Positions 1 through 64,000 of a stretch of DNA of 64,000 nucleotides are shown here, in pieces. The notes under the pieces were generated by a model. That model was given only the letters and a program-made list of their open reading frames with translations, did no database searches and was not told where the DNA came from. The position numbers and the translations under genes were made by a program. Each line of letters begins with the position of its first letter. The first letter of the stretch is position 1. The stretch lies in NCBI RefSeq assembly GCF_006345805.1, contig NW_021834310.1, positions 40,595 through 104,594 on the forward strand, read 5' to 3'. Origin of the DNA: Octopus sinensis. Its lineage: Eukaryota.

Positions 1-284
1 TTTTTGCTTTTGTTTCCGACTACATATCTCTGCGAACAAGGATTTTCATCGTTGTTTAATTTAAAATCAGTTCATCGTGCGAGGCTGAATGTTGTTCATG
101 ATATTCGGGTGTGTCTTTCGTCAAAGGATCCAGAAATCGATAGATTAGTGATTGATAAACAACACCATCCATCTCATTAATTAAATATTTTTTTTCCTTA
201 ATTTTTTAAAAATCGATAAGGGGTACGCGAAAAATTATTTAGATGGCAAGGGGTACGCAAGGAAAAAAAGTTTGAGAACCACTG
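1..284 (+). mobile_element. 3' end of Buster/Charlie-type hAT transposon
   Basis: Frame 1 from 1-180 reads FLLLFPTTYLCEQGFSSLFNLKSVHRARLNVVHDIRVCLS...KQHHPSH*, a Buster-type hATC C-terminus. GTTTGAGAACCACTG at 270-284 is the reverse complement of a CAGTGGTTCTCAAAC TIR. Confidence 0.85.
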
Positions 285-419
285 GTGTAGATACACCAAT
301 TGCCTAAACAGCATTTTTTTACATCAGTGCTGTTAGGGTCAATGGTTACCCATGTATACTGTGCTGCTCGTGAATACAGACCCTCATCAGTCAATTTGTA
401 AATGTATGACACGGATGGA

Positions 420-771
420 GACGCGGTAGCAAGCATCTTTCTACGAGAAATGTCTTCACTATCTCCAAGTATGGAGCCGAGTTTGTTGGCGTTCCTCCAT
501 CTTTTGCCAATTCTATCGTCCATTTGTTTTATCTCCGTCAATTCAGTTTTGGAAGTGTTAATTATCAGGAACCATTTGTTAAGCACCCGTGGGGAATTGT
601 TTAGTAGATGGATTAGATCATCTATGTTGTCCGAGGCAAAGTCCACATCGTTGGCATATACAATTTCGGTGATAGAATCATTATAGAAAGTTCTCAAATC
701 TCTCAAGGCGGCTTCCAGATAGATTACAAATAGCAGAGGGGAGAGAGAGTCTACGTGCTGACCAATTTCAG
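420..771 (-). mobile_element. RTE-like reverse transcriptase fragment
   Basis: DSLSPLLFVIYLEAALRD...IVYANDVDF...KLGSILGDSEDI aligns by eye to the RT at 9787-10878. Confidence 0.8.
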
Positions 772-1510
772 TTGGCAAGCATCAATTGTGCCTGTCAACC
801 CCACTCGGCCGATTGGCTTGACGCTTTTCCGATTTCCTCTGCTGGAATGTTACTGAACGACGAATCTGTCCGCATCGGAATCTGTTTACGGCTGGGCATA
901 GAGATTTGCCAGCCGCACCATTGCAGATGTGGACAACTCATTGACAGGAGAGGTTTACACCCTCTCTCTTGTCGCCTCAGTGCCGGCAGGATCCCCAGGC
1001 ACGCCTCATTGAATGACGTTGTGAAGCGCGCGTTTAACGTCGCTGGATTTCCCTCGATGTTAGAACCGATAGGACTAGACCGTGGAGATGGAAAACGCCC
1101 TGACGGGTCGACCTTATTCCCGTTCAGGAATGGAATGGCACTCGTGTGGGATGTTACCTGCGTAGACTCGTTTTCTTCATCATCGTTGGTTGACTCCGCT
1201 TCTCGTCCTGAATCTGCATCTGCCCTTGCCGAATCTAGGAAAACTGCAAAATATGCCTCTTTGACCGATATCTGCTCCTTCATTCCCCTGGCTTTCGAGA
1301 CCAGTAGGATAATTGGACCCAAAGCCCTCCAACTCCTCTCAGAGATTGGTTTAATCATCTCGAGGAGGAGTCACGACAGTCGCGAAACGAGCTGGCTTTT
1401 TCAGCGGATATCGTTCGCGATATTACGCGGAAATTGCCTGTCCATCCGCTCGGCGACTCATCTAAATTAGTTAACTTCTCTATTTTACTTGTTATTTTAC
1501 CTTAAAAAAA
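772..1510 (+). mobile_element. CRE-clade non-LTR retrotransposon, 3' fragment (zinc knuckle plus REL endonuclease)
   Basis: WLDAFP...CRCG...HPLSC...RGDGKRPDG...WDVTC...PLAFET...QRISFAILRGN, followed by a short A tail near 1504-1511. Confidence 0.85.
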
Positions 1511-1559
1511 ATATGGTATTGGAACCAGCACTGTATCGGATATTCTGAAAAACTCTACT

Positions 1560-2089
1560 AAATATCTGGAATATACGATGACAATGGAAACAGCAAGAAA
1601 AAGCGTTTTGAAAATAAATGCAAGTTTGATGATCTAAATAAGATCACTTGGGAATGATTTCAGAGGGCTAGATCTCGACGAATGGGAAAATGCCCTCTTG
1701 GAGCTGCATCTTCCTCGAAAATCAACTGATGCGGAGATTCCGAGTGATTCTAACGACGATGGCGAGTCGCAAAAAGCAGACGAAGCCAAATTAACTCGCA
1801 TTGACATTCGCTCAATGCTCGAAGATATACAGCACTTCGCTTGCACAGAGAATCCTTCTCTCCTTCCGTCAATAAAAGAATTAATGATTCTGAACAACAC
1901 GGCCATTGTGAAAAAAATCAAACCTTAAACAATCTTTTTTGACAGATTTTCTTAATAAATACAATCTTACTTTAAGTCCTTTTGGTGAGATTATGTTCAT
2001 AAATTTCAAAACCTTGATAAACCGGATCTCTCTATAAACCGGCCGATTTTCATGGTCCCGTCGGAGTCGGGTTTAGACAAGTTCCACTG
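1560..2089 (+). mobile_element. pogo/Tigger-like transposon 3' end (degenerate)
   Basis: Acidic C-terminal ORF at 1698-1928. The segment ends in GGTTTAGACAAGTTCCACTG, a CAGTGGAAC-type pogo TIR in reverse complement. Confidence 0.55.
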
Positions 2090-2099
2090 AAATATAATC

Positions 2100-2192
2100 T
2101 GCTCGCAAACGAACTTTCGATACTTTATGATGTAAAGGTAAAGATTATCCCGGTTGTCTTGACGTGGAACGGCGTTGTTTCGAGATACTTCA
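2100..2192 (+). mobile_element. R4/Dong-like REL fragment
   Basis: LLANELSILYDVKVKIIPVVLTWNGVVSRYFK matches the C-terminus of the 53386-56901 ORF. Confidence 0.75.
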
Positions 2193-2249
2193 AATTAAAT
2201 AGTCTAGTAACTATACTTGATTGTATTGCAATTAACACAGCTCCCAATT

Positions 2250-2702
2250 TTTCTTGTTTAAAAAGTGTAATTTCCACCACATCGAATGTTGATATGAGTC
2301 GTTATAAAGTGAAAATAACAGGATTACTTCAACAGTTTGATACACGTTTTAAATTGTTCGTGAACTTGAAAAAGAATTTAATGTTTTTCGATCACCATTC
2401 ATTGCAAATATTACACATCTTGCAGCTAGCTTACAATTGGAAATTATTGATTTGAAATGTGACTCAGATCTGAAGAATAAATTTACCATGGTGGGTTTAG
2501 ACACCTTTTATAAATATCTCTTGCCGAAGTATCCCAACTTAACAGCCTTAGCTGCGAAAATCTTGTTAATGTTTGGAAATAATATCTATGTGAACAACTT
2601 TTCTCTTTAATGAATATAAACAAAACAAAATTTCGATCAAGGCTCATCCAAACTCATCTAAGTGAGATTCTAAGATTGACAATAACTCAGGATTTCACTG
2701 CA
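2250..2702 (+). mobile_element. SPIN/GTF2IRD2-like hAT transposase fragment
   Basis: Near-identical in nucleotide sequence to about 39330-39781. Confidence 0.85.
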
Positions 2703-2860
2703 ACTTGTGTTGACTCGTTCTCCGCGACGATGTTACCCAAGACAATCACTAACCCGGGTTCTGCCAGTGCTCAGGCTGAAGACGCTAAGAGGACGAAGTA
2801 TGGAAGTATTTCGGACTCTTACGAGTTTGTCCCCCTCGCCTTCGAATCCGAGGTGCAGCC
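2703..2860 (+). mobile_element. CRE REL fragment
   Basis: ATCVDSFS...AEDAKRTKY...FVPLAFES. Confidence 0.75.
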
Positions 2861-3028
2861 ACTGCTGACACTTAATTAGCTATTTTGAAGGACTCTTTTT
2901 CTTTAAAAAAAAGTCAGAAATAATAATTGTCCTTGATCTATCAATAAAATAAGTTATTTTGACATTGATTGACATTGAGTAAATTTGATTGGTCGCGTCT
3001 AGCGCTCGGTCGCTCGGCTCGCGACATA

Positions 3029-3045
3029 TTACATGAGTCATGTAA
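3029..3045. promoter_or_regulatory. Palindrome TTACATGAGTCATGTAA with an AP-1-like TGAGTCA core
   Basis: Perfect 8 bp arms, next to a GC-rich patch and an ATTGG (inverse CCAAT). Conserved at 7773-7789. Function is inferred. Confidence 0.4.
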
Positions 3046-3378
3046 CATCACTCACAATTACAAATGAACAAACGGTAACGAAAAACTCGAAAATAGAATA
3101 AAAATTTTTAGTACTTAAAAAATGTTATGTTTATAAAAATGAAGAAAATTTCAGGCAATTTTACAAAATTGATGCCCCAAATGAAGGCTATACTGTATAT
3201 AAAAACTTAACTGGTCATGGGAAAACGACATAAGTTTTCTTTAATGGCGGATAACTAGACAATCAAGTTATGTTCTTTCTTAAATTTATTGGTCGTATTT
3301 TTACTGTGACGGTCTCCTTAAAATAATAATCGCTTGTAAATGTTTAGTATATATGCGAGTGAAAAAAAAGTTCAAAAA

Positions 3379-3421
3379 AGGAAGTAAAAAATAAAAAGGA
3401 AGTAAAAAATAAAAAGGAAGT
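3379..3421 (+). promoter_or_regulatory. Three AGGAAGT (ETS-site-like) motifs at 18 bp period
   Basis: Direct reading of the sequence. The sister copy has two (11110-11134). Confidence 0.4.
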
Positions 3422-3481
3422 ACCGAATGCTAGAACGTTTAAAACCAGGTATCCGTAATACGAAACAATTCAAAATCAGAA

Positions 3482-4090
3482 ATGAGTGTAAAACGAACAA
3501 TACTTTGGAAATTCATTGTCAATCTTTTAAAAACCAAAAACAAAGCAATTGAATAGAAAAATAAATCTATGGGAATATTTGTAATCACCGATGGAGATTT
3601 GTTGGCATATTGGTGGGGACAATGCAAACAAAACCCTTCCATGAATGAACAAAAACTTTCGAGGGCTCTCAGAACATACTACAAATATCCAAAAATTCTT
3701 AAAAAAGTACGTCATTCAAGAAATACCTACATGTTCCTCAATAGAAGAACAGAACAAATCCCAACACATATGTCACCGGAGCAGACTAAAGAAATAAATA
3801 TCCCCAATATGTCGTATCCCCAATACACTGTTCAGACAGAAGAAATCCAGCCACAAATCTGTCAGTTTTATATGCCATTTGAGGATCCGTATTATTCATA
3901 TTATGTGCCAAATATTTATTATCCGAATTATACATCATATGACTACAATTATTCTGAAGATTCAAATTGTCTCAATCGTTATTCAAAGGAATTGGATGAT
4001 ATTCTTTTTCCCCTCGAAAACGAATTTGGTTCTACAATTAATGACCAGGCTCTAACAGAACCAGATTTCTACACATCATACTATAAATAA
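3482..4090 (+). pseudogene. ETS-domain transcription factor, copy 1 (TAG at codon 25)
   Basis: ILWKFIVNLL...AIE*KNKSMGIF...WWGQCKQNPSMNEQKLSRALRTYY...ILKKV. TAG at 3554-3556 where copy 2 has TGG. Tyr/Pro-rich C-terminus. Confidence 0.85.
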
Positions 4091-4626
4091 TTTGTAATTT
4101 TGTTTATTAGCTTTTGTAATAAAATTTATTTATATTTTTCTAAAATATTAAAAATATTCAAAATTTTTGTAATATTGAACAAATTAGTAAGTTTAATCAA
4201 TTAATCGATTTTCTATATTTCCTTCCGAAAAAATAGTATTTTAATCAATATCTTAAATTCTAGAATTTATACAAAAAAGCAATTAGAACATTTTAATTTT
4301 AGAAAAATAAAATAAACATTTAAAGTACCAAAAAATGTTCAAAAATTAAATAAATATTTCAAAAAATATTTCAAAATGAGTAAAAGAAGTAAATTATAGT
4401 AATAAATTCGAAAAATATCACAAAATGATGAAATTTCAAATAATTTAATCATTAAAAGAAACTGCATCTCGAAATATTCCTACTAAATCCAATTACATAA
4501 AAAATTAAAAAAAGGGTTAACTACATAAAAAGCACCACAAGGTGAATCAACTGCGAGCTCACACGTGGAATAATTTATTGGGTTTACCATTAAAAATTAG
4601 GATAATTAAACAATAATTAATAAAAA

Positions 4627-5209
4627 CTGTTGACCCTTTCGGTCTGCACCCTTTATCGTGCAGGAGGAGTGCCGGACGTTTCCTGAGGCACTCTGCCATG
4701 AATGACATCATACGGAGGGCCCTCGACTCGGCGGGATTTCCTTTGGTCCTCGAACCACCGGGCCTTGACCGCGGCGATGGGAAACGCCCTGACGGGATGA
4801 TCCTTTTCCCCTTTGAAGGCGGAAAAGGCCTTGTTTGGGACGCAACCTGCTGCGACACCTTTTCTGCTTCTCACTTAACTTCGTGTGCCCTGGAGGCCAA
4901 ATCTACAGCTAAGAAGGCTGAAGATTTAAAGCTTTTAAAATATTCTGCCCTCTCGGAGAAGTTTTCCGTGGTGCCTATCGCGGCGGAGACGTCGGGTGCT
5001 CTCGGTCCAAAAACTGAAAAGTTCCTTCGCAAGCTCGGAGCCAAAATCTCAATGCGCACCCATGATCCTCGGGAGGCGAACTGGCTAATGCAACGGCTCT
5101 CGATTGCCATTATCCGGGGAAACAGTTTGGCAATCCGCCAGGCTACATATCCACCATAAACATAAAACTAATCTTTTAACATCTTAATGTTCCGATACTT
5201 TAAAAATAA
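4627..5209 (+). mobile_element. 5'-truncated CRE insertion with 12 bp TSD AATTAATAAAAA
   Basis: REL ORF at 4698-5159 (RPDG, WDATC). TSD at 4615-4626 and 5210-5221. Confidence 0.85.
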
Positions 5210-5289
5210 AATTAATAAAAAATAAACCATATTCTAATTACAACATTACCACAGTAATTCTGCAAATTTCGCAAAGAACTGCAGAGTCT

Positions 5290-5580
5290 GTATAATGCAG
5301 AGAGCCTTCACTGTTATCGGTAAGTTTTTTATATGCAATAACCAACTGGAGGATTAGTAACATCGACGTTTAGATCATTTAAAGAATCTGAGAGTTGAAT
5401 GCAATTGTTTGTTCTTTATTTGCTCCATCATGAAGTTCCTTTGCAATTCTCTCAGCATGTTTAAAAAAGATTCCCAGTTTTATAAATTGTATATTTGCGC
5501 TTGAGGTATTCCGTGATTGTGAGGAAATAGACCACTCCCGGGCAACTATCAGACACGCCACCAACGAAGATTCTTGTACT
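5290..5580 (-). mobile_element. R4/Dong-like relic
   Basis: Nucleotide similarity to about 54170-54400. Confidence 0.65.
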
Positions 5581-5778
5581 GGAGGACCGGTAAAAGTTTG
5601 ATTTTTTATTCATAATGTATTGGTGATGCAAATATAAAAAGATGAAGTCGAACGTTTGTGTTTAAAAAATTAAATAACGCTTTCAGTTTAATAAATAATT
5701 TAAGATAGTTAATTTAAAACTTATGATTGAATGTCACATAACCTGGATTGTTACTTTATACTCGGGATATATCATCAC

Positions 5779-7624
5779 TAGGGCAACCAATTGCAATTTT
5801 TTGCAATTAAATATAATTTAATTAAAATTCGATAAATAATAAAGTAATGAATAGACATTAATTTTAATTATATTTTTATTCGATTTAAATTTGCAATTTT
5901 TTGCAATTTTTTGTAGTCATTTTACAATTTTTGCAATTTTTTTAAATTAAAAAAAATTTTTTTATTAAAAAATAATATAATTATAAGTAAAGATTATTAA
6001 AACGTGTTTTAGTTGTTTGTTGTAATGGGTAAAAGGACAGTGTCACAGAAAATTTCATTTTATGCAAAGAAATTCCCCGAGTTTGTTATTGACAGTGAAG
6101 GGAATTTATTTTGCTCCAATTGCTCAACTGTTGTACGGTGTGACACAAAATTTTTTTTGTGATGCGCACCGTTCTTCAAAAAAACATTTAAAAGCACACA
6201 GTATTTCTTTGAATTTAAATTTATAGAATGGACAAATTCATCTCAGAGTTCACAAACATTTCTTTCGGCGATAACGGATACTCGAAAGGATTGGGGGATC
6301 AAAGTAACACAAGCGTTTTTTGAGGCAAACATACCAATTTATAAAATCAGACATCCTTCCCTCATACGGCTTTTTGAGCAGGAAACATATCCTTTGCCAT
6401 CTGAATCATCTTGCAGGTTAAATGTTAAAGAAATATCAAAATATAAAATTAATACCATTCAGACTCATTTACTGTTGTTTTTTTTAAGTTATTCAATAGT
6501 GGGGAATGTGTTTTTTTTTGTTTGTGATGAAGCCCAAATCAATGGAACTCGTTTTTTAATTACTTTGATTGGGAAAATCTCCACTCCAAAAAATCTTCAT
6601 TTAGTATCGTGTACCAATCTATATTATCCGCCTACTACTTCAACAATTTGTGTTGAGGTGGACAAAGTAATAAAGAAATTTTCTATTGAACGTGAAAATT
6701 TTATATTATTCGTTACAGATGGGGCGAGATATATGACCAGTGGTATATATAAATAAATTTAATTTTAGCTGGGGCATCAATGAAATTGATATACCAAAAT
6801 CTTTTCCACGTGACTTGCGTGTCACATTTATTGCACAACTGTGCTCTAAAGATTAAGGCATACTTCGCAGATGTTGATGAATTGATTTCGTCTATAAAGG
6901 CTGCCACAGTCAAAAACAGAGACGTTTGGAGATGTTTTCACGAATCGGAAATCCACCCGAAGTTGTGGTTACAAGATGGGGAAGCTGGCTAAAAGCAGCA
7001 AAATATTACTCCCAGAATCTTCCAGAAATTATTAAAATCGCATCTGAATTTGAAGGAGATGGAGTTTTAATACAAAATGTTTTAGTTTTTAATTATTTTA
7101 GGCAAAAAAATCAGTGAATAATCCTACGTTGTTTCCAAGCTTAACCCAAATCAGTTCAAATTATTTGGGATTAATTGAAATGATTTCAAATACTGAATTG
7201 CTTGATTACTCCATTGCAACAGCTTATGGTGATCTAAACACCCTAGACTTTACATCAGATCCATGCGACATAAAATCCTATATATCAAAAAGCTTGAGAA
7301 ATCAGGAATACTAAGTATTCTTGAATTCTCAAATAAGAATCTATCGCCAGAAGTTTATTCACATCTCAGAAAATGTAGCGCAAGTTCAGCATCTATCGAA
7401 AGGGAAATATCTCTTTTGACGAAAATTCTTAGTAAAGAGAGGAACTTTAAACCTGAAAATGTTCAGGAATATTTGATTTCCTATTACAATAAATAATTTC
7501 GTTAATTTTTTGCATAATGTAATGTTTACAATTAAAAAAAAATTATTTTTGCAATTTTTTACAATTTTTAAAATTCATTTTTGCAATTTTTTTTATTAAA
7601 AAGTGCAATTTTTTGGTTGCCCTA
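5779..7624 (+). mobile_element. hAT transposon, CGGBP1-like family A, full length with TIRs
   Basis: TIRs TAGGGCAACCAA (5779-5790) and TTGGTTGCCCTA (7613-7624), with TTGCAATTTTT subterminal repeats. No matching TSD. Confidence 0.9.
6025..7496 (+). pseudogene. hAT transposase with three tiny introns (6201-6226, 6743-6768, 7079-7101) and about three single-base frameshifts
   Basis: Motifs CSNC...HRSSKKH, AFFEANIP, VTDGARYM, FHVTCVSHLLHNC, TRWGSW and SSASIER. Removing each GT-AG intron restores the frame. Confidence 0.8.
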
Positions 7625-7925
7625 TTAATTAGCTATTTTGAAGAACTCTTTTTCTTTTAAAAAAAAGTCAGAAATAATAATTGTCCTTGATCTATCAATA
7701 AAATAAGTTATTTTGACATTGAGTAAATTTGATTGGTCGCGTCTAGCGCCCGGTCGCTCGGCTCGCGACATATTACATGAGTCATGTAACATCACTCACA
7801 ATTACAAATGAACAAACAGTAACGAAAAACTCGAAAATAGAATAAAAATTTTTAGTACTTAAAAAATGTTATGTTATAAAAATGAAGAAAATTTCAGGCA
7901 ATTTTACAAAATTGATGCCCCAAAT

Positions 7926-10912
7926 TTGGTTGAGGTGGTGACGTGCCTCTATTGCACCAATGTCTTTCTCACACTTGATATCTGCTGGCCCGTTCTCAAT
8001 TGGCACTCTAACGTTAGAGGACTCAATCCCATGTATAAACAACTTCAACTCACAAGAGATTTGGAACAACGCAAGGTGTCCATCTGCTGCTTACAAGAGA
8101 CGAAAATAACTGAACATGGAAGCTCGAAGATAGGCGATTACACACTAATTACCCTCCCAACTACCTGTCGTCACTACGGCCTTGGGTTTGCAATCAACAG
8201 AAAACTGGACGACACATATCCGGGTGTGGTCCGTCTCGGACAGGATTGCGGTACTCCAAATCAAATGGGGAACGAAACCGAACTCCTCGTCACAATCATT
8301 AATGTGTACGCGCCAACTGGAGTCAGAGCCCTTGCTAATCCGGATGAACTTGATGAATTCTATTCCACTCTCACAAATTTATACAACACACTCAGATCCT
8401 CGTATACGTGTTTCATTGCTGGTGATTGGAACGCCAGAGCAGGGAAAGCCAGGCCCGGAGAAACATGCATAGGATCCCATGGAAGAAACCGGAGAATGTG
8501 CCTGGAACTGCCTTGATCCAATTCTGCACCTATTTAGACCTATTCTTATGCAACACGGCATTCCGTCATCCAGCCAGGCACAAAACACACATGGACTGGA
8601 ACCAGAAAGGACTCAAATGGAAATTACATACCTATATTCAATCAAATAGACTACATCCTCTGCAAAGCTGCCCATAAACATCTACTTGTGGATTCACGTT
8701 CATACGGGGACTGGAGACAAATAGTGACCACAAACTAGTAATCACTAGCATCGGACTGTACAAGACATACAACAAACTGAAAAAACTTACGCATGATGAA
8801 CAAGAAAGCTATAATCTTGAATTATTCCGTGATGAAAAACTCAAACAGACTATGCAGACAAACTACAGGAAGAACTCGACAATATTGACACAACAAAACC
8901 TGCAAATGCGATTTGGGATGCAGTGACCAGTGCAATGAAGAAGACAGCTGTAAATGTTGTTGGACTCACTCGAAAAAAACACAAATTTCACGATAACGAG
9001 ATTTGCTCCCTCTCAGAAAGGCAGAAAACCTTGAGGTTAAAAATACAAAACTCCAGCAACCCGAAAAAAATAAGAGAACTCCGAAAATTACGGAACATGA
9101 TATTACTAAATATCAAGAAAACACAGAAATTGCTAATGTACAAAGAAACAGAAGAGCAATTTCAACACATAACAAAACAAAAGGACGACACGAAAATGTT
9201 CATGGCAATGAGGCTGCTAAGCAAAAAAAAGAGGCAAAATTCGATCACTGTCTGGGACACCACGGAAGCGGCTATCATTGACAACAAGAGTAAGGTAGAG
9301 GCTATATCTGAATACTACTACAAAATGCTTAACTGGGAGGATGAATCAGGATACAAACCCTACCCATATACTGTAGGGGCACTAAGTTCCCCATTAACCA
9401 CTTACGAAATATGGAGGCAATGAAGAAACTGAAAACCGGCAGGTCTGGGGGACCGGACAATATCCCACCTGAACTAGTAAAATATGCGCCAATGAAGTTT
9501 GCTGAAATCGCTGCAAATATCCTGAACAAGGCATTTGAGCAGAACAACCCATTAGACCTCGGCAAAGGATGGTTAATTCCTCTACAGAAACCTGGAAAAC
9601 AAAAAGGACCCCTATCCAGCCTAAGACCTATTATTTTGCTAACGACGCTTCGGAAAACACTGTCGTTGATCGCATTAGAGAGGATAAGAACCAAGGTGGA
9701 AAACTTTCTGTCACCGGGACAAAGTGGCTTTAGAACTGGCAGGTCCACTGCTGATGTGATCTGGACTCACAGATGGACAGCTGCACATGCCAAAATATAA
9801 ACATTGCACTGAAATACTCGGCATCGATATGTCCAGAGCATTCGACTCTGTTCACAGAACTAAACTTGTGGAAATACTTATGACCTTCTTAAATCATGAC
9901 GACATCAGAATAATCCTAATGCTTCTTCAGAACACTCAATTAGCAACCAAACTTGGTAAAAATGTGTCAAACTATTTCTACACATCACGGGGCATACCAC
10001 AAGGCGATTCGCTGTCCCCAGTTCTCTTTATCGTCTACCTAGAGGCAGCACTCAGAGACTTTCGGCCTCTTGTGGACAACACTAAATACAACGAAATAAT
10101 ATATGCTGATGATGTCGACTTCGTATCTGATGATGCTGAAACCCTTCGATTTATTATCGAAACATTACCAGATATTTTTTCCAAATGGTTTCTAACAATC
10201 AACCACAATAAAACTGAACATACGAAATTTATTCGATCTGAACGAACTCATGATGAGCCCTGGAGAAGACAAAAAAAAGTCGGATCTCTCTTAGGGGACT
10301 CTGAAGACATTATGCACAGAAAAATACTATCAATTGCCACATACAATAAGTTTATGAACATCTGGCGCCTAAAGAAGCTAAATTCAAAGACAAAACTTAA
10401 AATATACAACACATTTGTTGTCCCAGTCCTAATGTACAATGGATCGACGTGGGGAATCAGTAAGACCGATATGAACAATTTGGACCGATTTCATCGGAAC
10501 CAACTGAGAAGAGTGATAAACATGCAATTCTCAAGGAAAATAGCAAATTCCACCCTATACAAAAGATGCAATTCGAGACCGATCTCTATGGACATCCTGG
10601 AGTCCAGATGGCGACTCTTTGGACACATATTAAGACTTGACAGCCTCACTCCGCCGAATATCGCGATGGAAAACTACTTTGCCCATTCCAAAGGAGACTT
10701 CCGTGGAAGACCCAGGGTCACTCTGGCTACCACGCTAAATGAAGATCTAGCTGGAATTAATAAAAAACTGAAAAATGGCGATGATCTCGACTCACTCAGG
10801 ACGATCGCAACTGACCGGAGAGCCTGGAGACGCATGACCGGGAGAATTTCAATGGTGGCACAAGGAAAGCTTAATTAACTTATGACTTTTCCGAAAGTGC
10901 TTTATAATATAA
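7926..10912 (+). mobile_element. Near full-length RTE-like LINE (APE endonuclease plus RT), frameshifted, 8 bp TSD CCCCAAAT
   Basis: EN motifs LQETK, INVYAPT and GDWNA. RT motifs GIDMSRAFDS, GIPQGDSLSP and YADD. TSD at 7918-7925 and 10913-10920, with an empty site near 3175-3182. Confidence 0.92.
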
Positions 10913-11194
10913 CCCCAAATGGAGGTTATACTGTATATAAAAACTTACTGGTCATTGGAAAAACGACATAATTTTCTTTATGGCGCGATAACTAGACAAT
11001 CTATGTTCTTTCTTAATTTATTGGTCGTATTTTTACTGTGACGGTCCTCCTTAAAAAGTAATCGCTTGTAAATGTTTAGTATATTTGCGAGTGAAAAAAA
11101 GTTCAAAAAAGGAAGTAAAAAATAAAAAGGAAGTACCGAATACTAGAACGTTTAAAACCAGGTATCCGTAATACGAAACAATTCAAAATCAGAA

Positions 11195-11800
11195 ATGGGT
11201 GTAAAACGAACAATACTTTGGAAATTCATTGTCAATCTTTTAAAAACCAAAAACAAAGCAATTGAATGGAAAAATAAATCTATGGGAATATTTGTAATCA
11301 CCGATGGAGATTTGTTGGCATATTGGTGGGGACAATGCAAACAAAACCCTTCCATGAATGAACAAAAACTTTCGAGGGCTCTCAGAACATACTACAAATA
11401 TCCAAAAATTCTTAAAAAAGTACGTCATTCAAGAAATACCTACATGTTCCTCAATAGAAGAACAGAACAAATCCCAACACATATGTCACCGGAGCAGACT
11501 GAAGAAATAAATATCCCCAATATGTCGTATCCCCATACACTGTTCAGACAGAAGAAATCCAGCCACAAATCTGTCAGTTTTATATGCCATTTGAGGATCC
11601 GTATTATTCTATATGTGCCAAATATTTATTATCGAATTATACATCATATGACTACAATTATTCTGAAGATTCAAATTGTCTCAATCGTTATTCAAAGGAT
11701 TGGATGATATTCTTTTTCCCCTCGAAAACGAATTTGGTTCTACAATTAATGACCAGGCTCTAACAGAACCAGATTTCTACACACATCATACTATAAATAA
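11195..11800 (+). CDS. ETS-domain transcription factor, copy 2 (ETS domain intact, C-terminus frameshifted)
   Basis: ORF 11195-11707 contains the complete ETS domain. A 1 bp deletion near 11536 relative to copy 1 shifts the frame. Confidence 0.8.
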
Positions 11801-12332
11801 TTTGTAATTTTGTTTATTAGCTTTTGTAATAAAATTATTTATATTTTTCTAAAATATTAAAAATATTCAAATTTTTGTAATATTGAACAAATTAGTAAGT
11901 TTAATCAATTAATCGATTTTCTATATTTCCTTCCGAAAAAATAGTATTTTAGTCAATATCTTAAATTCTAGAATTTATACAAAAAGCAATTAGAACATTT
12001 TAATTTTAGAAAAATAAAATAAATATTTAAAGTACCAAAAAATGTTCAAAAATTAAATAAATATTTCAAAAAATATTTCAAAATGAGTAAAAGAAGAAAT
12101 TATAGGAATAAATTCGAAAAATATCACAAAATGATGAAATTTCAAATAATTTAATCATTAAAAGAAACTGCATCTCGAAATATTCCTACTAAATCCAATT
12201 ACATAAAAATTCAAAAAAAAAGTTAACTACATAAAAAGCATCACAAGGTGAATCAACTGCGAGCTCACACGTGGAATAATTTATTGGGTTTACCATTAAA
12301 AATTAGGATAATTAAACAATAATTAATAAAAA

Positions 12333-12913
12333 CTGTTGACCCTTTCGGTCTGCACCCTTTACCGTGCAGGAGGAGTGCCGGACGTTTCCCGAGGCACTCT
12401 GCCATGAATGACATCATACGGAGGGCCCTCGACTCGGCGGGATTTCCTTTGGTCCTCGAACCACCGGGCCTTGACCGCGGCGATGGGAAACGCCCTGACG
12501 GGATGATCCTTTTCTCCTTTGAAGGCGGAAAAGGCCTTGTTTGGGACGCAACCTGCTGCGACACCTTTTCTGCTTCTCACTTAACTTCGTGTGCCCTGGA
12601 GGCCAATCTACAGCTAAGAAGGCTGAAGATTTAAAGCTTTTAAAATATTCTGCCCTCTCGGAGAAGTTTTCGTGGTGCCTATCGCGGCGGAGACGTCGGG
12701 TGCTCTCGGTCCAAAAACTGAAAAGTTCCTTCGCAAGCTCGGAGCCAAAATCTCAATGCGCACCCATAATCCTCGGGAGGCGAACTGGCTAATGCAACGG
12801 CTCTCGATTGCCATTATCCGGGAAAACAGTTTGGCAATCCGCCAGGCTACATATCCACCATAAACATAAAACTAATCTTTTAGCATCTTAATGTTCCGAT
12901 ACTTTAAAAATAA
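12333..12913 (+). mobile_element. Duplicate of the 5'-truncated CRE (frameshifted)
   Basis: Near-identical to 4627-5209, with the same TSD. Confidence 0.85.
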
Positions 12914-12990
12914 AATTAATAAAAAATAAACCATATTCTAATTACAACATTACCACAGTAATTCTGCAAATTTCGCAAAGAACTGCAGAG

Positions 12991-13690
12991 TCAGACACTT
13001 GGTTAATGTACCTATTGTATTAACATGCGATGGGCTGGTTACTCAAAAATTCCTACAATCTGCACGTTTGGATCGATCAGGCCTTTTTGGGAGGTCATCA
13101 GAATCTCTATAAGCAGATTGTGCTCCTCATGTCCGCCTCGTTATTCTGGACTTTCGTATTTGTATTTATTGTTGTATCGATACGAATCTTCACAGAGTAA
13201 TTCACACTCTTAGACTAAAAGAATAAATTTTCAACCTTCGATTTCGTAATTCCATAGTACCTGCACAACATAGTTTACTGTGTCCTTGTAAATAGTCACT
13301 ATTTAGCATTCGATCACACTTTGTCGCCAAATGATCAACCGTCTTCTTGACTGAGTTACGGTGACTGCACATTATTCCGGCATTATAAACAAATAGAATA
13401 CTTTTCTGTATAAAGCAGAGAGCCTTCACTGTTATCGGTAAGTTTTTTCTATGCAATAACCAACTGGAGGATTAACAACATCTACGTTTAGATCATTTAA
13501 AGAATCTGAGAGTTGAATGCAATTGTTTGTTCTTTATTTGCTCCATCATGAAGTTCCTTTGCAATTCTCTCAGCATGTTTAAAAAAGATTCCCAGTTTTA
13601 TAAATTGTATATTTGCGCTTGAGGTATTCCGTGATTGTGAGGAAATAGACCACTCCCGGGCAACTATCAGACACACGCCACCAACGAAGA
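12991..13690. mobile_element. R4/Dong-like relic fragments in both orientations
   Basis: VPIVLTCDGLV on the + strand. CSHRNSVKKTVDHLATKCDRMLNSDY on the - strand. Confidence 0.75.
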
Positions 13691-14779
13691 TTCTTGTACT
13701 GGAGGACCGGTAAAAGTTTGATTTTTTATTCATGTATTGGTGATGCAAATATAAAAAGATGAAGTCGAACGTTTGTTTAAAAAATTAAATAACGCTTTCA
13801 GTTTAATAAATAATTTAAGATAGTTAATTTAAAACTTATGATTGAATGTCACATAACCTGGATTGTTACTTTATACTCGGGATATATCATCACTGAAGAC
13901 GATAGTCGGGTAATGACGAGGTTAGGATGTTAGATGGTGTCATACTTTCTGACACTGTTGTCAAAATTCACTAGGTTGTCACAACCCAATAATTGGTTTA
14001 TTTGTCGACAAATATTGGACTTGGGCTGATTTGTTCGCTCCCGTTCAGATCTCACATAGATATTCGGGAAAGATTATTTAATGTATAAAGTGTACAAAAT
14101 GGAGCATCAATGAATTCTTAGGATAAGTGCATATTTGGTTTAATGTATAAAGTGTACAAAATGGGGCACCATTGGAATTTGAATAGTGGCGTACATCAAC
14201 TCAATCAAAAAGATAACTGATATTAGAATACATACTTACTATCATTCTCTCACTGTATATGCTCTATTGGTGTTATACTCGGTCGAGTGTTCATAAGTCG
14301 TCTTACAAGACATTGTGGACAAGACCTGAGCACAATCATAACTTCATCTCCGCAAGATTCATAGACTAAATTCTTTAAAAGAGAAGAAACCTATAAAGAA
14401 AAAGATGTCCATTATCAAGGTGAACATTTACAACAAATATCCTCTCTGTTCATCTTCTCATACAACGAACACATGCAAAAGAATTTCACTTGTTTTGAAA
14501 AAAATAGTTGATCCGGCAAGGAGTTCGTAAAAATCGTAAATATCCCTTCCGCGAATGTTGATATGTCGCCCAGACAGGTCACACTTTTTTTATAAAAAGA
14601 ACAAGACAGAAAGAGAACATGTTACTAAGGAACTAACTAATCCAAAAAATCATGTGTCTCTTCTGCTTCATCTTGTTCTCCCTTCCCCTTTTTTTGTTGT
14701 ATGGCCAATTAAGACATCCGGTTGATTGATTTTTTTCATTAAAAAATTATTGACAGTTCGTTTACGGATCGTATTTAAC

Positions 14780-16030
14780 CGAGCACATTAAAGAAATTTA
14801 TTCATAATAGATTCCTTTGCTCTTTGTATTAATAAAGATTCCTCTTCTATGCCATTGCAAATATTTAAGATTTCTGTTACATTTTTTGCATAATAGCAGA
14901 ATTTAACCGACTGCCCCATTTAGTAACATTGGGCTTGGGTGGATTCCCAATTTCTGTAAATAATTGACGTCGTGAATTATTTTTACAAGTGCTTTGACGC
15001 ACGATATTAATTTACAGTCCTATGAATTTTTAGCAGTCACTAAATTTTGACCCATGCATATGTTCCGGACCAGTGATTAACAGCATCAAAAAACAACTTT
15101 ATTCAATGAAAATATCTTATTTGAAAAAATAATTAATAATTAATTCCACCTCCTTTATTCTTTACAACATCGATCATCCTATTTGGAAGTGATTTATAGA
15201 GATTTTCTATATGAGCATCTTCTATTTTATCCCATTTTGTTTTTGTAATTTCCAGAGTTCCTGGAGATCTTCTGGTTCTTTTTACATATTCTTTGTTTAA
15301 GAATATAGGAGAGGTTTTCAATAATGTTTAAATGTACATCAGAAATATGTAAATAAATTTTTTTCATATTAACATTGAGTTTGAGGATGCCGTCATCAAT
15401 AATATGAAATATAATCGCGGAATTGGGAGCTGTATTAATTGCAATACAATTAATTAAAAATCTTTTATTAATTCTTTGACGTTCCAATAAGAAACTTAAT
15501 ATACTTCTCTATTCTATGACCATCTTCGTCAATTATTAAAACAATTTGTTCACTTGAAACTGTTAATAATTTGTGAAACCATTCTTTCATCGAGAAATGT
15601 AACAGTGTCTCAGCATTTGGTTTCCGAAGGAACAGAATGTCCATATTTATTTTAGAAAATTGGTGAATTTCGTAACTTATGAAGTGAAATGTTTGCTGAT
15701 GAAAATGTATTTACAAGATCCATGAAAAAAAAACAGCAGTAACGTCATTTTTACTGTGAGTATCCATAATATTATTCGTGTTTGGGATTCTCAGAATATG
15801 ATTTTTGGAATGTCTATGCTTATCGATAAATCATTTCCTATTAGCAGTTACGTAAGAATTACATAATTTGCGGAATAAATTTCCATCCAATGAAGATGAA
15901 ACTCCTTAGATATTTATTAACAATAGAAGAAATTTGCTTAGTGATAGAACCCTGTTTTTAGGCATTGTAAAAAGCAATAAACAAAATTTAAATTTAACTT
16001 GTTTCCAATATTTTCTTTTTTGTTGGTGTC
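14780..16030 (-). mobile_element. Fragments of hAT family B interleaved with a Tc1 3' end (about 15010-15320)
   Basis: Nucleotide similarity to 52760-53220 and 59300-59610. ORF 15133-15321 reads KWDKI...IENLYKSLPNRMIDVVKNKGGGINY, a Tc1 C-terminus. Confidence 0.7.
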
Positions 16031-16499
16031 CCTGCGTAAACACGATAAACCAAGAGAATCTTCAACATCTTTCTTACCAACGCAACCCCGGTTGCTTTGC
16101 TACAATCAGAAGGCCTTGGTTTGGACCATGCAATTGTCGGACTTTACAAGCACAGATGTCCTCTAAATTATCCTTAAATTTTCCTTTGTATTTTAGGAGT
16201 TTATTTCCTGAACTCTTTTGGCATACCCCAATTTGACATTCAGTCTTTCAGAAGTTTTGAAATATAATTCAAATTCAAATAAAGGGGATACAGTCCTGTA
16301 CATTTTGTTTGTTTAATTGATCTTATTTTTCTATTTTTTAAGTATGTAGAGTTCTATCCCCTAAAAGTGAATGTCACAATTTAACAAAAGTATCCGATCA
16401 GGAATAAAGCAACAAAAACTTTAAAAGCCTATCAATTAGACATTCCATATGTCCATACACGGCGCAGATACTCCAGTTTAGGGATTGGTTTTTGATAAT

Positions 16500-17583
16500 C
16501 AAGTTTTCTCATTGTCGCTTTCACCTATTTGTTAATCGCCTTGCATATATAATTCTCAAAGTCACAAATAAAGATAATTAATAGTTTAGTTTTCGTTTTC
16601 GTAATTCGTAGTATTTTGTTACATTTTTCACCCACTTTCAGTGCACGGATGGACAGATTCATGTCAACGCGCAGTCTAGATTCAGTGGCTACCTCCTTAA
16701 CAGACATTGAAAACCCGTGCCTTGTCTCGGCTTGCATGCTTTCTAAGGTCTTTCGCAGCACCAGTGTCTGAATCTATGCCTTCGCACTTTCTTCCACGAC
16801 AAGCGCCTTTAGACGGGTTTTAAAGAATTTTGACATAATTTCGTCCAAGGTCATAACGACAGAGACGATCTTCACTTTTGCACGGTGAATCGCTTCCAGT
16901 TCATTTGCCAGCAAGTCATATTTGTAGAACTTTTCAACTTCGACTTGACTTGTCAAGTTGTAGTGGCTGCATTTATTCTCTCCGTTATTGAAAAACAAAT
17001 TTCGGTCTTGCAGTAGGGACAGGCTTGCATTAATCGGGGGAATTGTTTCCATGGGTTAACAACCCGCAAGCATAATTAACATCAACTTCAGTATTCTTTA
17101 TGCATTGGAACAAAATAGATTGGAAAGGCTTCTTTTCGATTTTTCCCATCAATATTCGCGTTGAATTTTCAGCAGGTCCCATACTGTCATTTCATTTACA
17201 TTTTCATTGTATTCTCAGGATAAGAATTCCACGGTAGTGGCCATATGTGTTTTCTTTGGATTAATGGACGCAGAATTTCTGTTCTTTTTAGGCAGTAGTT
17301 TGCCTTATGTTTCAAATCACCATAAAATTGAAGAAGCATTCTCTCCGCTTTATTGCTAACTGACTCCAGGTCACTCCCAAATTCCTTTCTTGAAAGATAA
17401 AGTCTTTTTTGCCGGTTTCAAGTGGATATTTTTGTCCATAAAATTCAACTGATATTCTTATCAATCTGATCAAACTCTCATGGCTCGAGGACCTTATTCA
17501 TCGAGCCCATCGAGTAAGCCAACTTTCATAGACAGACTTGACATTCGTCGCAGATTTTTCAACGTTTTTTTCCAACCCAGCTA
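16500..17583 (-). mobile_element. Collapsed R4/Dong-like relic
   Basis: LRKTLESM, KYDLLANEL, QDRNLFF and AGLEKNVEKSATN all match segments of the 1171 aa ORF. Confidence 0.75.
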
Positions 17584-18078
17584 CAGTGGGGCAAATAAGT
17601 CATGGCACATCTATCATTTTTTTTAATTCAATATATTTTTACAATGATAACTTTTTCGATTTAGTTCATCATGCTACACAATAAAATCTTGCATTCTTTT
17701 GAACCCATTTCGTGCTAATTATATTCATGAATTTCAAATAAATATAATTGTTTTTGCTTCATATCTAGAAAAACGTCAAATTTGATGTGTAAAAAAGTGA
17801 TGACACTATCAAAAAATATGGATTTTTTTTGACAATAAGATACAAATGTTTTGGAATGGCCAAGTCAATCGCCAGACCTGAATCCCATCGAAAACTTATG
17901 GAAAATATTAAAAATAAAAGTTGGCTTAAGAAAACCAAAAAATATCCAGGAATTAAAAACAATTTGCTACGAAGAATGGAAAAATATTTCTAGAGTAGAA
18001 TGTCAAAAACTAATTTTTTCTTACAAAAAACGATTGGAAGCAGTTCTGCTAGCAAAAGGGAATGCAACTAAATATTAA
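17584..18078 (+). mobile_element. Internally deleted Tc1-like element
   Basis: TA followed by a CAGTGGGGCAAATAAGT TIR at 17584. WPSQSPDLNPIENLW...AKGNATKY* at 17851-18078. Confidence 0.85.
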
Positions 18079-18079
18079 T

Positions 18080-19720
18080 TGGGTTCTTCGTGGTGGCAAT
18101 GTACGAGCACATATCCTCAGATGTTCTCCGACAGGTCATTTATTGGGTTACCAACACGTTGGCCTCCTCTGTATTTGATCGTGCACTGACATTGAACGAC
18201 GACCCGTCCACTCCGGGGAGAGTGAGTGACTGTCCTCTCCCCCCGGAACTCAACTCCTATGAGGGGGACGCCTACATGTTCATTCAGGTCACTTTTGGCT
18301 TTATCTCAGGACTTGTGTGCAGTGGCCGGAGGAGACAAATCCAAGTGGATTCAGAAAATGGGGGCATGGCCCTTTCTATTGAACTAATTATTTCAGTATT
18401 GAAACAACAAGCTGTTTAGCACGGTTGGGGTGTTACATCATTTCAAAAGAGGTTTCCGAGACCTGGCTAGGACACAGGTCTGCTCGGTCGTCGTCCAACT
18501 CTTGTCCCACGGCCGTACATTTGAAAATCAATATTTGCACGTGTCCTTTTCGGCAAGACAACAATTGATGAAATTGGTATTCCTACTAGTCAGGACATTT
18601 GACTTTCTGGTTTGGACACGTTTTGATGTGGTAGGCACTGGAGAGACATATCATTGCCTGTCTTCTGTCTAAACTGGTCCTCATGGGAGACCGGAACGTC
18701 TTCTTTTATTCTCTAGCCGCAGAGACCCTGTAGGCTTTCCTTGAGGATGCCTTTGTTAGAAGGTTTAGTTGGCGAGAGAGTGGCAGGGCGGTGGAGTTGG
18801 AGGACAGTGAGAGGAGGTCCTGCTACTTTATGACCATCAAAGTGAGTCTGAGTATTCTGTTGGAGTGAATCCATTTTGTGGAGTCAAAATTACGGAATTG
18901 CGGAATTTTATGACCAGATGGGATTCCGTGTCGGAAACGTGTTTTATCCTCTCATTAGACTGGTCTACATGGACGGGTGTTCAGTGCACTGGTAGGTGAC
19001 CCTTCTAATCGTCCAGTGTCAATATGGGGGAGGCGGAGCCACCCTCGGTTACTCCTGCACATGTGCTAAATCTGATCTATGACCAGGTGGAGGACATGTT
19101 GGCCAAACTGACCCTCTTTCTGGACACGTTGGGAGGTCCTCTGCTCATTTCTCTTGTTTTGGAGGACATTGTGAAATCCCTCAGTCTGTTTATGATATCC
19201 TGGTGGCCTCTCGTTATTATTTGTAGTACTCCCAAATGAATACTTTCTTTCTTTGGTGGAGAAAGTTGTGCGAGAGTGGAATATGCGGGGACTGGAGTGT
19301 CACGGGAGTGTTATCCTACGACAATGTGCACACGTATTTGGAGAACTGTACTGGTTGCTCTCGACTGTGTATGAAGATGTCTATGGAAGTACTCATAGTG
19401 TGGTCCCATTCCCTTGTACATTCATAGGAACGTCGTAAAAGGGAAATGGCAGAACAGGTCCTCATTCGATTGGTTTCCGAGGGAGGATTGGAGGCTGGGT
19501 GGGGTCCTCTCGTGTTGTGTTTTAATGTGGGTGTGTTTGTTATTCCCAGAACATGGCCATTTTGCGTGGAATGACAACTTCACTGCAGTCATGGATGTGC
19601 TCTCCACTTCCAACTGCAGTGCCTGTGAAGGACCCTCCTTCGAGATTGTGTGGGACAAGATGTGTCTGATCCTCGGACTATACCGATATATCAGGTTGTT
19701 CGCTCTGTGAAACGTTACCT
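18080..19720 (-). other. GC-richer decayed coding-like relic, possibly a LINE
   Basis: Clear jump in GC content and stop-riddled frames. Only a weak SGLP*GPV match to the RT SGVPQGSV motif. Confidence 0.3.
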
Positions 19721-19999
19721 GAGTGCCAACCTACGAATAAATTGAAAAGAAAGGCCAGTGAGAACGTGACTGTTCTCCAAAATATTTTGAATTTAGAAAT
19801 CAGTTTTGCTTTGAAAAGTGATGAGTTTGTTGGTCTTGAAAGTAAAAATACACATATAACTACGATTGTAAAATTTCGGGCTCTCAGATACCATTTTGAT
19901 GTCTACATTGAAAAAAAAGGATACAAACCTTCATTCTTTTAAATTTTTTTATCCCAAAGATTTTCATTATTTAAAAATTAGAAACAATAATTTGATTAG

Positions 20000-20830
20000 T
20001 TAATAAGACGCTCGGACAGCCTGGCGAATAGCAATGTCATTCCCACAAATACAGCGATCGACAAACGTTCCAAGAGCCAAAATGATTCTCTGGAATCGTT
20101 TTTTATCATTGATATCCGTCAACCAAGCGAGCGACGGAAGAGGCGCGTCTTGGGGCCAAAGATCCCCGAAGACTCCAAGGAGTAAAAGAAGCGAATTCGA
20201 GAGGTGGCCTTACTTAAGAATCTTGCAATCCTCGGTCAGCCTCGAAGCGTGCCCAGGATCAAAGCGCGGAAGTGCGCGATTTCAGTCGGTGTCTGAGCAG
20301 GTGAAGTCCCGAATACGAGATTTCCCCTGCTCGTAAGGGAAGGGGACATTTGAGCTTTTTCCGTCTTCTCTATCCAGCTCCACCGGCTCAAAGATTGACG
20401 GGACACCCACAGAAACAAAACCTCTCTGTATGATTGCGTTGAGTTCACTGTGGCGAGCAGCTGACCGGCACTCCGACAGCAAGCGAGAGGGTGCAAATCG
20501 TACTCTTAACAGTTCCCACACAAAGGCATTTGTGCGCCTGTAAGATCTTCACCCAGACACGGAGGGAGATTGCGATCCTTAAGCAATCCTTGTCCACCAG
20601 ATCAAGATGGAAGCCAAAGGGAGAGCTTTTAATCAAACACTGCGGAGATCGTCGAAGACCAGATTGCAGCGTGAGCTCGTAAAGATCCTAAGAACAAGGT
20701 CAAAGTCGGAGAGAAGGTCATTTCAGTAAAAATACGGTGTATATCTAAACGTGTAAAAGGTCTTGGGGCAGAAAAGTAGTTTCGGAGGAGGAAAAGAGCC
20801 AAATTAGGCTCGATGTCTTTAAGCTCCTCG
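20000..20830 (-). mobile_element. Degenerate CRE element
   Basis: ALFLLRNYFSAPR, RIAISLRV, RHSELNAII...EPVELDREDGK...DFTCSDT. Confidence 0.8.
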
Positions 20831-21661
20831 ATCATTTTAGATATATTTGAGATTTTTCAAGATAGTGAGCCTTCAAAGGCAGAAGGACACATGAAAAAAG
20901 AGAATACTAAGATTTGGTTTGACTGTAATTTGAAAGTGGGAAAGAATCTTTCGGAACAAAAAGGATAACCGTGGAACATAAAGATGTTAACGAAGTAAGA
21001 TAATTTAAAAAAGCAAAACTGCTCAGAAACTCTACATAACCTCCAATCAACAGGAACAATCGTCCAAACGTTCAAAGAAGAACGTCAAGTCACGCTTAAG
21101 CAATGCAAAGTATATAACATCATCACAGCTTTATGTAAGAACAATTTTGATGAACGTTCTCTCAGGGCAAATTTTAGAAATGATCCTAAGAAGACTAGCT
21201 TTAAAATTGATGATGAAAAACAATTTCTATGAACGTTCTCTCAAAGCAAATTTTAGAAATGATCCCTAGAAGTATAGCTTTAAAATTACGCAGAAGAAGA
21301 AAAATTTTTATTTAAAAAGAGGCTGTTAGTAGAGAATAGATAAGGACCTTTGACATTCCTGCCTTTTTAGTCCCGGACACACGCTCACTTCTCAGCCGCA
21401 AACTAAGACTTACCGCCTTACCTGGTACCCAGACATTATCTTCTCTAGGACCTTAGATAGACCTTTGAAGGACAATTCCTGGGTTTCCGAGTGCTCCTCT
21501 CGCCATCCTTAGCCATGGGCTAGCCGGCTAGCTTGTCTTCTGACTTTCTTGAGTGCGCTAATTAAATTGATAACGCGTTTCGTCTTTTCATATTTAAGTA
21601 TAAAAATTGACAGCAGGCAAATTAGTTTATTAAATTAGTTCATTAAATTACGAATACTCGA

Positions 21662-22101
21662 ATGAAAGTAGTCATTACTGGTTCCAAAAGGTAATGTCTC
21701 TTGTCTACTGTAGTGGAATGGGCTACTCCACTGATATAAACTCTTAGTGGGAAGTGATCCTTCCCGCCATCTCATCATTGCCTGTAGAAATGTACAGAAA
21801 GGCTTGGAAGCCGTCAGTTCTCTCAGACAAAACAACCAACATGTCAAAAAAGCCTGTCCTCATAGACATGGTCTCCCGACTGTCCATTTTCAGGGGTGTG
21901 AATTATATTAAAACACAGTACTCATTCCCCACAGCCAGAAAAAACCATCTGGACGGGCTTATATCCAATGAAGAAACCACGGGCACGTGTCACGTGGTCT
22001 GGAGTCATTGCATAAAAAACTTATTTTCACCGTATTCTGCCCTAAAAAAGTCCAGAAACGTGTTTGATATGTTTTCGACAAGCAAACGACTGTTCTGTTA
22101 A
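21662..22101 (+). pseudogene. Short-chain dehydrogenase/reductase (SDR) 5' part with a 23 nt intron (21691-21713)
   Basis: The spliced sequence reads MKVVITGSKSGMGYS (TGxxxGxG), then HLIIACRNVQKGLEAV and HLDGLISN. Frameshifted. Confidence 0.8.
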
Positions 22102-23362
22102 CAGACTGGGTTCATAGCTTGTAGTCTGGAGATCCCGCCAGGAGAGAGAGAGTTTAAAATATATTGAAATTCTTGTTGAATTATTGGATAGTTTGGCATG
22201 ATTTGATTGTTTTAATTTTATTACTTTGTATGTGAAATAAGAGTGTAATTAACATATCGTGTCATTAAAGAAAAGGCAGCAGAATCTAGTGAAATTAATT
22301 CAGAGCTTAATGTTTTTCGTCAAAATAATAAACCAAATTAATCCTTCTTCGAATCTTCGTTATTTTAAATAGATTTCTTGTTAAGAAATAAATTGAAAAT
22401 TTATTTGAATTATCATCATGTAATTTGAAAAAGTAAAACGTTTCGTAGTGAAATTGGCTTACGGAGACAACTTGAGGAAGTTTTGAAAACTCTCAAAGTA
22501 TCCTCTGCGCCCACAATCCCGATGATCCTGAAGGAAATCTGTATTTGATCACTATAATGGCGTGTACACTGAAAGAGTGACTTCGGTGCTTTGTTTTTAT
22601 CTTTCGTTAACGATTTCTCCTTTTTCGTAGATTTTGTTTTTTGGACAATAAAAACAATTCTATTCCAAGGATTTTTAAAAATCAAGTTAAATAATCAATT
22701 ATCGAATTATAACTTATATATTTTCTAAAAATATTATTTTTTGAAATGAATAAAAATATCGAATTATTATCAATAGCGTGTTCTGCACGCTTTCCTGTTG
22801 TTGTGTGTTTTGTTTTTGTACGTTGATTATTACTTTTATTCAAATTTTTAAAGTATAATTTTCTATTTGCATTTTATTGCTGATTAAATATTTGTACATG
22901 TAGAATACCTTGAAAAAAGTTATTTTACAAGTTAATTGTGGCTATTGCCTCACTAGTTTAATCTCAATTTAATGCATCTTTTTTAATTGATTTTTTTCTC
23001 TATGTATATATTCATTTTTATTGATATTTCATGATTTATCAACTTATTGTATTTTTCTTTGATCAAAATTTGATTAAATCTGTAAAATATTACTTTTTAA
23101 TCTCTTTATTATTCACAATTCTTAAATCTTTGTAAATTATTATTATTGTAATTTGAATCATTATTGTTATATTTTTTTTCTAGATTTTTTTAAACTGAAC
23201 ACGAATTTAATTATTGTTATATTATTTTTATAAATTATTATGTCACAGGCTTAGTGTGTACCGAGCCTAGGTGGTTATACTTTGGACTTTTTTTTAGACT
23301 TGGAAAAAAATTCAAAAAAATATTTGAATTCTATTTCAAAATCTATTTTGTCAAGATAAATG

Positions 23363-24076
23363 TTATAAAATGACCTCGGGGACGAAAGATGCCAAGGAGA
23401 CATTTCGTAACCGTTAATCGCGTAAGCATGCTCGAGACATTTCAAGAGACAAAGGTCGTCTACAGGCGGATTATACCAACAGGGAGGAACGGCGACCGTA
23501 AAGTCTAACGTATCAGGCTGTTTAGAAGGCTCTAATGACTTAGGGGACAAATCTATCGTAATGAGGTAACGGGACTTCTGCGCAGAATCTTTTCTTGTGC
23601 GATAATCAAAGCACCCTTTGAGATATTAAGCGCATCGCACATTACCTCTACGGATCTTTCTTATTTCTATGTCTCCGAATTTTGCTTTCATATCGAAGGT
23701 ATAGTTCATTAGAAAAATTGCAAGGCTTGACGTAACCAAATCCTGGTTGAAATCAACCATTCGATTAAGAGTGTTTATAATTGCACGCTCGTTTTTAGTG
23801 TATTATATTTCAACTCTACCAAGAACGGCCGATACTCACGGGCGAATGTCCCAACCTCCATCTTCACATTCATATTGAGTAGTATTGGCCCGGCTCCCAT
23901 ATATATTTTCTGGTATTCAGGATTTTCCCATCTTCAGGGTTTGGCTTCAAGAATTCTCCGAGAGGTATAGTTCTTGGTTTATTTTCTTCACCTTCCTTTA
24001 GGCATTGTACTTTCATTATTTGCTGATATTCCACATCTCCTATCGATTCACGCATTTCTTCTTGAAAATTTTTCAT
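23363..24076 (-). pseudogene. Orphan gene, copy 1 (indels)
   Basis: Duplicate of 44180-44897. Confidence 0.55.
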
Positions 24077-24119
24077 TTATATTTTCACAAACTCTTTATA
24101 CAACTTCGAGGTAATTAGT

Positions 24120-25349
24120 CTCTTTTTTTTGACACTCTTAAATCCATCGACGCCCATGTGGCTTTCTTCCTACTGAAGAACTTTCTTGCCTTTCCTCGTT
24201 TGGAGTACGCACTTCGCACTTCTCCCTGTTTCCGATTCCCGGATGCAGTCGGAGAATTCGATTCGCTGCTCAGGAATACTCTCGTTCAAATCTCAAACGT
24301 ACATTTTGACGAAATGGGCTGGAACAGGCTATCCTGCATATCAGGCACGGGGGTCTCGGATTCCAAGCGCCCTCGGTCCTCTCCTTGCCATGTTTTCTTT
24401 CCTCCTCTCACCGATGCATGCCTCTCGTAGTCCAGATCCTTCCTCCTCCCTCTGGATCGCTCACGGACTCAGAGCTTTCATACGGCACATCGTTGTGGAC
24501 AGATTGCGGACTAAAAACTCCCGTTGACCTATGCCTTATGCGCGAATGGACGGAGATCAGCAGCCTTCAGTCTTTCCGGTACTTACTGTCTCACGGAGAC
24601 CAACACCGGCGTGCTTGTCTGTTGTCTGGAGCATCTCCACGGACTGGCGCTGGATCAACGCCTATCCTTCCCCCGCAGCTGGAACCTTCCTGGACCCAGA
24701 CTGTTTAAGAATCGGAATATCTCTCCGACTCGGCTTGGACATTTGCCAGCTTCACCAATGCCGTTGCGGGGCTCATATAGACCGCAAAGGTCTACACCCG
24801 CTCTCTCCTGCCGCAAATGCCCTGGGAGGTTCCCCAGGCACGGACAGCTTAATTCCATAATAAAGCGTCTGCTCGAGGCAACCGGCATCCCGTGCCAGCT
24901 GGAGCCCTCTGGCCTTAACAGGGCGATGGCAAGAGGCCGGACGGCGTCTCGCTCTTCCCGTTCAAGTGCGGCAAAGCGATCGTCTGGGACGCGACATGCT
25001 CTGACACTTTTGCGTCAACATGCCTTCTCGCGTCCGCGATCGAAGCTGGCACAGCGGCGAGGAGGGCAGAGACCCGGAAGAGAAAGACAAGTACGCCTCG
25101 CTCGCCGACAGATTCCTCTTTGTGCCTGTTTCAGTCGAAACATCAGGCACATTCGGCCCAGCCACGCTACGTTTTCTCACCGAGAGAGGTTGTCACCTCG
25201 GGAGGATTAGAAACGACCCCCGTGAGGTCAATCGGCTTTTTGAGCGCGTCTCAATAGCCGTACTCAGGGGGAACAGTTTCTCTATTCTCTCTGCGGCTAG
25301 TAGCTGACTTCTTGTTCCATTTCTTTTCTAGCTAAATAATAAAAAAAAT
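24120..25349 (+). mobile_element. 5'-truncated CRE, 8 bp TSD TAATTAGT (frameshifted copy)
   Basis: Duplicate of 44941-46170. TSD at 24112-24119 and 25350-25357. Confidence 0.85.
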
Positions 25350-25352
25350 TAA

Positions 25353-28200
25353 TTAGTTATTTATTTTTTTTGCTTGCGCGTTCCCGCGCACGATTGCGAG
25401 TGAGATCCTCTGCCTCAACCAAGAGGACTCGCGAGCATCCATCTTCTTCCGAGCGATGAGGATACCGAGGTCTTTTAGGTAGCATGAGGTCTGCGGGCCG
25501 GAAGCGCCTGATGTCTCAAGAGCCACAGGCACGCGAAGGAATGCCGAGTGGCAAGATTCTTGTACTTTTCCACTTTGCGGGCTTCCGCCACGGCCGCGAC
25601 AGAGCCGAGAACGGAACGGGAGAAGCGAGACGGATCGTGTAGAGCGGATGGGGACCCGTGTCTGCGCACGTGGCGTCCCAGATCAGGCAATTGCCATTCC
25701 GGAATGGGAAGGTGGTCATCCCGTCCGGGCGTTTGCCGTCCCCTCTGTCCAATCCAACTGGTTCAAGCACGTTGGGGAAGCCAGCAGCGTTGAGAGCTCT
25801 TGAAATTACGTCGTTGATTGCTCCATGGCGAGGCGAGCGGCCTGCGCTCCGGCGGCAGGAGAGGGGGTGAAGGCCTTTCACGTCCACCGTACCTCCGCAT
25901 CGACAGGGATGAGAGGCGCAGACATCGAGCCCCAGCCGAAGAGCGACCCCAATGCGCAGTGTTTCGTTGTCCAATAGGGAACCCGTCGATGACGTTGGGT
26001 AAGCGTCGAGCCAAGATCCACTATGCTCGTGTGCTGCCGAAAGCAGGCACGCCAGCCGGTGTTGGTCTAGCTCTGGTTTCATCTTCGAAAACGAGTCGGC
26101 GGCCCATATTTCATCCCATTCACGTTGCACAGACATGTCGGACGGGAGGGGTAGGTGTTTAGCGTCAGTCCAGAATTCCAGAAGGTCGGCAGTCGGCAAC
26201 CAGAGAGAGTTCGTTGAAGGGGAGTAGAACCTCTCGGACAAGTTGCCGGTTTCTGGAAATTGAAGAGAAGTGTGCATGTGGAGCCAGATCTTTTGGCGAG
26301 CGAAGACCGATCCCACCAAACCTGACGGGAAGTTTCGCTTGAGTCCAGCCGATTTCGTCAAAAGAGATGTTCAGGACTGCTTCCGTGCAAGATTTCAGTG
26401 ATTTTTCCAAGTGAGTCAAAGTGTCTGGATGCGAGTAGCATGGCAGGCAGCGGAGCGTGTAAAGAAGTTTCGGCATGTGTATGCTGTTTTTCATAAGGAA
26501 GAAAGCGATGTGTGAGTCTAACTCCAAGAGACTGCTGTGAGGTGGGTTACGGAATTCAGAGTCCTTCTTCGCCAGATGGGCCTTTAGGCCAGATGGGGTT
26601 AAAGGGCATCCAAGGAAGGTTGCTTCTGATGGCTGGATTGTTTGTGCACCAGCGATGAAGCCTTGAATTGTCATGTTGACATTCGGAAAATCCGCCTCAG
26701 GGTAGTTGAGGTTTAGGATTTCCGATTTATCCACGTTAACGTTCAGTCCAAGGTTGCGCAAAGAAGGGATTAGGCGGGATAGGTCCTCGGTGATGGATTC
26801 AACTGAGCCGCCAATGGTGGCGTCGTCCAGGTACCATAAATTGAATGGTGAGAGGATTGACCGTACAGCCTCGTCGATTGCTAAGGCGAATAGTAATGGT
26901 CCAAGAGGGGCCTTGTTGGACTCCTGTTCGAGAACGGATGACTTTATCCCCAAAGATAAGTGAGGTGTCTTCCCCGTACGAGAGGAGACAAGCTGGGAAA
27001 TCTCCGGAGCCCTCTCGACGCATACCTCCATTATACGGTCCCTCCTGACGCTGTTGAAGGCATTACGCAGATCGAGTTTGACAGCCATGTGACGATGAAG
27101 TAGAGCGTCCTTTGAAAGAAAGAGAGTTCGGGCCGCGTGTACGCAGCTTCACAGCCGTTTGGGATCCCGACTCCCAGTTGAAGTGGAGCTAGTTCGGTGC
27201 TGAGGCGTAGACTGGCGTGTCGTGCGGCAGCTTTAGCGGCAAGCCGGCGGAACAAGTTGCCAACAGCGATCGGACGAATACCTCCGTCCTTTTTTCTGAA
27301 TGCCAGTAGATGAGACGAGAAAAGTAGCTTCATAGCAAAATTCGGGATGTTCCCGCTCAGCAACCGGTTTATAAGTGTGTTGATGGCAGTGAGTAGAGTT
27401 GGCCTGCCTCGCCTGTCGTTTGAGAAATAAGGTCTTTTAGGTGCCCTGGGCGTAGTCCGTCTAGGCCCCCACAGCTGCTTTTCCCGAAAGATTGAATTGA
27501 TCGTTTGACTTCCTCGTTGGTCAGAGTCAGAACTGGGATGTCTCTTGGGCGTTCAAGGGTCGGAGGTCGACGGGAGGGTCTGGATGTTTGGTTTTCAGTT
27601 TGTCGAGAACGTCGGGAGTTGGAAGTAAGACCGTGTCGTCGTTCATGACAGTGCGGATAGCAGCTCGGATGTCGCCTTCGGCCAGCTTGCTACTGACACG
27701 TTCACTCAAGTCCCGCCGGAGTTGTAGTCCGGGTTAGGGTGCTTGTTGTCATTCTTCGTGTGGGTGTGTGAAGGACAAGTTTGCGGGAGAAATCTTTGGT
27801 AGAGAGAAAATTTTGCTGATGTTCTGTTTGATTCGTGAGGAGAGAGGTTGTGGATTTTTTTCAGTGCGAAACTGAGTCCCGAGGGTCAGAGGGGCAAAGC
27901 TGATGAAGCGGGTCCATGCTTCCCAAGTATTCAACAGAAGCGTATCGTTGATAACAGTTGACAGGCACATAGCTGTTTGTATGCGGGCAGATTTAGGAAT
28001 TCGGAGAGGGATTTTTAGAGACCGGCGAAAACACGATAATTCGACGAGGAAGGAGTCCACGTTTTCGAATGAGTTACTGGCCGTTGTGGGCATGGTCTGG
28101 TGGTTAGTGAGTATAGGCCCAGAACGGTGGGGAGGGGGAGAAAGCAGACAGGAGAGCAAAGCCATCTAGTGATTGCCGAGGCGGCTTTCTTGCTGATTTT
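25353..28200 (-). mobile_element. CRE retrotransposon (frameshifted copy)
   Basis: Duplicate of 46174-48990 with many single-base indels. Confidence 0.9.
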
Positions 28201-29070
28201 GAGAAAACTTTTTCACTTAAATTACATATAGGAATTTAAATCATGATTTTACTGCTTATAATGGATGGCTTTATAAATTCAAGAAACAATTCGAAATTAT
28301 ATTCAGAATAAAGCTTTCAAGAATCCTCTGTGCCCACGATCCGGATGGTCTTGGAGAAAAGTTGTCGGCACTGACTATAATTGAAGATACGCAATGAAAG
28401 AGACACTTCGGTCCTCGTTTAATCTCCCCATTAAGGATCTTTTCTTTTTTCTTTCGGTTTCTGTTTTTGATCAATAACGACATTCCATTCAGAATAATAC
28501 ATTGCGAATCACGATCAGTTGATATAGGAAGAGCGGAAAACATCCGATCGACTTTTAATAATTTGTTTGAAAACTATGGCCGAGAAGACATTTTCAACTG
28601 TGATGAAACTTCAAAAAGCTGTTTTCAAAAAGAGTTTTGTTGAGAGAAATGAGCCACAAACATTACATAAAATAATAAAAGAACGTATGACAACTTCTTT
28701 TGTGTTGCATTTACACAGGAGAAAAATATAAACCACTTATAATTGGGCGTAAAAAGTCACCAAGAGTAAAGGTGTGAATCTGAAATAAATCGATATTGAA
28801 TATGATGTTTTGTGTCAAAGTCTGAATGACAAAAAAACTCTTACCACTCACATCACACAGGATAACTCGACACAGAGACCATAAAATTTTATTATTTCTA
28901 TGATAAAAATCCTGCAGCACAAATTGATGATGTGATAAAAAGATCACAATATTGGATGTTATTTTATGTTCAAAATTGACATGGGAAAAGATTCCAGATA
29001 CTTTAATACAACATTGATTTGAAAAAGCTTTGGAATATGACTGTCGGCAAACAGAAAATATCTGAAAAAG
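28200..29070 (+). mobile_element. pogo/Tigger transposase relic
   Basis: DFTAYNGWLYKFKK (CENP-B-type HTH), DIFNCDET and EKYKPLIIG. Confidence 0.75.
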
Positions 29071-29178
29071 TCTGATTGATTCGGATATTGTGGAAAAAGT
29101 GACTTTGGAGAGTTACTGGGTTGATAATAGTAGTGAAGAGGACTGCTGTGAACAATTTCCGACACTTATCCAAAATCT

Positions 29179-29653
29179 TCAGAGACACTCCCTCAACGAA
29201 GAGGGCTGACCAACTTCAGTAGGCAGAAACAACCTTTCTATTAACATATTAAACTCCGCTCTCCTCTCCAAAGCATTAATCTGGTCTTCTATAGCAACTC
29301 GTCTTGATAATTTCAGTTTCTGTTGACTCAGTAAGGCATCTCTTTCACTATCCTTGAAACTTGTTACTTTAGTCTCTGCTCTTCCTAGTTTTTCTGCATT
29401 AATATTATTCAAAGTGTCTTTCTACACACGAATAAGTCGATTCTAACACAACCAATCTCATTTCTGTCTGTATGAGACTCAGCTCAGATTCTTTCTCTGC
29501 TTGCATTACCAGTTTCGCTATCTCTTCAGTCGTTTCCTCTCTCTGCTGTGATAGTTTACTCAATCTTTTTAGCTGATCTTTCTTTTTTTGACTTTTAATA
29601 GTCTGATTAAATGGTTTGATTTTGTTGGGTAAGTAAATTAGCAAAAATTTCAA
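29179..29653 (-). pseudogene. Coiled-coil protein fragment, weakly tropomyosin-like
   Basis: Two E/K/Q-rich ORFs joined by a frameshift, with RLVVLES and ERRAEF motifs. Duplicated at 49960-50463. Confidence 0.35.
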
Positions 29654-29829
29654 ATTAACCGACTTATTATCACTATCTAATTCTGGAAAAATGGTTTCGA
29701 TGTTGGACGAATTGGAAACAATTTACTCCTTCAGTGCGCCAATAATTCCGTTTGACTCTTTGAAGCGTTTTTTGGCCTTCTGGAGGCCACTGCTTTCCAA
29801 AATTCTTGATTATTTAAAAGATTCTTAAA

Positions 29830-31110
29830 TCCAATTCAAGAGGAATATATTAGCAGAATTATAAATGTATATGCGCCACAATGTGGAAGAGTGGCAAAAA
29901 ACCCTACCGAACTGGATGAATTCTACTCAGCATTATTAAAAACGTGCAAAGAATATGGCCGTCATCACTTATATTCATTACCTTCGATTTAAATGTGAAA
30001 ATCGGAATAAAAAGAACTTAAAAGATATCTTCATGGAAAGACACTGAGCTGCCTGCGACCATACTTGGCTGTGTCTGCACAGCAAAAAACTGGAAAAATT
30101 ACTTGATTATACAAACAAATGGATTATATTATATGCTTGATTAATGAAAAACCATATCTCATAAACCCACGCTCATATGAAGGTGTAACAACTGACAGCG
30201 ATCACAGAATGGTTATTGTCACCTTCAGAATGAGAAACATGATGTCAAACATACGAAACATGACCATATTATTGAGAACACAGAAAATGGATACGCAAAG
30301 GAAAAATTGATTTTCATCAAGATACAGAAAAAAAATATAAAAATACATCTGCTCCCATCTGAAAGACCGAACAATAGAGATTTCGTGGGATAGCACAAAG
30401 CACGTAATAAAGGAAGCAGCAAACCTGTGCCTAGGCACGCGGGAGACAACCAGTACAGATTGAACGGTACATACAGAACTAGCAAACAAGTCAAAAGAAA
30501 TCCATATAAGGAAACTAAACGAAAAAGAGTAGAATAAAAAGAAAGCCCTTTAGGGGCAGAGGGACCAAATCCGAAAAAAATCAGGAGACTGAACAATACA
30601 CTCCATCAAGATCTGCTCCGGAAAATCTATGAACTATTTAAACTAAAAGATAATTTTCAAATGTATATGGCCGCTCGTTTCAAATGTGTCAAGGATAAAA
30701 ATGGCAAGACAGTGCTGAATGCTGAAGAGCAAGCGGAGGTAATTGCAACACATTTTGAGAAATAAGTTTATTTTATTCAAATAGACTAAGTCAGTTTAGG
30801 TCTGAAACTACCAATGGTCGAGAAGAAGTTGACCCTTAGGAAAAAACTTTTCAGAATGACTAAAATATGGCCAAAAAATATCCACATTTAATCAGCAATG
30901 CTAAGAAAATGACTTTCTCGAATGAACAAACATGAGGATAGCCCTTTAGAACACAGATGGACGCAAATTCCGATTTGGCTATTTTTCATCCACAAGAGAT
31001 CCTGTGAAAGTCAAAGAGACAACAGTAACCCAATCAACAGAATAAAGCTGGAAAGCATGTTCAAGGCTGCTAGTTGCATAACCCAAACCGGGACTGTAAA
31101 TGTATCAACT
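29830..31110 (+). mobile_element. RTE-like relic
   Basis: IINVYAPQ, ELDEFYS and DYII...SYEGVTTDSDHRMV. Confidence 0.75.
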
Positions 31111-31443
31111 CTTATTTTAAAAGGATTTTAAAAAATCAAGTTATATAATCACTTGTCGAATTATAACTTATATATTTTCTAAAAATATTAATTTTTTGAA
31201 ATAAAAAAAAATATCGAATTACCCTCAAGGTACTTTTGTAGAATTTTTTTTAAATAGAATATTTTACAGATTTTAATAACTATATCTTTGGTGAGAGATT
31301 GAATGAACATGGTAATAAAATAATTTGACAAAAATGCTTTAAAATCGAGAAAAATAAAAATTATACTTAATTTTTTTGCCACAATTCCGTATAAAATCGT
31401 CGAGCAATTTTGAGTGCCATTTTATTAGATACTATGTGATTAC

Positions 31444-32425
31444 TAGGGCAACAGGAAAGTTGCTTTTAAAAATGTAAAAAATTGACCTTAAAAGTCAACT
31501 AAATTGCTTTAAAAAATAAGAAAAAGTTGACAGAATATGCATAAAAAGTTGCCCTAAGAAACAGAAATTTATTTATTAAAGCACAACATTAAATAATATT
31601 TAACATTTTCAGGTAGGAAATTTCTATCCTTGGTTAAAATTTTGTGAAGAATAGAAAATGATCCTCCTACTTCACACGATGTTGCCGGGCAATCCAATAA
31701 TAATGCGTGGTGAAATGGAGTAATTGGTAGCTTAGATAACTCTATTATTTCGAAAATGTCGTTTCTTGAAATTCGTAAGCTTATGTAGTCTCGAATTTTG
31801 CAGGAATCTTCTTTAAAATCAACATTTTCAAAAAATGATACGCTCTTTAAATAGTGAATTTATTAGATTCAATTCACATTAAAATATCTGTTAATAAATG
31901 ATATTCCCGGCTTATGTCTTCTAAATTCGTATGAAGAAATTCATTCATAACGGATTCCTTTGCTCTTTGTATCAATAAAGATTCCTCTTCTATACCATTA
32001 CAAGTATTAATGATTTGTGTTAAATTTTTTGCATAATAGTCAGCAGCATTTAACCAACTGCCCCATCTAGTTACAATGAGCTCGGGTGGATATCCAATTT
32101 CTGTAAATAATTGACGTCGTGAATTATTTTTGACAACAAGTGCTTTGACGCACGATATTAATTTATCTATCACTGGATAATGTGATTTAATTCTGAAGGC
32201 ACAATTATGTAATAAATGCGCCACACAAGTGACATGAAATAGATTTGAATATAATTGCTTTAATATTTTTCCAGAAGAAACCATATATGAAGCAGCATCA
32301 GAAATAAGTAAATAAAAATTTTTCTTATCAACACTGAGTTTGCGAATGACGTCATCAATAATTTGACATATAATCGCGGAATTGGGAGCTGTATTAATTG
32401 CAATACAATCAATTAAAAAATATTC
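31444..32425 (-). mobile_element. hAT family B, 3' part, copy 1
   Basis: TAGGGCAAC terminus at 31444. FHVTCVAHLLHNC and TRWGSW motifs. Confidence 0.85.
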
Positions 32426-35400
32426 GGATCACATTACAAACGCCCCCAAATTTACACATATTAAACAAACGCCCCTAAATTTATACATGTCAAACATTCG
32501 ACGAAAACATTAAAATAATGTAAAACTAATAAAGACTAATTATTTATCAATTGAACTAATTAATGCGTCCTCTTACTCGATTCTCCTCCTCTTCGAGCTA
32601 AAGCCAATCTCTTCGATGGGCACACTCATCCATCTCACAGGGTTGGCCTCTTCTGTGGTCGTTCTCAAGTTCGACTCAATGGCCTCACTTGGCAGAGCCT
32701 CTTCCGTTGTTCCATTTGTAAAACGAGTCGTTTGGCATTCTTCTGGCGGGATCATTCCAAATTTGTGTTCTACACGCATACTCTCCAATGTTTTTCTGAT
32801 AACCACCGACTGAATGTAAGCTCGTGTAAGTTCTTCCAAACCAATAGTATCGCAGTGATGTTTATAGTATTTACTCACAACACCATCCCACGTTAGTACC
32901 AATGGTACTATGGTTACCTTGGCTTTGTGGATTAATCCCAGTTCACTGGCAAGCAGGTCGTACTTGTGGAGCTTTTCCACTTCGACTTGCTTCAATTTTT
33001 TTTGAGAGGTGATTCCAATCTCTATAAGCATGATTGTGTTCCTCATTTTATCAAGTACAAAGATATCCGGCTTGTTATTCTCAACCTTCGTATCCGTATT
33101 AATTGTGGTGTCAACACGAATCTCCACAGAGTTATTTGCAACCACTGATTGAACAGAGTGGGTTTTCAATTTCTTAGATTTCTTGATTCCATACTCCGTG
33201 CATAGATGTAGATGTACACATTTCACTACTTCGTTGTGTCGTCGTAAGTAGTCACTATTCAGCATTCGACCACACCTCGTTGCCAAGTGGTCAACAGTCT
33301 TTTTGGAAGAGTTACAGTGACTGCAAATTGCCCCAACATTGTCGAAAAATAGATTACGGTCCTGTATAAAGCATAGCAAAGCCTCGGATCTTGGTGAGTG
33401 AGTTATTTCCATGTGATAACCAATGAGAAGATTCTGCAACGTCGACATTGGAATCATTCAAACAATCAAAGAGAATTGCATGTAATGGTTTTTCATTATT
33501 TACTCAATTAAGCTGTTCTTCTGCAATTCTCTCAGCATGTTCAAATCAAGGCTTCCAATATCTTGGATGTTGTATTTGCGCTTGAGGTATTCAGCAATTG
33601 TGGCCAAATGTGTTCTCTTTGAATTGATGACTCGCAGAATCCCTCCTTTTCTTATGCAGTAACGAGATTTTTTTTCAAGATCACGAAGGAATTGAAATAG
33701 TATCCGTTCACTTTTATGAGTAATGGGTACAAGTCCTCTTCCAAATTGATCTCTTGGAAAGTAAAGCCTTTCCTTGTTTGCAGGCTTCAAATGAATTCGA
33801 TGATGTACAAGGATGCTTCGTACATTTTTGTCAATTTGTTCAAACTCTAGTGGCTCAATGTCGACAAGCCCAATATAATAGTTATAGAGGGATAATGCGT
33901 GTTCATTATGGCTTTAAATAATCTACACGAGTTTAGTTTGGTCTTCGAAAGATTGTCGATCCTCTTTTTTAGTTCCCCAAAGAGTGCCTTCAATACTTAC
34001 ATTCGCTTTTCATTCAATCAAATCCTTCTTCTATCTTCTCAGCACTCCAAGGTATCTGTAACCTTCCATCCCATCAAGCAATTTAGCTTCAGACCCAAGG
34101 TCTGCCAGATTAGTTGCAGACTTTTCGACATTTTTTTCCAGTCCGGCAGCTTCGAAGAAATTGTTTACCTCATTCATCATATTCATCATTGTATCTTCTT
34201 TTGTGAAAATATTTTTAGATCATCCATAAACAGTAAGTGATTTGTTGTATATGTAATACAACCCTGATCTTGGTTATCAATCATCACTTTTGGGTACTTA
34301 GCATTCAGAATTCTACTAAGAGGATCCATCACCAGGGCAAAGATTTGAGGTGACAAGGAATCACCCTGGAGTATGCCTCTTTCCAATTTTACCTCTCCGA
34401 TTTCATTATTATTCAGAATTAGCTTTATTCTCCACTTCGTTACAAGGTTCTTCACAAAATTCACAGTCCAGCTAGGGAGTCCAGAGTTTTCAAGCACCTG
34501 GAACAGAAAGTCGTGATCTACCGAATCGAACGCTTTCTTTACGTCAATCCAGGTAGAAAACAAATTATTTCCGTTTTGCTTGTGAATGCACCGGTTAAGA
34601 ATTGCTTGTCTTTGCCCCTTGACACATTCGCCGAGTCCCAATTGATTATCGGCAATCAGATTATATGCCTCAATATAATCTCCCAACTTCCTGTTAACAC
34701 ATTTCGTTGCAAGCTTATATAGGTTAGACATACAAGTAATTGGTCTCGAATCTTCGGGTCCTTGACAAATATCTTTCTTTGGGATGAGATATGTGATTCC
34801 AGTGTAGAACCACTCATCCGGTATGTATTCACCATGGATTATCTTGACTAGTTCTTCACACAAGTGATCATGGATTAAGGTCATTCTTTTTAGAAAGAAA
34901 TTATACACCCCATCACAACCGCTAGCTCTCCAGTTTGGGAGTTGTTTAATTGTTTCAAGGATGCTTTCTTTACTAAACTCTGCAAATGTATCCTCTGCCC
35001 ATGTCACTCTCTTGTTAATGTGTAACACATTATCGCTCTTCTCATTTCTACTCCATATTTTTCCCAATATGTTAAACATTCACTGTTATTAAACATGAAC
35101 TCTGCACTCTTTCTCTCATCATTTAAACTGCGATAGAAACACCGCCGATTCAATTCAAAAAACCAATTCTGTTTCCGAAATTCTTTTCTTGCATCATGGA
35201 GTCGAAGTTTCTTCTCACAATCTTTATTTCGTCTCCAATGCAAGCAGAAATTCTTCAAGTTCTCCTTTCTTTGCCTTTCGATATCCATATTCACTCAGCG
35301 TATCCCTCGTTGCATTATCAAACTTCAAGCTTCCTTTTTGATCAATAAGTGTATTAGTCTGTTCGTATTGTTCTTTAAGTTTAATTAGTTTTGCTTCCAT

Positions 35401-36750
35401 TATTCCTTTCCAGCTGTTATTCTTAGGAGAGTATTTTGTGAGAGATTGGTATGTCAGCTGTGCAGCATAAACGATATCGGTGATATCATTCAATTGACAG
35501 GAGGGTTGGTCTTTATATATTCATTAATCACTGCATTTATTTCAGACAATATTCTATTTTAAGTAGTTGATATGGGACTTTTTTGGTCGGCTTTCGTTTT
35601 TTTTCGAGAGATAGATTTTACTTGCTCTTTGTAAGAAAATTCAATTGAGCAATCTCTAAAATTAGAGATTTCAGTCTTGTGATTCTTTTCTTGATCCATT
35701 TGAGAGTTAGACTTTGTTCCCGTCATCTTAGCCAGACTCTTCACATTCGCCACAGATTTGGACGTGAGGAACTTTTCGTTAAAAGCCTGAGTAATCATAG
35801 GCCATCCACCACGTGGTATTCTTTTGAATCTTGCTCGAGAAACGTTAACCACTTCATTCGCCCATTTGATCATGTCCACCTGCGTTACTTGATCGATGAT
35901 AGCCCGTAGAGTTAACAGATTAGCAGGACAATCCGGTTGCGACACCGAATTTGGAGGGGGAATATCAGATTCTTGCGTTCCAAGCTGCCCACGGACCACA
36001 CGATCTACGTTATTATTGGTTTCTCTTTCATTATCTTCCGTAGATAGGTCCATTGGAAATGTTTCATTAGACCCAGTAGAAACAAACATGCACGTAACAA
36101 CAAGAATTAATACTCGTATGTAAAACTAAAAATCAAATTTATAAATAAATACTATACTTTAGAAACAAGTTTATTGAACAACATAATAATTTTTCAAAAG
36201 CTCCATTAACTTTTCAAAAGGATCACCAATTACGTTGTCACGCCACATAAATTCGTATAGGTAGTCTTGTAAAAATTCTTTTTTGATTTTTACAAGAAAC
36301 AGTCATTTTCCGTACAAGGAGTTATCCAAAGAATACGTCTTAAAGAAATAAGATTCCCAGTTTCTCGTATTATTTCTTACATGGAATGTGGCAGAGGCAG
36401 ACACTTGGAATCGAACCCAGGACCCTCCATTCATCACTATGGATAATTGATCCTGGCAGAATTACTTCACAGATAATTGGTTTTAAAGTGGCCGCTGATC
36501 GATTTGGAACCACTCGCAAAACCTCTTGCCGGTGAAAATGAGGTATCAACAATACCGAATACCCACACTTGAGAATTAGCAAGTCTACCCCGATGGTACT
36601 TTTGTTTATGACAAAAGAGACTTTCATCGATTTGGCAGACTACATTTTTCCACCAATTTTACGGGGTTACTTTCAAAGTGTCTGTTAATACATTTTCTAA
36701 TGGTTTTAAAAATTTCTATAAGTGTTGGAGATGATACAGTCAGTGGTTTT
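32426..36750 (-). mobile_element. Merlin transposon, copy 1 (5' end and minisatellite deleted)
   Basis: GGATCACAT TIR at 32426. Transposase remnant at 36370-36745 is joined directly to hAT sequence. Confidence 0.85.
32530..36117 (-). mobile_element. R4/Dong-like retrotransposon (frameshifted copy), TSD ATGTAAAACTAA
   Basis: Duplicate of 53343-56929. Confidence 0.92.
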
Positions 36751-36940
36751 TTAACCAAGAAATGTAACAATGTCTCTGCATTTGGTTTCCGAAGGAACAG
36801 AATGTCCATATTTATTAAAAAATCAATAATTGATGTATTTCGTAACTTATGAAGTGGAATGTTTGCTGATAAAAATGCATTTGCAAGATCCACTTTGGAA
36901 CTCCTGTTTAAAGGCATTGTAAAAAAGCAGTCAACAAAAA

Positions 36941-37185
36941 CCGAAGAAACGTGCACTATGAAATTATATTAATATTAAAAAAATATTAAAAAAATGTCAA
37001 AAAAATGTAGTAATATATCCAACGTTGCAGCCAATGTCCAATATATTTTTGTCTTTAAACCACTCACATTTCATAAGTGATAGTCTCGGATCTTCATTAT
37101 TCTGAATTCTGTATCCATAATAACGATCGTAATTCCCATATGGAAAATATTTTTTCTTTGTTTTTTTCTTATTAATATTAGTCAT
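36941..37185 (-). pseudogene. MEPCE: 7SK methylphosphate capping enzyme (Bin3/MePCE) 5' fragment, copy 1
   Basis: FPYGNYDRYYGYR...EDPRL...EWFKDKNILDIGCNVGYIT. Truncated and fused to hAT sequence. Confidence 0.8.
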
Positions 37186-37618
37186 TTTTACGTTTAAAAT
37201 TACAACAAAATTGAATGCCACACTACCTTCATAATTATATTTTTTTGAGAAATAAAATAGTGTAAAATATAAAGTAAATGGATTAATAATTAACAAAAAT
37301 AGAAAATAATATTAGTCAGGTCAAATAATTTTATTTATGGAAATAAAATTTCTTACTTGTAAAAAGCTGAGGAGTACCGGAGTGCACATAATGTAATGAA
37401 TTTTTTCAAGTATGAAAGAAAACTGAATTTTCGCTAAAAGGAATTCCAGAAAAGATTCAATAATTTCTCATCTTTTGAACGGGAATTTTCATTATTCACA
37501 GCACCATTCGCTTTCAATGCTTAAATGGAGATAAAAGATTACAAATGAATTTTTTAGAAATTCAATCGTATTCTATACTAAATGCAAAATATTTGGAGGT
37601 TGGAATATCTTATTTCTT

Positions 37619-38125
37619 CTTGACAAATGCCGAACCCTAAATCACCCTGGCTACTTCCTCTGGCACTCCACTAACAACAGGAGAATAGTTCCGACCCTCG
37701 CGGACAAAGTCCGTAAGCTTATACGATCCCCTCCGGACATTAACCAGAAGGGGATTCACGACCTGGTGGCTACGAGGGCAATCAGATGTCTTGGAATAAA
37801 CAAGCTTCTGGGACGCCTTCCGCCGCCAATTAATAAGATCGAATCCTCCCTCTCAAGAGAAGCCCGAGTGAACTTGGCTCGTCTCCGCTGTGGCCACCAT
37901 ACTGGCCTACACGATTATCGCATAAAAATCGGTCTTGGTGAAATAACCCCTCCTATTCCCTCAACGACCTTTTCTCCTGTCCAGGCCCGCCTTCTACTTC
38001 CTCGGAACACGGATCACGATCGGGGATCTTGGGAGCGTCCGACATTGGCCTAACGTTCTTGTTAGCCACCGGCTTCCTTCAATTGAAGGGGCCGGGGGTA
38101 AATAAATAAATAAATAAATAAATAA
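37619..38125 (+). mobile_element. 5'-truncated LINE (I/Jockey-group-like 3' end) with a (TAAA)n tail and 7 bp TSD ATTTCTT
   Basis: LSREARVNLARLRCGHH. TSD at 37612-37618 and 38126-38132, with an empty site near 62147-62153. Confidence 0.85.
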
Positions 38126-38581
38126 ATTTCTTTACGCTTCTTTCTGAAAAGTTTAAACTTTAAAAAATTTTCTACCAAAATAATTTCTATGTTGGGTTTG
38201 AAAAATGTTTGTAAACAACTTTTTTTATTGTGAAATAATAACTGTAAACGAAAATTGATTTGGCTTTAAAACGAAATTGATTTGACATCCTTAGTTTAAA
38301 TGCTAGGATAGTTAAAACATGAGTTTCTAATAAATGTTTTAAAATTAACTTTTTGTTAATTTTTATATAAAATACAAGAATATTAATTGGTTTGTTAAGT
38401 TTTACTGACAATTTAAAATTATTGATTAAATTCTGAATTTTCCCATTTCCAAAATCTGCCGTCAATTTGACGGGAACTAAAAATGGCAAATTTGAGAGAT
38501 TTAACTGTATATAGATAATCTGCAATGGTAGCAAGTCCAATCCTAAAAGGATTGTTTGCACCTGAAAAAAATAGTCTATAG

Positions 38582-40001
38582 CGGGGGTGTCAAAGATACG
38601 GCCCGCGGTAAAAGTTTAAAAGTGTATTTAAAATCTAAAATTATTATTTAACATCAAATAAAAATACAAGAATCTAGATTCTAGAATATAAATAAAAACA
38701 AAAAAATTATTACTTAAAAAATAATTAATTGTTTTTTTGGATTTATATTATTCTAATTGATCTTTTCAAAAAAAGTGGAAACTGGAATATTTCTTTGCCG
38801 ATTTAAATCGGAAACCTATTTGTTTGGTCTCTAGATAAAAAATTTCAGTTGTCAAAGAATATAACATTCGACGACATTACCAAACCCACCCTGCTCATGA
38901 ATACAATAATTTGATGGGAAAAATTAGAAAAGAGAAGTACGATGCACTACTTGCATGTTTGCGGAATCAGTAATCTTCTTTTTCCAAATTTCGAGATGAT
39001 AGTGAGGCAGCTGTCAAAGCTAGCTACGTTATTTCTCGGGAAATAGCGTTAGCATCAAAACCTTGATGGCGATTTTATAAAAAAACATGTATTATGAAAG
39101 CTACTGAAATCATATGTCTCTGCAAAAAACAAACCTTTACCAGAATTGGAATCTCTTGATTGGTTGCTAGACTTGGCATTTTTGGTGGATATTACAGAAC
39201 ACCTACACGCTTAACAAAAATTTGCAATGACGAAATAAAGTTGTTACACAATATTTCGAATGCATACAAGCTTTCACCATGAAGCTAATGTTATGGGAGA
39301 CACAATTGACAGTAGGAAACACTGAGCATTTTTCTTGTTTAAAAAATGTAATTTCCACCACATCGAATGTTGATATGAGTCGTTATAAAGTGAAAATAAC
39401 CGGATTACTTCAACAGTTTGAGACACGTTTTGAAATTTTTCGTGAACTTGAAAAAGAATTTACTGTTTTTCGATCACCATTCACTGCAAATATTACACAT
39501 CTTGCAGCTAACTTACAATTGAAAATTATTGATTTGAAATGTGACTCAGATTTGAAGAATAAATTTACCATGGTGGGCTTAGACACCTTTTATAAATATC
39601 TCTTGCCGAAGTATCCCAACTTAACAGCCTTAGCTGCGAAAATCTTGTCAATGTTTGGAAGTACATATCTATGTGAACAACTTTTTTCTTTAATGAACAT
39701 AAACAAAACAAAATTTCGATCAAGGCTCACCCACACTTATCTAAGTGAGATTCTAAGATTGACGGTAACTCAGGATTTCACTCCAGATATTGACGCTATT
39801 ATGAAAAAAAAAAGATGTCAAAATTCTGGAACATATTTTAATTATAAAAATTAATAAATGTGTTGTTAAATGATTTTAAATTAAAATTATAAATTATAAA
39901 TCATAGTACGAATTTTGTTAAATCAAAAATTAATAGTCTGGCCCGCGGAGCCTAAAATTTTTTTAATCCGGCCCGCGGAAGAAATGAGTTTGACACCCCT
40001 G
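38582..40001 (+). mobile_element. SPIN/Charlie-type hAT, internally deleted, 8 bp TSD GTCTATAG
   Basis: TIRs CGGGGGTGTCAAA and TTTGACACCCCTG. TSD at 38574-38581 and 40002-40009. hATC ORF at 39279-39854 (MFGSTYLCEQLFS). Confidence 0.92.
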
Positions 40002-40602
40002 GTCTATAGTCCTTAAAAATTCATCTTTGACCAGTAATAAAAACCCATAAAAAGAATAAAGTTTGTTTTTTAAAGGAAGATTTTAATAGCTAGATTAAAG
40101 CTATAGTCTGAATCGAATTCTAAATTAATAACATAAATATTGAAACTTTTCACTGTTTTTAGATTTCATAAGTAGATATTTTTTTCTTTTAAGAATCAAC
40201 ATAAAACAAATAAAAGTGATTGTAATCAAAGAAATAATTCCAATAAAGATTATATAATTTTTATTTGATTTCCATAAGGTCTCTGAAATTCACAAATGAA
40301 AAAATCAACCAGGTTTTTTATTAAATGCAACTTCTAAAAATTAAAAAAAATAATCGCCTTACCTGGTACCCAGACATTATCTTCTCTAGGACCTTAGATA
40401 GACCTTTGAAGGACAATTCCTGGGTTTCCGAGTGCTCCTCTCGCCATCCTTAGCCATGGGCTAGCCGGCTAGCTTGTCTTCTGACTTTCTTGAGTGCGCT
40501 AATTAAATTGATAACGCGTTTCGTCTTTTCATATTTAAGTATAAAAATTGACAGCAGGCAAATTAGTTTATTAAATTAGTTCATTAAATTACGAATACTC
40601 GA

Positions 40603-41043
40603 ATGAAAGTAGTCATTACTGGTTCCAAAAGGTAATGTCTCTTGTCTACTGTAGTGGAATGGGCTACTCCACTGATAAACTCTTAGTGGGAAGTGATCCT
40701 TCCCGCCATCTCATCATTGCCTGTAGAAATGTACAGAAAGGCTTGGAAGCCGTCAGTTCTCTCAGACAAAACAACCAAACATGTCAAAAAAGCCTGTCCT
40801 CATAGACATGGTCTCCCGACTGTCCATTTTCAGGGGTGTGAATTATATTAAAACACAGTACTCATTCCCCACAGCCCCAGAAAAAACCATCTGGACGGGC
40901 TTATATCCAATGAAGAAACCACGGGCACGTGTCACGTGGTCTGGAGTCATTGCATAAAAAACTTATTTTCACCGTATTCTGCCCTAAAAAAGTCCAGAAA
41001 CGTGTTTGATATGTTTTCGACAAGCAAACGACTGTTCTGTTAA
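40603..41043 (+). pseudogene. SDR 5' part, copy 2, with a 23 nt intron (40632-40654)
   Basis: Same evidence as copy 1. Confidence 0.8.
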
Positions 41044-41658
41044 CAGACTGGGTTCATAGCTTGTAGTCTGGAGATCCCGCCAGGAGAGAAGAGAGTTTAA
41101 AATATATTGAAATTCTTGTTGAATTATTGGATAGTTTGGCATGATTTGATTGTTTTTAATTTTATTACTTTGTATGTGAAATAAGAGTGTAATTAACATA
41201 TCGTGTCATTAAAGAAAAGGCAGCAGAATCTAGTGAAATTAATTCAGAGCTTAATGTTTTTCGTCAAAATAATAAACCAAATTTAATCCTTCTTCGAATC
41301 TTCGTTATTTTAAATAGATTTCTTGTTAAGAAATAAATTGAAAATTTATTTGAATTATCATCATGTAAATTTGAAAAAGTAAAACGTTTCGTAGTGAAAT
41401 TGGCTTACGGAGACAACTTGAGGAAGTTTTGAAAACTCTCAAAGTATCCTCTGCGCCCACAATCCCGATGATCCTGAAGGAAATCTGTATTTGATCACTA
41501 TAATTGGCGTGTACACTGAAAGAGTGACTTCGGTGCTTTGTTTTTATCTTTCGTTAACGATTTCTCCTTTTTCGTTAGATTTTGGTTTTTTGGACAATAA
41601 AAACAATTCTATTCCAAGGATTTTTAAAAATCAAGTTAAATAATCAATTATCGAATTA

Positions 41659-43515
41659 TCTTAATAATAAAATGGTATGGTGTGTGTCTGTCTGTCTGTC
41701 TGTGTGTCTGTCTGTGTGTCTGTCTGTCTGTCTGTCTGTGTGTGCACACCAACTTCAAATTGGCAATACGATGTCCTCGACTTACATGATGAGGTCCTTA
41801 AAACCTTCCCCCCAAAAAAAATTAAAAAAAATTTTTCTGCGTTTTGGTCAAAATGAACAACTACGATGTCCTCGACTTACATGATGAGGTCCTTAAAACC
41901 TTCCCCCCCAAAAAAATTAAAAAAAATTTTCTGCATTTTGGTTAAAATGAACAACTACGATGTCCTCGACTTACATGATGAGGTCCTTAAAACCTTCCCC
42001 CCCAAAAAAATTAAAAAAAATTTTCTGCATTTTGGTTAAAATGAACAACTACGATGTCCTCGACTTACATGATGAGGTCCTTAAAACCTTCCCCCCAAAA
42101 AAATTAAAAAAAATTTTCTGCATTTTGGTTAAACTGAACAACTACGATGTCCTCGACTTACATGATGAGCTCCTTAAAACCTTCCCCCCCAAAAAAATTA
42201 AAAAAAATTTTCTGCATTTTGGTTAAAATGAATAACTACGATGTCCTCGACTTACATGATGAGGTCCTTAAAACCTTCCCCCCCAAAAAAATTAAAAAAA
42301 ATTTTCTGCATTTTGGTTAAAATGAATAACTACGATGTCCTCGACTTACATGATGAGGTCCTTAAAACCTTCCCCCCCAAAAAAATTAAAAAAAATTTTC
42401 TGCATTTTGGTTAAAATGAACAACTACGATGTCCTCGACTTACATGATGAGGTCCTTAAAACCTCCCGCCAAAAATCAAAAAATTATTTTCTGCATTTTG
42501 ATTAAAATGAACAACGCGGATGTCCTCGACATTCATGATGAGGTCCATTAAAACTTTCCAGGCAAAAATCTCACGTATTAAGAATATCCTTGATGAAAAC
42601 GACAGCGAGAATATTAACAATGATGAACTCCCAATTATTCGCGATAAAGAAATTCAATTCATCCTATGTTTTTCTCTTTAAAATTAAATGCATATATCAT
42701 TAACGACCATGAATCAAAATTAAAGCTATTATCATAGAGTGTGCAATTAACAGATTTTGAAAAACCACTTTGATAGTTGAAACCACATTAGCACAATCAT
42801 TAACACAATTTACCACAAATTGACGCACGACCTTGAATAGAGTGTGCAATTAACAGATTTTGAAAAACACTTTGATAGTTGAAACCACATTAGGACAATC
42901 ATTAACACAATTTACCACCCATTGACAGCGCAATCAGAAGAATTTGCGTAAAAATATTAACTATTTAGTTAAGTTTTTCGTAAAGATTGAATTTATTTTC
43001 GGTGTTCCTCTTTTCCTAAACTTTTTTATTATTCAAAAATAATTTTTTCAATAGATAACCGAAGGAGGGAAGACGACCTTAAGAAAAGAAGTTTTTCGTA
43101 AAGATAGAATTTATTTTCGGTATGCCTCTTATCCTAAACTTTTTTATTATTCAAAAATAATTTTTTTAATAGATAACCGAAGGAGGAAAAACGAAGCTGA
43201 AGAAAAAACGGTCAGCTTAATAAGGTAATTAATCAAATCTTTTTTGTGTGTCGCTTTCTTGCCTGTCGCTTTTTTGTGTGTCGCTTTCTTGCCTGTTGCT
43301 CAAGGGTAGGTAGAAGAGAAAATTTATTTATATTTGCCAAGGATGGACGGACTGCAAACATCGTTTATCCACAGGCCTTAGAATAAGGTTATATCAAAGC
43401 AGGTCGCATTTATATATCTACATAAATTTATAGTTATTTAAGGAAACTGCGAGCGTAGCGAGCAGGGCCTCCGCAGGAGCTAGCTCGCAGTGAGCGAAGC
43501 GAACTGCTGAGCTAG
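41659..43515 (+). mobile_element. Non-autonomous Helitron, copy 1
   Basis: A|TC...CTAG|T termini with an empty AT site near 22709. GC-rich hairpin-like 3' end. Helicase tail [29 protein letters not shown] at about 43295-43385. TCTG/TG microsatellite near the 5' end. Confidence 0.92.
41768..42560 (+). repeat. About 94 bp tandem array (8 full units plus a degenerate unit) inside the Helitron
   Basis: Unit starts at 41768, 41863, 41957, 42051, 42144, 42238, 42332 and 42426. Confidence 0.95.
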
Positions 43516-44179
43516 TAACTTATATATTTTCTAAAAATATTTATTTTTTGAAATGAATAAAAATATCGAATTATTATCAATAGCGTGTTCTGCACGCTTT
43601 CCTGTTGTTGTGTTGTTTTGTTTTTGTACGTTGATTATTACTTTTTATTCAAAATTTTTTAAAGTATAATTTTCTATTTGCATTTTATTGCTGATTAAAT
43701 ATTTGTTACATGTAGAATACCTTGAAAAAAGTTATTTTACAAGTTAATTTGTGGCTATTGCCTCACTAGTTTAATCTCAATTTAATGCATCTTTTTAATT
43801 GATTTTTTTTCTATTGTATATATTCATTTTTATTGATATTTCATGATTTATCAACTTTATTGTATTTTTCTTTGATCAAAATTTGATTAAATCTGTAAAA
43901 TATTACTTTTTAATCTCTTTATTATTCACAATTCTTAAATCTTTGTAAATTATTATTATTGTAATTTGAATCATTATTGTTATATTTTTTTTCTAGATTT
44001 TTTTTAAACTGAACACGAATTTAATTATTGTTATATTATTTTTATAAATTATTATGTCACAGGCTTAGTGTGTACCGAGCCTAGGTGGTTATACTTTTGG
44101 ACTTTTTTTTTAGACTTGGAAAAAAATTCAAAAAAAATATTTGAATTCTATTTCAAAATCTATTTTGTCAAGATAAATG

Positions 44180-44897
44180 TTATAAAATGACCTCGGGGAC
44201 GAAAGATGCCAAGGAGACATTTTCGTAACCGTTAATCGCGTAAGCATGCTCGAGACATTTCAAGAGACAAAGGTCGTCTACAGGCGGATTATACCAACAG
44301 GGAGGAACGGCGACCGTAAAGTCTAACGTATCAGGCTGTTTAGAAGGCTCTAATGACTTAGGGGACAAATCTATCGTAATGAGGTTAACGGGACTTCTGC
44401 GCAGAATCTTTTCTTGTGCGATAATCAAAGCACCCTTTGAGATATTAAGCGCATCGCACATTACCTCTACGGATCTTTCTTATTTCTATGTCTCCGAATT
44501 TTGCTTTCATATCGAAGGTATAGTTCATTAGAAAAATTGCAAGGCTTGACGTAACCAAATCCTGGTTGAAATCAACCATTCGATTAAGAGTGTTTATAAT
44601 TGCACGCTCGTTTTTAGTGTATTTATATTTCAACTCTACCAAGAACGGCCGATACTCACGGGCGAATGTCCCAACCTCCATCTTCACATTCATATTGAGT
44701 AGTATTGGCCCGGCTCCCATATATATTTTCTGGTATTCAGGATTTTCCCAATCTTCAGGGTTTGGCTTCAAGAATTCTCCGAGAGGTATAGTTCTTGGTT
44801 TATTTTCTTCACCTTCCTTTAGGCATTGTACTTTCATTATTTGCTGATATTCCACATCTCCTATCGATTCACGCATTTCTTCTTGAAAATTTTTCAT
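44180..44897 (-). CDS. Orphan protein of about 230 aa, two exons if the 25 nt intron at 44435-44459 is spliced
   Basis: ORFs 44445-44897 and 44180-44461 join in frame after removing GTGCGATGCGCTTAATATCTCAAAG. No recognised domain. Confidence 0.55.
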
Positions 44898-44940
44898 TTA
44901 TATTTTCACAAACTCTTTATACAACTTCGAGGTAATTAGT

Positions 44941-46170
44941 CTCTTTTTTTTGACACTCTTAAATCCATCGACGCCCATGTGGCTTTCTTCCTACTGAAGA
45001 ACTTTCTTGCCTTTCCTCGTTTGGAGTACGCACTTCGCACTTCTCCCTGTTTCCGATTCCCGGATGCAGTCGGAGAATTCGATTCGCTGCTCAGGAATAC
45101 TCTCGTTCAAATCTCAAACGTACATTTTGACGAAATGGGCTGGAAACAGGCTATCCTGCATATCAGGCACGGGGGTCTCGGATTCCAAGCGCCCTCGGTC
45201 CTCTCCTTGCCATGTTTTCTTTCCTCCTCTCACCGATGCATGCCTCTCGTAGTCCAGATCCTTCCTCCTCCCTCTGGATCGCTCACGGACTCAGAGCTTT
45301 CATACGGCACATCGTTGTGGACAGATTGCGGACTAAAAACTCCCGTTGACCTATGCCTTATGCGCGAATGGACGGAGATCAGCAGCCTTCAGTCTTTCCG
45401 GTACTTACTGTCTCACGGAGACCAACACCGGCGTGCTTGTCTGTTGTCTGGAGCATCTCCACGGACTGGCGCCTGGATCAACGCCTATCCTTCTCCCGCA
45501 GCTGGAACCTTCCTGGACCCAGACTGTTTAAGAATCGGAATATCTCTCCGACTCGGCTTGGACATTTGCCAGCCTCACCAATGCCGTTGCGGGGCTCATA
45601 TAGACCGCAAAGGTCTACACCCGCTCTCCTGCCGCAAATGCCCTGGGAGGTTCCCCAGGCACGGACAGCTTAATTCCATAATAAAGCGTCTGCTCGAGGC
45701 AACCGGCATCCCGTGCCAGCTGGAGCCCTCTGGCCTTAACAGGGGCGATGGCAAGAGGCCGGACGGCGTCTCGCTCTTCCCGTTCAAGTGCGGCAAAGCG
45801 ATCGTCTGGGACGCGACATGCTCTGACACTTTTGCGTCAACATGCCTTCTCGCGTCCGCGATCGAAGCTGGCACAGCGGCGAGGAGGGCAGAGACCCGGA
45901 AGAAAGACAAGTACGCCTCGCTCGCCGACAGATTCCTCTTTGTGCCTGTTTCAGTCGAAACATCAGGCACATTCGGCCCAGCCACGCTACGTTTTCTCAC
46001 CGAGAGAGGTTGTCACCTCGGGAGGATTAGAAACGACCCCCGTGAGGTCAATCGGCTTTTTGAGCGCGTCTCAATAGCCGTACTCAGGGGGAACAGTTTC
46101 TCTATTCTCTCTGCGGCTAGTAGCTGACTTCTTGTTCCATTTTCTTTTCTAGCTAAATAATAAAAAAAAT
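44941..46170 (+). mobile_element. 5'-truncated CRE with a 382 aa ORF and 8 bp TSD TAATTAGT
   Basis: ORF 44979-46127 covers the RT thumb, zinc knuckle and RPDG. TSD at 44933-44940 and 46171-46178. Confidence 0.88.
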
Positions 46171-46173
46171 TAA

Positions 46174-48903
46174 TTAGTTATTTATTTTTTTTGCTTGCGC
46201 GTTCCCGCGCACGATTGCGAGTGAGATCCTCTGCCTCAACCAAGAGGACTCGCGAGCATCCATCTTCTTCCGAGCGATGAGGATACCGAGGTCTTTTAGG
46301 TAGCATGAGGTCTGCGGGCCGGAAGCGCCTGATGTCTCAAGAGCCACAGGCACGAAGGAATGCCGAGTGGCAAGATTCTTGTACTTTTCCACTTTGCGGG
46401 CTTCCGCCACGGCCGCGACAGAGCCGGAAGAAGAAGCAGATGACGGTAGAGCGGATGGGGACCACGTGTCTGCGCACGTGGCGTCCCAGATCAGGCAATT
46501 GCCATTCCGGAATGGGAAGGTGGTCATCCCGTCCGGGCGTTTGCCGTCCCCTCTGTCCAATCCAACTGGTTCAAGCACGTTGGGGAAGCCAGCAGCGTTG
46601 AGAGCTCTTGAAATTACGTCGTTGATTGCTCCATGGCGAGGCGAGCGGCCTGCGCTCCGGCGGCAGGAGAGGGGGTGAAGGCCTTTCACGTCCACCGTAC
46701 CTCCGCATCGACAGGGATGAGAGGCGCAGACATCGAGCCCCAGCCGAAGAGCGACCCCAATGCGCAGTGTTTCGTTGTCCAATAGGGAACCCGTCGATGA
46801 CGTTGGGTAAGCGTCGAGCCAAGATCCACTATGCTCGTGTGCTGCCGAAAGCAGGCACGCCAGCCGGTGTTGGTCTAGCTCTGGTTTCATCTTCGAAAAC
46901 GAGTCGGCGGCCCATATTTCATCCCATTCACGTTGCACAGACATGTCGGACGGGAGGGGTAGTTTAGCGTCAGTCCAGAATTCCAGAAGGTCGGCAGTCG
47001 GCAACTCCAGAGAGAGTTCGTTGAAGGGGAGTAGAACCTCTCGGACAAGTTGCCGGTTTCTGGAAATTGAAGAGAAGTGTGCATGTGGAGCCAGATCTTT
47101 TGGCGAGCGAAGACCGATCCCACCAAACCTGACGGGAAGTTTCGCTTGAGTCCAGCCGATTTCGTCAAAAGAGATGTTCAGGACTGCTTCCGTGCAAGAT
47201 TTCAGTGATTTTTCCAAGTGAGTCAAAGTGTCTGGATGCGAGTAGCATGGCAGGCAGCGGAGCGTGTAAAGAAGTTTCGGCATGTGTATGCTGTTTTTCA
47301 TAAGGAAGAAAGCGATGTGTGAGTCTAACTCCAAGAGACTGCTTGTGAGGTTACGGAATTCAGAGTCCTTCTTCGCCAGATGGGCCTTTAGGCCAGATGG
47401 GGTTAAAGGGCATCCAAGGAAGGTTGCTTCTGATGGCTGGATTGTTTGTGCACCAGCGATGAAGCCTTGAATTGTCATGTTGACATTCGGAAAATCCGCC
47501 TCAGGGTAGTTGAGGTTTAGGATTTCCGATTTATCCACGTTAACGTTCAGTCCAAGGTTGCGCAAAGAAGGGATTAGGCGGGATAGGTCCTCGGTGATGG
47601 ATTCAACTGAGCCGCCAATGGTGGCGTCGTCCAGGTACCATAAATTGAATGGTGAGAGGATTGACCGTACAGCCTCGTCGATTGCTAAGGCGAATAGTAA
47701 TGGTCCAAGAGGGTCGCCTTGTTGGACTCCTGTTCGAGAACGGATGACTTTATCCCCAAAGATAAGTGAGGTGTCTTCCCCGTACGAGAGGAAGACAAGC
47801 TGGGAAATCTCCGGAGCCCTCTCGACGCATACCTCCATTATACGGTCCCTCCTGACGCTGTTGAAGGCATTACGCAGATCGAGTTTGACAGCCATGTGAC
47901 GATGAAGTAGAGCGTCCTTTGAAAGAAAGAGAGTTCGGGCCGCGTGTACGGCAGCTTCACAGCCGTTTGGGATCCCGACTCCCAGTTGAAGTGGAGCTAG
48001 TTCGGTGCTGAGGCGTAGACTGGCGTGTCGTGCGGCAGCTTTAGCGGCAAGCCGGCGGAACAAGTTGCCAACAGCGATCGGACGAATACCTCCGTCCTTT
48101 TTTCTGAATGCCAGTAGATGAGACGAGAAAAGTAGCTTCATAGCAAAATTCGGGATGTTCCCGCTCAGCAACCGGTTTATAAGTGTGTTGATGGCAGTGA
48201 GTAGAGTTTGGCCTGCCTCGCCTGTCGTTTGAGAAATAAGGTCTTTTAGGTGCCCTGGGCGTAGTCCGTCTAGGCCCCCACAGCTGCTTTTCCCGAAAGA
48301 TTGAATTGATCGTTTGACTTCCTCGTTGGTCAGAGTCAGAACTGGGATGTCTCTTGGGCGTTCAAGGGGTCGGAGGTCGACGGGAGGGTCTGGATGTTTG
48401 GTTTTCAGTTTGTCGAGAACGTCGGGAGTTGGAAGTAAGACCGTGTCGTCGTTCATGACAGTGCGGATAGCAGCTCGGATGTCGCCTTCGGCCAGCTTGC
48501 TACTGACACGTTCACTCAAGTCCCGCCCGGAGTTGTAGTCCGGGTTAGGGTGCTTGTTGTCATTCTTCGTGGGTTGTGTGAAGGACAAGTTTGCGGGAGA
48601 AATCTTTGGTAGAGAGAAAATTTTGCTGATGTTCTGTTTGATTCGTGAGGAGAGAGGTTGTGGATTTTTTTCAGTGCGAAACTGAGTCCCGAGGGTCAGA
48701 GGGGCAAAGCTGATGAAGCGGGTCCATGCTTCCCAAGTATTCAACAGAAGCGTATCGTTGATAACAGTTGACAGGCACATAGCTGTTTGTATGCGGGCAG
48801 ATTTAGGAATTCGGAGAGGGATTTTTAGAGACCGGCGAAAACACGATAATTCGACGAGGAAGGAGTCCACGTTTTCGAATGAGTTACTGGCCGTTGTGGG
48901 CAT
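46174..48903 (-). CDS. CRE-clade RT-REL polyprotein, 909 aa, uninterrupted
   Basis: GGIRPIAVG, QLGVG, KLDLRNAFNS, GVQQGDPLGP, YLDD, CRCG...HPLSC, RPDG and WDATC. Confidence 0.93.
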   Translation of the reverse strand: MPTTASNSFENVDSFLVELSCFRRSLKIPLRIPKSARIQTAMCLSTVINDTLLLNTWEAWTRFISFAPLTLGTQFRTEKNPQPLSSRIKQNISKIFSLPKISPANLSFTQPTKNDNKHPNPDYNSGRDLSERVSSKLAEGDIRAAIRTVMNDDTVLLPTPDVLDKLKTKHPDPPVDLRPLERPRDIPVLTLTNEEVKRSIQSFGKSSCGGLDGLRPGHLKDLISQTTGEAGQTLLTAINTLINRLLSGNIPNFAMKLLFSSHLLAFRKKDGGIRPIAVGNLFRRLAAKAAARHASLRLSTELAPLQLGVGIPNGCEAAVHAARTLFLSKDALLHRHMAVKLDLRNAFNSVRRDRIMEVCVERAPEISQLVFLSYGEDTSLIFGDKVIRSRTGVQQGDPLGPLLFALAIDEAVRSILSPFNLWYLDDATIGGSVESITEDLSRLIPSLRNLGLNVNVDKSEILNLNYPEADFPNVNMTIQGFIAGAQTIQPSEATFLGCPLTPSGLKAHLAKKDSEFRNLTSSLLELDSHIAFFLMKNSIHMPKLLYTLRCLPCYSHPDTLTHLEKSLKSCTEAVLNISFDEIGWTQAKLPVRFGGIGLRSPKDLAPHAHFSSISRNRQLVREVLLPFNELSLELPTADLLEFWTDAKLPLPSDMSVQREWDEIWAADSFSKMKPELDQHRLACLLSAAHEHSGSWLDAYPTSSTGSLLDNETLRIGVALRLGLDVCASHPCRCGGTVDVKGLHPLSCRRSAGRSPRHGAINDVISRALNAAGFPNVLEPVGLDRGDGKRPDGMTTFPFRNGNCLIWDATCADTWSPSALPSSASSSGSVAAVAEARKVEKYKNLATRHSFVPVALETSGASGPQTSCYLKDLGILIARKKMDARESSWLRQRISLAIVRGNAQAKKINN

Positions 48904-48994
48904 GGTCTGGTGGTTAGTGAGTATAGGCCCAGAACGGTGGGGAGAAAGCAGACAGGAAGAGCAAAGCCATCTAGTGATTGCCGAGGCGGCTTTC

Positions 48995-49870
48995 TTGCTG
49001 ATTTTGAGAAAACTTTTTCACTTAAATTGCATATAGAAATTCAAATCATGATTTTACTGCTTATAATGAATGGCTTTATAGATTCAAGAAACAATTCGAA
49101 ATAATATTCAGAATAAAGCTTGCAAGAATCCTCTGTGCCTACAAACCGGATGGTCTTGGAGAAAAGTTATCGACACTGACTATAATTGGGGATACGCAAT
49201 GAAAGAGAAACTTCGGTGCCTCGTTTAATCTCCCCTTAACGATCTTTCCTTGTTTTCTTTCGGTTTCTGTTTTTAATCAATAACGACATTCCATTCAGAA
49301 TAATACATTGCGAATCACGATCAGTTGATCTAGGAAGAGCGGAAAACTTCCAATTGACTTTTAATAATTTGCTTGAAAACTATGGCCGAGAAGACTGTGA
49401 CTTAACTGTGATAAAACTCCATAAAGCTGTTTTCAAAAAGAGTTTTGTTGAGAGAAATGAGTCACAAAAATGGCATAAAATAAGAAAGAACGTATGACAA
49501 TTTCTTTTGTGTTGCATTTACACAGGAAAAAAAATATAAACCACTTATAATTGGGCGTAAAAAGTCACAAAGAGTAAAGGTGTGAATCTGAAATAAATCG
49601 GCATTTAATATGATGTTTTGTGTCAAAGTCTGAATGATAAAAAAAAACTCTTACCACTCACATCACACAGGATAACTCCACACAGAGACCATAAAATTTT
49701 ATTATTTCTATGATAAAAATCCTGCAGCACAAATAGATGATGTGATAAAAAGAATCACAATATTGGATGTTATTTCATGTTCAAAATTGACATGGGAAAA
49801 GATTCCAGACACTTTATACAACATTGATTTGAAAAAGCTTTGGAATATGACTGTTGGGAAACAGAAAACA
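48995..49870 (+). mobile_element. pogo/Tigger relic, copy 2
   Basis: Duplicate of 28200-29070. Confidence 0.7.
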
Positions 49871-49959
49871 TCTGAAAAAGTCTGATTGATTCGGATATTG
49901 TGGAAAAAGTGACTTTGGAGAGTTACTGGGGTGATAATAGTAGTGAAGAGGACTGCTGT

Positions 49960-50463
49960 GAACAATTTCCGACACTTATCCAAAATCTTCGGAGACACTC
50001 CTTCAACGAAGAGGGCTGACCAACTTCAGTAGGCAGAAACAACCTTTCTATTAACATATTAAACTCAGCTCTCCTCTCCAAAGCATTAATCTGGTCTTCT
50101 ATGGCAACTCGTCTTGATAATTTCAGTTTCTGTTGACTCAGTAAGGCATCTCTTTCACTATCCTTGAAACTTGTTACTTTAGTCTCTGCTCTTCCTAGTT
50201 TTTCTGCTTTAATATTATTCAAAGTGTCTTTTTACACACGAATAAGTCGATTCTAACACAACCAATCTCATTTCTGCCTGTATGAGACTCAGCTCAGATT
50301 CTTTCTCTGCTTGCATTACCAGTATCGCTATCTCTTCAGTCGTTTCCTCTCTCTGCTGTGATAGTTTACTCAATCTTTTTAGCTGATCTTTCTTTTTTTG
50401 ACTTTTAATAGTCTGATTAAATGGTTTGATTTTGTTGGGTAAGTAAATTAGCAAAAATTTCAA
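49960..50463 (-). pseudogene. Coiled-coil fragment, copy 2
   Basis: Duplicate of 29179-29653. Confidence 0.35.
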
Positions 50464-50639
50464 ATTAACCGACTTATTATCACTATCTAATTCTGGAAAA
50501 ATGGTTTCGATGTTGGACGAATTGGAAACAATTTACTCCTTCAGTGCGCCAATAATTCCGTTTGACTCTTTGAAGCGTTTTTTGGCCTTCTGGAGGCCAC
50601 TGCTTTCCAAAATTCTTGATTATTTAAAAGATTCTTAAA

Positions 50640-51920
50640 TCCAATTCAAGAGGAATATATTAGCAGAATTATAAATGTATATGCGCCACAATGTGGAAGA
50701 GTGGCAAAAAACCCTACCGAACTGGATGAATTCTACTCAGCATTATTAAAAACGTGCAAAGAATATGGCCGTCATCACTTATATTCATTACCTTCGATTT
50801 AAATGTGAAAATCGGAATAAAAAAGAACTTAAAAGATATCTTCATGGAAAGACACTGAGCTGCCTGCGACCATACTTGGCTGTGTCTGCACAGCAAAAAA
50901 CTGGAAAAATTACTTGATTATACAAACAAATGGATTATATTATATGCTTGATTAATGAAAAACCATATCTCATAAACCCACGCTCATATGAAGGTGTAAC
51001 AACTGACAGCGATCACAGAATGGTTATTGTCACCTTCAGAATGAGAAACATGATGTCAAACATACGAAACATGACCATATTATTGAGAACACAGAAAATG
51101 GATACGCAAAGGAAAAATTGATTTTCATCAAGATACAGAAAAAAAATTATAAAAATACATCTGCTCCCATCTGAAAGACCGAACAATAGAGATTTCGTGG
51201 GATAGCACAAAGCACGTAATAAAGGAAGCAGCAAACCTGTGCCTAGGCACGCGGGAGACAACCAGTACAGATTGAACGGTACATACAGAACTAGCAAACA
51301 AGTCAAAAGAAATCCATATAAGGAAACTAAACGAAAAAGAGTAGAATAAAAAGAAAGCCCTTTAGGGGCAGAGGGACCAAATCCGAAAAAAATCAGGAGA
51401 CTGAACAATACACTCCATCAAGAAGATCTGCTCCGGAAAATCTATGAACTATTTAAACTAAAAGATAATTTTCAAATGTATATGGCCGCTCGTTTCAAAT
51501 GTGTCAAGGATAAAAATGGCAAGACAGTGCTGAATGCTGAAGAGCAAGCGGAGGTAATTGCAACACATTTTGAGAAATAAGTTTATTTTATTCAAATAGA
51601 CTAAGTCAGTTTAGGTCTGAAACTACCAATGGTCGAGAAGAAGTTGACCCTTAGGAAAAAACTTTTCAGAATGACTAAAATATGGCCAAAAAATATCCAC
51701 ATTTAATCAGCAATGCTAAGAAAATGACTTTCTCGAATGAACAAACATGAGGATAGCCCTTTAGAACACAGATGGACGCAAATTCCGATTTGGCTATTTT
51801 TCATCCACAAGAGATCCTGTGAAAGTCAAAGAGACAACAGTAACCCAATCAACAGAATAAAGCTGGAAAGCATGTTCAAGGCTGCTAGTTGCATAACCCA
51901 AACCGGGACTGTAAATGTCT
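50640..51920 (+). mobile_element. RTE-like relic, copy 2
   Basis: Duplicate of 29830-31110. Confidence 0.75.
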
Positions 51921-53342
51921 CAACTCTTATTTTAAAAGGATTTTAAAAAATCAAGTTATATAATCACTTGTCGAATTATAACTTATATATTTTCTAAAAT
52001 ATTAATTTTTTGAAATAAAAAAAAATATCGAATTACCCTCAAGGTACTTTTGTAGAATTTTTTTAAATAGAATATTTTACAGATTTTAATAACTATATCT
52101 TTGGTGAGAGATTGAATGAACATGGTAATAAAATAATTTGACAAAAATGCTTTAAAATCGAGAAAAATAAAAATTATACTTAATTTTTTTGCCACAATTC
52201 CGTATAAAATCGTCGAGCAATTTTGAGTGCCATTTTATTAGATACTATGTGATTACTAGGGCAACAGGAAAGTTGCTTTAAAAATGTAAAAAATTGACCT
52301 TAAAAGTCAACTAAATTGCTTTAAAAAATAAGAAAAAGTTGACAGAATATGCATAAAAAGTTGCCCTAAGAAACAGAAATTTATTTATTAAAGCACAACA
52401 TTAAATAATATTTAACATTTTCAGGTAGGAAATTTCTATCCTTGGTTAAAATTTTGTGAAGAATAGAAAATGATCCTCCTACTTCACACGATGTTGCCGG
52501 GCAATCCAATAATAATGCGTGGTGAAATGGAGTAATTGGTAGCTTAGATAACTCTATTATTTCGAAAATGTCGTTTCTTGAAATTCGTAAGCTTATGTAG
52601 TCTCGAATTTTGCAGGAATCTTCTTTAAAATCAACATTTTCAAAAAATGATACGCTCTTAAATAGTGAATTTATTAGATTCAATTTTCATTAAAATATCT
52701 GTTAATAAATGATATTCCCGGCTTATGTCTTCTAAATTCGTATGAAGAAATTCATTCATAACGGATTCCTTTGCTCTTTGTATCAATAAAGATTCCTCTT
52801 CTATACCATTACAAGTATTAATGATTTGTGTTAAATTTTTTGCATAATAGTCAGCAGCATTTAACCAACTGCCCCATCTAGTTACAATGAGCTCGGGTGG
52901 ATATCCAATTTCTGTAAATAATTGACGTCGTGAATTATTTTTGACAACAAGTGCTTTGACGCACGATATTAATTTATCTATCACTGGATAATGTGATTTA
53001 ATTCTGAAGGCACAATTATGTAATAAATGCGCCACACAAGTGACATGAAATAGATTTGAATATAATTGCTTTAATATTTTTCCAGAAGAAACCATATATG
53101 AAGCAGCATCAGAAATAAGTAAATAAAAATTTTTCTTATCAACACTGAGTTTGCGAATGACGTCATCAATAATTTGACATATAATCGCGGAATTGGGAGC
53201 TGTATTAATTGCAATACAATCAATTAAAAAATATTCGGATCACATTAAACAAACGCCCCCAAATTTACACATATTAAACAAACGCCCCTAAATTTATACA
53301 TGTCAAACATTCGACGAAAACATTAAAATAATGTAAAACTAA

Positions 53343-56300
53343 TAAAGACTAATTATTTATCAATTGAACTAATTAATGCGTCCTCTTACTCGATTCTCCT
53401 CCTCTTCGAGCTAAAGCCAATCTCTTCGATGGGCACACTCATCCATCTCACAGGGTTGGCCTCTTCTGTGGACGTTCTCAAGTTCGACTCAATGGCCTCA
53501 CTTGGCAGAGTCTCTTCCGTTGTTCCATTTGTAAAACGAGTCGTTTGGCATTCTTCTGGCGGGATCATTCCAAATTTGTGTTCTACACGCATACTCTCCA
53601 ATGTTTTTCTGATAACCACCGACTGAATGTAAGCTCGTGTAAGTTCTTCCAAACCAATAGTATCGCAGTGATGTTTATAGTATTTACTCACAACACCATC
53701 CCACGTTAGTACCAATGGTACTATGGTTACCTTGGCTTTGTGGATTAATCCCAGTTCACTGGCAAGCAGGTCGTACTTGTGGAGCTTTTCCACTTCGACT
53801 TGCTTCAATTTTTTTTGAGAGGTGATTCCAATCTCTATAAGCATGATTGTGTTCCTCATTTTATCAAGTACAAAGATATCCGGCTTGTTATTCTCAACCT
53901 TCGTATCCGTATTAATTGTGGTGTCAACACGAATCTCCACAGAGTTATTTGCAACCACTGATTGAACAGAGTGGGTTTTCAATTTCTTAGATTTCTTGAT
54001 TCCATACTCCTTGCATAGATGTAGATGTACACATTTCACTACTTCGTTGTGTCGTCGTAAGTAGTCACTATTCAGCATTCGACCACACCTCGTTGCCAAG
54101 TGGTCAACAGTCTTTTTGGAAGAGTTACAGTGACTGCAAATTGCCCCAACATTGTCGAAAAATAGATTACGGTCCTGTATAAAGCATAGCAAAGCCTCGG
54201 ATCTTGGTGAGTTATTTCCATGTGATAACCAATGAGAAGATTCTGCAACGTCGACATTGGAATCATTCAAACAATCAAAGAGAATTGCATGTAATGGTTT
54301 TTTCATTATTTGCTCAATTAAGCTGTTCTTCTGCAATTCTCTCAGCATGTTCAAATCAAGGCTTCCAATATCTTGGATGTTGTATTTGCGCTTGAGGTAT
54401 TCAGCAATTGTGGCCAAATGTGTTCTCTTTGAATTGATGACTCGCAGAATCCCTCCTTTTCTTATGCAGTAACGAGATTTTTTTTCAAGATCACGAAGGA
54501 ATTGAAATAGTATCCGTTCACTTTTATGAGTAATGGATACAAGTCCTCTTCCAAATTGATCTCTTGGAAAGTAAAGCCTTTCCTTGTTTGCAGGCTTCAA
54601 ATGAATTCGATGATGTACAAGGATGCTGCGTACATTTTTGTCAATTTGTTCAAACTCTAGTGGCTCAATGTCGACAAGCCCAATATAATAGTTATAGAGG
54701 GATAATGCGTGTTCATTTATGGCTTTAAATAATCTACACGAGTTTAGTTTGGTCTTCGAAAGATTGTCGATCCTCTTTTTTAGTTCCCCAAAGAGTGCCT
54801 TCAATACTTCGCTTTTCAATACATCGCTTCTTCTATCTTCTAGCACTCCAAGGTATCTGTAACCTTCCATCCCATCAAGCAATTTAGCTTCAGACCCAAG
54901 GTCTGCCAGATTAGTTGCAGACTTTTCGACATTTTTTTCCAGTCCGGCAGCTTCGAAGAAATTGTTTACCTCATTCATCATATTCATCATTGTATCTTCT
55001 TTTTGTGAAAATATTTTTAGATCATCCATAAACAGTAAGTGATTTGTTGTATATGTAATACAACCCTGATCTTGGTTATCAATCATCACTTTTGGGTACT
55101 TAGCATTCAGAATTCTACTAAGAGGATCCATCACCAGGGCAAAGATTTGAGGTGACAAGGAATCACCCTGGAGTATGCCTCTTTCCAATTTTACCTCTCC
55201 GATTTCATTATGATTCAGAATTAGCTTTATTCTCCACTTCGTTACAAGGTTCTTCACAAAATTCACAATCCAGCTAGGGAGTCCAGAGTTTTCAAGCACC
55301 TGGAACAGAAAGTCGTGATCTACCGAATCGAACGCTTTCTTTACGTCAATCCAGGTAGAAAACAAATTATTTCCGTTTTGCTTGTGAATGCACCGGTTAA
55401 GAATTGCTTGTTTCTTTGCCCCTTGACACATTCGCCGAGTTCCCAATTGATTATCGGCAATCAGATTATATGCCTCAATATAATCTCCCAACTTCCTGTT
55501 AACACATTTCGTTGCAAGCTTATATAGGTTAGACATACAAGTAATTGGTCTCAAATCTTCGGGTCCTTGACAAATATCTTTCTTTGGGATGAGATATGTG
55601 ATTCCAGTGTAGAACCACTCATCCGGTATGTATTCACCATGGATTATCTTGACTAGTTCTTCACACAAGTGATCATGGATTAAGGTCATTCTTTTTAGAA
55701 AGAAATTATACACCCCATCACAACCGCTAGCTCTCCAGTTTGGGAGTTGTTTAATTGTTTCAAGGATGCTTTCTTTACTAAACTCTGCAAATGTATCCTC
55801 TGCCCATGTCACTCTCTTGTTAATGTGTAACACATTATCGCTCTTCTCATTTCTACTCCATATTTTTTCCCAATATGTTAAACATTCACTGTTATTAAAC
55901 ATGAACTCTGCACTCTTTCTCTCATCATTTAAACTGCGATAGAAACACCGCCGATTCAATTCAAAAAACCAATTCTGTTTCCGAAATTCTTTTCTTGCAT
56001 CATGGAGTCGAAGTTTCTTCTCAACAATCTTTATTTCGTCTCCAATGCAAGCAGAAATTCTTCCAAGTTCTCCTTTCTTTGCCTTTCGATATCCATATTC
56101 ACTCAGCGTATCCCTCGTTGCATTATCAAACTTCAAGCTTCCTTTTTGATCAATAAGTGTATTAGTCTGTTCGTATTGTTCTTTAAGTTTAATTAGTTTT
56201 GCTTCCATTATTCCTTTCCAGTTGTTATTCTTAGGAGAGTATTTTGTGAGAGATTGGTATGTCAGCTGTGCAGCATAAACGATATCGGTGATATCATTCA

Positions 56301-56929
56301 AATTGACAGGAGGGTTGGTCTTTATATATTCATTAATCACTGCATTTATTCCAGACAATATTTCTATTTTAAGTAGTTGATATGGGACTTTTTTGGTCGG
56401 CTTTCGTTTTTTTCGAGAGATAGATTTTACTTGCTCTATTTGGTAAGAAAATTCAATTGAGCAATCTCTAAAATTAGAGATTTCAGTCTTGTGATTCTTT
56501 TCTTGATCCATTTGAGAGTTAGACTTTGTTCCCGTCATCTTAGCCAGACTCTTCACATTCGCCACAGATTTGGACGTGAGGAACTTTTCGTTAAAAGCCT
56601 GAGTAATCATAGGCCATCCACCACGTGGTATTCTTTTGAATCTTGCTCGAGAAACGTTAACCACTTCATTCGCCCATTTGATCATGTCCACCTGCGTTAC
56701 TTGATCGATGATAGCCCGTAGAGTTAACAGATTAGCAGGACAATCCGGTTGCGACACCGAATTTGGAGGGGGAATATCAGATTCTTGCGTTCCAAGCTGC
56801 CCACGGACCACACGATCTACGTTATTATTGGTTTCTCTTTCATTATCTTCCGTAGATAGGTCCATTGGAAATGTTTCATTAGACCCAGTAGAAACAAACA
56901 TGCACGTAACAACAAGAATTAATACTCGT
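53343..56929 (-). mobile_element. Apparently full-length R4/Dong-like non-LTR retrotransposon, 12 bp TSD ATGTAAAACTAA
   Basis: TSD at 53331-53342 and 56930-56941. Confidence 0.92.
53386..56901 (-). CDS. RT-zinc knuckle-REL polyprotein, 1171 aa, uninterrupted
   Basis: LRPITC, WIDVKKAFDS, GILQGDSLSP, FMDD, CSHC...DHLATRC and NKPDI...IEIGIT. Confidence 0.95.
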   Translation of the reverse strand: MFVSTGSNETFPMDLSTEDNERETNNNVDRVVRGQLGTQESDIPPPNSVSQPDCPANLLTLRAIIDQVTQVDMIKWANEVVNVSRARFKRIPRGGWPMITQAFNEKFLTSKSVANVKSLAKMTGTKSNSQMDQEKNHKTEISNFRDCSIEFSYQIEQVKSISRKKRKPTKKVPYQLLKIEILSGINAVINEYIKTNPPVNLNDITDIVYAAQLTYQSLTKYSPKNNNWKGIMEAKLIKLKEQYEQTNTLIDQKGSLKFDNATRDTLSEYGYRKAKKGELGRISACIGDEIKIVEKKLRLHDARKEFRKQNWFFELNRRCFYRSLNDERKSAEFMFNNSECLTYWEKIWSRNEKSDNVLHINKRVTWAEDTFAEFSKESILETIKQLPNWRASGCDGVYNFFLKRMTLIHDHLCEELVKIIHGEYIPDEWFYTGITYLIPKKDICQGPEDLRPITCMSNLYKLATKCVNRKLGDYIEAYNLIADNQLGTRRMCQGAKKQAILNRCIHKQNGNNLFSTWIDVKKAFDSVDHDFLFQVLENSGLPSWIVNFVKNLVTKWRIKLILNHNEIGEVKLERGILQGDSLSPQIFALVMDPLSRILNAKYPKVMIDNQDQGCITYTTNHLLFMDDLKIFSQKEDTMMNMMNEVNNFFEAAGLEKNVEKSATNLADLGSEAKLLDGMEGYRYLGVLEDRRSDVLKSEVLKALFGELKKRIDNLSKTKLNSCRLFKAINEHALSLYNYYIGLVDIEPLEFEQIDKNVRSILVHHRIHLKPANKERLYFPRDQFGRGLVSITHKSERILFQFLRDLEKKSRYCIRKGGILRVINSKRTHLATIAEYLKRKYNIQDIGSLDLNMLRELQKNSLIEQIMKKPLHAILFDCLNDSNVDVAESSHWLSHGNNSPRSEALLCFIQDRNLFFDNVGAICSHCNSSKKTVDHLATRCGRMLNSDYLRRHNEVVKCVHLHLCKEYGIKKSKKLKTHSVQSVVANNSVEIRVDTTINTDTKVENNKPDIFVLDKMRNTIMLIEIGITSQKKLKQVEVEKLHKYDLLASELGLIHKAKVTIVPLVLTWDGVVSKYYKHHCDTIGLEELTRAYIQSVVIRKTLESMRVEHKFGMIPPEECQTTRFTNGTTEETLPSEAIESNLRTSTEEANPVRWMSVPIEEIGFSSKRRRIE

Positions 56930-57925
56930 ATGTAAAACTAAAAATCAAATTTATAAATAAATACTATACTTTAGAAACAAGTTTATTGAACAACATAATA
57001 ATTTTTCAAAAGCTCCATTAACTTTTCAAAAGGATCACCAATTACGTTGTCACGCCACATAAATTCGTATAGGTAGTCTTGTAAAAATTCTTTTTTGATT
57101 TTTACAAGAAACAGTCATTTTCCGTACAAGGAGTTATCCAAAGAATACGTCTTAAAGAAATAAGATTCCCAGTTTCTCGTATTATTTCTTACATGGAATG
57201 TGGCAGAGGCAGACACTTGGAATCGAACCCAGGACCCTCCATTCATCACTATGGATAATTGATCCTGGCAGAATTACTTCACAGATAATTGGTTTTAAAG
57301 TGGCCGCTGATCGATTTGGAACCACTCGCATAAAACCTCTTGCCGGTGAAAATGAGGTATCAACAATACCGAATACCCACACTTGAGAATTAGCAAGTCT
57401 ACCCCGATGGTACTTTTGTTTATGACAAAAGAGACTTTCATCGATTTGGCAGACTACATTTTCTCCACCCAATTTTACGGGGTTACTTTCAAAGTGTCTG
57501 TTAATACATTTTCTAATGGTTTTAAAAATTTCTATAAGTGTTGGAGATGATACAGTCAGTGGTTTTTTAATCATAACAATTGATTCTTCATTGCTCCACC
57601 TATACAAAATATCTAACCATGTTTGGAATTATACTCGAAGTAGCCAAAACAGAACCTGTTCGTATTGACAATGTGGTCTTGTATTTTAAACAGTTTTAAT
57701 TCTGACATTTCCAGGTATATTGGTCAGATAAGGTACACTTGAAAACCCAAACCATTTCTTTCTACAGTAAACACAAATCATTTTTGATTTCATTAGTCCT
57801 TTTGCCTAAAAAATGATATTTTCCCGATTGTATCACTTCCTAAAAGTTTTCTTAAAGTTGTTTCGTATGTACTACCTACATAAAACATGGGAAAATTATA
57901 TATAATTTTTTATAACATCAATATA

Positions 57926-59268
57926 ACACATATTAAACAAACGCCCTAACTTCACACATATTAAATAAACGCCCCTAACTTCACACATATTAAATAAACG
58001 CCCCTAACTTTACACATATTAAATAAACGCCCCTAACTTCACACATATTAAATAAACGCCCCTAACTTTACACATATTAAATAAACGCCCTAACTTCACA
58101 CATATTAAATAAACGCCCCTAACTTTACACATATTAAATAAACGCCCCTAACTTACACATATTAAATAAACGCCCTAACTTCACACATATTAAATAAACG
58201 CCCCTAACTTTACACATATTAAATAAACGCCCCTAACTTTACATATATTAAATAAACGCCCCTAACTTCACACATATTAAATAAACGCCCCTAACTTTAC
58301 ACATATTAAATAAACGCCCTAACTTCACACATATTAAATAAACGCCCCTAACTTTACACATATTAAATAAACGCCCCTAACTTTACACATATTAAATAAA
58401 CGCCCCTAACTTTACACATATTAAATAAACGCCCTAACTTCACACATATTAAATAAACGCCCCTAACTTTACACATATTAAATAAACGCCCCTAACTTTA
58501 CACATATTAAATTAACGCCCCTAACTTTACACATATTAAATAAACGCCCCTAACTTCACACATATTAAATAAACGTCCTAACTTCACACATATTAAATAA
58601 ACGCCCCTAACTTTACACATATTAAATAAACGCCCTAACTTCACACATATTAAATAAACGCCCCTAACTTCACACATATTAAATAAACGCCCCTAACTTT
58701 ACACATATTAAATAAACGCCCTAACTTCACACATATTAAATAAACGCCCCTAACTTCACACATATTAAATAAACGCCCCTAACTTTACACATATTAAATA
58801 AACGCCCTAACTTCACACATATTAAATAAACGCCCCTAACTTTACACATATTAAATAAACGCCCCTAACTTTACACATATTAAATAAACGCCCCTAACTT
58901 CACACATATTAAATAAACGCCCTAACTTCACACATATTAAATAAACGCCCCTAACTTTACACATATTAAATAAACGTCCTAACTTCACACATATTAAATA
59001 AACGCCCCTAACTTTACACATATTAAATAAACGCCCTAACTTCACACATATTAAATAAACGCCCCTAACTTTACACATATTAAATAAACGCCCCTAACTT
59101 TACACATATTAAATAAACGCCCCTAACTTTACACATATTAAATAAACGCCCTAACTTCACACATATTAAATAAACGCCCCTAACTTTACACATATTAAAT
59201 TAACGCCCCTAACTTTACACATATTAAATAAACGCCCCTAACTTTACACATATTAAACAAACGCCCCT
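57926..59268 (+). repeat. 30-31 bp minisatellite (about 43 units) ACACATATTAAATAAACGCCCCTAACTT(T/C) in the Merlin subterminal region
   Basis: Direct reading of the sequence. The unit shares AAACGCCCC with the TIR. Confidence 0.97.
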
Positions 59269-59647
59269 GGGGGCGTTTGTTTTATGTGATCCAAATATTC
59301 TTGTGGATTTTTTAACGTTCCAACAAGACAATTAGTATACTTCTCTTTTCCAAAATCACTTTCGTCAATCATTAAAACAATTTGTTCACTTGAAACTGTG
59401 TTAATAATTTGTGAAACCATCTTTTCACCAAGAATTGTAACAATGTCTCTGCATTTGGTTTCCGAAGGAACAGAATGTCCATATTTATTAAAAAATCAAT
59501 AATTGATGTATTTCGTAACTTTGAAGTGGAATATTTGCTGATATAAAAAGCATTGGCAAGATCCACTTTGGAACTCCTGTTTAAAGGCATTGTAAAAAAG
59601 CAGTCAACAAAAACCGAAGAAACGTGCACTATGAAATTATATTAATA

Positions 59648-61510
59648 CTAGCTCGGCAGCTCGCTTCGCTCACCGCGACCTAGCTCCTGCGGAGGGCCTG
59701 TTTCATCAAACAACTATAAGTTTATGTAGTATAAAACTACCTGGTTTAATGTAACCCTATTCTATCGCCTGTTGATAAACGATGTTTGTCGTCCGTCCTT
59801 CCTTGGCATATTGAATAAATTTTCTCTTCTGCCTACCCTCGAGCATCCCACATACAGCTGTCCATGTGAAAAGCACTCACTCTCTAAAAATAACCCAACT
59901 ACCTTTAATGACTGTCCCTGGGCCTTGTTTATTGTCATTGCACACTTTTTTTTTCATTTTTTGTGGTTTTTTTTTTTTTATATTTAATTTTTCATTTTTC
60001 CTTTGTAATTTCCTTTTTTTTTTCTTTTTTTGTTTTTTACTGGCGGAAATGGGGCAGGGGGAGATGCGGCAGGCGGAAATGCGGCAGGCAAGAAAGCGAC
60101 ACACAAAAAAGCGACACACAAAAAATTTAATTAATTACCTTATTAAGCTGACCGTTTTTTCTTCAGCTTCGTTTTTTCCTCCTTCGGTTATCTATTTAAA
60201 AAAATTATTTTTGAATAATAAAAAGTTTAGGAAAAGAGGCATACCGAAAATAAATCTATCTTTACGAAAACTCAAGTAAATAGTTAATATTTTTACGCAA
60301 ATTCTTCTGATTGCGCGTCAATTGGTGGTAAATTGTGTTAATGGTGTGCTAATGTGGTTTCAACTATCAAAGTTTTTTTCAAAATCTGTTAATTGCACAC
60401 TCTATTCAAGGTCGTGCGTCAATTGGTGGTAAATTGTGTTAATGATTGTGCTAATGTGGTTTCAACTATCAAAGTGGTTTTTCAAATCTGTTTAATTGCA
60501 CACTCTATTCAAAGTCGTGCAATCTGTGATTGCACATTCTGTCAAAGTCAAATATGATAATAGCTTTAATTTTGATTCATGGTCGATAATGATATATGCA
60601 TTAATAATTTAAAGAGAAAAACATAGGATGAATTGAATTTCTTTTATCGCGAATAATTGGGTTCACATCATTGTTAATATTCTCGCTGTCGTTTTCATCA
60701 AGATATTCTTAATACGTGAGATTTTTGCCTTGAAGGTTTTAAGGACTTCATCATGTAAGTCGAGGACATTGTAGTTGTTCATTTTAACCAAAATGCAGAA
60801 AATTTTTTTTTAATTTTTTTTGGGGGGAAGGTTTTAAAGGACTTCATCATGTAAGTCGAGGACATTGTAGTTGTTCATTTTAACCAAAATGCAGAAAATT
60901 TTTTTTTATTTTTTTGGGGGGAAGGTTTTAAGGACTTCATCATGTAAGTCGAGGACATTGTAGTTGTTCATTTTAACCAAAATGCAGAAAATTTTTTTTA
61001 ATTTTTTTGGGGGGGAGGTTTTTAAGGACTTCATCATGTAAGTCGAGGACATTGTAGTTGTTCATTTTAACCAAAATGCAGAAAATTTTTTTTTAATTTT
61101 TTTTGGGGGAAGGTTTTTAGGACTTCATCATGTAAGTCGAGGACATTGTAGTTGTTCATTTTAACCAAAATGCAGAAAATTTTTTTTTAATTTTTTTTTG
61201 GGGGGGAAGGTTTTAAGGACTTCATCATGTAAGTCGAGGACATTGTAGTTGTTTCATTTTAACCAAAATGCAGAAATTTTTTTTTTTAATTTGTTGGGGG
61301 GGAAGGTTTTAAGGACTTCATCATGTAAGTCGAGGACATTGTAGTTGTTCATTTTAACCAAAATGCAGAAAATTTTTTTTTAATTTTTTTGGGGGGGAAG
61401 TTTTTAAGGACCTCATCATGTAAGTCGAGGACATCGTATTGCCAATTTGAAGTTGGTGTGCACACACAGACAGACAGACAGACACACACCATACCATTTT
61501 ATTATTAAGA
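59648..61510 (-). mobile_element. Non-autonomous Helitron, copy 2
   Basis: TC and CTAG termini at an AT site, with an empty site near 36974. PIF1-like helicase motifs [12 protein letters not shown]...[13 protein letters not shown] at about 59760-59941. Confidence 0.93.
60720..61437 (-). repeat. About 94 bp tandem array (about 8 units) inside Helitron copy 2
   Basis: Reverse complement of the 41768-42560 unit, with diagnostic substitutions. Confidence 0.95.
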
Positions 61511-61532
61511 TTAAAAAAATATTAAAAAAATG

Positions 61533-61721
61533 TCAAAAAAATGTAGTAATATATCCAACGTTGCAGCCAATGTCCAATATATTTTTGTCTTTAAACCACT
61601 CACATTTCATAAATGATAGTCTCGGATCTTCATTATTCTGAATTCTGTATCCATAATAACGATCGTAATTCCCATATGGAAAATATTTTTTCTTTGTTTT
61701 TTTCTTATTAATATTAGTCAT
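61533..61721 (-). pseudogene. MEPCE: Bin3/MePCE 5' fragment, copy 2
   Basis: Same motifs as copy 1. Confidence 0.8.
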
Positions 61722-62710
61722 TTTTACGTTTAAAATTACAACAAAATTGAATGCCACACTACCTTCATAATTATATTTTTTTGAGAAATAAAATAGTGTA
61801 AAATATAAAGTAAATGGATTAATAATTAACAAAAATAGAAATAATATTAGTCTGGTCAAATAATTTTATTTATGGAAATAAAATTTTTTACTTGTAAAAA
61901 GCTGAGGAGTACCGGAGTGCACATAATGTAATGAATTTTTTCAAGTATGAAAGAAAACTGAATTTTCGCTAAAAGGAATTCCAGAAAAGATTCAATAATT
62001 TCTCATCTTTTTAACGGGAATTTTCATTATTCACAGCACCATTCGCTTTCAATGCTTAAATGGAGATAAAAGATTACAAATGAATTTTTTAGAAATTCAA
62101 TCGTATTCTATACTAAATGCAAAATATTTGGAGGTTGGAATATCTTATTTCTTTACGCTTCTTTCTTAAAAGTTTAAACTTTAAAAAATTTTCTACCAAA
62201 ATAATTTCTATGTTGGGTTTGAAAAATGTTTGTAAACAACTTTTTTTATTTATAAAATTAACAAAAACTGTTCATAGAATACAGCTTACAAATGAAAATT
62301 TATCGGCTTTAATTAAATATCAATTCAGAAGTAGTTTCAAGCACGATTAAAAGATGATTAGATTTTCTTATTTTTGTTTTTACTATAAATTCGCGGCCTT
62401 TAAACGAAATTGATTTGACATCCTTAGTTTAAATGCTAGGATAGTTAAAACATGAGTTTCTAATAAATGTTTTAAAATTAACTTTTTGTTAATTTTATAT
62501 AAAATACAAGATATTAATTGGTTTGTTAAGTTTTACTGACAAATTTAAAATTATTGATTAATTCTGAATTTTCCCATTTCCAAAATCTGCCGTCAATTTG
62601 ACGGGAACTAAAATGGCAAATTTGAGAGATTTACTGTATATAGATAATCTGCAATGGTAGCAAGTCCAATCCTAAAAGGATTGTTTGCACCTGAAAAAAA
62701 TAGTCTATAG

Positions 62711-62815
62711 CGGGGTGTCAAAGATACGGCCCGCGGTAAAAGTTTAAAAGTGTATTTAAAACTAAAATTATTATTTAACATCAAATAAAAATACAAGAAT
62801 CTAGATTCTAGAATA
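62711..62815 (+). mobile_element. SPIN-type hAT left end, copy 2
   Basis: Matches the sequence from 38582 onward. Confidence 0.85.
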
Positions 62816-64000
62816 CAGTCCGACCTCGATTGGAACAGACCTCGGGGCTGGAACACCTCAGTTTTTGGAACAACCTCAGTTTTTGAACACTTTGTAGGAT
62901 CTCTGCCTAGAATAAATATTCCTTTTAAATGAAAACCTCGATTTGGAACAAAATTTATTATTATATTTATTTCTAGTCATTAATACAAATGAACATTACA
63001 AGCTTTAAAGAATCGAATGGTTAGTTAATGAATTTTAAAAAAAGACAATGAACTCAAATTCAAAATCCTTAGCGGCGAAAAAAACTCATGTAATCGTGAT
63101 GAATTCAATCATTTTTAAAAGTTTTCCATGAAAAAATTGATCAATTTGGAGAAAATAATATCTTTAAACATTGATGAAACTTGTCTTTTTATAAAAAAGA
63201 CCCCAAAAAATCATTCGTACAAAAAAATAAAAAAGCGTCAGGGTCTAAATAAATAAGGAAAAAATTTCTTTGCTCTTTTGCTGCAGTTATTCAGGCCAAA
63301 ATTTGATCCTTAATAATCGGGAAATTTAAAAATCCCAGATGTTTCAGAAATTTTAGCCCTGAGGATTATGGTGCTATGTACTCATCTTCCAAAAATGCCT
63401 AATGACAAGAGATATTTTTATTCAATGGTTATTCTTAGTGAATGAACGATGAAAATGGAAAAGAGAAAAATTTTTAATAATTCTTGATAACGCTTCGTCT
63501 CATGAAAATAAATCGCTCTCAAATATCGAATTGCTGTTTTTACCCAAAAATACAACTCCAATTCTTCAACCATTGGATAATGGGATAATCAAGTAAAATT
63601 CAAGAGCTTTAATTTTCAAAGGTAATATTAATTCTTAGCTGTTGTATAGCGTAATTGAATTTATTTGTTGTATAGATGAAGAATTTTTACTGCGACTTAC
63701 TTTAAAAAATTAATTTACGCCAATCATTAATAATAGTATCGAAATCGTGGCAAAATGTATCCTCCTAAATAATTACAAATTGTTGGGATAATACTTTCGG
63801 CAATGAAATATTTGTTGTTTCTGATAATCTGACAGATGATGTTATAGAACAAGTTGTAAACGAAGTGTTGAAAAATACGGAAAACAGCGATAATAAAGAA
63901 AATTTTTACAGTGGTATGCAAAATAAACAGACTACGGTCAAAGAAGTAGTAACAAAAGTGAATGAATTGGAAAATCAGTTCTAGCATAGCTCCAATTTTG
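62816..64000 (+). mobile_element. pogo/Tigger element (degenerate DDE transposase) inserted at TA
   Basis: TA|CAGTCCGACCTCG TIR. NIDET, LDNASSH and LQPLDNGII motifs. Absent at the sister site near 38687. Confidence 0.85.

Follow-up and report, generated by a model that had tools for sequence, protein, structure and literature searches.

An apparent tandem duplication of an ETS-domain segment with a complete hAT transposon at its junction in Octopus sinensis, a candidate product of hybrid-element insertion

RESULTS

A duplicated segment with a hAT transposon as its only spacer

Contig VCDQ01008156.1 of Octopus sinensis (104.6 kb) carries a ~3-kb segment with an ETS gene in two tandem copies, and we found that a single hAT transposon makes up the entire gap between them. 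The arrangement of these parts suggests a real tandem duplication caused by hybrid-element insertion, in a single aberrant transposition of the hAT, which is the reading that we favor and to which we give about an even chance. All coordinates refer to the window, that is, the whole stretch of 64,000 nucleotides of this contig that was analyzed, and the features are collected in Table 1. The contig also holds a second tandem duplication (dup2), which runs to the contig end, and the Octopus sinensis assembly has only 86% of its sequence in chromosome-scale scaffolds.

Table 1. Coordinates of the duplicated units, their borders and the elements that they contain
Feature	Position	Strand	Details
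Unit 1a	2872..5778	+	2,907 bp; private 412-bp deletion at 5288/5289
Unit 1b	7625..13893	+	6,269 bp; ~3,274 bp without the LINE
Complete compact hAT	5779..7624	+	1,846 bp; TIRs at 5779-5790 and 7613-7624
TTAATTAG, outer left border	2872..2879		Single copy, preceded by CTGACAC; fits nTnnnnAn
ATCATCAC, left flank of hAT	5771..5778		Fits nTnnnnAn
TTAATTAG, right flank of hAT	7625..7632		Twin at 2872-2879; fits nTnnnnAn
ATCATCAC, outer right border	13886..13893		Single copy, followed by TGAAGACG; fits nTnnnnAn
Three GGAAGT (ETS core-site) motifs	3380..3421	+	18- to 19-bp tandem repeat, ~60 bp before the ETS start codon
ETS-domain ORF of unit 1a	3482..4090	+	202 codons
ETS-domain ORF of unit 1b	11195..11800	+	ETS domain intact, Trp25 present
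Retroelement C-terminal domain fragment inside unit 1a	4698..5159	+	No Pfam family matched
Non-LTR retrotransposon (AP-endonuclease and reverse transcriptase)	7926..10912	+	2,987 bp; private to unit 1b
412 bp kept in unit 1b, lost from unit 1a	12993..13404	+	Homology to retroelement copy 32999-33602

Geometry of the duplication and of its borders

Units 1a and 1b are exactly two tandem direct repeats, and BLAST aligned them in three collinear blocks (2872-3182 with 7625-7925, 3175-5288 with 10913-12992, and 5287-5778 with 13405-13893). Their homology begins at 2872/7625, directly after the right TIR of the hAT (the preceding bases, C at 2871 and A at 7624, differ), and stops at 5778/13893, where the left TIR follows; both units are followed by a T, which is a chance match. 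The coordinates that the original prediction, made from the letters of the sequence, had assigned to the two units and to the element proved exact. No assembly gap was found between the copies: the window is devoid of any N, and the join consists of a complete hAT with exact ends.

The 8-mers on the two sides of the hAT, ATCATCAC and TTAATTAG, differ from each other and hence do not form a matching TSD; each of them recurs once, at an outer, transposon-free border of the duplication, as had been pointed out beforehand. We searched these borders (CTGACAC/TTAATTAG and ATCATCAC/TGAAGACG) for hAT sequence, for an excision footprint and for a second copy of the 8-mer, and found none of them there. 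The pattern nTnnnnAn is fitted by 10.3% of the 8-mers of the window (a background of 0.103), and the chance that both flanks fit it is ~1%. An ordinary hAT insertion in the window (38582-40001) has the TSD GTCTATAG on both sides, which also fits nTnnnnAn. Since both flanks and the TSD of this ordinary insertion conform to the pattern against such a background, both junctions look transposase-made. The geometry thus agrees with the earlier view that a transposase made the junction, as opposed to an older duplication into which a transposon inserted afterwards.

Identity of the junction element

The element had been called a hAT, and its TIRs, its subterminal repeats and the family of its transposase bear this out; judged by these sequence features, it is a full-length member of a hAT family. 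The TIRs are perfect over 12 bp (TAGGGCAACCAA), start with TAGGG and are the only two exact matches of this sequence in the window; the terminal consensus of hAT elements is YARNG. The subterminal TGCAATTTTT repeat is present in four copies at the left end and in three copies at the right end. The region that encodes the transposase (6025-7496) is not intact, as it contains about five frame shifts, with no substitution-type stops, and these frame shifts may stem from indel errors of the consensus, of which this contig has many.

Once stitched, the transposase has 460 aa and aligned end to end with proteins of 450 to 465 aa (E ~1e-110). DUF659 was detected in the stitched protein with an E value of 2.6e-7, which lies under the Pfam gathering score; this domain was found in 17 of 18 full-length relatives and the hAT dimerization domain (PF05699) in 8 of them, and the invariant D/E/W/ER-FS columns are kept in the copy of the window. 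Solved hAT transposases gave no significant sequence match to this protein, and no further copies of the family were found in the window or elsewhere in the ~98 kb examined.

The element resembles the hAT superfamily (Ac, hobo, Hermes, and Tam3) in its TAGGG ends, which fit YARNG, in flanking 8-mers that fit nTnnnnAn, in its subterminal repeats and, in the family of its transposase, in a C-terminal dimerization domain and a DUF659 region that is RNase-H-like and conserves D, D, CxxH, RW and ERxFS motifs. It differs from the superfamily in being very compact (1.85 kb, with a transposase of ~460 aa) and in carrying an N-terminal zinc finger that is nearer to the U1/zf-met type than to BED.

Differences between the two copies

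Over the 2,862 bases aligned by BLAST, units 1a and 1b differ by 31 substitutions (1.08%), 25 of which are transitions, and by 29 indel events, 23 of which correspond to bases missing from unit 1b. The substitutions are evenly spread and Poisson-like along the unit, with an index of dispersion of 1.0. Some segments of dup2 show indels without any substitution, and the consensus of the contig is poor.

Unit 1b is longer than unit 1a because a LINE was inserted into it and because it kept 412 bp. The LINE is flanked by the TSD CCCCAAAT at 7918-7925 and 10913-10920, and the corresponding empty site lies at 3175-3182 in unit 1a. As the homology of the 412-bp stretch to the retroelement copy at 32999-33602 crosses the joint at 13404/13405, this stretch is ancestral. 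The retroelement fragment inside unit 1a, which we take to be endonuclease-like, matched no Pfam family; copies related to it lie at 1000-1470, 2700-2871, 12404-12863, and, on the reverse strand, 25516-26361. The even, transition-biased divergence and the private structural changes are compatible with what would be expected of copies derived from two homologues, and they fit an old duplication or an artefact too.

The ETS gene copies

The event was originally said to have duplicated a transcription factor gene, a claim that stands in so far as the ORF encodes a real ETS domain. In the unit 1b ORF, Pfam PF00178 matched with an E value of 4e-20 (profile positions 2 to 80 of 81), the best solved relatives are ELF2, ERF, SPDEF and ERG (~1e-12 to 1e-13), and the recognition-helix motif LSRALR is retained. 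An intact paralogue of 181 aa lies on another contig, and dN/dS in the domain is 0.20. However, both copies in the window are disrupted as assembled. The ORF of unit 1a has an in-frame TAG (3554-3556) at Trp25, where unit 1b and the paralogue have Trp (TGG), and past the domain the ORF of unit 1b has five frame-shifting indels of 1 to 2 bp, located in short runs; compared to unit 1a, four of them are deletions and one is an insertion, and they are probably consensus errors. The GGAAGT motifs, of which unit 1b has two (at 11111 and 11129) versus three in unit 1a, are putative ETS binding sites.

DISCUSSION

Hybrid-element insertion as the favored origin

A transposition counts as hybrid element insertion when its ends are taken from copies located on sister chromatids or on homologues (PMC2775673). 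We propose that a compact, autonomous-type hAT would first have made an ordinary insertion at one border of a ~3.3-kb segment, U, giving an 8-bp TSD. After replication, the transposase would have paired the left end of the hAT on one sister chromatid with its right end on the other, and this "hybrid element" would have integrated ~3.3 kb off, at a second nTnnnnAn site that marks the opposite border of U, into a chromatid of the homologue free of the hAT. The monocentric product would read X-TTAATTAG-U-ATCATCAC-[hAT]-TTAATTAG-U'-ATCATCAC-Y, in which one flank of the hAT would be the old TSD, the other flank would be half of the new TSD and the outer borders would be untouched empty sites. The reciprocal product, X-TTAATTAG-[hAT]-ATCATCAC-Y, would have U deleted. 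If the duplication arose by hybrid-element insertion, the copies would differ at the allelic level from the outset, because each of them would stem from a different homologue.

What the sequence itself shows is the geometry, the divergence of the copies, footprint-free borders, the target consensus at the junctions and the hAT identity of the element; we infer the order of these events, that the ends came from two sister chromatids and that the target lay on the homologue. The locus has the features of a hybrid-element insertion product, namely, a single junction element that is flush on both sides and whose flanks equal the far outer borders of the copies. The alternative transposition invoked in the original prediction fits in its sister-chromatid, or hybrid-element, form with a hAT-free homologue as target. 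Such a route takes one prior insertion and one event, whereas its rivals need two independent insertions of the same family in trans, ~3 to 6 kb apart.

Other explanations

An identical sequence, clean outer empty sites included, could have been created by the assembly itself, a case that the original prediction had named as its own refutation and that we consider less likely than not but by no means improbable. The animal would have been heterozygous for two separate insertions of the same hAT, which would border U on the right in haplotype A and on the left in haplotype B, and a long-read assembler would have walked X-U(A)-hAT-U(B)-Y via the shared 1.85-kb element. The 1.08% divergence of the copies nearly equals the heterozygosity of O. 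vulgaris, the sister species (1.22%), as it would for two haplotypes assembled in tandem, the private LINE and the private deletion resemble ordinary heterozygous structural variants, and duplicated BUSCOs amount to 5.2% in this assembly versus 0.4 to 0.5% in related octopus assemblies (~10-fold). Consensus indel errors are also abundant (29 indels versus 31 substitutions), as expected of half-depth or poorly polished sequence. The small size of the contig, its poor consensus, its second tandem duplication and the 86% share in chromosome-scale scaffolds likewise weigh against the hybrid-element reading. On the other hand, such a walk demands two independent insertions that belong to one family, share their orientation and lie in trans ~3 to 6 kb apart, with the other site pristine each time, and the ~98 kb examined contain no other copy of this hAT family; moreover, a repeat of 1.85 kb is far below the typical PacBio read length and should be spanned. 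False heterotype duplications are marked by half read depth per copy, haplotype-specific k-mers and a lack of spanning reads (PMC9516828). The octopus copies share with those described by Ko et al. 2022 (PMC9516828) their adjacency, a difference at about the level of heterozygosity and an excess of duplicated BUSCOs, but no gap separates them, and what joins them is an entire transposon whose joints are exact and of the transposase type, a structure that no arbitrary mis-join would create.

Recombination between two insertions in trans could be biological or take place inside the assembler. Unequal crossover between two hATs, the other origin put forward at the outset, fits when the insertions are in trans: NAHR within the hAT between two homologues would yield a real duplication that ends up with the geometry, and with the allelic-level divergence, also expected of hybrid-element insertion or of a misassembly. 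Yet it would need the same unlikely pair of insertions plus a rare crossover within 1.85 kb of misaligned homology (NAHR frequencies are 1e-4 to 1e-6 [PMC3744419]), and we hold it to be highly improbable. In cis, NAHR predicts three transposon copies, at the junction and at both outer borders (PMC3744419), and under the reversed-ends transposition (RET) of maize Ac, also named in the original prediction, each repeat is expected to begin with a transposon, hence two copies (PMC3744419). The octopus locus has one element and matches neither of these structures: NAHR in cis and RET as documented for maize are excluded because there is a single hAT, with none at the outer borders and no excision footprint. 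A tandem direct duplication with a hAT at its junction is a documented outcome of RET, and the Ac/fAc type of event, or a cis crossover, might have come first, with one or both outer elements lost afterwards; but with borders lacking both element and footprint, footprint-free loss would have to be assumed once or twice, which makes this scenario scarcely credible. It is also quite improbable that a hybrid element inserted into the rejoined sister chromatid, with the border footprint later erased by a deletion of at least 8 bp, and with the divergence, the LINE and the 412-bp deletion all arising later in what would be an old duplication. This would produce the same junction geometry, and the Poisson-like distribution of substitutions along the unit is as expected for a single divergence time. 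However, the extra deletion would have to remove the second TSD copy cleanly, and perfect TIRs and a transposase without substitution-type stops are less expected if the duplication is old.

Significance and comparison with known systems

Tandem duplications are usually put down to unequal recombination or replication errors, and it is mainly in maize Ac and in crosses with Drosophila P elements that cut-and-paste transposases have been directly proven to make them. If hybrid-element insertion is the correct explanation, the octopus locus would be a sequence-resolved natural animal example of a transposase-made tandem duplication. Cephalopod genomes are known for tandem gene expansions, and a transposase process of this kind would then add to the growth of their gene families, with a flush single element, a split TSD and clean empty sites as its signature. 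More tentatively, and with somewhat less than even confidence, we suggest that an active, compact hAT (1.85 kb, ~460 aa) may duplicate genes in Octopus sinensis via hybrid-element insertion between homologues, the gene here being a member of an octopus-specific ETS gene family that is small and fast-evolving, copied along with its GGAAGT-repeat promoter. Should the locus be an artefact, it would serve as a warning that an assembler confronted with heterozygous transposon insertions can string two alleles together in tandem, across a junction that seems biologically meaningful.

Hybrid-element insertion was shown experimentally for the Drosophila P element, and the documented hAT forms are SCT and RET of maize, with two elements each. 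Maize RET resembles the octopus locus in that a member of the hAT superfamily is involved, there are exactly two repeats, the transposon is flush at the junction and has no matching TSD there, an 8-bp target is common to junction and border, and a transposon-free border bears no footprint. The two cases differ in that maize has two neighboring elements, whereas the octopus has a single one and both of its outer borders are transposon-free.

Hybrid element insertion of P was reportedly described by Gray, Tanaka and Sved in 1996 and by Preston, Sved and Engels in 1996 (both cited in PMC3744419). P transposase is unrelated to that of hAT elements, although both give an 8-bp TSD, and the P events came from dysgenic crosses, whereas the octopus case comes from the genome assembly of a wild animal and is known from the duplication product alone. 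In the P system, one element is reportedly retained at its site, its ends from different chromatids are inserted nearby, and the result is a tandem duplication of flanking sequence that exactly abuts the element, together with a reciprocal deletion and copies that come from different chromatids or homologues. On the hybrid-element reading, the octopus locus would share these features.

Structure of the assembled tandem duplication

The original prediction described an ETS-carrying tandem duplication with a hAT element exactly between the two copies, and our alignment bears this out. Units 1a (2872-5778) and 1b (7625-13893) align over 2.9 kb, about 97% identical, as three collinear blocks whose boundaries are base-exact, which rules out chance similarity or a mis-called repeat. 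With U and U' denoting the duplicated segment, and X and Y the sequences to the left of 2872 and to the right of 13893, the assembled layout is X-TTAATTAG-U-ATCATCAC-hAT-TTAATTAG-U'-ATCATCAC-Y. CTGACAC precedes TTAATTAG at the outer left border and TGAAGACG follows ATCATCAC at the outer right border, and we found no transposon and no excision footprint at either place.

Each copy carries a private structural change, since a non-LTR retrotransposon is present only in 1b and a 412-bp deletion only in 1a. The 8-bp overlap of blocks 1 and 2 is the target site duplication (TSD) of the retrotransposon, CCCCAAAT. The 412 bp absent from 1a are found in 1b at 12993-13404, and because homology to a retroelement copy at 32999-33602 crosses the 13404/13405 joint, we infer that 1b is ancestral in this respect. 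The two copies differ by 31 substitutions over 2,862 aligned bases (1.08%), 25 of them transitions; they are evenly distributed (index of dispersion, 1.0) and probably real. There are also 29 indel events, with bases absent from 1b in 23 cases.

Features of the window and of the paralogous locus L002 (contig VCDQ01009621.1)
Feature	Coordinates	Strand	Remarks
Collinear block 1	2872-3182 = 7625-7925		alignment of 1a and 1b
Collinear block 2	3175-5288 = 10913-12992		alignment of 1a and 1b
Collinear block 3	5287-5778 = 13405-13893		alignment of 1a and 1b
Outer left junction			X to unit 1a: ...CTGCTGACAC / TTAATTAGCTATTTTG
Inner left junction			unit 1a to hAT left end: ...GGGATATATCATCAC / TAGGGCAACC
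Inner right junction			hAT right end to unit 1b: ...GGTTGCCCTA / TTAATTAGCTATTTTG
Outer right junction			unit 1b to Y: ...GGGATATATCATCAC / TGAAGACGAT
Non-LTR retrotransposon	7926-10912		2,987 bp; AP-endonuclease and reverse-transcriptase domains; unit 1b only
GGAAGT repeats	1a 3380-3421; 1b 11111-11134; L002 9927-9942		n = 3, 2, and 2
RefSeq model XP_029654503.1	L002 10001-18035		1,141 aa, "uncharacterized protein LOC115227957"
Second DUF659-type hAT family	14791-15011; 31572-32491; 52384-53227	- (all)	copies or fragments
Non-autonomous hAT, other family	38582-40001		TIRs CGGGGGTGTCAAAG.../...GTTTGACACCCCTG; perfect 8-bp TSD GTCTATAG
Second, larger tandem duplication (2a, 2b)	21414-40354; 40355-64000		period about 18.9 kb; extends to contig end
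Indel-only stretch (example)	21414-22710 vs 40355-41659		pairwise comparison of 2a and 2b
Helitron-like 1.85-kb elements	41660-43515; 59648-61498; L002 13521-15408	+; -; 	window pair in 2b, not in 2a
Third 1.85-kb difference of 2b from 2a	57571-59421		46 copies of a 29-bp satellite (57926-59268)
U3 snoRNA gene	21018-21202	-	Rfam RF00012, 66 bits, full length
Recurrent retroelement C-terminal domain	1000-1470; 2700-2871; 4698-5159; 12404-12863; 25516-26361 (-)		motif ...WD.TC.D...

Source contig and consensus quality

A 173-aa window ETS ORF matched a single public contig, VCDQ01008156.1 (104,594 bp), from GCA_006345805.1, which is the Octopus sinensis PacBio/Hi-C assembly (PMC10700109). Window position 1 corresponds to position 40,595 of this record, and the window is identical to the final 64 kb of the contig. 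False duplications are known to exist in this assembly. Its duplicated BUSCOs amount to 5.2%, versus 0.5% in O. vulgaris and 0.4% in O. bimaculoides, and its chromosome-scale scaffolds hold just 86% of the sequence (PMC10700109).

The same contig contains a second, larger tandem duplication (copies 2a and 2b), whose junction (40354/40355) does not coincide with the end of a transposon. Its copies differ by 107 small indels and by 86 to 88 substitutions in about 16.6 kb, the latter being very unevenly spread (the first 3,253 bp lack them, 28224-29514 contains about 59, and the remainder is at roughly 0.2%). Two segments, of 1,307 bp and 426 bp, hold 10 and 9 indels, respectively, and no substitution. 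Such indel-rich segments indicate that most small indels in the contig are consensus errors rather than mutations, and that uncorrected errors of this type are numerous (about 0.3% per copy). Given their abundance, a frame shift in any ORF of the contig should not be read as pseudogenization without a check of the reads.

Several other features lie at or near the duplications. The Helitron-like elements sit between an A and a T, begin with TC, end with a GC-rich palindrome followed by CTAG, and contain internal tandem repeats of 94 bp, 102 bp, and 118 bp. For the third large difference, loss from 2a may be the explanation instead of gain by 2b, since sequence homologous to 15471-15722 continues over its right edge. 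Curiously, nearly the same length recurs in all four large differences located at or inside the duplications (1,846, 1,856, 1,851, and 1,851 bp). The U3 snoRNA gene is located about 200 bp to the left of the second duplication. The recurrent retroelement C-terminal domain had no match in Pfam, and the truncated 3' side of one of its fragments coincides with the left duplication border, 2872.

The duplicated ETS gene and its paralogue

The duplicated unit contains a single-exon ORF of 202 codons, the first 85 residues of which correspond to an ETS domain (Pfam E = 4e-20). The best relatives of solved structure are ELF2, ERF, SPDEF, and ERG (about 1e-12 to 1e-13), and the LSRALR motif of the recognition helix is retained. 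As assembled, unit 1a has a TAG at 3554-3556 where unit 1b and the paralogue encode Trp25 (TAG versus TGG at 3555/11268), and unit 1b has five frame-shifting indels of 1 to 2 bp 3' of the ETS domain. These frame shifts are probably not real, considering that small indels in this contig are mostly consensus errors.

No near-identical relative of the ETS protein was found in protein collections. An exhaustive HMMER search yielded one close relative, residues 1 to 121 of XP_029654503.1, encoded by contig VCDQ01009621.1 of the same assembly (locus L002), all remaining ETS proteins being distant (≤50% identity in the domain). In this RefSeq model, a retrotransposon RT/endonuclease ORF is fused to the ETS domain of the paralogue; the model is probably a chimera of the gene and an adjoining transposon, because the stand-alone ETS ORF at L002 is intact (181 aa). 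A Helitron-like copy, 95% identical, also adjoins the paralogous gene. The window locus and L002 have about 1 kb in common at roughly 89% identity, and their comparison gave a dS of 0.24 and a dN/dS ratio of 0.34 overall and 0.20 within the ETS domain, which shows that this ETS family has been subject to purifying selection. Just 5' of the ORF, every copy has a short tandem repeat containing GGAAGT, the ETS core binding motif; these putative ETS sites, variable in number among the copies, suggest autoregulation.

The element at the junction

The element between the copies (5779-7624) is 1,846 bp long and has perfect 12-bp TIRs; the TIR sequence TAGGGCAACCAA has two exact matches in the window, both at the ends of this element. 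That it is a hAT, as originally proposed, is confirmed by its transposase family, its TIRs, and its subterminal repeats. By stitching reading frames over about five frame shifts, we obtained a 460-aa protein that aligned over 95 to 100% of the length with proteins of 450 to 465 aa (E about 1e-110, 40 to 43% identity), coded mostly by contigs of roughly 2 kb. DUF659 was matched in 17 of the 18 aligned family members and PF05699, the hAT C-terminal dimerization domain, in 8 of them, and the window copy retains the invariant motifs DE, D(G/A)A-YM, CxxHLLHN, TRWGSW, and ERxxS. Single unstitched ORF pieces had no match in Pfam, and the family profile found no transposase among PDB sequences, with only a weak match to a U1-type zinc finger. 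Like those of the 1b ETS ORF, the frame shifts are probably consensus errors. TGCAATTTTT occurs nine times in the window, for a chance expectation of about one, and seven of these occurrences fall within the element's subterminal regions, 165 bp at the left end and 75 bp at the right.

No near-identical relative of the element was found in protein collections. This family of compact, ~460-aa transposases (P0002-P0075; window 6025-7496) is common on ~2-kb metagenome and Logan contigs, and one member, P0052, is labeled as originating from a Fusobacteriaceae MAG. The most likely source of these relatives is eukaryotic transposons carried in environmental or contaminated data sets.

The hAT target consensus nTnnnnAn is matched by both 8-mers flanking the element, as against 10.3% of all window 8-mers. 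We infer that transposase joined both ends to their flanks, at two different target sites given that the 8-mers differ. No further copy of the family was found in about 98 kb inspected. Three other hAT-like sequences, considered as a nearby partner, were rejected, as their protein identity to the junction element (just 40 to 47%) assigns them to another family; a small fragment of this second family lies only about 900 bp to the right of unit 1b. The non-autonomous hAT at 38582-40001 is in the ordinary insertion state, with a TSD that also fits nTnnnnAn. Copy 2b also contains its left part, at 62398-62815, where a pogo/Tigger-like element (62816-64000) breaks it at TA, and its transposase remnant has a 95% copy at 2247-2699, shortly before unit 1a.

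Origin of the duplication

Alternative transposition or unequal crossover had been proposed as the mechanism. Maize-type reversed-ends transposition and non-allelic homologous recombination in cis both fail, as there is a single element and the outer borders have neither element nor footprint; the hybrid-element form of alternative transposition fits. In hybrid element insertion, the left end comes from one sister chromatid and the right end from the other (PMC2775673). Here, a single hAT would have inserted at one border of U before the duplication, and its left end on one sister and right end on the other would have been used on a homologous chromatid lacking the hAT. The viable orientation would yield exactly the assembled order from X to Y, with both outer sites clean, and the reciprocal product would be a deletion of U. 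A single prior insertion and a single event suffice for this route, and it would place U and U' on different homologues of origin, which would explain their allelic-level divergence and private structural variants without extra time. Insertion into the re-joined sister would produce the same junction as the one assembled, but it also predicts a TSD-footprint-TSD excision site at one outer border, and none is seen. As an outgroup for the borders, L002 shares just its ~1-kb core (window 3315-4262 plus a portion of 4680-4869) and stops short of both, and the 6.4 kb preceding the window showed nothing related.

The copies could also be two haplotypes, with trans insertions at each border of U, whose paths were joined by the assembler through the 1.85-kb hAT as a shared graph node. 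Their 1.08% divergence matches the 1.22% heterozygosity of O. vulgaris (PMC10700109), and further pointers in this direction are the surplus of duplicated BUSCOs, a contig that is small and has a poor consensus, and the second tandem duplication on it. However, such an artefact requires two independent insertions of the same family in the same orientation within a few kilobases, whereas the inspected region holds no other copy, and a 1.85-kb repeat is short relative to PacBio reads; we consider it less likely than a real duplication of the hybrid-element type, but not improbable. Jointly, a still smaller share goes to recombination in trans between hATs inserted at each border of U, which would give an identical sequence, to an earlier sister-chromatid event whose footprint has since disappeared, and to reversed-ends transposition followed by element loss. 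Other scenarios were rejected: a hAT inserted later at the joint of a preexisting duplication should be flanked by a matching 8-bp TSD; a macro-transposon made of hAT and U with a cryptic second end is at odds with the far ends of U (CTATTTTGAAGG... and ...CTCGGGATAT), which are unlike the TIR; and an insertion of U into the retroelement fragment at 2700-2871 is contradicted by the sequence past 13893, which does not continue that element.

We give a real duplication of the hybrid-element type an even chance; the locus is a good candidate for such a transposase-made tandem duplication, a kind of event that is known but rarely seen in natural animal genomes.
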